Notes under the pieces: generated by a model
Databases searched by the model: none
Told to the model about the DNA's origin: nothing
What the model saw: only the letters and a program-made list of their open reading frames with translations
Position numbers and translations under genes: made by a program
Shown: positions 1 to 42,048 of the stretch, one piece after another
Position numbering within the stretch: the stretch's first letter is position 1
Layout: each line of letters starts with the position of its first letter
From: Lama guanicoe
Lineage: Eukaryota
Reading direction: 5' to 3'
DNA: 42,048 nucleotides
NCBI GenBank assembly: GCA_013239625.1
Contig: MU053561.1
Span: 5,940,439 to 5,982,486, forward strand

Positions 1-39
1 ATAGAAAACCCTCGAAGATAAAGGGTGCTTGGCATTTTC

Positions 40-330
40 CACGAGAGGACAGTTCAGTCTGACCAGTGCACAGAGTGGTGGGTGGGGGTAGTGAGTAAGA
101 AATGAAAGAGAGGAGAGCAGGAGCATGGAGATCTCATGGGGCTTTACATGTCATTTTTAAAATAATTTGAATTTTATCCTGTGGGCAATGGGGATGCATG
201 GTAGAGTTCAAGCAGGGAGAACGCTCACCATTTTGGTCTCAGTAATATCACTTTAATGTGGTTTGTGCAGTCGGTTGGAAGTGAGAAGGATTTCAAATAC
301 AATACTGCAGTGCTGGACTGGAAATATGGT
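40..330. mobile_element. Old L2-like LINE fragment
   Basis: Motifs such as 'tttgaattttatcctgtgggcaatgggga...ttcaagcaggga' resemble L2 internal sequence; boundaries approximate. Confidence 0.4.
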
Positions 331-1222
331 TGCTGGGAGGAAGACAAGGGAAAAGGTAGAGCCGGTTCAAGGGAGTCTAGGAGGAGGCAGAGTGAACAGA
401 GAGGAGTAGGAGCAGGGAGGAACCTGGGGTGGCTGCCAGGTTTCAAAGCAGGCACACCCGGAAAGGTGGGGCCCCATCAGCTCCTAGCACTTGGCCCTGG
501 GTGGTGCCCACCCACAGGCTCCCCACCTCGAATTCTGGACTGAATTCACATGAAGTTCCTTCCCTCCCATCAACCTTATGGCCTGCACACAATTCAGTTC
601 CAGCAATATTTATTGATATTTATTTATTCATTATTATTAAGCTACTATGTGCCAGGAACCAGGGAGGCTTCCCTCTGCCTCACCTAAGGGAGTTTCAACT
701 GGATGCCTGAGAGGTTCTGGAGCAGGGAGGGATATGCAGGGAGAAGGGAAAGGCTGTGCACACATAGCCCGAGTTTAGGCCTCTCTCTTCCCCCAGCACT
801 GGAGTAGCTTGACCCCTGATCTCTCATCCCCATGACAGAAAAGGTACAAGGGACATCAGCACAGCCTCAGTCAGAGCCCCTGGGCCCCCGCTTCTATTGG
901 GGCAGACAATAGAGACAGGCAGCCACCCCTGGCCTCCTTCTGTGTGCCTTCTGCTGTGAGATCCCAGATGCAATGAGAGGCTCACCTGGGCCTTGCTGCC
1001 TGCCATCCCATGGACTCAGCCCTTACAATCAAGGAAGTTTTCCAGAGGCTCTCCTCAACTGAGACATTAACCCTGTTACTGTCTGGGTAACACAATAACT
1101 TCTTACCGATTCACTATCACAGGGCAGAAGCTCAGGCCAATTATAGGACTGCTTTTGTCACAGCCCGCAAGAGAGGCCTGGAGCCATCCCACATGGGTCT
1201 AGGAATTGGAGAATAATGATAG

Positions 1223-2445
1223 CGTTACTGAACCAAATTTGGGTCTTGTCGACTGAAATAAATGCAGTCTAAAAGTTGAGAATTATGTTTTATTTGCTGG
1301 ACGATTCTGAGGACTCGAGCCTCTCAGATCACTCTGAGGGACTGCTCGGAAGAGGTAGGGGAGGAGCTAGGATATATAGGAGTTTTACAATAAAGACCAA
1401 GCAGTTGGAACATTAAAAGGTTACTTGTTAAGTAAAGAAAACCACACAACTCAAGTTAAAGAATTTAGTGCTTTTCTGTGTATGGGAGGGAGCAAACATT
1501 TGGGCTCAATGAATTCGTTCCTCTGACAAGCACCTAGCCATCTAGGGCCAGTATCCTGGCCTTTGTTATTCTGAGTGCCCTCAGAGTGCACCATTGTGAA
1601 TGGCTGCAGAGGCTGGGCTGCAGGCTTGTCTTCACTGGGGGGTGGCGGGCAGCCGCTGATGACTTGATGGCTTCAGCATTCTTTGCTTATTGTTATGGCT
1701 TGCAGTATTTTTCGTTGTCTGCTCACCCAACACTCAGCAAAGCCAAATTACTGACAGTGGGTTGTGGTAAAGGAAAGCACAGCGCTTACTGCAGCTGTGA
1801 CCCAGCGAGGACAGGCGGCTCATGCTCAAAGGACCCTCACTGCCAGGTGGCTTTCAGGGAAGGGTCTTTAAAGGTAACATCTGAGATGAGGGTTGCGGGG
1901 TGCATGACCTTCCCGTTTGGTTGGCAGTGAGGTAACAGGGTGATATGTCAGGAATCTTAATCACAACCTTCTGGTTCTAACCGGTCTGGGATCCAGCAGT
2001 TGCAGTTGTGCCTGACATCCACCTGGGTGTGAGTCTTAGTTCTCGTAGGACAACTCAAAGATACATGTCAGATTGTTATGTATTTCCCTAGGACTTTTTA
2101 TAGCGTTTCATAGTTTTTATAGCTTAACTATTGTTTCTTGCCTGTTTTTCCTTTGTTTCTGCATTCCCTTACTTCCCTAACTAGTAACTGCTTGAATCTG
2201 TTCTTTGGAACTCAAACCTAGGAGACTAAAGCCTTGAAGGCAGGGGCGAGGCAGGGGACACAGAAAGGCTTTTTGTACCTGGGAGGTCCCTGCAGGGTCC
2301 TGCTAAGTTTCAATTCCCCCTTTTCTTTGATACTCCTCAGTCCTGAGGTGAACAGGTACAAGACAAGAAAGGGAATAAAGTTTTAGATAGAGAGTTTAAT
2401 CATAAACTTGGCAGAGGAACTCAGTTTTAGGGGGAGTCAGTTTCA
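1223..2445 (-). mobile_element. ERV1-type LTR element (outer), interrupted by a nested LTR
   Basis: Ends cgttactg...gtttca, flanked by 4-bp TSD ATAG (1219-1222 and 2446-2449); a polypurine tract reads on the - strand at 2313-2328. Confidence 0.7.
1247..1716 (-). mobile_element. Solo LTR nested in the outer LTR
   Basis: Starts tgtcgactgaaa; flanked by 4-bp direct repeat GTCT (1243-1246 and 1717-1720); 'ttttattt' near the left end is a - strand AATAAA. Confidence 0.65.
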
Positions 2446-2449
2446 ATAG

Positions 2450-2640
2450 TAACAGCATTTACTATTGATTGAGCATTCTACGTTCCCAATTTCTAAATCT
2501 TCATAATTCTGCAAGGTAATTATTATTCTCATTTTGCAAATGATGAAACTGAGGTTCACTTAGGTTAAGCAATGTATACATTTAAATGGATGCTAGGTGG
2601 CTGAGCTGGAATTGTAACCAACTGATACTAAATGTCTTCC
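2450..2640. mobile_element. MIR SINE
   Basis: MIR core 'tattattctcattttgcaaatgatgaaactgaggttc...gctgggaatt'-like sequence. Confidence 0.7.
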
Positions 2641-3218
2641 TCTTAATGACTTCACCGTCATTAAGCCTTGCGCCCTGGCCTCCTGCTCCCAGATAGGTCC
2701 CCCTAGCCCCTAGAGTGGTCCCATCCCAGAAGGATGCTGTCCTCTCACACTTTTCTCAGGGCTGTTTGGCTGGGCCTAGGAACTGAAGCCCCTGGGAAAG
2801 AGGGGGTGTAAAGGCCACTGACGGAGAAGTCAGGACAAGGACAGAGAGATCAGCCGGAGCCTCAGGGTTTGTTCTCGTTTGCTCTCCCCACAGGGCACCT
2901 CCTGGGCTCTGCAACATCCTGCTCTCGTCCACAGGATGCCTGGGACTTGCTATTCCTCCTCCTCATCTGACTCTGAGGAGCCGCAGGACTTACCTTTCCC
3001 CCTTGTCTGGGACAGGGTCCAGGGCCTCAGCCTACTGGCCTGAGGCTCTCCCCCTCCCCCCACCCCCTGGGTTTAATTTCCACCAAGCCTAATGCTCTCA
3101 AATCCTGGGCTGAGACGCCAGACCAGGGTACTGCCTGCAGAGCTCATTCATGTGCAGAAGCCGGCCTGTAACTAGTGGGAGGGGAAGGAGCCTCTAGGTC
3201 CCCGGTAGCTGTCCCCCC

Positions 3219-3757
3219 TGTAGGGGAGGAAAAATAACTTTCCTTGTACCCTTCTGAGTTCTTGGCTGAGACCCCTGTAGCAAAAGACAGATTAACAAGA
3301 GACAAACAGAAGCTTATTCGTATATACTTGTCTACAAGTGAGATACCCAGGGAAAATGAGTTAACTCTCCCAGGTGGCCTAACCCAACAGTTTAAATACC
3401 ATCTTTGGCCAAGACAGAGGAAAGAAAGGTGAGGGTGGGGGAGGAAGCCATTTCTGGGAGGTTACTGCGAAAAGCAGGGTAAACAAGGGTAAGGTTTGTT
3501 ATGCAGATTTAAGTTACTGCTTCTCCACTGAGTTTTAAGATCTCTGTCATTTACTCCCTCAGTGGGAGATTACCCACTGAGGGAGACATGCTTGCAAATG
3601 GAGATTCCTTTATAAATGTAAATTTCTCTTTCAAAAAAGTAATTTCCACTGTTTTTCAGAGTTCCTCCTTTTGCTGCAGTTTCTCAAAATAATCAGCTCA
3701 ACATAATCCTTCTGTCTAAGAGGTGTATTTTGAGGTGGCAAATTCTCCCGCCCTTCA
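3219..3757. mobile_element. Solo ERV1-type LTR
   Basis: TG...CA termini (tgtaggggaggaaaa...cccttca) and content typical of eutherian ERV1 LTRs ('aaaagacagattaacaagag', 'tttgttatgcagattt'); TSD imperfect (cccc/tccc). Confidence 0.6.
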
Positions 3758-5039
3758 TCCCTCCTCAAACCTGGGCTCTCTGCCACCACTTCTAGGAGAA
3801 AAAAAAATGTTCTGGTCTAAAGTGAGATCAGTGGCTTCTCAGGTCACAGACCTCTGCTGGGCTATGCCCCAGGCACAAGCTGGTAACACCAGGTCCCCGA
3901 GCAGGACGGGGCGGGCTCCAGGGCCCGGCAGCCGCGTGGCATCCGCGCCTTTGCCTGGGTGCTGAACCACCACTAGGAGGTTTGCAGGGGGGGCCGTCCT
4001 CAGGCCCATGGGGAAGTCCCCAGTATACAGTCCTGCTGGGTCTGGCTGAGGGAGGTGCCCTCCATGGCCAGCAGCCAGGATCAATCCCTCCTCTTTCAGA
4101 CCTAGAACTCCTTTGGGGGGGGGGGAGTTCAGAGTCCTCATGGTGCGTGGGCTCCCCTCCTTGTTAGTACTAGCCCCAGCCCAGGGGAAGCAGGAACTGC
4201 CCCTCTCCACGGCCCCCTCCACCCTCCACTATATTCCTGGAGAAACACACAGCCACACCCGATAACTTACATACAGTCACTCCCAACACCGCACAAGCCA
4301 ACTGCACACACCTCAGTAAACAACAAACACCCCCACCCGCACGCCCAGGCAGCCCTGACACACAAGCAGGAATTCCTCGGGCCTGAAAGCCGGCTGTGTT
4401 TCCAGTTGCCAGAGGAAACTCACACTGACCTTCTTCAAGGCTGACCACACAAGAAACCTGGACGGGGGGCCAGTCCGTGGGCGGACAGGATGCTATCCCC
4501 GCCCTCCCCTCCCCTTCCTCCCTAAGAAGGCCTCCTCCCGGCTTCCCTCCTTTCTAGCCACTCGCAGGCTGGATGTGGTGAATATGGCAGTGTGGGGCGC
4601 CCTCATGTGGGCGAGAGCGGCCCTGCAGCCCCGCCGCGAGGCTCCGAGGCTGCCCTCCTCCTCCTGCACCGGGGTCACCCTCCTCCCAGAGCCATGGGCC
4701 CCGGGGTCCCAGGATGTCATGGTTGTGCCACCGCCCACGCCCACTACTCCAAATGGCCTGCCTCCTAGCTACCTTCCCTCCTTCTTTCACCTCTGAATAT
4801 TTTCTCACTGATACTTTAAAATGTAATATTTCATGCATTTAAAAGACATTTATCAAAATATTAGTTTTAAAACATCATATGGTTAACACCCATGAGCCCA
4901 CCACCTGACAAGAAAGCTGAAGCAGCAGTAATAACTCGCATCTTCCTTTGTGTTCCTCTTCACCCCACTCCCTACTATATCCCTCAACAAGAGGTAACCA
5001 CTGTTCCCAATTTCATGTTTTCTCTTGCCTTTTCTCCCC

Positions 5040-8000
5040 CAATTTTTCTCAATGTGGTAAAATGAACATAAATTTTACCATGTTAATCATTTTAAAGTGT
5101 ACAGTTCAGTGGTATTAAATACTTTCATAATGTTGTAGAACCATTGCCACCATCCATCTCCACAACTATTTTCATCTTTTAAAACTAAAACTCCACCCAT
5201 TAACAGTAACTCTCCTTTCCCCACTTCCCCCAGACCCAGGCAATCCCAGTTCTACACTCTGTCTCCACGAATCTGACTACTCTAAGTATCTTATACAAGT
5301 GGAATCATGCAATTTTTATCCTTTTCTGACTGGCTTATTTCACTTAGTATAATGCCCTCAAGTTTTATCCATGTTGTAGCATGTGTCAGGATTCCCTTCC
5401 TTTTTAAGGCTGAGTAATATTCCATTGTGTACAGAGTACATTTGCTTATCCATTCATCCATCAGTGGACACGGGCTGCTCCAGTATTTTAGCTACTGTGA
5501 ATAATGCTGTTATCAACATGGGTATACAAATATCTCTTTGAGACCCTGTTATCAATTCTTTAGGGTGTATATCCAGAAGTGGGATTGTTGGATCATGTGG
5601 GAATTCTATTTTTAGTTTTTTGAGGGACCACCATATTGTTTTCCATAGTGGCTTTACCATTTAAAAATACTACCAATTGTGCACAAGGGTTCCAATTTTT
5701 CCACATCCTCACCAACACTTGTTGTTTTCTGGGTTTTTTTTTGATAATAGCCATTCTAATTGATGTGAAGTAGTATTTCATTGTAGTTTTGACTTACACT
5801 TCCCAAGTGATTAGTGATGTTGAGCATCTTTTGATGTGCTTACTGAATATTTGTATATCTTTAGAAAAGTGTCTATTCAAGTTCTTTGTCCATTTTTGAT
5901 TCAGGTGGTTTGTTTTTTGGTTGTTGAATTTTAGTTTTCTATATATTCTGGATAGTAATCCCTTTGCAAATATGATTTGCAAATTTTTTTTTTTCATTCT
6001 GTGGGTTGTTTTTTTGCTTCATTGAGTGTCTTTTGGTGCACAAAATTTTAAAATTCTTTTGAAGTCCAATTTGCCTATTTTTTTCTTTTGTTACCCGCCT
6101 TTGGTGTCATATCCAAGAAATCACTGCTAAATCCAACACTGTGAAGCTTTTCTCCTGTTTTCTTTTAAGAGTTTTATTGTTTAATTCTTGCATTTAGGCC
6201 CCTGATACATTTTGAGGTAGTTTTTGTATATGGTGTTGAGTCCAACTTCATCCTTTTGTATGTGGCTCTCCAGTTTCCCAGCATCATTCACTGAAAAGAT
6301 TGCCCTTTCCCTCATTAGATGATCTTGGCACTCCTGTTAAAAATTGTTGGACCATATATGTGAATTCTGGGCTCTCTATTCCATCGATCTGTATGTATGC
6401 CTTCATGTCAATACCATAGGTTTTTTTTTTAAGGGAGGAATTTTTGGGGGGAGGTTTTTTTTTTTTCAATGGAGGTACTGGGGACTGAACCCAGGACCTC
6501 GTGCATGCTAAGCATGTGTTCTTCCACTGTTATAATGCCCACCCCTCCCCACACACCACAGTTTTGATTGTTGTAGCTTTGTAGTAAGTTTCAAAATCAG
6601 GAAGTATGAATCCTCCAGTTTTGTTCTTTTTCAAGATTGTTTTGGCTATTCAAGATCCCTTGAGATTCCCCTATGTGAATTTTGGGATGGATCATTCTAT
6701 TTCTGCAAAAACCATTATTGGGATTTTGATAGTGATTACACTAAATCTATACATTGCCTTGATTAGTATTGACATTTTAACAGTATTAGGTTTTCTAATC
6801 CATCAACATGGGATGTTTCCATTTATTTATGTCTTCTTTAATGTCTTTGAGCAATGTGTTGTAGTTCTCATTGTATAAATCTCTTACTTCCTTCGTTAAT
6901 TCTTATTTTATTCTTTTTGGTGTTATTGTAAATCAAATTGTTTTTGTAATTTCCTTTCTAGACTGTTAAGTGTTAGTGCACAGAAATACAACTGATTTTT
7001 GTGTTGACTTTGTACCCTGCTAATCTGCTGGATTCATTTATTAGTTCCAATAGGATTTTTTTGGGTGTGGAATCTTTAGAGTTTTCTACATAGAAGATCA
7101 TATCATCTGCAAACAGAGATAATTTTACTTCCTCCTTTCCACTTTGGATGCCTTTTATTTATTTTTCTTGCTTTATTGTTCTGGCTATAACCTCCAGTAC
7201 TATGTTGAATAAAAGTGGTGAAAGCAGTCATCATTCCCTTGTTCCTGATCTTAGAGGAAAAGCAGTGTCTTTCACCATTGAGTATGGTGTTCACTGTGGA
7301 TTTTTTATGTATACATTTTTTATGTTTGGGTAGTTTCCTTCTATTTCAGCTTCTTTTTTTTTTTTTAAACGTGAAAGGGTATTAAATTTTGTCAAGTGCT
7401 TTTTCTTGCATAAATTGAGATAATCATGTGTTTTTCTTCTTACATTCTGTTAATGTGATATATTACACTGAATGATTTTTTTTTCCTATGTTGAACCAAG
7501 CTTGCATTCCAGGAGTAAATCTCACTTGGTCATATGGTATAATCACTTTAATATACAGCCAAATTTGGTTTGCTAGCATTTTGTTGAGGATTTTTGCACC
7601 AATGTACATAAGTGATATTAATCTGTAGTTTTCTTGCAGTGTTTTTGTCTGGCTTTAGTATCAGGGTAATGCTGGCCTCATAGAATAAATTAGAAAGTGT
7701 TCCCTACTCTTTAATCTTTTGGAAAAGTTTGAAAAGGACTGGTCTTAGTTCTTTTTTAAATGTTGGTAGAATTCACCACTGAAGCCATCACATCCAGGGC
7801 TTTTTCTTGTCAGATTTTTGAGCACTGATTCCATTACACAGTGATTCTATTATACAGCTAGCTATAGGTCTACTCGGATTGTCTATTTCTTCATGACTTA
7901 GTCTTGGTCAATTTTGTGTTTCTAGGAATTTTGTGTTTCTAGGAATTCCATTTCATCTAGATTATTCAATTTGTTCATATACAATTATTCTTAATACTAT

Positions 8001-9790
8001 TTTACAATCAGTTTGAGTCTTCTTTTTCTCAGTCAATCTAGCTAAAAATTTGTCAATTTTGTTGATCTTTTCAAAGAACCAGCTTTCGGTTTCATTGATT
8101 TTTTTCCCTACAGTTTTTCTATTCTGTATTTCACTGATCTCTGCTCTAATCTTTGTTATTTCCTTCCTTCTCCTAGCTTTGGCTTTAGTTTATTCTCCTT
8201 TTTGTAGTTCTTTAAGGTGTAAAGTTAGGCTGTTGATTTCAGATTGTTCTTTTTTTTTTTAATGTAGGCATTTATAGCTGTAAATTCCCTTTAGTACCAC
8301 TTTTGCTCATCTCATTGTTTTTTAATGTTGTATTTTCATTTTTATTCATCTCTAAGTATTTTCTAATTTCCCTTGTGATTTCTTCTTTGATTCACTGGTG
8401 TTTTAAATTGTGTTGGTTAATTTCTACCATTTGGTAAATTTTCCAATTTTCCTTATGTTATTGATTTCTAAGTTTATCACACTATGACTGGAAAAGATAG
8501 TTTGCATAACATCTATCCTTTAAAATCTACTAAAACTTAATTTGTGGCCTAGCAAATGGTCTCTCCTGGAAAATGTTCATGTGTATGTGAGAAGAAGATG
8601 TATGCTGTTGTTGTTTGGTAGTGTTCTGCATGTCTGTTAGATCTAGTTATATTATTGTGATGCCCAAGTCCTCTTCTCCTAATTATCTTCTGTCCAGTTG
8701 TTTTATCCATTGTTGAGAGTGGGATACTGACGTGTCCAACTATAATGGTCCAACTTTCTATTTCTCCCTTAAATTCTGTTAGTTTTGGCTTTATAAAATT
8801 TTGCTGGTCTATTATTAGGTATGTGAAAGTTTGTAATTATATATTCTTGCTGTATTGAAACTTTTATTAATATATAATGCATTTCTTTGTATCTTATAAC
8901 CTTTCTCGATTTAAAGTCTATTTTGTCTGCTAATTGTATAGCCACTCCTGCTGTCTTTTGGTTACTATTTGCATGGAATATCTTTTTCCATCCTTTCACT
9001 TTTAATATATGTGTGTCTTTGGCTCTAGAATGAGTCTCTTAAAGATAGCATATAGTTGGACTATGTGTTTTATCCATTCTGCCAATCTGTGTCTTTGACT
9101 GGAGAGTTTAATCCATTTACATTTAAAGTAATTACTGATAAGGAGGGTCTTACTTCTGTCATTTTGCTATTGGTTTTCCATATCCCTTATGACTTTCCCC
9201 CCTTCATTTCCTGCATTACTCTTTTCTCTTGTGTTTAGTTGATTTTTTTTGTAGGGAAATATTTAAAGTCTCTTCTCATTTCCTTTTGTGTATATTCCAT
9301 AGCTATTTTCTTTGTCGTTACTATGGGGGTTACATTTAACATCATAAAGTTATAGTACTCTGATTTGAATTATTACCAGCTTTTAACTTCAAAAATATAC
9401 AAAAACTCTGCTCCTTTATGGCAGCATCATACCCCTTTTGGTTGTTGATGTCACAAATTACATCCTTATGCACTGTATGCTGCAAAACATAAATTAACAA
9501 TACATTTAAATGCATTAGTCTGTTCAATTATGTAGGAAACAAGATTTGGAGTTACAACCAAAATAAAAATAATACTAATATAACAGCTTTTTTTTTTCTT
9601 TAAATGTATAAGTCTCTTAAATCATGTGGGAAACAAAAAGTATAGTTGCAAACCATTGTTACAATATACTACCCTTTATAATTGCCCGTATACTTTTCCT
9701 TTACTGCAATCATTATTTCTCCATATGGCTTCAAGTTACTGTGTAGCATCCTTTCATTTCACTTTGTAGTTAATTTCCTTAATCAATGTT
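5040..9790 (-). mobile_element. Decayed L1 (L1M-type): 3' UTR, most of ORF2 and inter-ORF region
   Basis: Minus-strand peptide fragments match L1 ORF2: endonuclease 'MKGWKKIFHANSNQKTAGVAI...DKIDFK' (8769-8999) and C-terminal 'PLWKTIW..LKKLKIEFPHDPTIPLLDIHPKE' (5454-5660); many stops and frameshifts. Confidence 0.93.
6421..6550 (-). mobile_element. tRNA-derived SINE, camelid Vic-1-like, inserted in the L1
   Basis: Minus strand reads GGGGAGGGG...CAGTGGAAGAACACATGCTTAGCATGCACGAGGTCCTGGGTTCAGTCCCCAGTACCTCC plus an A-rich tail; approximate TSD accatag/accacag. Confidence 0.8.
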
Positions 9791-9974
9791 TTATAGTTCT
9801 CCATGGGCCCTATTCTTGATTTAAACTTTAGACACTGAGGCTCAGAGCAATCCACACAATAAATGACAAATTGGGCAGTCCCAGTAACTACTTTCTTTAT
9901 CTTTCCCTTCATGTATTGTAAGCATCTGCACTTAATGAGAAATAAAGGTAAAAATGATGTAGCCGCTCCCTTAC

Positions 9975-10087
9975 CTCTCTGGATGGGCATGGAACTTCAC
10001 CAGGCTGCTACAGAGCTGTGTCTCTGCTTGTAAGGCCTCATTGAGCTGACTCCATTCATCTACCAGACCTTCCAGCATCAGCAGCAA
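9975..10087 (-). pseudogene. PDE4DIP: PDE4DIP pseudogene fragment, exon c: LLLMLEGLVDEWSQLNEALQAETQLCSSLVKFHAHPE
   Basis: Near-identical to myomegalin LLLMLEGLVDERSRLNEALQAERQLYSSLVKFHAHPE as recalled; canonical cag acceptor and gtaag donor; 113 nt. Confidence 0.9.
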
Positions 10088-10427
10088 CTGAGGGGAAAAA
10101 AACAAAAGCAATGCACAAATGGAGACTTGAGATGTGAAGTCACAGATAATCCTGAGAAAGAGACCCAGACAATGTATTCGCATGTACTATGACTCAAAAA
10201 GCTCATGATCTTATCACTGACTTAACTTTTCTATAGTGTGTTACAGTTTTCAAATCAGTGTCATGTTATCTTTTTTTTTTTTATCCTTAAAGCTCTATAA
10301 GGGAGAATTCAAAATGGGAGCAAGAAGAAAGAGGAGAGAAAAGCCAGAAGCACAGGAAAGAGAGAGGAGTAGAAGAGAAAGCAAGGGAGGGCACGAGGGA
10401 AACATACACTAGGACTTATGAGTACTC

Positions 10428-10500
10428 TTCATTCATTCAAAAAATAGTTATTGAGCACCTTCTATGTGCTAGACTCTGTTCTAGGGATAAGCTGACTATC
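10428..10500. mobile_element. L2 3'-end fragment
   Basis: 'ttcattcattcaa...ttattgagcaccttctatgtgctag' is the typical L2 terminus. Confidence 0.55.
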
Positions 10501-10976
10501 TTATATTAAGCTTACTATCTATATTATATAGATAAGCGGAAACAAAAGACATTCATCAGTCACAGACACGTGTCACTGTGAGCTATAACAGCGCTCTTAA
10601 GAAGATGAGCTATGATAGTGCACAACCAGCAGAGATGTGTTTAAGTGAACTAGCAGAGCAAAAAGCCAGACTGGAGTGAGGTGAGTAGTCAGTAAGAGAG
10701 ACGATACTGGAGACACGGTGGGGGTGGAATACAGGCTAACAGATATTTTTAGCAAGTTTGGCACTGAAGAAAGGTCAGATATGGGGCGGTAGCTATGAAG
10801 GAGCTACGCATGTTAGAAAGGAGCATGTGTGGCTGCTATGGACCAAGGCAGGGAACTTGAGGGCACAGATTGTCTGTGAAATTCCACCAACAGATACCTT
10901 CATAAGTAACTAGATTGACAGATTTTTCCATTGTTTATTTCACAGTAAAAATAAGGTTTGTGCTCCAATAACTTAC

Positions 10977-11114
10977 TTCTTGTCTTCGGTTTCTGGAAGC
11001 TTCCTGACCCTGTGATTCTACTGAAGCAACTTTTTCACGAAGAAGTAAGACTTCTTGGGTCAGGCGTTCCATAGCTGGTATGTGTTCAGGATCAACCAGC
11101 TGCATCTGCAGGTC
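10977..11114 (-). pseudogene. PDE4DIP: PDE4DIP pseudogene fragment, exon b: DLQMQLVDPEHIPAMERLTQEVLLLREKVASVESQGQEASRNRRQE
   Basis: 138 nt, phase 0-0, tag/gtaag splice sites; matches myomegalin DLQMQLVDPEDIPAMERLTQEVLLLREKVASVESQGQE. Confidence 0.92.
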
Positions 11115-11437
11115 CTAAAAGTCAAAAAACAAGTACAGTAAGAAAAATGCTATTCAGCAGAGGAACAAAGGAACAAATGCCCCTGAAACAGTCTGCTCTA
11201 CTTTTAAATGGGATATTAACAAGCCATATGAAGGTAATGATATCTTCTTTATGACATCTTAGCAAGTCTGATGTAAGTCAAAGAGAATATGGTAACATCA
11301 AGAGGCTCAGACTAACAGCGCATCAAGAAATAAGCATTGGCCATGGGACTCAGCGTATTCACACGTTGTCTGAAGATGCCCTACAGGTATTCTGAGCTGT
11401 AATCATGCCCAGTGGTCTTTAAAAAACTCTGAAAGAC

Positions 11438-11554
11438 CTTGATGAGGTCTTCTCTAATCTGCATGTTCCTGGTCAGGGACTCCATATCAGAGGCCTACAC
11501 CTGCATCTCTACTTCCTGCACAGCCATCTTGGACTGGAGGGCAGAAAGTTCCAA
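11438..11554 (-). pseudogene. PDE4DIP: PDE4DIP pseudogene fragment, exon a: LELSALQSKMAVQEVEMQV*ASDMESLTRNMQIREDLIK
   Basis: 117 nt, cag acceptor and gt donor; in-frame TAG at 11495-11497 where myomegalin has Q. Confidence 0.9.
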
Positions 11555-12269
11555 CTGTGGAGAAAAGAAATCCTGGAGTCAGGATTTCCTGGGTAGAGGA
11601 AACAGTATGTGCCACAGTTATGTTTTAACACTGAAGCAAATGTTTTTTCGTATCATGTCACTATCAGCCAGTAATGCAAATAAAAGCCAGAACATGAACA
11701 GTGTGCTACTGGGTCGGATCAATAAGCCACACTCTGTGGTACCCAAGGCTGCTTTACGGGAAGCTGTAACGTGGTTTTAATGATGCCCTCCATTTCTGTT
11801 AGCACTATAAAACATACCAAATTTGTTTAATTAATGAATGTGTTATACTTCCTAAAAAATGAGTTACCATGAGCAGATGCACGAATAGAAGCTTTTCTTT
11901 ATTTAAGTATTTTGGCTAATAGATGAAAAAATGATAGAACAGCTCCATTTTTGCAGCCTTAATGAATTAATGGCTACAGGCTTCAACCGTCAATAGTTAA
12001 CATCACAAGAGATCACCAAATACCACACCCCTCCTGGTGGAAGAACACACCACCACCAATGAAGAAGTCCTATCAAATTTAACACTGTAGGCCCTAAATT
12101 TTCTATGTTGTATCTTCCATCTCTCCTCAACAGAGAATGACAACCAAATGATTTTATTATGACAAATTTTACTAAACATCATGATAATTACCACAGTTGC
12201 CAGTATTTACTAGGGGCTTACTGTGTTCCAGGTCCTAATAAACACTCTGCATAGATTTAACCCTTTTAA

Positions 12270-12700
12270 CAAACCTAGTGACCTGCTCCTGCCTACCTCT
12301 CCAACTTCAATACCTATAGCATTTTCCACCTCATTCATGAATCTCTAGGCACGCCAGACTTTTCCCGTTAGGAATACCAGACTTTGTTTTGACTCAGAGC
12401 CTTTGCACCTACTATTCCCTCTGCCTGAAATATCTTCCCCAGCGTTGCCTCCTTTCCATCCCCCAGCCTCAGCTTACACGTCATCTGCTCAGAGAAGCCT
12501 TCTCTGGCCACTCTATCTCCCATAGGCCTCATCCAAGTTACTTTCTAATATTTCCCTCATATTGCTTATGCCAATCAGTAATTGTATTATGTATCTTCTG
12601 CTACCTCCCCACTAGAAATTAATTACATGGGGTCAAGGACTCTATTGATCTGGTTCCCTACTCATCCCCAACACTTGCCCTGTCTTAGAGAAGGTCCTCA
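12270..12700. mobile_element. L2-like fragment
   Basis: 'cctttgcacctactattccctctgcctgaaatatcttcccc...tcagagaagccttctctg...ctcccccactagaa' resembles the L2 3' region. Confidence 0.55.
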
Positions 12701-12729
12701 CAGGGACGGACGATCATACGGTTACAAGA

Positions 12730-23900: not shown

Positions 23901-26900
23901 CAGGTACAGTGGCCCCAGGCTCTGATAGCACTGAGCCTCTCATGCAAAGTTTCCTGGCTCATAAGAGACTCCTCACCTCCACTAGGAATGATTTGAACAA
24001 GTGTCTTGTGTCCATGTTTCATTTTGGGGACTCTGACAGGACCAGGACTGGCTGAGTGGGAGGACCGAGGGGAAATGCACAGGCTGGAGGTCACAGTGTT
24101 TCAACTGTCTGCTTCCCCCCGATGGATGGTAGCCTTCGGGGCGAGACAGCATCCCCCAGGGTTAAAGCACAGAAAGGAAGCTGTGACTGGGCATAGCTTG
24201 TGGGAGCAGAAAGAGCCCTGGGCTTTGCATCAAAGTGGCCAGACTCCAGCCTGAGTGCTGTCTTTCCTGACTGTGAGCGAGTGATTGGATTTTCCTATTT
24301 CAGTGTCTGTTTCCTCTTGTGTAAAATGGGTCAAATAATCTGTTGATGGTGCTGCAGTGATTAATCTGGGAATGTCAATGAAACAGCTCAGAAAAAGGGA
24401 AGCCCTGCACTTTGTAGGGTTGCATTGGGCACTTAATGTTGTCGAACTTGTGTTGGGAAATTTGTTTTACTGGACCCTTCCCATGGGGAGAACTTCCCTT
24501 GGTAACGCTCAGGGGCCATAGGAAGGTCCCATGATGTGGGCAGATGGAGGCATGTGGGACGGGGTTGTTTCCCTCTTTTAGACAAAGCAGGGGCCGTATG
24601 GGAGAGCGGTAAGGGGTGCAGAGCATGTGTCTAGGGAGAAACTAGTGGCCGGATGGATGAAAGGGTTGTATAGGTTGAGATGGCAGGTGGACACTTGTAC
24701 AGTGATATAGGGAACAGAAGACCATTTCAATGTTCGCCCCTTGTCAGGCAGAGGGGTCATGACGGCCATCCAGCAGTTTGGGGTCACGCTGAATGATGGA
24801 TCAGACATCTGGACCAGGCCAATCACTTAAAGACAGTGCCCTAGAACTTCAGCACCGCACTGACACATACGTAGATATTTATGTCCCTGTGGCCATACAA
24901 CCATTAGGATTGCAGTTGGTGAAGTGGGGAAAAGCTGACTGGATATTTCTGAATTTGTTTGCAGAAATTCATGAAGATGAGGAAGATGAACTAGAAGAAA
25001 CACTCACCCCCAGGTAATCATGAAGTCTTAGGAGCCGGTAATGGGTAGGTAAAGTATGGAGAGGGTAGAAGAAAGATGAACACATGAGGGCGAGAGAGTC
25101 TCATGTACCAGATGTGAGAAAAGAAGACCTGCAGAGTGCATTGATTGACTTCAATCCAAGCAACAGGGAAGGGGCCCTTTAACTTGGCTGTCTGTTGTCT
25201 CTGTGGCACTTGTAGGTATGGCCCAAGGTAATGTACCACCTTTAGGGTTCCCTGCACACACAGAGAGGATATGCATACTGTCCTAAATGAACACCAAGAC
25301 GAGATAAAGAACTGTTTGTACACAGTTCTTAGGTGCTTGTTAGGAAGGAGGATAGCAATGGAATCAGTAAAGAAGTAACTCAAAGAATTAACCACCAATA
25401 GAAGTGTCTAGGAAAAATTTTAGTTGCCACATGACACGACTATGAGAAAGGCTTTAGAGGAATTCTGTTCATAAATATAAGACATAATGTCTCTGAGGCT
25501 CTACAGTACCTTAACGCTTATACTCACTTGGCTACATTAACTTAAACTGCATATGATAGAGGCACATGGCAGTAGCACGTGCTGTGGCAGTTCACTGGTG
25601 CTTCATGATCATGAAAGGACCACACTGGGATGTTTGGGTCTCATTTCTCATCCCATGTCAAGTGGCCAGTGTACCGAACAACTACGGCTCTCTCCCTCCC
25701 CCTCCCCCTGACAGCCTCACTCTGCTTCACATACAGAAGGAAACTTACTTCCCTCTTTATGAGGACTGATAAGTTTGCATTTCATGAATAGTTCCTATGC
25801 CCTGCAGCAAAATCAGTACCGACTACATGGTGACAGATGCTGATAGTTGAATTTTCTGTCATTCCTTTCCCACCTGGAACAGCATTGAGCAAGAGGAGTT
25901 GGAGGAGGAGTTGCTCCAAGAGTGCCAGGATGAATGTGTTTTGAATCCCTCAGTTCTCCAAGAAGGATCTGACTGCAACCGGCTAGACGGTGAAGGCAAC
26001 TTGCCAATTGATGAAGAGAAAGTCGGCCGTGCTCTGCATGTAGCTGGTGCTTGCTCCCATGTTGCAGAAGATCAAATTCCAGCTGACCTCCCAGGTATCC
26101 TTTCTAGTTTTGTTCCCCACAAACTGTCAAGACTGAAGAAGGTCTTCACCAAAGGTCGACCTTAGTGACACATATTGGTTTACCCAGAGAAAAGGATGGA
26201 CTGTGAAACACGGATATCATATGTACCAGGGAGCCTTGATCCCTTTCTAGGCCCACTTCATGTATCTGTCACCCTGGATGCAAAATCAGGCCATGGGACC
26301 GAAATCAGGGGTGAGAACCTGTCACCCACCTTGGGTGCACATCCACAGGAAGAGTGTGTCAGAGATAGATTGGGTCAACTGTGTCTTCCAAGCTACTGTG
26401 GTCTAATTATTCTTTTTGGACAGTGGCCCTGGCCTATCTTGGCCTGTCCACACACACTGGTAGCTTTGCCTATATGTTAGGTGAAGTGGTGTCTCTGGTT
26501 TCACTGATCTCCGCTGAAGTCTTCACCTACGTGGTGATGCTTTATCTTAGCTATGTAGCCATCAGAATGCCAGGAAAGAACCAAGTGTCCCTTTACCTTG
26601 CTTGGATGTTCTCATTTAGTAAGGCTGGGCTCTGACATTCCCTCCAGCCTTGAATGCCCATTGTTTCTGTGTAGCCCCAAATTTTCTCTTTGATATGAAT
26701 GTTTGTAGCATTCATCTAGTCTCAAGCAGAGTTCCTCCATAGCATCAGCAACCACATAATCTGATGGGACAAACCAATATTGTAGAAAGAATTCTAGAAG
26801 CAACTCAGCTGGTTTCTAAGACCTTTTGTGAAAATATACTATTAACTCGAAANNNNNNNNNNNNNNNNNNNNNNNNNNNNNNNNNNNNNNNNNNNNNNNN

Positions 26901-29900
26901 NNNNNNNNNNNNNNNNNNNNNNNNNNNNNNNNNNNNNNNNNNNNNNNNNNNNNNNNNNNNNNNNNNNNNNNNNNNNNNNNNNNNNNNNNNNNNNNNNNNN
27001 NNNNNNNNNNNNNNNNNNNNNNNNNNNNNNNNNNNNNNNNNNNNNNNNNNNNNNNNNNNNNNNNNNNNNNNNNNNNNNNNNNNNNNNNNNNNNNNNNNNN
27101 NNNNNNNNNNNNNNNNNNNNNNNNNNNNNNNNNNNNNNNNNNNNNNNNNNNNNNNNNNNNNNNNNNNNNNNNNNNNNNNNNNNNNNNNNNNNNNNNNNNN
27201 NNNNNNNNNNNNNNNNNNNNNNNNNNNNNNNNNNNNNNNNNNNNNNNNNNNNNNNNNNNNNNNNNNNNNNNNNNNNNNNNNNNNNNNNNNNNNNNNNNNN
27301 NNNNNNNNNNNNNNNNNNNNNNNNTCAGTATGGTTATGAATATTTGACTGCAAGTGAAGAAAGCAGGAAAAAAATCAAAATTATATCAAAATATTGAGAT
27401 AATACTCCTTGAAGTTAGAAGTTATGTGTCTGTAATTTCCCCAAAAGCTCTTTTTGCTTAGACACTGCCTGTGTAGTTCAATGCAATGTATGCAAACAGT
27501 GGGAGCCAAGATTTTAGTGCTGTGTGATTGCTGAGCGTCATGCCTGGAGCACACAGAGAGAGTCCAAGTGCCCCTTGAACAGCTGGTTGCATGGCCAGTG
27601 CTCGGAGCACCTGCTGCTGTCTCCCTCTCCCACCCCGTGGTGGCCACACAGTGCTTGACACATAGGAGGATAGTTATTTACCTCTTTAAGGGGATTGCCC
27701 TTTGGCTTTCTGTGTCCAATCCCAACGCCTCCCCTATCAAAACCAGCTAGGACAGCTTGGTGTCTGATCCTCTTAGATTAATTTTCTATCATCCCCTTTC
27801 CACCTGGCACAGCATGGAGCTCGAGGCGTTTGAGAAGGAGGATGTGCTCCAAGAGTCCCAGGATGAATGTGTTTTGAATCCCTCAGTTCTCCAAGAAGGA
27901 CCTGACTGCAACCAGCTAGACAGTGAAGGCAACTTGCCATTTGATGAAGAGAAAGTCAGCCATGCTACGGATGTAGCTGGTGCTTACTCCCATGTTGCAG
28001 AAGATCAAATTCCTACTGACCTCCCAGGTAGCCTTTGTAGTTTTGTTCCCCACACACTGTCTAGACTAAAGAAGGTCTTCACCGAAGGTCGACCTTAGTG
28101 ACATATATTGGTTCAATCCAGAGAAAAGGATGGATTGTGAAACACAGACATCATTTGGGCCAGGGAGCCTTGATCCTTTTCTAGGCCCACTTCATGTATC
28201 TGTCACCCTGGATGCAAAGTCAGGCCATGGGACCAAAATCAGGGGTGAGAACCTGTCACCCACCTTGGGTGGACATCCACAGGAAGAGTCTGTCAGAGAT
28301 AGTTTGGGTCAACTGTGTCTTCCAAGCTACTGTGGTCTAATTATTCTTTTTGGACAGTGGCCCTGGCCTATCTTGGCCTGTCCACACACACTGGTAGCTT
28401 TGCCTATATGTTAGGTGAAGTGGTGTCTCTGGTTTCACTGATCTCCGCTGAAGTCTTCATCTACGTGATGATGCTTAATCTTAGCTATGTAGCCGTCAGA
28501 AAGTCAGGAAAGAACCAAGTGTCCCTTTACCTTGCTTGGATGTTCTCATGTAGTAAGGCTGGGCTCTGACATTCCCTCCAGCCTTGAATGCCCATTGTTT
28601 CTGTGTAGCCCCAAATTTTCTCTTTGATATGAACGTTTGTAGCATTCATCTAGTCTCAAGCAGAGTTCCTCCATAGCATCAGCAACCACATAATCTGATG
28701 GGACAAACCAATATTGTAGAAAGAATTCTAGAAGCAACTCAGCTGGTTTCTTAGATCTTTTGGAAAATATACTATTAACTCGAAATATTCAGCAGATGGG
28801 ATATTAGGAGAAAGCTCAAGCAGATCAGCCAGAGAATTTCCCCCAAGCACTTGGAAGCAGTCCTGTCTAATTCTCCTAAGACTTAAGTGTTCTGAAATAC
28901 TTTTCCTAAAATATTCTGTTGTTTCCCTGAGAATATTAATGTCCTTTTGGTACCTGTGTTCAGTGAGTTGGCGTGTGTGAGGTATGATTTGTTTATTGTG
29001 ACCTGCTGTCTCTGAATTTCTTACCAGAAAATCAGAACGAGTGTGACGAAGCAGCTGGACAAGAGCCAGTGTCTGCCAGGTAATTCTGAAGATTTCCGGG
29101 CTGTTCATGTCAGTGGTGACACCAAAAGACCTCAGATGTGGGAAAAGAGAACGTGCTGAACATGACTCTTTCATCCATTCACTCAACAGCCAACTAGGCA
29201 CCTGAAAAATGTTGTTTCTTTCCATTGTGTCAGTTGTGTGTGTCTGAATTTTTGAATGTCTCAAGTTTAGTCCTGGACCTTAATTTGACCACGGTGCACT
29301 AGCCAGACTTGGGGGTCCCTTAGTCAGCTGCTGCCCCCTCTGTGGATAAAGGCAGTGAAAGATGCACATATGTTTTGAGCCAGTTTGGCCTCAGTATGGT
29401 GATGAGTATTTGACTGCAAGTGAGGAAACATAAAAAAAAAAATCAAAATTGTATCAAAATATTGAGATAATACTCCTTGAAGTTAGAAGTTACATGTCTG
29501 TAATTCCTCCAAAAGCTGTATTTGCTTGAGCACTGTCTGTATTTTTTAACGCAAAGTATGCATAATGTGGGAGCCAAGATTTTAGTCGTCTGTGTTTGCT
29601 GGCCGTCATGCCTGGAGCACACAGGGAGAGTCCAAGTGCCCCTTGAACTGCTGGTTGCATGGTCAGTGCTCGGAGCACCGGCTGCTCTCTCCCTCTCCCA
29701 CCCCACGGTGGCCACACTGTGCATGACACATAGGAGAATAGTTATTTCCCTCTTTAAGGGGACTGCCCCCTGGCTTTTTGTGAACCGTATCTCTGCTTTA
29801 CATCAATATGCTGACTCTGTCTCTAATCGTCTGAGTTTAATTTCCTGTCATCCCTTTCCCACCTGGCACAGCATGGATCTACTGGAGGTTCAGAATGACG

Positions 29901-32900
29901 ACGTGCTCCAGGAGTCCCAGGATGAATGTGTTTTGGCGCCTTCCATTCACCAGGAAGGTTCTGACTGCTATGAGAAGTACAGTGATGGAAAGTTTGCATT
30001 TCCTGAAGAGAAAGTGATATGTGCTCTGGAGGTAGCCTGTGGTTCCTCGCATGTTAAAGCAGATGAAATTGGAGCTGACTTCCCAGGTAGTCTGCATGAT
30101 CTTTGCTCCGCACAATCTGTCTTGTCTCGGAGAATTCCCTTTCATGTGTAGACTATATGCATAAATATTGTTTTGAATCAGGCCCAACAATTCCCTTTAT
30201 TTAATTACTTATTTACTTATTTATTTGCAGTATAGTCAGTTTACAATGTGTCAGTTTTTGGGTTACAGCATAATATTTCAGTCCTACATCTATATACGTA
30301 TATTCCCTTTTACATTCTTTTCCATTGTCGGTTACTACAAGATACTTAAAGTAGTTCCCAGTCCTGTATAGAAGAAATTTGTTGTTTTTCTTTTATATAC
30401 ATAATAGTTAATATTTGCACATCTCAAATTCCCAATTTATCCCTTCCCAACCCCTTTGTCTCCAATAACCATAGTTTCTTTCCTATGTCTGTGAGTTTCT
30501 CTCTGTTTTGTAGAGAACTTCATTAGTGTCTTCTTTCTTTTTTAGATCCCACACGTGCGTGATATCATGTGTTCCTTCTCTTTCTCTTTCTGGCTTACTT
30601 CACTTAGAATGACCATCTCCAGATTCATCCTTGTTGCTGCAAATGGCCCTAATTTTATTCTTTTGTATGGCTCAGTAGTATTCCATTGTATAAATATACC
30701 AGTTTCTTTATCCAGCCATCTGTGGATAGACATTAAGGTTGTTTCCATGTCTTGGCTATTGTATACAGCGCTGCTATTAACATTGGGGTGCGTATGTCTT
30801 TTCAAATTAGACTTCCCTCTGGATGTATGCCCAGGAGTGAGATTCCTGGATCATATGGTAAGTCTCTTTTTCGTTTTTTGAGGAATATCCATACTTTTGT
30901 CTGTAATGTCTGCACCAACTACATGCCCAGCAATAGTGTAGGAGGGTTCCCATTACTCCACACCCTTTCCAGCATTTAGGGTTTATGAACTTTTAATAAA
31001 CTCCATTCTGACTGATGTGAGGTGATACCTCATTGTAATTTTGATTTGCATTCCTCTGGTAGTTAGCAGTATTCAGCATTTTTTCATGTACCTATTGGCC
31101 ATTTGTGTGCCTTCCGTGAAGAATTCCTTTTTAGGTCCTGTGGCCATGTTTGGTTTTTTCTTGTTGTTGTTATTAAGCTGTATATGCTGTTTATATAGTC
31201 TGGAAATAAACCTTTGTCAACTGTATCATGTGCAAATATTTTCTCCCATTCTGTAAGTTGTTGTTTTGTTTTGCTGATGGTTCCCTTTGCTGTGTAAAAA
31301 GCTTTTAAGTTTAATTACATCCCATTTGTTAACTTTTGCTTTTATTTCTATTGCCTGAGTAGACTGCCCCAGGAGAACATTGCTAAGATTTATGTCAAAA
31401 ATGTTTCAGCTATGTTTTCTTCTCGGAGGTTTATCGTGTCTTGTCATATATCTAAGTGATTAAGCCATTGTGAGTTTATTTTTGTTTATAGTGTGATGGA
31501 GTGTCCTCACTTCATTGCTGTATGTGTGGCTGTCCAGTTTCCCCAACACCACTTGCTGAAGAGCCTGTCTTTTCTCCATTGTATGTTCTTGCCTTCTTTG
31601 TTGAAGATGAAGTGACTGTAATTCTGTGGGTTTACTTCTGGGCTCTCTATTCTGTTCCATACAATTACCTTTAAAGTAACACATTCCCTGAGTTCGTAAA
31701 CTTGGCTCAATTCCTAGGCATGTTTGTCGCACTGGCAAATCACTGGACCCATCACGGTCCTGCCAGACTCCCATATAGCTCTCCAATTGTGTCATAGGAA
31801 GTAGCTTTCCGGTCTCCTAATTTTGAATGAATCTCTTATCTTGCATTTAATGCTCTAATTTTCATTCCTAAGCAATGTGCCTGAGATTCTATACCTGTCT
31901 GAGGCTGTTGACAGTTTAGTTTATGTCTTTGGAGATGTCACTCCTTTGGTTGTTTCTGTCAACGCAAGTCTGTCTCCTTCCATTTGTCTTATCTTATCCA
32001 GAGGCTTCTGAAACCAGAACAGAAGCACCAATGCCATCTTTGGTGTGTTTCTCTGAAGCAAGGCAGGGTCCTGGAACACCCAGCCTTATGAATGCCCACT
32101 CTTTCTTGGTGGCACTGAAGAGTGTTTAGACTATGTTTAGATTCTGCTCATCAGTCTAATGTCAATGGAGAATGCATCTACCCTAATAAGAGACAGCATT
32201 TCAGATTGAAAAATCCTGAATATTTGAGCAGCTTTCTAGGAGGTAGCTCGGCAGTCCCTCAGGATCTGTGGGTAAAAGGATGAGGTTACTGTTTGCCTAG
32301 ACTCAGGACATAGTGTGCGGACATCCTGTCATATTATGAAGACATGTCTAGGGTCTCAAGAAGCAAATCCAGTGCCTTCTTATGAGGTTCTATCTACGGC
32401 CTCCTGGAAGATTTCTCCCACAGTACCCTGTTATCACATTGCACACATTGCCAAAGTGCTGATTTTGGCATGGTTTTGCTCATACGTAAATGAGTTTTGC
32501 CCAGTGTGACTGTCCTCTTAATTCATTTACAGAAAACCAAAATGATCAAGATGGGTTGAAAGGAGCAGAGCCAGTTATCTGCAGGTAATTTTGAATATTT
32601 GGTCACTGTTGATGAAATGTGACTTCTGCAGTCCCCTAATCCAGGAAACAGCAGGAATGCAAGCGTATGATCCACTTTGCCAACCAGGAGTATCTTTTTG
32701 GTGATGTTTTCTGCTTACATTTTGATACATATATTGTTTCCTATTTCTCATTAACTTCTCAAGTGTACACCCAATTCAGTTGACCAGGTGATCTATGATA
32801 CAGTGATTTCTGTGCACTCATTTGTTCTCTCTGGTGTCATTTACAGAGTGAGATGCAAATCTGCTTTCGGCCTGTTTTGTCTTAGCATGTTGACATGTGT

Positions 32901-35900
32901 TTCATAGCAAGAAGTGGACACAAACAGTGATATAATAATATCATGCCACCATAAAGAGAGAAAGAGGCCTTAGCGGCATGAGATCTCTGGGACACTAGGG
33001 TGCCCCCAGTAGTATACACTTAATCTCCATGTAGCAGTCAGTGCACCTTAAATGAAAGGGTGAAAACCACTCTTACATGAGTCTATGTTATGGGTCATGA
33101 CTGCAGTATAGAGATAATCAGTCTCTTTCTTCATCAGCTGTTATTTGGCCAGAGCACTGAGCACCCCCTCTCCTTTCTGTCTCCTGCTCCTCAAAAACAC
33201 ACACTCTGTCTCACCAAAAAAGTCAGTTTTTTCTGCTTAAAGGATCACCCTTTGGCTTCCTTCACTGCTCCCTTAAACAGTTCATCTATGCTGAACACTG
33301 GAATTTGACACAACACTGTAAAATGATTATGAATCAATAAAAAATTTTAAAAAAAAAAAGAAACAGTTCATCTAAAGCAGATAGGACTCTAGATTTCTGA
33401 TTGGTATTAGGTTAATCTTCGGTCTCCCTACCCGCCAGGCTCAGCACAGAGCTGCCGCAGATAGTAGAGGATGACATCCCACGGCACTCAGTGGAGGAGT
33501 ACTATTTGACTTACTTAGCTCTTCCTGACCTGTCAGACTCCTTCTGGCCTTATAGGAGCGCCGCCATCTACTCATTTGAGGGATTGGAACTCTCTTATGC
33601 TCGGGATGTAACCAGTGAGTACTCTCTTATCGATGTGATAAACCTCCAACTGCACTGCCAGGTAGAGCTGGTGTCTTTTGCGCTTCACACCTCTGGCGGT
33701 GCCGAGCTATGGCGTCCCTGTGGGCAGACCCTATACATTTATATTGAGAAGGTTTAGGTTCTAGAATTCAGTTTTAAGCACAGACATCATGCGGGCCAGG
33801 GAACTGTGCTCTCTATCCCAGGTCAAGCCTATGTGTTGGGTCCCAAGATAGGTCACTGAACCGAAGGCAAGTGTGACAATGTCACTCACCTCTGTGCAGT
33901 TGTACAGAGGTGTCTTTTTTCATGATTCCCATCAAATGTCTTTTCTACTTATAAGGTTCTCATGTTCATACCCCTAAAATATCCCTGGAATTTCTTTCCT
34001 TCAAAAGATGTTGACAGTGTTAACTACACCTCTGGATTTGTTGTTTCCCTGGGGTCACTGCTGTCATCCCCAGTGTCCGTCTCCTCTAAGTGGAGGAGCC
34101 ACCTGAACACCAGGACACAAACATCCCTACTATCACCTTGCATGTATCTTTCCATGAAGTGCGGCTGACCCCAGCATTTCCCCACTCCATGAAGGGCTGA
34201 TGGTTCTGTTTAGCACAAAGCTCATTTTCATGCTAGGGTTTGTAGATTCCAACCATTATTTTGTTTTCAGTGTATAAAGTCTGCTAAACCAGCCAGCATA
34301 CGGTGAGGGAAGGCTGAATATTACAGTATTCTTTTTAGAATGCAGATGGGCTATTCCACAGACTATGTGGGGAAAAGATACATTTCACTCCTGACTCAGA
34401 CCTGGAAAAGGTGATTGTTGTGAGGAGATACTGCCCAGGGGTCAAGAAAGCAAACCCAGGCAGGTCCAGAAGACGCAACGTGAGGTCTCCAGGGAATATT
34501 ATTCTTACAGTATCCTCCTGTGCCACTGGTGATACTTTTTTCCCCGGGATAGTATTGGATACCTAACTATTGACATATGTAGGGGGATCTGCTTAATGTT
34601 TCTTGCCCTGTCTGAATTGATCCATAGAAAATCATCCTGTTGTTGAGGAAGAAGAGGAACAAGACCATATATATTCCAGGTAATTCTGAAGACTCAGGGG
34701 TCTTTTGTTTTCTTTCTGCTATCTATCTGTCTGTCTGTCTATCTATCTATCTGTCTATCTATCTGTCATCTATTTATTTATGTATTTCAAAGTATAGTCA
34801 GTTTACAATGTTGTGTCAATTTCTGGTCTACAGCATAATGAAGAATCATGGCTCTTAATTTAATGTTGATGTATGGTGAGGTCAGATCCAGGGAAATGAG
34901 AAACTGCTGAATATGCCTAATTCTTCCATTCAGACAACCACAGTGTGTCCCTTTAACAATGCTGTCTATGTTAACTGTACGTTTATAAGCCCCTTTGATA
35001 ATCTCTCTCCAATGGAGTAACTGCATTCAGTTGATGCAGGGGTGCTAACCTGTCCGGGATTTCTCGGACTCTCCTTCTCTGTTTTTATTATAAGCAGCAT
35101 AGGATGCATTTCTGCCTTTCACTCTTTGTTCTTAGCACTGACAAGTATTTCATAACAAGAAAACTACTTAGAAAACCAAAATTCATATCACATCTCAGTG
35201 GTAGAGAAAAGGCATTGGAGACACAGGATTATGCTGCCAGAGTCTTGTTCCCTCAGCTGTTGCATGTAAATTTCAACAAAACTCATGCAAGAGTTGAAGC
35301 CTCCCTTGTAGTTTCTGAGTGTGTGTCCTGACTAATGTGTACTGAGGTGGTTCCGTCTCCTTCGTCCTGAGCTCTTTTTCTGGTCAGTGCTGGGACCACC
35401 TCCTGCTCTGTCTGTCTCCTATTTCCATTGTAAGCACACTCTGGCCCCAGATGGAGGAAGATTGTTATATCTCGCTTTGTGGAGAATGTCCATTTGTTTT
35501 CTGCGACCAGTCCCTTAACACTCCCATCAAACCCAGCTAGGACCCTGTGTTCGCTCATCCGTTTTGTTTAATCCTCAGTGCACCTGACCCCAGAAGGCTC
35601 AGTAGTGAGCAGCCGGTGGTAGAAGAGAATGAAGGCCCACAGGACTCACTGGATGAATGTTATTTGACCAGTTCGGTTGGCCATGACCTGTCAGACTCCT
35701 GTAGGCCTGACAGAGGTGCCTCATTCCCATGGGACCAACAGGGAGTCTTCTCAGCGCTTGCTGTAGATGGTGAGTACTCCCCCGAATAGAGCACACGGCT
35801 CCTAGTGGGTCCCCAGTTATCCTCACAGACTTTGTAGCCAATGAACTGTATACACTACGAGAGTGATTTCTGTAAACAGGCCCTGAGACTTGTGTTCTTT

Positions 35901-38900
35901 TGAATCAGGCTGTGGGATTTAATTTGCAAAAGGCATCATGTGGGTAAGACAACTTTCCTTTCTCCTCATCCCAGGACGCCCTGTGACACCTGGACCGCCC
36001 GCACCAGTGCAGGCTGTTGGTATCAAGTCAGGCTAGAGAGGGGAAGTGAGATGTGTGGGATGTGGCCCGGCCCTGCCAGGCCATCATTCAGCATGGGCAG
36101 GACAGGCCAACCTCCCCACACGGATGGGCTGAGGTGAATGAACGGGACACATCAATGATCCTCGGGTCCCTCCTATTTCTGGGCTCTGATCATGACTTGT
36201 GAACAGTGTGGACAGCTGTGACTCCAGCAGTAGGGCTGCAGGGGACCTGCTCTTTTGCCCCATCCGCCCTGACCAGGGAGAAGTACTGTAGGCACAGCAC
36301 AAGCACTTGATCTTTAAGGACAACTTCAGATTTCATTGGAGGCTTTTCCCTACTTTCCTAAGTAATGCTATTGGGCATTCCTTGTGATGTTTGATAAACT
36401 ATTTTGCCTTTTCCCATGCAAATGCAGAGAATATTGAGCATAGTTTAATAAAAGCCATTAGTTGGGAAAAGAGAGATAAAACTAAATGATGAAATTAAGA
36501 TGTGATATTTTAAAATACTTTAAGTCTGTGATTCAAAATAGCCTTTGAGGGTGGGTTTACTGGTTTTGTTCATTGTTTCACAGAGTAAAGTTTTTAATTT
36601 CAGAGGTGTTACCCTTCAGACCATGTGAATTATCAATAAATCTTATTAAGTATCCTAAAATGCAGTGATTAATGATGAAGAAACTCTGCCTGCAGGAAAT
36701 GGGAAGGGCACACGAGGCTGAGAGCAGTGCTTAGGGAAAAAGCCCAGGAAGCTCTACAAGGCGCAGGTGCAGGGCTGGGGTCAGGAGGGGCAGCCTGCGT
36801 CCAGGGAGGATTTGTTCAAGGGGGTTGTGGGAAGTGATGCTGCTGAAGAAAGAGGGGCCGGAGGGAGCAGGAGTGTCAAGGCAAGGTGAGGATTTGAGTT
36901 CATGTAGGGAGGTTGAGGAGGACAAGTTTCCCCAAGCTGAGTAAGACTGGTGAGACCGCTGCTAGTGTGGAGAGACAGGATCAGCGGAAGCCTTTAGAAG
37001 GAGGTCGGATGAATCACTGATGAGAGTGAGACAGAGTGCGCTCTCTGGAAGACGACGCGGTCACAGACACAGGAGAGACACGTTTAAGAAACAGTTCAAC
37101 AAAGTTTGTTGAGCAGGAGGGTCTCCAGGGGGTAGTGAGGGGGGAGCCACACAGCAATGTGCAGCAGGCCCCGTGGGCCGTGACCCCACCTGAGCCTGAC
37201 CTGGACTGGATGAGCTACTTGAGCTCTTTGGTTAGCCCACTCTCTGAGAATATGAACTCACTTCACAGTAGAATTGTAAACATGGGTGATTAGGAGCAGT
37301 GCCTGGTGCCCCTGGAGGGGGGTGTAATATAAGGAATGTGCACTGTGTCATCTCCCTGAAGAACCAGACATCCTGATTCTGTAGCCCTTCTGGACACTGA
37401 GCTTCCAGCAAGGCCCTCAGACCTCAGCTACACTACTTACAGGTGCCAGTACCCACCAGCCCACCCAGGACACATGTAGCCATGGGACGTATCCCTGTGT
37501 GGTGGGTGGACGGGCTGTAAAAACACACGGGGAAGGGAGTTGAAAAGGCTCCAGAAGTGGGAAGAGTTCTCATAACTTGGTCCATGTGCTATAGCCCCCA
37601 AGTCCCATTTCTAGTGGAATTTGCAGCCTTTGGGCCCTACTTCTCTTGTTATATCTTTATTCTAATTAGACATCAACAATTCCTCGTCCTCCCTTCCCTG
37701 GGTCCTGGCCAGAACCTTGTCTCTAGGCTACAGGGAAGGGTCGCTAATAACTGAGTCATGGTCGTGACCTCACCTGCCATCCAGTACCCTCTGGACCCAA
37801 GTGGGTGATTTTTGATCTCAGCGACGTTGCTGCCAGGCACCTGCCATCTCAGCGTCCCCAGGCACAGCCTTCAAAATGACATCTCCGTCATGCCCATGAT
37901 GTCTGCCTCTGTTGTCTGGCTGATTGGGTGGTCTCCCTGATAGGCAGGAACAGCAGAAATGGGTGTCGTGGGAGGGGCTGACAAAGGGAAAGTTGCATTG
38001 GTCCTACTGAACTGTCCTCTCCTTTCAGCTGACTCCTGGGAGGACCGTCCCCAAGGGCCTCTGAGTTTCCAAGGGTCAGAGATGCAAGCTTCACAAGCAC
38101 ACCTGCAGACAAGCTCCCAGGTGACCCATCACCTGCAGCTGCAGCAGGACCAGCAGTTTGACTGTGGTGACGGCATCGTCAGGCTCGGCCTTCCCTCCAC
38201 CGTGTGGGGCTGCACAGCCAACACTGAGTTTGGAGACCAAGGGCTGCCCCTGCAAGGTAAGAAAGAAACGGGGAGTAGGAAGCTCTAGTCCATGAGCTGG
38301 TTGTGCCAGAGCTGGGGGTTGAGGAAACAGTGGGGCCTCTGCCATGCTCCTTTCAGGTCCACTCGAAATCCCCAACGCTCTAACAGAGGGAAGTGAGCAA
38401 GAGCCGCAGATTTAGGGCCAGCTCTGCCCCAGGTCCTGGGTTTGCAAATTCCTGGTTCTTTAACAGAACCAGGTTATTTATCTTGTGAGGTATTCCCTTC
38501 TCGTTTCCCTTATCTGACCACAGGGAAGTTAAATCTACCTTCCGTGGTTGTTGGGAGTGTTAAGAAACATAGTTCCCAGGGTCCGTGATTCGGTAAAACC
38601 TGCGTCAGCACACCTGTGACTGTGTGATGTCTACCCGTGTATCTTGCTGGTGATGTAACACTTACACAATGATTGCACGTGCATTGTCTCAGCTGAAGTG
38701 CAGGAATTTTGATGGTCTCCACTTTCTCTAGACCCTGTCTTCCCTTGCTTTCTCAGAATGGCACGCTTGCCAGAGTTCTCTTCTCCTCACCCATCCTCAA
38801 GCCAGTTTTCCCCCGTTACGTGCTCTCAGTGCGTTAGTAATGTTTAGTAGCAGTGTGAAAACTGCCCACACACTTCAATGTCCTGTTGACTTTTCACATG

Positions 38901-40418
38901 GAGGTAATTTTTCTGTTTTTAGCCCTTTATTTAAAATAAAGAACCACCTTCATAGATAAGGTGAGCCACTCAGTTTCTTCTATGATGCTCCATTTAATTC
39001 GTCCTCTCCGCTCATCTCCATGGCCATCTCCTCGGTTTTCTTATCATGATCCGACTCTTCTCTGATTTTCTTCAATGAGCTTTCATACCCTCACATGCAT
39101 TTCATCTGGGACGTATTCATCCTTACCCTCTACTGCTCTCAGTATCTTCACCTGGAGACTGGGGCCGCGTGGTGCCCATCTGTCAGGCGATCGCCTCATC
39201 TAAGAAATGAGGATAGCGGAGGTGAGAGAAGAAGGGTCACCACTGGCCACTGAGCAGAGATCCCATGGGAAGTGCTCAGCGGGTGTTAGGGATGCGTGGC
39301 CCTGACAAGTGCCATTAGCCCTTGTGGTATTTCATTGTCTTGCCTTCCCTCTAGTCTCTTTTTCTTGACCTTGGCTTCCCACATTCTTGGCCAGGACTCA
39401 GCCCCACTGGCTAGTCACTCTCTCTCCTGCACACTTACCCCAGAGGCCTGAGTCTGAATCCAGGCATCACGACAGATTTTGCTGCAAACGCTAGTTTTAA
39501 TGCCCTTTTTTCTCATAATCCCCCGGATCTAATCGTTCATGTTACCACCAGAGCTTCCCTCGCTTATTCTTCTTATCTCTGTTTTTCCTTTGTCAATTTC
39601 AACTCATCAGAGGCTGTTAGAATGATCCATTCAATATCTCAACGCCATCATCCATTGCTTCCCTTGTACACACACACACTTGTGAGTGTTGTATTTTTAT
39701 CACAGCTTCCATGTCTTATTTAGCTTGGGTATGATAAACATTATCTATAGTGTATGTACAAATATATGGGAAGCATATACTGATACACATATGTAAAAAT
39801 TTCCAGTTTGAGACTTCCCCAGTTCTTTCTTTCCTGAGGTTTTCTTTCAACATTGACTTTTCTTACGTTCTGCAGTCCCTTCTGTCCCAATAGTACAGCC
39901 TCTGACTGCCCTGATTGCCTTGCCTTGTCTTTTCTACCTAGGAACTTTGTGTTTTCGTCAATTCTATTTTCCTTAAAGTTTTTTGGCAATGTGAACATGT
40001 TTGCCTCCTGGCAGTCTTACCAGCACTGCACAGTTTGGGGACGGTCAACAAAACAGAAGAATACCGAGGTGTCTCCACTGGCTTCACCTGGCAGGGACGT
40101 TCAGATGGCCTCTCTTGTTCCTGGGCACTTTCCTTAATTGATGTTCCACTTGGCTGGAGGAGTAATTCATTGTCTGATCATGAATAACAATGCATCCTGT
40201 TTTCTGTGGTTTTATCTTTAGAGCTGGGTTTGGATGCTTCCATCGGAATGAAGAGCCCCCCCAAGGTGGAGGGTGAGGGCTCAGCTGCCAGCCAGCATGA
40301 GTGTCAAGTCTCTAGCAACAGTAATGCCTCCAGTGTCCTGAAACAGAAGGTTCTGCGAAGAAAACTGCTGCGCAGCAAGTGGAGAATAGCATGCAGGTTC
40401 CCTGGCCTTCAAGCGTAG
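20756..40418 (+). CDS. NBPF: NBPF4/NBPF6-like neuroblastoma breakpoint family protein, 15 coding exons (one inferred in the gap), about 731 aa, five Olduvai (DUF1220) domains
   Basis: All visible exons have AG/GT sites, matching phases and no stops; exon lengths plus a 52-nt exon in the gap sum to 2196 nt. Confidence 0.92.
22912..23041 (+). CDS. NBPF: NBPF exon 2: KCEEYKDIIESVLGEKLQFRVVKLAEQLAEKLAEKPALADERFR
   Basis: cag/gtaagg, 130 nt, phase 1-2; matches NBPF YEECKDLIK..L...QF...KLAEQL. Confidence 0.92.
23689..23903 (+). CDS. NBPF: NBPF exon 3: EYDTLIRSQARELTQLRQKLRDGREDSVLLIQQLRDVLTHNDLDNNPGQGFREQLTKGRRLAERLARKLSP
   Basis: 215 nt, phase 2-1; NBPF/PDE4DIP coiled-coil exon. Confidence 0.93.
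24965..25013 (+). CDS. NBPF: NBPF acidic small exon: EIHEDEEDELEETLTP
   Basis: 49 nt, cag/gtaatc, phase 1-2. Confidence 0.88.
25883..26094 (+). CDS. NBPF: Olduvai long exon A (CON1-like): IEQEELEEELLQECQDECVLNPS...DQIPADLP
   Basis: 212 nt, phase 2-1, QE..DEC motif. Confidence 0.9.
26853..27324. other. Assembly gap (472 N)
   Basis: Run of n inside the tandem repeat. Confidence 1.
27813..28027 (+). CDS. NBPF: Olduvai long exon B (CON1-like): MELEAFEKEDVLQESQDECVLNPS...DQIPTDLP
   Basis: 215 nt, phase 2-1; paralog of exon A. Confidence 0.9.
29028..29079 (+). CDS. NBPF: Olduvai small exon: ENQNECDEAAGQEPVSA
   Basis: 52 nt (the usual NBPF small-exon size), cag/gtaatt. Confidence 0.88.
29872..30086 (+). 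CDS. NBPF: Olduvai long exon C (CON1-like): MDLLEVQNDDVLQESQDECVLAPS...DEIGADFP
   Basis: 215 nt, phase 2-1. Confidence 0.9.
30200..31660 (-). mobile_element. 5'-truncated L1 (ORF2 C-terminus plus 3' UTR) in an NBPF intron
   Basis: ORF2-like 'WNRIESPEVNP..YSHFIFNK..KNIQWRKDRLFSKWCW'; 13-bp TSD acaattcccttta (30187-30199) / acaattaccttta (31661-31673). Confidence 0.92.
32533..32584 (+). CDS. NBPF: Olduvai small exon: ENQNDQDGLKGAEPVIC
   Basis: 52 nt, cag/gtaatt. Confidence 0.88.
33289..33360 (+). mobile_element. 72-bp L1 3'-end micro-insertion
   Basis: L1 terminus plus aataaa and poly(A); perfect 14-bp TSD aaacagttcatcta (33275-33288 and 33361-33374). Confidence 0.88.
33439..33614 (+). CDS. 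NBPF: Olduvai long exon D: RLSTELPQIVEDDIPRHSVEEYYLTYLALPDLSDSFWPYRSAAIYSFEGLELSYARDVT
   Basis: 176 nt, cag/gtgagt; RLS.EL...L.DS..PYRSA motif of Olduvai exons. Confidence 0.9.
34628..34679 (+). CDS. NBPF: Olduvai small exon: KNHPVVEEEEEQDHIYS
   Basis: 52 nt, tag/gtaatt. Confidence 0.88.
34705..34838 (-). mobile_element. L1 3'-end micro-insertion whose tail became a (TCTR)n microsatellite
   Basis: ATCT/GTCT repeats at ~34719-34772 next to an L1 terminus; 18-bp TSD tgaagactcaggggtctt (34687-34704) / tgaagaatcatggctctt (34839-34856) with 3 mismatches. Confidence 0.8.
35597..35769 (+). CDS. NBPF: Olduvai long exon E: RLSSEQPVVEENEGPQDSLDECYLTSSVGHDLSDSCRPDRGASFPWDQQGVFSALAVD
   Basis: 173 nt (176 with the upstream CAG acceptor); QDSLDECY motif; gtgagt donor. 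Confidence 0.92.
38029..38256 (+). CDS. NBPF: NBPF4/6-type penultimate exon: ADSWEDRPQGPLSFQGSEMQASQAHLQ...GDQGLPLQ
   Basis: 228 nt, phase 1-1; resembles the recalled NBPF4/6 'SEIQASQAQLEPST...LQLDQGFHCGNG' region. Confidence 0.85.
40222..40418 (+). CDS. NBPF: NBPF4/6-type last coding exon: ELGLDASIGMKSPPKVEGE...KVLRRKLLRSKWRIACRFPGLQA*
   Basis: tag acceptor, phase fits; resembles NBPF4/6 'ELVLEPSLGMKNPPQLE...RRRLPFSKWRLAFRFAG'. Confidence 0.87.
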
Positions 40419-40924
40419 GGGACAGAGGTAATCATAGCTAGGCCCTTCCATGCACGTCTTCCCTGTTCCTCCTCATCTAAGATTACACCTGAAACTCCAC
40501 TAGTTTGTCCTCTTTCTTTTTCATTCACTTAACAGTTGATCCTCCCTCTGTCTGCTCTTTCCTGTTTTCCATGGGAGTTGCCACCCTGTCAGGCCCTTCC
40601 ATCCCCACTTCCTGTTTCTACTGTGAACTCTGCTGTGTTCCTGCCACTGCTGCCCTGGTATTCCTTCTCACCTCTACTCCTAGCTACAGGGAAGCCTGGC
40701 CCCGAGGTCCCCCTCATCAGAAGAGCATCATTTAGGCCCCTCAACACGGAGTACTTTGCCTGAAATCACACACTGTCTTGGTTTCATTGCCTTTCTTTCC
40801 CTGCCCTCCCTCCCTCCACTCCACTGCCTCTTCCAGAATCATTGTCTTAATGTTTCACATGCACATGGGTTGGCTTCTGCATAACACACCTAGGACAACA
40901 CTGAGTCCTTGATATCTCCACGTG

Positions 40925-40930
40925 AATAAA
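40925..40930 (+). terminator. Candidate polyadenylation signal
   Basis: First AATAAA seen after the stop, about 500 nt downstream. Confidence 0.45.
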
Positions 40931-42048
40931 AGGTGATATAACTAAGGAATGAGAACCCTGATTACAAAACTAAATAAGAACCTCAGGTATAGGTGGGAAT
41001 GCTGCACTGGCCTGGAGTCGAGTTTCTCACCAGCCTCCGGTGGTCAGCTCTGTGGTAATGTCCATGGGGCTCCCAGGGCCTCATTGGAGCTGGTGGAGGA
41101 CAACATATGGCACCCTAAAGTGACATTGGCCAAAAGCTGAAGCATAGACCAAGTGATTACAGATCGCAAAAAGCATGACGTGCCGGGGTTTCAGACCTCT
41201 CTTCCTTTTACTCACATGACTCCTTCTACATGTTCAGAAAAGTCCAGAAAAAAATGACCTAAGTTGGAATCTTAGACAAAGGGACCTAGGAGAGCATCAT
41301 AGTGAATTAACTTGGGACAGATTTATGAAGACTCAGATACACAGGATGTAAGAAGATCATTGCCTCAGGCAAGGCCACTTGAGAAGGCAAGTGATTTACT
41401 CTAGACTGTCCGAAGGAAGGTGAGAAAATGTTTATGGCCAGTGGGAAAGGAGTTCATGGCGGAAGTAATGAAGCGACAGAAAAAGAATGGTGTGAGGCAG
41501 TGCAGGTCTAGTGGGTAGCTCTAAATCCTGCCATCATGAATAACCTGGGTGAGCTTGGATCTATCTAACATGAATGGCTTGACCCAACCCCTTGATACTG
41601 TGATTCTGAAGTTCTGGGGTGAGGTTTCGGCATCAGTATTTTTCAAAGCTCTGCTGACATGCATGTAGGGATTGGAAGGACTGTGGATTTGATAGGATAT
41701 CAGGAAGCCGGATAAGAGTGTCCCAGGGATCCTTGCTCCAGACAGCAGTCTGTTTCTGAATGTGTATGAGAGATGCTCAGCCCATCCCTCCCTGGGATAT
41801 GTGAGAAAGGCATCACTTTGGTCCAGATGAAGAGGAATCAAAAGTCAGTTGGCTGCTGAGGAACCAGTCGGGGGATCTGGCTAAGACTCTGCAGCAGCTT
41901 TGAGCTGGCGTATCCCCACCCTAGTATCTACAGTCTGCACATTTGTTTCAGGAGTTATTTCTTCTAACTCGTGGATCTCCCTTTTCCCTTCAGCACCAGC
42001 CTCGGGCTCCTTCAGCCCCTCCTCTCAAGAGGATCCCAGCCCAGCCTG

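Follow-up and report, generated by a model that had tools for sequence, protein, structure and literature searches.

A 41-kb camelid segmental duplication carrying an NBPF gene and PDE4DIP fragments, most likely re-inserted from a DNA circle

Mosaics at human 1q21 and 1p36 combine PDE4DIP pseudogenes with NBPF, tRNA and U1 genes. NBPF of the non-primate type (NBPF4/6/7) is described as PDE4DIP-derived, with Olduvai exon doublets and 1-4 repeats per gene, and most such genes lie within 0.5 Mb of PDE4DIP; that NBPF is older than primates and arose from PDE4DIP by local duplication is already published (PMC3429928). The 41 genomes given in that account include no camelid. Three further papers (PMC12317402, PMC13028154, PMC4067907), in the parts that bear on the subject, treat PDE4DIP origin and domain counts and offer nothing further relevant. 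Human variant U1 genes are located at 1q12-21 (PMC3561869).

A group of human segmental duplications has been attributed to circular DNA (PMC7450558). As that paper describes them, the copied blocks stand in flipped order on the same strand at a distant acceptor on the same chromosome, with microhomology at the closing junction, small integration scars and breakpoints in interspersed repeats, and some of the duplications contain core-duplicon genes; its main text leaves NBPF, PDE4DIP, 1q21 and tRNA all unmentioned. The circular translocations of KIT in colour-sided cattle (as reported through PMC7450558) are artiodactyl germline duplications with permuted order and microhomology. Circle-mediated cases of about 20-130 kb, in which a circle is cut elsewhere and re-integrated, appear in accounts of eccDNA duplications (PMC7188851) and circle transposition (bioRxiv 10.1101/2022.06.22.497135), and the proposal made there covers ungulates. 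In L1-insertion-mediated deletion, a 5'-truncated L1 joins two target points with no target-site duplication, and most of the deletions reported are <10 kb (bioRxiv 10.1101/2024.12.14.628481).

The copy examined here is a 41-kb insert with an NBPF gene, a tRNA gene and PDE4DIP pieces. It begins within the window (the whole 42,048-nt stretch of Lama guanicoe DNA analysed) and runs past its right end; parts beyond 42048 are given in extended numbering, in which that end is prolonged. The insert reads PDE4DIP piece A, repeat unit with NBPF, PDE4DIP piece B, on a single strand throughout. This order is rotated relative to the donor, which runs from tRNA/U1/NBPF units through the 3' half of PDE4DIP to B and then A, with NBPF and PDE4DIP in the same orientation in donor and copy. 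The donor is spread over several contigs, with a contig break and an N gap of 1.3 kb within the distance from B to A, so that its order is deduced from the exons and the structure of the units instead of being read off a single sequence. By exon order across contigs C1182 and C4613, piece A is followed by one exon, and piece B falls in the intron behind that exon. The copy is non-tandem and lies 5.95 Mb from the source of piece A on the same scaffold, downstream of an MFS transporter gene that we take to be SLC16A1 and some 22 kb from the 3' end of that gene. The 3' flank of the unit (40419..42048, 84-86% identical to C4613 and C3396) continues across a 3.2-kb N gap to 46726 and is followed, in order, by piece B, a young L1 and the right half of an old L1. 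Neither the second PDE4DIP piece nor the split L1s, which have their right-hand parts outside the window, had been noticed in the first-pass annotation.

Piece A (9806..12702, minus strand) contains three exons with introns and is 91% identical to the genome's own PDE4DIP, in agreement with the intron-containing PDE4DIP fragment of the first-pass annotation. Comparison with pig myomegalin placed the exons at about 11429-11557, 10974-11108 and 9975-10090 (minus strand), matching residues 912-1034 at 72-89%; the first exon carries an in-frame stop in this assembly. Pig and beluga proteins covered the region, and bird myomegalin fragments fell short of it. Piece A has one other copy in the genome (G000:C1182:4352-7237), which is the real PDE4DIP gene, at a K2P distance of 0.060. 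Piece B, which is intron only (46718-49029, extended numbering; L031:4670-6981), lies after NBPF outside the window and likewise has one other copy (G000:C4613:83695-86009, 92%, K2P 0.059). Among the genome matches scored, the combination of A and B occurred once, with no third copy of A or B and no second junction between A and the unit. A 243-bp tract (11085..11327) is identical between the relic and PDE4DIP, a length reached by 0 of 5000 shuffles (maximum 190), for which gene conversion and constraint are candidate readings. Two alpaca 'myomegalin-like' models, P0220 and P0221, begin in piece A and splice over the left edge of the insert into the acceptor flank, where their last exon lies (2306..2344, minus strand). 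Being database models, they give this splicing as a prediction; the alpaca proteins contain substitutions specific to the PDE4DIP relic.

To the right of piece A stands the CpG island of a multi-copy tRNA/NBPF unit (12697..14943, CpG observed/expected up to 1.0), with paralogs 75-90% identical on C5731, C4613, C3396, C12522, C9322 and small contigs. Pfam gave no match for two open frames, presumably ZDHHC7, on C12522. The predicted tRNA-Gln(CTG) is present (13224..13295, minus strand, Rfam 59.6 bits); its B box carries T54C, absent from all five paralogs shown, four of which keep the T. The U1 pseudogene was also confirmed, though without an Rfam match: with the genome's own U1 genes as queries, a decayed copy at about 15630..15766 (plus strand) scored 93, against 33.9 ± 3.8 (maximum 52) in 100 shuffles, and reached E=4e-11 in nhmmer. 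It is about 67% identical to U1, has lost its 5' end and is not a full-length functional U1; the same position is occupied in paralogs C4613, C5731, C3396 and C8343, at 72-83% to U1. Compared with the 20 best-scoring U1 loci of the genome, the relic shares flanking homology with none of them, and an origin by DNA duplication of a live U1 locus is therefore not shown. Two tRNA-Asn relics had been proposed, and one of them is supported (18123..18178, minus strand; score 39, where 200 shuffles over 12 kb reached at most 37-38; E=0.022, and E=0.0019 in the better preserved paralog on C4613). The possible relic at 14407..14470 (plus strand) is weak, with a score of 30-34, under the shuffle maximum, a local z of 4.3 and E=0.2. 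Rfam recovered neither the U1 nor the tRNA-Asn relics at the gathering cut-off or at E<=5, so that the genome's own genes were needed as queries. A search of the window for further tRNA relics (Glu, His, Val, Gly, Lys) returned none. The tRNA-Gln island, the U1 relic, the tRNA-Asn relic and the NBPF block together form a multi-copy unit in this genome, whereas the PDE4DIP arrangement is the single one described above. The tRNA and U1 relics are most likely passengers of an older NBPF repeat unit.

The NBPF4/6-type gene occupies 20756..40418 (plus strand), with 14 visible exons and 5 visible Olduvai repeats. Its inner splice sites are all AG/GT, and it is stop-free on both sides of a 472-N gap (26853-27324) that must conceal at least one small exon. 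The description 'intact NBPF' therefore holds for an open gene of 14 exons, but intactness across this gap cannot be shown. Five Olduvai (DUF1220) matches, four above the Pfam cut-off, are arranged in doublets of small and large exons, and the coiled-coil and last exons are homologous to PDE4DIP exons. The predicted protein groups with annotated NBPF proteins and agrees with alpaca protein P0228 at 707 of 713 aligned residues. At exon 3 its identity is 100% to a Vicugna pacos protein, against 93% to proteins of Camelus, which points to a South American camelid and bears out the assignment to a non-primate mammal. Camelid NBPFs formed their own clade in the protein tree (support 100/99). In alpaca, at least four distinct NBPF proteins of 827 aa are nearly identical, and copies may therefore be collapsed in this assembly; the NBPF part is matched by many short contigs at 95-100% identity. 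One NBPF paralog branches outside the primate, horse and artiodactyl NBPF4/6-type proteins and lies within an intact tRNA/U1 cluster, which suggests that the linkage of NBPF with tRNA and U1 may be old. This paralog is 65-80% identical, as opposed to a K2P of 0.06 for the PDE4DIP piece. For NBPF genes, PMC3429928 uses a CM promoter directly upstream as a criterion; upstream and at the start of the present gene, 20276-20479 and 20678-21014 align at 72-73% with a distant paralog on C9322.

The acceptor is an old L1, with its left half at 5070..9769 (minus strand; relatives 71-78% identical) and its right half at about 50836-51510 in extended numbering. For 21 of 24 relatives, the alignment breaks off near 9760-9790 and is taken up again near 50,836. 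One old L1 is thus split in register, which indicates that the acceptor flanks were contiguous before the insertion. The first bases of the insert are a 36-nt piece of a young L1 (9770..9805, minus strand) that continues the 1.8-kb young L1 at the right end of the insert (49030-50832, extended numbering). In 17 of 19 family copies, 26-34 of these 36 nt match directly after the point where the right-hand piece stops (mean 29.3 of 36, versus 11.4 when the true right neighbour is used). A single young L1 thus supplies both ends of the insert as consecutive bases, which would have been adjacent in the intermediate and are not so in today's donor. The left 36 nt had no match in the assembled donor sequence between B and A, where no L1 is present today; a vanished intermediate is therefore required. 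At the end of B the donor reads TTT/AA; the young L1 has a short tail, its 5' end directly adjoins A, and no less than 5.9 kb has been lost. TTT/AA, read here in the donor since the intermediate is gone, may be an L1 endonuclease-type site. Neither L1, nor the insert itself, has a target-site duplication of 10 nt or more.

All six junctions lie in gap-free sequence. The junction between A and the unit (12697..12702), which we infer to have closed the circle, carries CACA microhomology, and all ten paralogs reaching this point continue leftwards with their own shared sequence. A placement of this junction in the 3' end of a tRNA-Asn gene was rejected, as the paralogs have ordinary flank there. 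Microhomology amounts to 4 nt at this junction and 5-6 nt between the unit and B, and the scars at the outer junctions are small. The junction between the unit and B is bridged by one contig of public run X11. That contig was listed in one of four runs, its absence from the other three proves nothing, and this is the one junction with a read-level test. Fourteen runs from seven studies, one of them possibly the source sample, contain 0.70-0.75 of the words of 9810-14900; in the same comparison six RNA runs contain 0.07-0.20.

Three clocks agree on the age of the event. At non-CpG sites, pieces A and B differ from their single source by 0.060 and 0.059 substitutions per site (95% intervals 0.049-0.070), and the young L1 has a K2P distance of 0.058-0.072 to its family. 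The nearest unit paralogs, at the 5' end of the unit, are 0.054-0.068 away. Parts of NBPF have closer paralogs (0.018-0.034), for which later conversion or further copies are needed; the NBPF next to PDE4DIP is 0.11-0.13 away. The distance of only 0.06 substitutions per site between the PDE4DIP piece and its source indicates a camelid age; the copying and re-insertion probably took place 15-25 million years ago.

We consider it most likely, from the arrangement of the sequence, that the cassette is a 41-kb segmental duplication of camelid age that left the donor in the form of a DNA circle and entered the same scaffold again at a distance of 5.95 Mb; its rotated order inside a split old L1 is what points to a circle. 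On this reading, a young L1 would have entered an endonuclease-like site where B ends and become linked to the start of A, with the loss of at least 5.9 kb that included one PDE4DIP exon. The circle would have closed when the end of A was joined, through 4 nt of microhomology, to a point 524 bp downstream of a tRNA-Gln gene, and a further deletion would have joined the unit spacer to B through 5-6 nt of microhomology, with loss of most of the 3' half of PDE4DIP. These three steps may also have followed one another in a different order. The circle would then have opened within the young L1 and been joined into the old L1 with few-base scars and no target-site duplication, resembling end joining or microhomology-mediated replication. 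The NBPF gene apparently remained open and is likely to have undergone further multiplication; none of the genome copies proved to be the exact donor unit. A more elaborate scenario is tentative and, in our view, rather doubtful: a germline circle would have been hit by L1 retrotransposition while extrachromosomal (or freed by an L1 break), carried an intact NBPF to the new site, and there given rise both to the NBPF expansion specific to camelids and to a new spliced transcript that derives from PDE4DIP and is driven by the captured tRNA CpG island.

The camelid pattern fits the published criteria for circle-mediated duplications as presented in PMC7450558, sharing the features listed above for the human cases. 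Unlike the cases described there, the camelid circle opened in a young L1 that is absent from the donor and replaces at least 5.9 kb, and the copy has a second large internal deletion and NBPF as its cargo. The KIT duplications, as reported, are about 0.5 Mb and belong to domestic cattle, whereas the camelid copy is 41 kb, retained, old and confined to one scaffold. The cases presented in PMC7188851 and bioRxiv 10.1101/2022.06.22.497135 rest on block order; in camelids the donor opening and the acceptor are resolved to a few bases. With its lower bound of 5.9 kb, the proposed L1-associated loss resembles the L1-insertion-mediated deletions reported in bioRxiv 10.1101/2024.12.14.628481, but the camelid L1 survives only in the duplicate, where it was later cut in two. 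The camelid NBPF resembles the non-primate-type genes of PMC3429928 in its doublets and its PDE4DIP derivation; it differs in lying about 6 Mb from PDE4DIP, in having at least 5 Olduvai repeats, and in being part of a camelid-specific expansion. The human 1q21/1p36 mosaics share the same ingredients and the same ancestral neighbourhood. Since the camelid event is lineage-specific, the likeness of the two PDE4DIP mosaics is likely convergent. In a literature search with most subscription papers outside its range, we found no account tying a camelid segmental duplication to NBPF, no paper joining a tRNA gene, NBPF, U1 and 1q21 duplication, and none uniting germline eccDNA, L1 retrotransposition and reintegration; searches for NBPF with tRNA and PDE4DIP duplication, or with SLC16A1 (the latter among the matches listed), gave nothing relevant by title.

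The same arrangement could have arisen with no free circle, by a stalled acceptor fork with repeated template switching (MMBIR/FoSTeS) or by a tandem duplication at the donor followed by a move of the stretch spanning its junction. The 4-6 nt inner microhomologies and small outer scars suit replication-based repair, and such scars, according to PMC7450558, cannot separate NHEJ from MMBIR. However, copying would have had to stop on the very base adjoining its start inside the young L1, and neither a second junction of A with the unit nor a third copy of A or B was found; we regard this origin as unlikely. An assembly artefact of a fragmented repeat region is very improbable. N gaps do occur within and just past the unit, and the NBPF part has its many near-identical short contigs, but the junctions are gap-free, A and B differ by 7% from their source, one junction is bridged in a public run, the alpaca proteins share the relic's substitutions, and two independent L1s are split in register.

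The first-pass annotation had proposed that the whole mosaic of PDE4DIP, tRNA, U1 and NBPF is an old eutherian duplication unit common to primates, with tRNA or U1 genes as fragile points setting its boundaries. For the PDE4DIP part the old unit is refuted by dating: A and B differ from their source by 0.06, the L1 that bounds them is of the same age, camelid NBPFs form a clade of their own, and wholesale gene conversion cannot yield a young L1 at both ends. What survives is the block without PDE4DIP, which is multi-copy and, given the deep-branching NBPF in an intact tRNA/U1 cluster, may be an old linkage. The position of the human variant U1 genes also speaks for the shared unit, but as an account of the whole mosaic we give it hardly any credence. 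The proposed role of tRNA and U1 genes as boundaries was not supported by the junctions, none of the six falling inside one and four involving L1. The nearest, between A and the unit, lies at the edge of the tRNA-Gln CpG island and 524 bp downstream of the gene itself, a distance that a random break in a 36-kb unit would reach in about 3% of cases by a rough estimate, and tRNA-rich arrays lie at contig ends, with NBPF copies at two positions. The other five junctions, however, are >3 kb from any tRNA or U1 in the copy, and the donor side of the break between the unit and B is about 4.3 kb from the next tRNA-Gln. One near case among two array breaks, noticed post hoc, is weak evidence, and we think it improbable that these genes set the boundaries.

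The case for fixed, gene-bearing duplications from germline DNA circles has so far been argued mostly from block order. The camelid copy offers few-base resolution at both the donor opening and the acceptor site, dating by three clocks and an open gene aboard, within the scope of one locus in one lineage and of sequence evidence with no function shown. It also separates a possibly old NBPF-tRNA-U1 linkage from PDE4DIP mosaics that arise anew in each lineage. If the reading of a circle combined with an L1 is true, NBPF would be a core duplicon in camelids independently of primates, and the same ancestral neighbourhood would have yielded a 1q21-like mosaic once more. An independent expansion of NBPF and its Olduvai repeats in camelids, if real, would provide a non-primate comparison for claims that link Olduvai number to primate brain size.

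The window, C1182:5940439-5982486, contains the PDE4DIP fragment with introns that the first-pass annotation had described, its three exons at 9975-11557 (minus strand) matching residues 912-1034 of pig myomegalin. Also confirmed were tRNA-Gln(CTG) at 13224-13295 and the U1 pseudogene, a decayed copy at ~15630-15766 with a score of 93 compared to 33.9 ± 3.8 for shuffled sequence (n = 100; E = 4e-11). Of two proposed tRNA-Asn relics, that at 18123-18178 was supported (E = 0.022) and is better preserved in a paralog, while that at 14407-14470 was weak (E = 0.2). The NBPF gene, reported as intact, is open across 14 visible exons with canonical splice sites, but a 472-N gap conceals at least one exon. 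It gave five Olduvai matches, four above cut-off. At exon 3 a Vicugna pacos protein matches with 100% identity and Camelus proteins with 93%, which makes the genome probably that of a South American camelid. At 25663-30122 a 2-kb module, an Olduvai exon doublet, occurs in three tandem copies (69-89% identical), and Olduvai repeat number varies between camelid proteins. The B box of tRNA-Gln carries T54C, while the CpG island around it remains intact (o/e ~1.0).

These parts lie in a ~41-kb insert ordered A-unit-B, where A and B are PDE4DIP pieces and the unit is a tRNA/U1/NBPF block. Piece A (9806-12702) has sharp ends. Genome-wide, among 40 matches scored, a single non-window match spans it, at C1182:4352-7237, 5.95 Mb away, whereas the unit is multi-copy. 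Exons descend contig C1182 from this copy, and C4613 carries those that come next; their order is that of pig and beluga myomegalin, indicating that this copy is the real PDE4DIP gene. Piece A differs from this source by a non-CpG K2P of only 0.060 (0.049-0.069), which does not fit the proposed old eutherian unit with PDE4DIP included. With an assumed yearly substitution rate of ~1.2-2.2 x 10^-9 at each site, its age would be roughly 14-25 million years, much younger than the eutherian radiation. Close orthologous NBPF proteins are present in Camelus and suggest an origin that predates the separation of camels and llamas. Relic and PDE4DIP share 243 identical bp (11085-11327) inside a block that is 7% diverged (0/5000 shuffles); possible readings are recent gene conversion across 6 Mb, a constraint shared by both copies, or an effect of assembly.

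Piece B (46718-49029, numbering extended beyond the window) lies just past the unit spacer and matches C4613:83695-86009, its only other copy among nine candidates (K2P 0.059). This position is the intron after the exon following A, which makes B a neighbour of A in the donor, with 5.9 kb or more between them. Block order is unit...B..A in the donor and A-unit-B in the copy, with strand unchanged. The unit/B junction has 5-6 nt of microhomology and is bridged without differences by a 278-nt contig from public sequencing run X11, the only one of four runs examined to give such a contig.

The unit starts at 12697 and proceeds rightward through the tRNA-Gln CpG island, U1 relic, tRNA-Asn relic, NBPF and spacer. 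Its paralogs, about 72-97% identical, lie on C4613, C3396, C5731, C12522 and small contigs. On C4613 and C3396 the next island follows ~6.5 kb after the NBPF 3' end, which shows that the units are arrayed in tandem; islands also form inverted pairs on C5731 and at the C12522 end, and the array is therefore not purely head-to-tail. C4613 continues from an NBPF unit into the PDE4DIP 3' end, and islands on C12522 lie 21 kb past an AMPK-beta gene (family by Pfam), presumably PRKAB2 from its peptide. We infer from these two contigs that the donor was an array between PRKAB2 and PDE4DIP. Piece A is absent from the unit paralogs; all 10 that reach the A/unit junction, which carries a CACA microhomology, extend left with their own common flank. 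In wild camel, gene model P0025 joins NBPF to a segment that matches 13917-14102 of the window, in the tRNA island, at 90%, suggesting the same tandem unit in Camelus. An intron-containing gene at C12522:8008000-8052000, which we take to be ZDHHC7 (human 16q24), is separated by ~35 kb from the exon of PRKAB2 type (human 1q21); the two frames examined gave no Pfam match. This proximity is possibly a camelid synteny break or a scaffold misjoin beside the array.

An old L1 left of A breaks off near 9769 and continues near 50,836, and 21 of its 24 relatives align in register across the insert. On this alignment evidence the split element is the acceptor site, ~22 kb beyond the point where the coding exons of an MFS transporter end (family by Pfam), presumably SLC16A1 from its peptide. 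A 1.8-kb stretch of a young L1 (49030-50832) separates B from the point where the old L1 resumes, and all 39 non-self matches end where this stretch ends. The 36 bases at the opposite insert end (9770-9805) continue this L1 family: 17 of 19 family copies matched 26-34 of them, and the two others have indels of their own. Averaged over all 19 copies, 29.3 bases matched, as against 11.4 when the true right neighbour was compared. The tail-bearing part lies on the right, whereas insertion into a resident L1 would put it on the left. Together with the 36-base continuation, this indicates that the insert ends were once joined, as a circle opened inside the young L1 would yield. The young L1 differs from its family by 0.058-0.072, which matches A and B in age. 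Where B ends, the donor reads TTT/AA, which we take to be an endonuclease-like site; no L1 is present there today.

The evidence shows a split acceptor, a rotated block order, insert ends that abut, microhomologies and agreeing ages, and we consider circle-mediated copying and re-insertion the probable origin of the insert. An L1 insertion would have joined B to A at the cost of 5.9 kb or more, a size that fits the range of under 10 kb for L1-mediated deletions in the accessible text of bioRxiv 10.1101/2024.12.14.628481. The circle would have closed through end joining, a second deletion would have taken out at least 62 kb (C4613:21510 to 83695), and the circle would then have opened within the young L1 and integrated. 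Scars of a few bases, with no target-site duplication found at the insert, are what this integration would leave. Because this L1 event would remove a PDE4DIP coding exon and the L1 is absent from the donor, we place it on the circle, on an intermediate copy that has since disappeared, or on an allele no longer present.

Template switching, or tandem duplication followed by transposition, appears unlikely to us, but several observations count against the circle. The donor is fragmented over contigs, the exact donor unit is missing, and closer paralogs (0.018-0.034) exist for parts of NBPF. In alpaca, moreover, four or more distinct 827-aa proteins differ by 11-22 residues, and this assembly may therefore have collapsed copies. 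Circle-mediated duplications are known in human, according to the accessible parts of PMC7450558, PMC7188851 and bioRxiv 10.1101/2022.06.22.497135, and in cattle as cited in PMC7450558. The present case is unusually well resolved. Our literature search, thin on subscription papers, turned up no published description of this locus, nor any of L1 entry into a circle in the germline.

The suggestion that tRNA/U1 genes acted as fragile boundaries was not supported: none of six junctions falls inside one, one lies 524 bp from tRNA-Gln and the others >3 kb from any tRNA/U1, and four involve L1. The proposed old linkage may hold in part. Its PDE4DIP component is young, and what remains is the NBPF-tRNA-U1 neighbourhood: C9322 begins with an intact tRNA/U1 cluster (18 tRNA genes, one U1 that is intact and two that are relics), and an NBPF paralog lies inside it. 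The cluster adjoins RGM, arrestin, ankyrin and GPCR genes (families by Pfam), presumably HJV, TXNIP, ANKRD34A and GNRHR2 from their peptides. An old neighbourhood is plausible from this one genome. In a 32-row, 130-column tree (28 of 98 proteins hand-picked for taxon cover, plus four from this genome), camelid NBPFs formed a single clade (100/99), and the C9322 NBPF fell outside the NBPF of primates, beaver, horse and artiodactyls (96/93), its branch being long and its placement unsure. It may represent a second ancient NBPF lineage. The third exon of this divergent gene (C9322:13563-21702) is 77 residues long and PDE4DIP-like. According to the accessible text of PMC3429928, NBPF arose by local duplication from PDE4DIP 100-150 million years ago, and non-primate NBPF lies mostly within 0.5 Mb of PDE4DIP.

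At least four distinct NBPF4-like alpaca proteins of 827 aa (P0013, P0225, P0227, P0228) fall on one contig. They point to a recent expansion of NBPF in camelids, each gene having some six Olduvai-type repeats. Alpaca 'myomegalin-like' models of 87-126 aa use the relic exons (9975-11527, minus strand); the first-exon stop of the window is Gln in two models, and two finish in an acceptor-flank exon at 2306-2344 (minus strand). Their last exon is housed in 1200-2500, which by eye we take to be an LTR-like repeat. A new chimeric transcript may arise from the captured CpG island.

Follow-up and report, generated by a model that had tools for sequence, protein, structure and literature searches.

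The NBPF genes described as the 'non-primate type', which include human NBPF4 and NBPF6 (O'Bleness 2012, PMC3429928), are the closest described counterparts of the gene analysed here, with which they share the coiled-coil exons, the Olduvai exon doublets and the tail. Between 1 and 4 Olduvai domains per gene have been reported in non-primates (O'Bleness 2012, PMC3429928), and primate CON1 repeats number 1-3 per gene (PMC3429928 Table S1). The published range for non-primate mammals is 1-9 domains, and that for monkeys is 25-40. NBPF4-type genes have four domains in cow and in gorilla NBPF4, whereas the gene in the stretch of Lama guanicoe DNA that we analysed (42,048 nucleotides, hereafter the window) has five. 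Our literature search found no paper on NBPF in camelids and nothing on a non-primate NBPF expansion.

Results

The window carries an NBPF4/6-like gene, whose best database names are NBPF4-like and whose closest matches are alpaca proteins. The Olduvai domain (PF06758), here outside PDE4DIP, was matched by five of the nine exons scanned; coding exon 3 gave no Pfam match in that scan. The doublet of a small exon (~52 nt) and a large one, typical of the NBPF family, is present, with small exons of 49, 52, 52 and 52 nt before A, C, D and E. The N-terminal coiled coil of the family is also found, as helices at residues 11-172 (pLDDT ~50-75) in the AlphaFold model of the closest alpaca protein. The small exon expected at the position of the assembly gap is encoded in the reference proteins and has no counterpart in the assembled window sequence (Table 1).

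Table 1. Features of the NBPF4/6-like gene, in window coordinates
Feature	Coordinates	Strand	Remark
Coding exon 1 (ATG), coiled-coil region	20756..20933	+	0 differences from four alpaca reference paralogs
Coding exon 2, coiled-coil region	22912..23041	+	
Coding exon 3, coiled-coil region	23689..23903	+	spliced to next small exon in RNA contigs
Small exon, doublet A, 49 nt	24965..25013	+	3 nt shorter than in four sequencing runs
Long Olduvai exon A, 212 nt	25883..26094	+	first long unit of ancestral pair
Intron after A, to gap	26095..26852	+	96% identical to intron after B
Assembly gap, 472 N	26853..27324	.	homology predicts 605 nt including small exon of doublet B
C-type spacer upstream of B	27325..27717	+	146/161 informative sites match C
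Crossover zone, hybrid unit	27718..27876	+	mixed: 21 A-type, 17 C-type sites, hand-counted from site comparison; last 19 nt the same in A, B and C
Long Olduvai exon B, 215 nt	27813..28027	+	camelid-specific extra unit, A-type body
Small exon, doublet C, 52 nt	29028..29079	+	joined to C in RNA contigs
Long Olduvai exon C, 215 nt	29872..30086	+	second long unit of ancestral pair
Small exon, doublet D, 52 nt	32533..32584	+	
Short-type Olduvai exon D, 176 nt	33439..33614	+	
Small exon, doublet E, 52 nt	34628..34679	+	
Short-type Olduvai exon E	35579..35769	+	in-frame acceptors 35579, 35594, 35597; reference proteins imply first
Penultimate coding exon	38029..38256	+	
Last coding exon with stop codon	40222..40418	+	

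An earlier note on this DNA had described three long (212-215 nt) Olduvai exons in an array of ~2.06 kb period, with A and B very similar. The three exons are real, with AG/GT ends and an open frame in one phase, and when scanned singly they matched PF06758 with E-values of 2.8e-4 (A), 8.3e-8 (B) and 6.2e-10 (C), the match of exon A alone falling below the curated cut-off. The period holds from B to C (2,059 nt) but not as assembled from A to B, where the spacing is 1,930 nt across the 472-N gap and would become 2,063 nt if the gap were filled like the B-C spacer. Self-BLAST of the window recovered the array far past chance (E=0), and Tandem Repeats Finder, with a longest period of 500, did not detect it. 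The closeness of A and B is borne out both by the exons (193/212 identical, 91%) and by their downstream introns (726/757, 96%), the first 137 nt of the latter being 89% and the other 620 nt 97.4% identical. Exon C is far more distant, with 74-75% identity to A and B, and the similarity of its downstream intron to the others is gone within ~100 nt. RNA contigs of a relative that is ~6% diverged contain the junctions A-small exon, small exon-B, small exon-C and B-small exon.

The intron upstream of B resembles that of C (413/475, 87%), with only 318/456 (70%) identity to that of A; this C-like intron had been overlooked in the earlier reading. Left of position 27,717 there are 146 C-type and 15 A-type informative sites, and to the right 24 and 102, a pattern reached in 0 of 10,000 permutations. 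Exon B is thus a hybrid unit, in which a C-type upstream region is fused to an A-type exon, and this is the mark of unequal crossing-over. The segments have diverged unequally, by 9-13% in the duplicated unit and 2.6% in the intron core (p=9e-5), and the three levels (13%, 9-11% and 2.6%) indicate that more than one event took place or that the assembly consensus is involved.

We placed the long units in three trees of predicted proteins, whose alignments held 56-71 columns only. Tree 1 used 25 fetched proteins, hand-picked at one or two per taxon; tree 2 left out the short units, the truncated second seal unit, the first fox unit and the truncated primate second domains; and tree 3 left out rabbit, beaver, ferret and near-duplicate rows. 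The A- and B-type units of alpaca and Bactrian camel formed a clade of their own (support 98/83 to 98/86, trees 1 and 2), and the clade of A, B and B', a further copy in alpaca reference paralogs, was starred in all three trees. C and its camel orthologs grouped with the second long units of other artiodactyls at 95/85 in tree 1 and, without cow, at 92/90 in tree 3, a grouping that tree 2 did not resolve; the first long units of camelids, pigs and ruminants formed no single supported clade in any of the three trees. Two long units lie at the same position in cow, sheep, wapiti, musk deer, pig, warthog, dolphin, white rhino, grey seal and arctic fox, as well as in a divergent, older camel paralog, and an NBPF4-type protein of the proboscis monkey also has two long spacings (87 and 92 aa). 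Some ruminant paralogs have a single long unit, and proteins of horse, black rhino, ferret and badger have other layouts. On the sequences compared, B is camelid-specific and common to alpaca and Bactrian camel, whose predicted proteins carry 0-2 B-type units each, and the gain on the ancestral pair is one unit in the window and two in the reference paralogs. What survives of the proposal that this lineage had amplified A, B and C is that one long-exon doublet was gained in tandem, independently of the human HLS triplet; only B is new, and A and C match long units of other mammals.

The amplified subtype had been called CON1-like. Like CON1, A is the first domain after the coiled coil, B derives from A, and C is the second ancestral unit; all three are long doublets with the C-terminal extension that we read as a CON1 feature from primate proteins. 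The doublet spacing of the long units is 88-91 aa, compared with 86-87 in primate first domains and 73-75 in short ones; set against CON1 (86-87) and HLS (75), it is 88-89 aa. One primate NBPF4 has a long second domain too (92 aa). The name therefore fits by position and length. In the three trees and four clade tests that bear on descent, A-C grouped with primate CON1 at a support of 38/2 (tree 3), and placements with NBPF4 domain 2 (p=0.51), HLS/CON3 (p=0.27) or CON2 (p=0.13) were all retained. The direct identity of A-C to CON1 is 24-29%, or 24-28% over the core, no higher than to the other primate classes. When the extension was included, B, cow unit 1, dolphin unit 1 and both rhino units scored best to CON1, A was near-tied for it, and C scored best to another class.

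In predicted proteins, gains of this general kind are not confined to camelids. Near-identical internal Olduvai repeats were found in predicted proteins of horse (three), donkey (four), musk deer (six) and fox (two), and a 165-aa two-domain block is repeated in those of sheep, goat and musk deer. These gains are likewise lineage-specific and in frame, but they involve different units, are mostly younger (88-100% identical) and are known as protein models only. Alpaca has at least six paralogs, with six domains in reference paralogs against five in the window gene, and at least 30 full domains in six genes, counted in predicted proteins from chromosome-scale assemblies; for sheep the count in predicted proteins is 23 domains in six loci of one hybrid assembly.

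Discussion

Taken together, the established exon structure, hybrid nature and phylogenetic placement of B and its splicing in a related animal fit an account that we hold with good confidence, in which an expressed NBPF4/6-like gene with an ancestral pair of long units, A and C, gained B by unequal crossing-over, followed by B' and homogenisation. The ancestral layout would have been a coiled coil, two long Olduvai doublets (A and C), two short ones (D and E) and the tail. Misalignment of the A and C units in an ancestral camelid, followed by an unequal crossover near the long-exon acceptor, may have duplicated ~2.06 kb and yielded B with its C-type spacer and A-type exon. An additional round could then have produced the B' of most reference paralogs, subsequent exchange would have made the intron cores alike, and several duplications of the entire gene would have occurred as well. 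The mechanism and timing of the gain of B are what we infer from these patterns.

The original suggestion, that a single CON1-like unit was amplified in camelids and gave rise to A, B and C alike, draws on their equal exon lengths and the 2.06-kb period, and the data are compatible with a clade that unites every camelid long unit, those of the divergent paralog among them (p=0.33). Moreover, the long pairs of rhinos and carnivores group within their species or order, so that a pair can be homogenised or formed anew, and a shared position does not prove shared descent. However, a single clade of A, B, B' and C of the expanded paralogs was rejected (AU p=0.011), which sets C apart from A and B in the very phylogeny proposed as a check; C groups with the second units of pig and dolphin in trees 1 and 3; A and C differ by a dS of 0.37 and their upstream introns are 71% identical; and the long pair occupies the same position in all ten of the other laurasiatherian species listed above. 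We regard a single origin as very improbable. A different question is whether the window shows three long units because the assembly collapsed a gene with four, or several near-identical paralogs, the chromosome actually carrying A-B-B'-C; this concerns the copy number and not the existence of B. B' is present in four of four full-length alpaca reference paralogs and absent from the window, so the assembly may be collapsed; the N gap lies inside the array; over 701 residues the window differs from every reference paralog, at 5-12 positions; and two DNA runs each contain an exact match plus a second contig ~9% different over 27681-27873, which fits neither A nor C and is presumably B'. Against this, B to C is contiguous and gap-free, and three-unit genes or alleles are plausible, since three long units are also found in models from Bactrian camel, isoform X1 by label in some cases. 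We give collapse an even chance. In the same two DNA runs, contig depth in the spacer near the small exon at 29,028 was 3.5-4.7 times that upstream of A; contig depth is not copy number, and this was left out of the inference.

The extra units might also have been favoured by selection, for Olduvai dosage or for a longer linker, in a true functional convergence with primates. The open frame and splice sites are kept in alpaca and Bactrian camel, the whole gene was duplicated on top of the domain gain, transcripts are found in RNA runs labelled reproductive system, and the 13 non-synonymous changes and one synonymous change between A and B leave room for selection. Yet the dN of 0.098 is no different from the divergence of the flanking introns (p=0.26), the number of units varies among predicted paralogs and isoforms, truncated paralogs are annotated, and the units have no known phenotype. 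Of two features of the expanded HLS small exon, the G4 motif is absent from 24901-30200 outside the unseen gap sequence, and the furin site R-x-K/R-R, which the bonobo and human control proteins contain, is absent from the alpaca, Bactrian camel and cow proteins. Such an adaptive gain therefore seems unlikely, and the gain of B would instead be a by-product, tolerated rather than adaptive, of an exon-doublet array prone to recombination. The dN/dS of 4.0 between A and B was set aside as evidence of positive selection, since it depends on a single synonymous change (p=0.20). The repeat region has a pI of 4.05, 27% Asp+Glu and a pLDDT of ~30, and the AlphaFold model of the closest alpaca protein (mean pLDDT 36.8) shows no fold for the repeats; every unit adds 89 residues in frame to an acidic linker that is probably disordered.

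The locus itself is a modest event of one or two extra domains, which are already present in the reference protein annotation, and its value is as a pointer. It appears somewhat probable that Olduvai amplification is not limited to anthropoids, with 23-30 or more domains in camelids and sheep, gained by duplication both of whole genes and within them, a number that overlaps the monkey range and far exceeds the 1-9 published for non-primates, and that each lineage amplified its own unit: the long doublet in camelids, the short doublet in equids and the two-domain block in ruminants. If so, the anthropoid-only premise of the hypothesis linking Olduvai dosage to brain size would be weakened, and independent contrasts for testing it would become available; if the gains are confirmed on DNA, instability would look intrinsic to the exon-doublet array. 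The convergence with humans that had been claimed holds only in the weak sense that several further non-primate mammals show similar gains in their predicted proteins.

Among the known systems, primate CON1 has its N-terminal position and long doublet in common with A-C, and human NBPF1 differs in that its repeat of 271 aa includes the coiled coil, whereas in the window the 89-aa doublet alone is repeated. The human HLS1-2-3 expansion (PMC3429928; PMC9313022; bioRxiv 2021.07.06.450945) is, like the gain of B, an intragenic tandem gain of doublets, and both plausibly arose by non-allelic homologous recombination. The HLS unit, however, is a three-domain triplet of 4.7 kb, present as 7-48 domains at 96-100% identity, whereas the camelid unit is a single doublet of ~2.06 kb, present in one or two extra copies at 91% nucleotide and 71-88% amino acid identity.

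Exon array and identity of the gene

The coding model has an open frame from the ATG through A, the first of three long Olduvai exons (A, B and C), and likewise from B to the stop (453 codons, terminal stop only). Pfam PF06758 matched five of the nine exons scanned, namely the long exons and the short-type exons D and E, with A, as an exon alone, falling slightly below the curated cut-off; the Pfam scan gave no match in the other four. A small exon of 49-52 nt comes before each of A, C, D and E, and the one expected ahead of B lies within a 472-N assembly gap. The first small exon keeps the frame, being 3 nt shorter than in the four sequencing runs compared and in the reference proteins.

The three long exons that an earlier note had described as a ~2.06-kb tandem array are thus present; the spacing is 2,059 nt from B to C; that from A to B measures 1,930 nt in the assembly and would be 2,063 nt were the gap equal to the B-C spacer. 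The reported likeness of A and B was also borne out (exons 91% identical, downstream introns 96%), and C is 74-75% identical to either. The similarity of the C intron to the A and B introns stops where it does because an interspersed repeat copy follows exon C; this copy has very high depth in the compared runs.

Features of the window and their coordinates
Feature	Position	Strand	Remarks
AT-rich, T-skewed tract	~5000-9800		by eye resembles minus-strand LINE-1 fragments
tRNA-Gln(CTG) gene	13224-13295	minus	in GC-rich island ~7.5 kb upstream of ATG
Interspersed repeat copy	14950-15501		related copies 74-92% identical
Coding model	20756-40418	plus	14 exons
First small exon	24965-25013	plus	49 nt
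Exon A	25883-26094	plus	212 nt
Segment with second contig	27681-27873		~9% different in two DNA runs
Mixed zone of B	27,718-27,857		21 A-type and 17 C-type sites, counted from site-by-site output
Exon B	27813-28027	plus	215 nt
Exon C	29872-30086	plus	215 nt
Interspersed repeat copy	30200-30740		related to the other copies
AT-rich, T-skewed tract	~30200-31650		as for the first tract
Exon D	33439-33614	plus	176 nt
Interspersed repeat copy	34771-34839		related to the other copies
Exon E	35579-35769	plus	173 nt from innermost acceptor

Exon C is closest to an alpaca NBPF4-like protein (99%), followed by Camelus proteins (78-92%). Judged by its sequence, the gene is a South American camelid NBPF4/6-like gene, since, compared exon by exon, its 701 residues show 5-12 differences from the four full-length alpaca reference proteins and 55 from those of Bactrian camel. 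Human 1q21 has tRNA genes near its NBPF clusters, and a tRNA gene also lies upstream here. The dromedary records carrying myomegalin (PDE4DIP; P0224-P0229) and NBPF paralogs (P0005, P0008, P0009) are both of 80,509,706 bases, consistent with the origin of NBPF by local duplication reported in PMC3429928.

A hybrid unit, probably gained on top of an ancestral pair

Where A and C differ, B agrees with C in 146 of 161 sites up to 27,717 and with A in 102 of 126 thereafter, a partition reached by none of 10,000 permutations. Beyond the mixed zone, 19 nt are the same in all three units, after which B agrees with A at 81 of 88 sites. B is thus a hybrid with a C-type upstream part and an A-type exon, the pattern expected from unequal crossing over of A and C units that had misaligned. 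Divergence is unequal along the unit (B/C spacer 13.4%; A/B exon and intron start 9-11%; A/B intron core 2.6%, p=9e-5), which suggests that later homogenisation of the intron core, or an assembly consensus, overlies the probable crossover.

The earlier note had proposed a tandem amplification embracing A, B and C, independent of that in human. This does not hold for the three together: a clade of A, B, C and B' (a further B-like unit of alpaca paralogs) was rejected (p=0.011), although a single clade of all camelid long units was not (p=0.33). A, B and B' of alpaca and Bactrian camel formed a starred clade in three trees, sister to the first unit of a divergent, older camel paralog, while C clustered with the second unit of that paralog. 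C joined the second units of other artiodactyls at 95/85 in one tree and at 92/90, without cow, in another; the third tree favoured neither this grouping nor a separation. The layout of two long units and then short ones recurs in the chosen proteins of cow, sheep, wapiti, musk deer, pig, warthog, dolphin, white rhino, grey seal and arctic fox, as well as in the divergent camel paralog. Certain ruminant paralogs depart from it in having one long unit, and proteins of horse, black rhino, ferret and badger have other layouts. The long pairs of rhino and of carnivores cluster inside their own lineage, and these pairs were thus possibly homogenised or re-made. On these trees and layouts, A and C would be the ancestral pair, on top of which one camelid-specific hybrid doublet (two in the reference paralogs) appears to have been gained; it is for B that an independent camelid gain stands. 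Since B-type units are common to alpaca and Bactrian camel, the gain would be older than their split, dated at 11-25 million years ago (PMC13751797).

All four full-length alpaca reference paralogs have the layout A-B-B'-C-D-E, and two further paralogs are 5'-truncated. Bactrian camel models carry 0-2 B-type units and dromedary models none, with genes grouped by accession and isoform labels and certain shorter forms being splice isoforms. In the window, B' is absent as assembled; the divergent second contig may be read as B', and the chances that the three units represent a true allele or paralog, or instead an assembly collapse, are about even. The Bactrian camel model P0011 (A-B-B-D-E, without C) could be a reciprocal or later crossover product.

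The long units were also said to be like CON1, one of the primate Olduvai classes. Position and length agree, A being the first unit after the coiled coil and the long doublets spanning 88-91 residues, close to the 86-87 of primate CON1 and in contrast to the 75 of HLS; domain 2 of a primate NBPF4-type protein is long too (92). The long units of laurasiatherians group in a clade of their own (100/99 in two trees, 98/98 in the third), but this joined CON1 at 38/2, joins to NBPF4 domain 2, HLS/CON3 or CON2 were not rejected, and A-C are 24-29% identical to CON1. Dolphin and rhino units, which evolve more slowly, have their best score with CON1 once the extension is counted. A-C thus resemble CON1 in architecture and may or may not be members of its clade.

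Expression and possible consequences

RNA contigs, which show junctions and neither level nor strand, connect exon 3 with the first small exon, small exons with B and with C, and A with a small exon in two runs of a relative ~6% diverged; a junction of B with a small exon appears in one of them. With each unit the protein gains 89 residues in a region of pI 4.05 (27% Asp+Glu), modelled without structure (pLDDT ~30, alignment of 20 rows), and disorder has been reported for Olduvai domains (bioRxiv 2021.07.06.450945). The A/B dN of 0.098 is in line with the intron rate (p=0.26), and the dN/dS of 4.0 is not significant. Motif scans found neither the G4 motif nor the furin site linked to the human expansion. 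Most likely, the extra unit lengthens a disordered linker and is tolerated.

Olduvai domains in other mammals

Published surveys give non-primates 1-4 domains per gene and 1-8 per genome, with no camelid among the species surveyed in the accessible text (O'Bleness 2012, PMC3429928); 1-9 copies were restated later, large increases being termed anthropoid-only (Keeney 2014, PMC4067907; bioRxiv 2021.07.06.450945). Olduvai doublets and clades are described in PMC9313022 and PMC13028154, the accessible text of the latter mentioning neither camel nor alpaca. No account of camelid NBPF was found in the open literature searched. Against the published 1-9 (PMC4067907), the predicted proteins returned give at least 30 full domains for six alpaca genes and at least 23 for one sheep hybrid assembly (six loci), with at least 10, 15 and 21 for the loci returned from three further sheep or argali assemblies. 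On balance, non-primate counts look far above the published figures, and it is here, beyond a gain at one locus, that the main weight of the result lies.

Internal repeats at ≥70% identity, assessed from the protein sequence of gene models, occur in 15 of 26 proteins checked: those of alpaca, Bactrian camel, horse (three identical), donkey (four), black rhino (two), fox (two), musk deer (two proteins), sheep (three), goat (two), one further, squirrel monkey and human. None at this threshold was found in the proteins of cow, pig, warthog, dolphin, wapiti, seal, white rhino or the divergent camel paralog. The camelid gain thus has parallels in other mammals and is not unique.

Single-unit tandems, 95-100% identical, are seen in horse (3; P0064), donkey (4; P0110) and musk deer (6; P0022). 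Beaver P0159 is NBPF-type; it has 3 Olduvai domains, and its C-terminal segment is present in about ten near-identical tandem copies, in contrast to the NBPF loss inferred for rodents (PMC3429928). In ruminant models (sheep, goat and musk deer; P0017, P0021, P0025, P0032, P0033, P0055) a 165-residue two-domain block is repeated 2-3.5 times (86-100% identity), giving a higher-order repeat that recalls the human HLS1-2-3 triplet.
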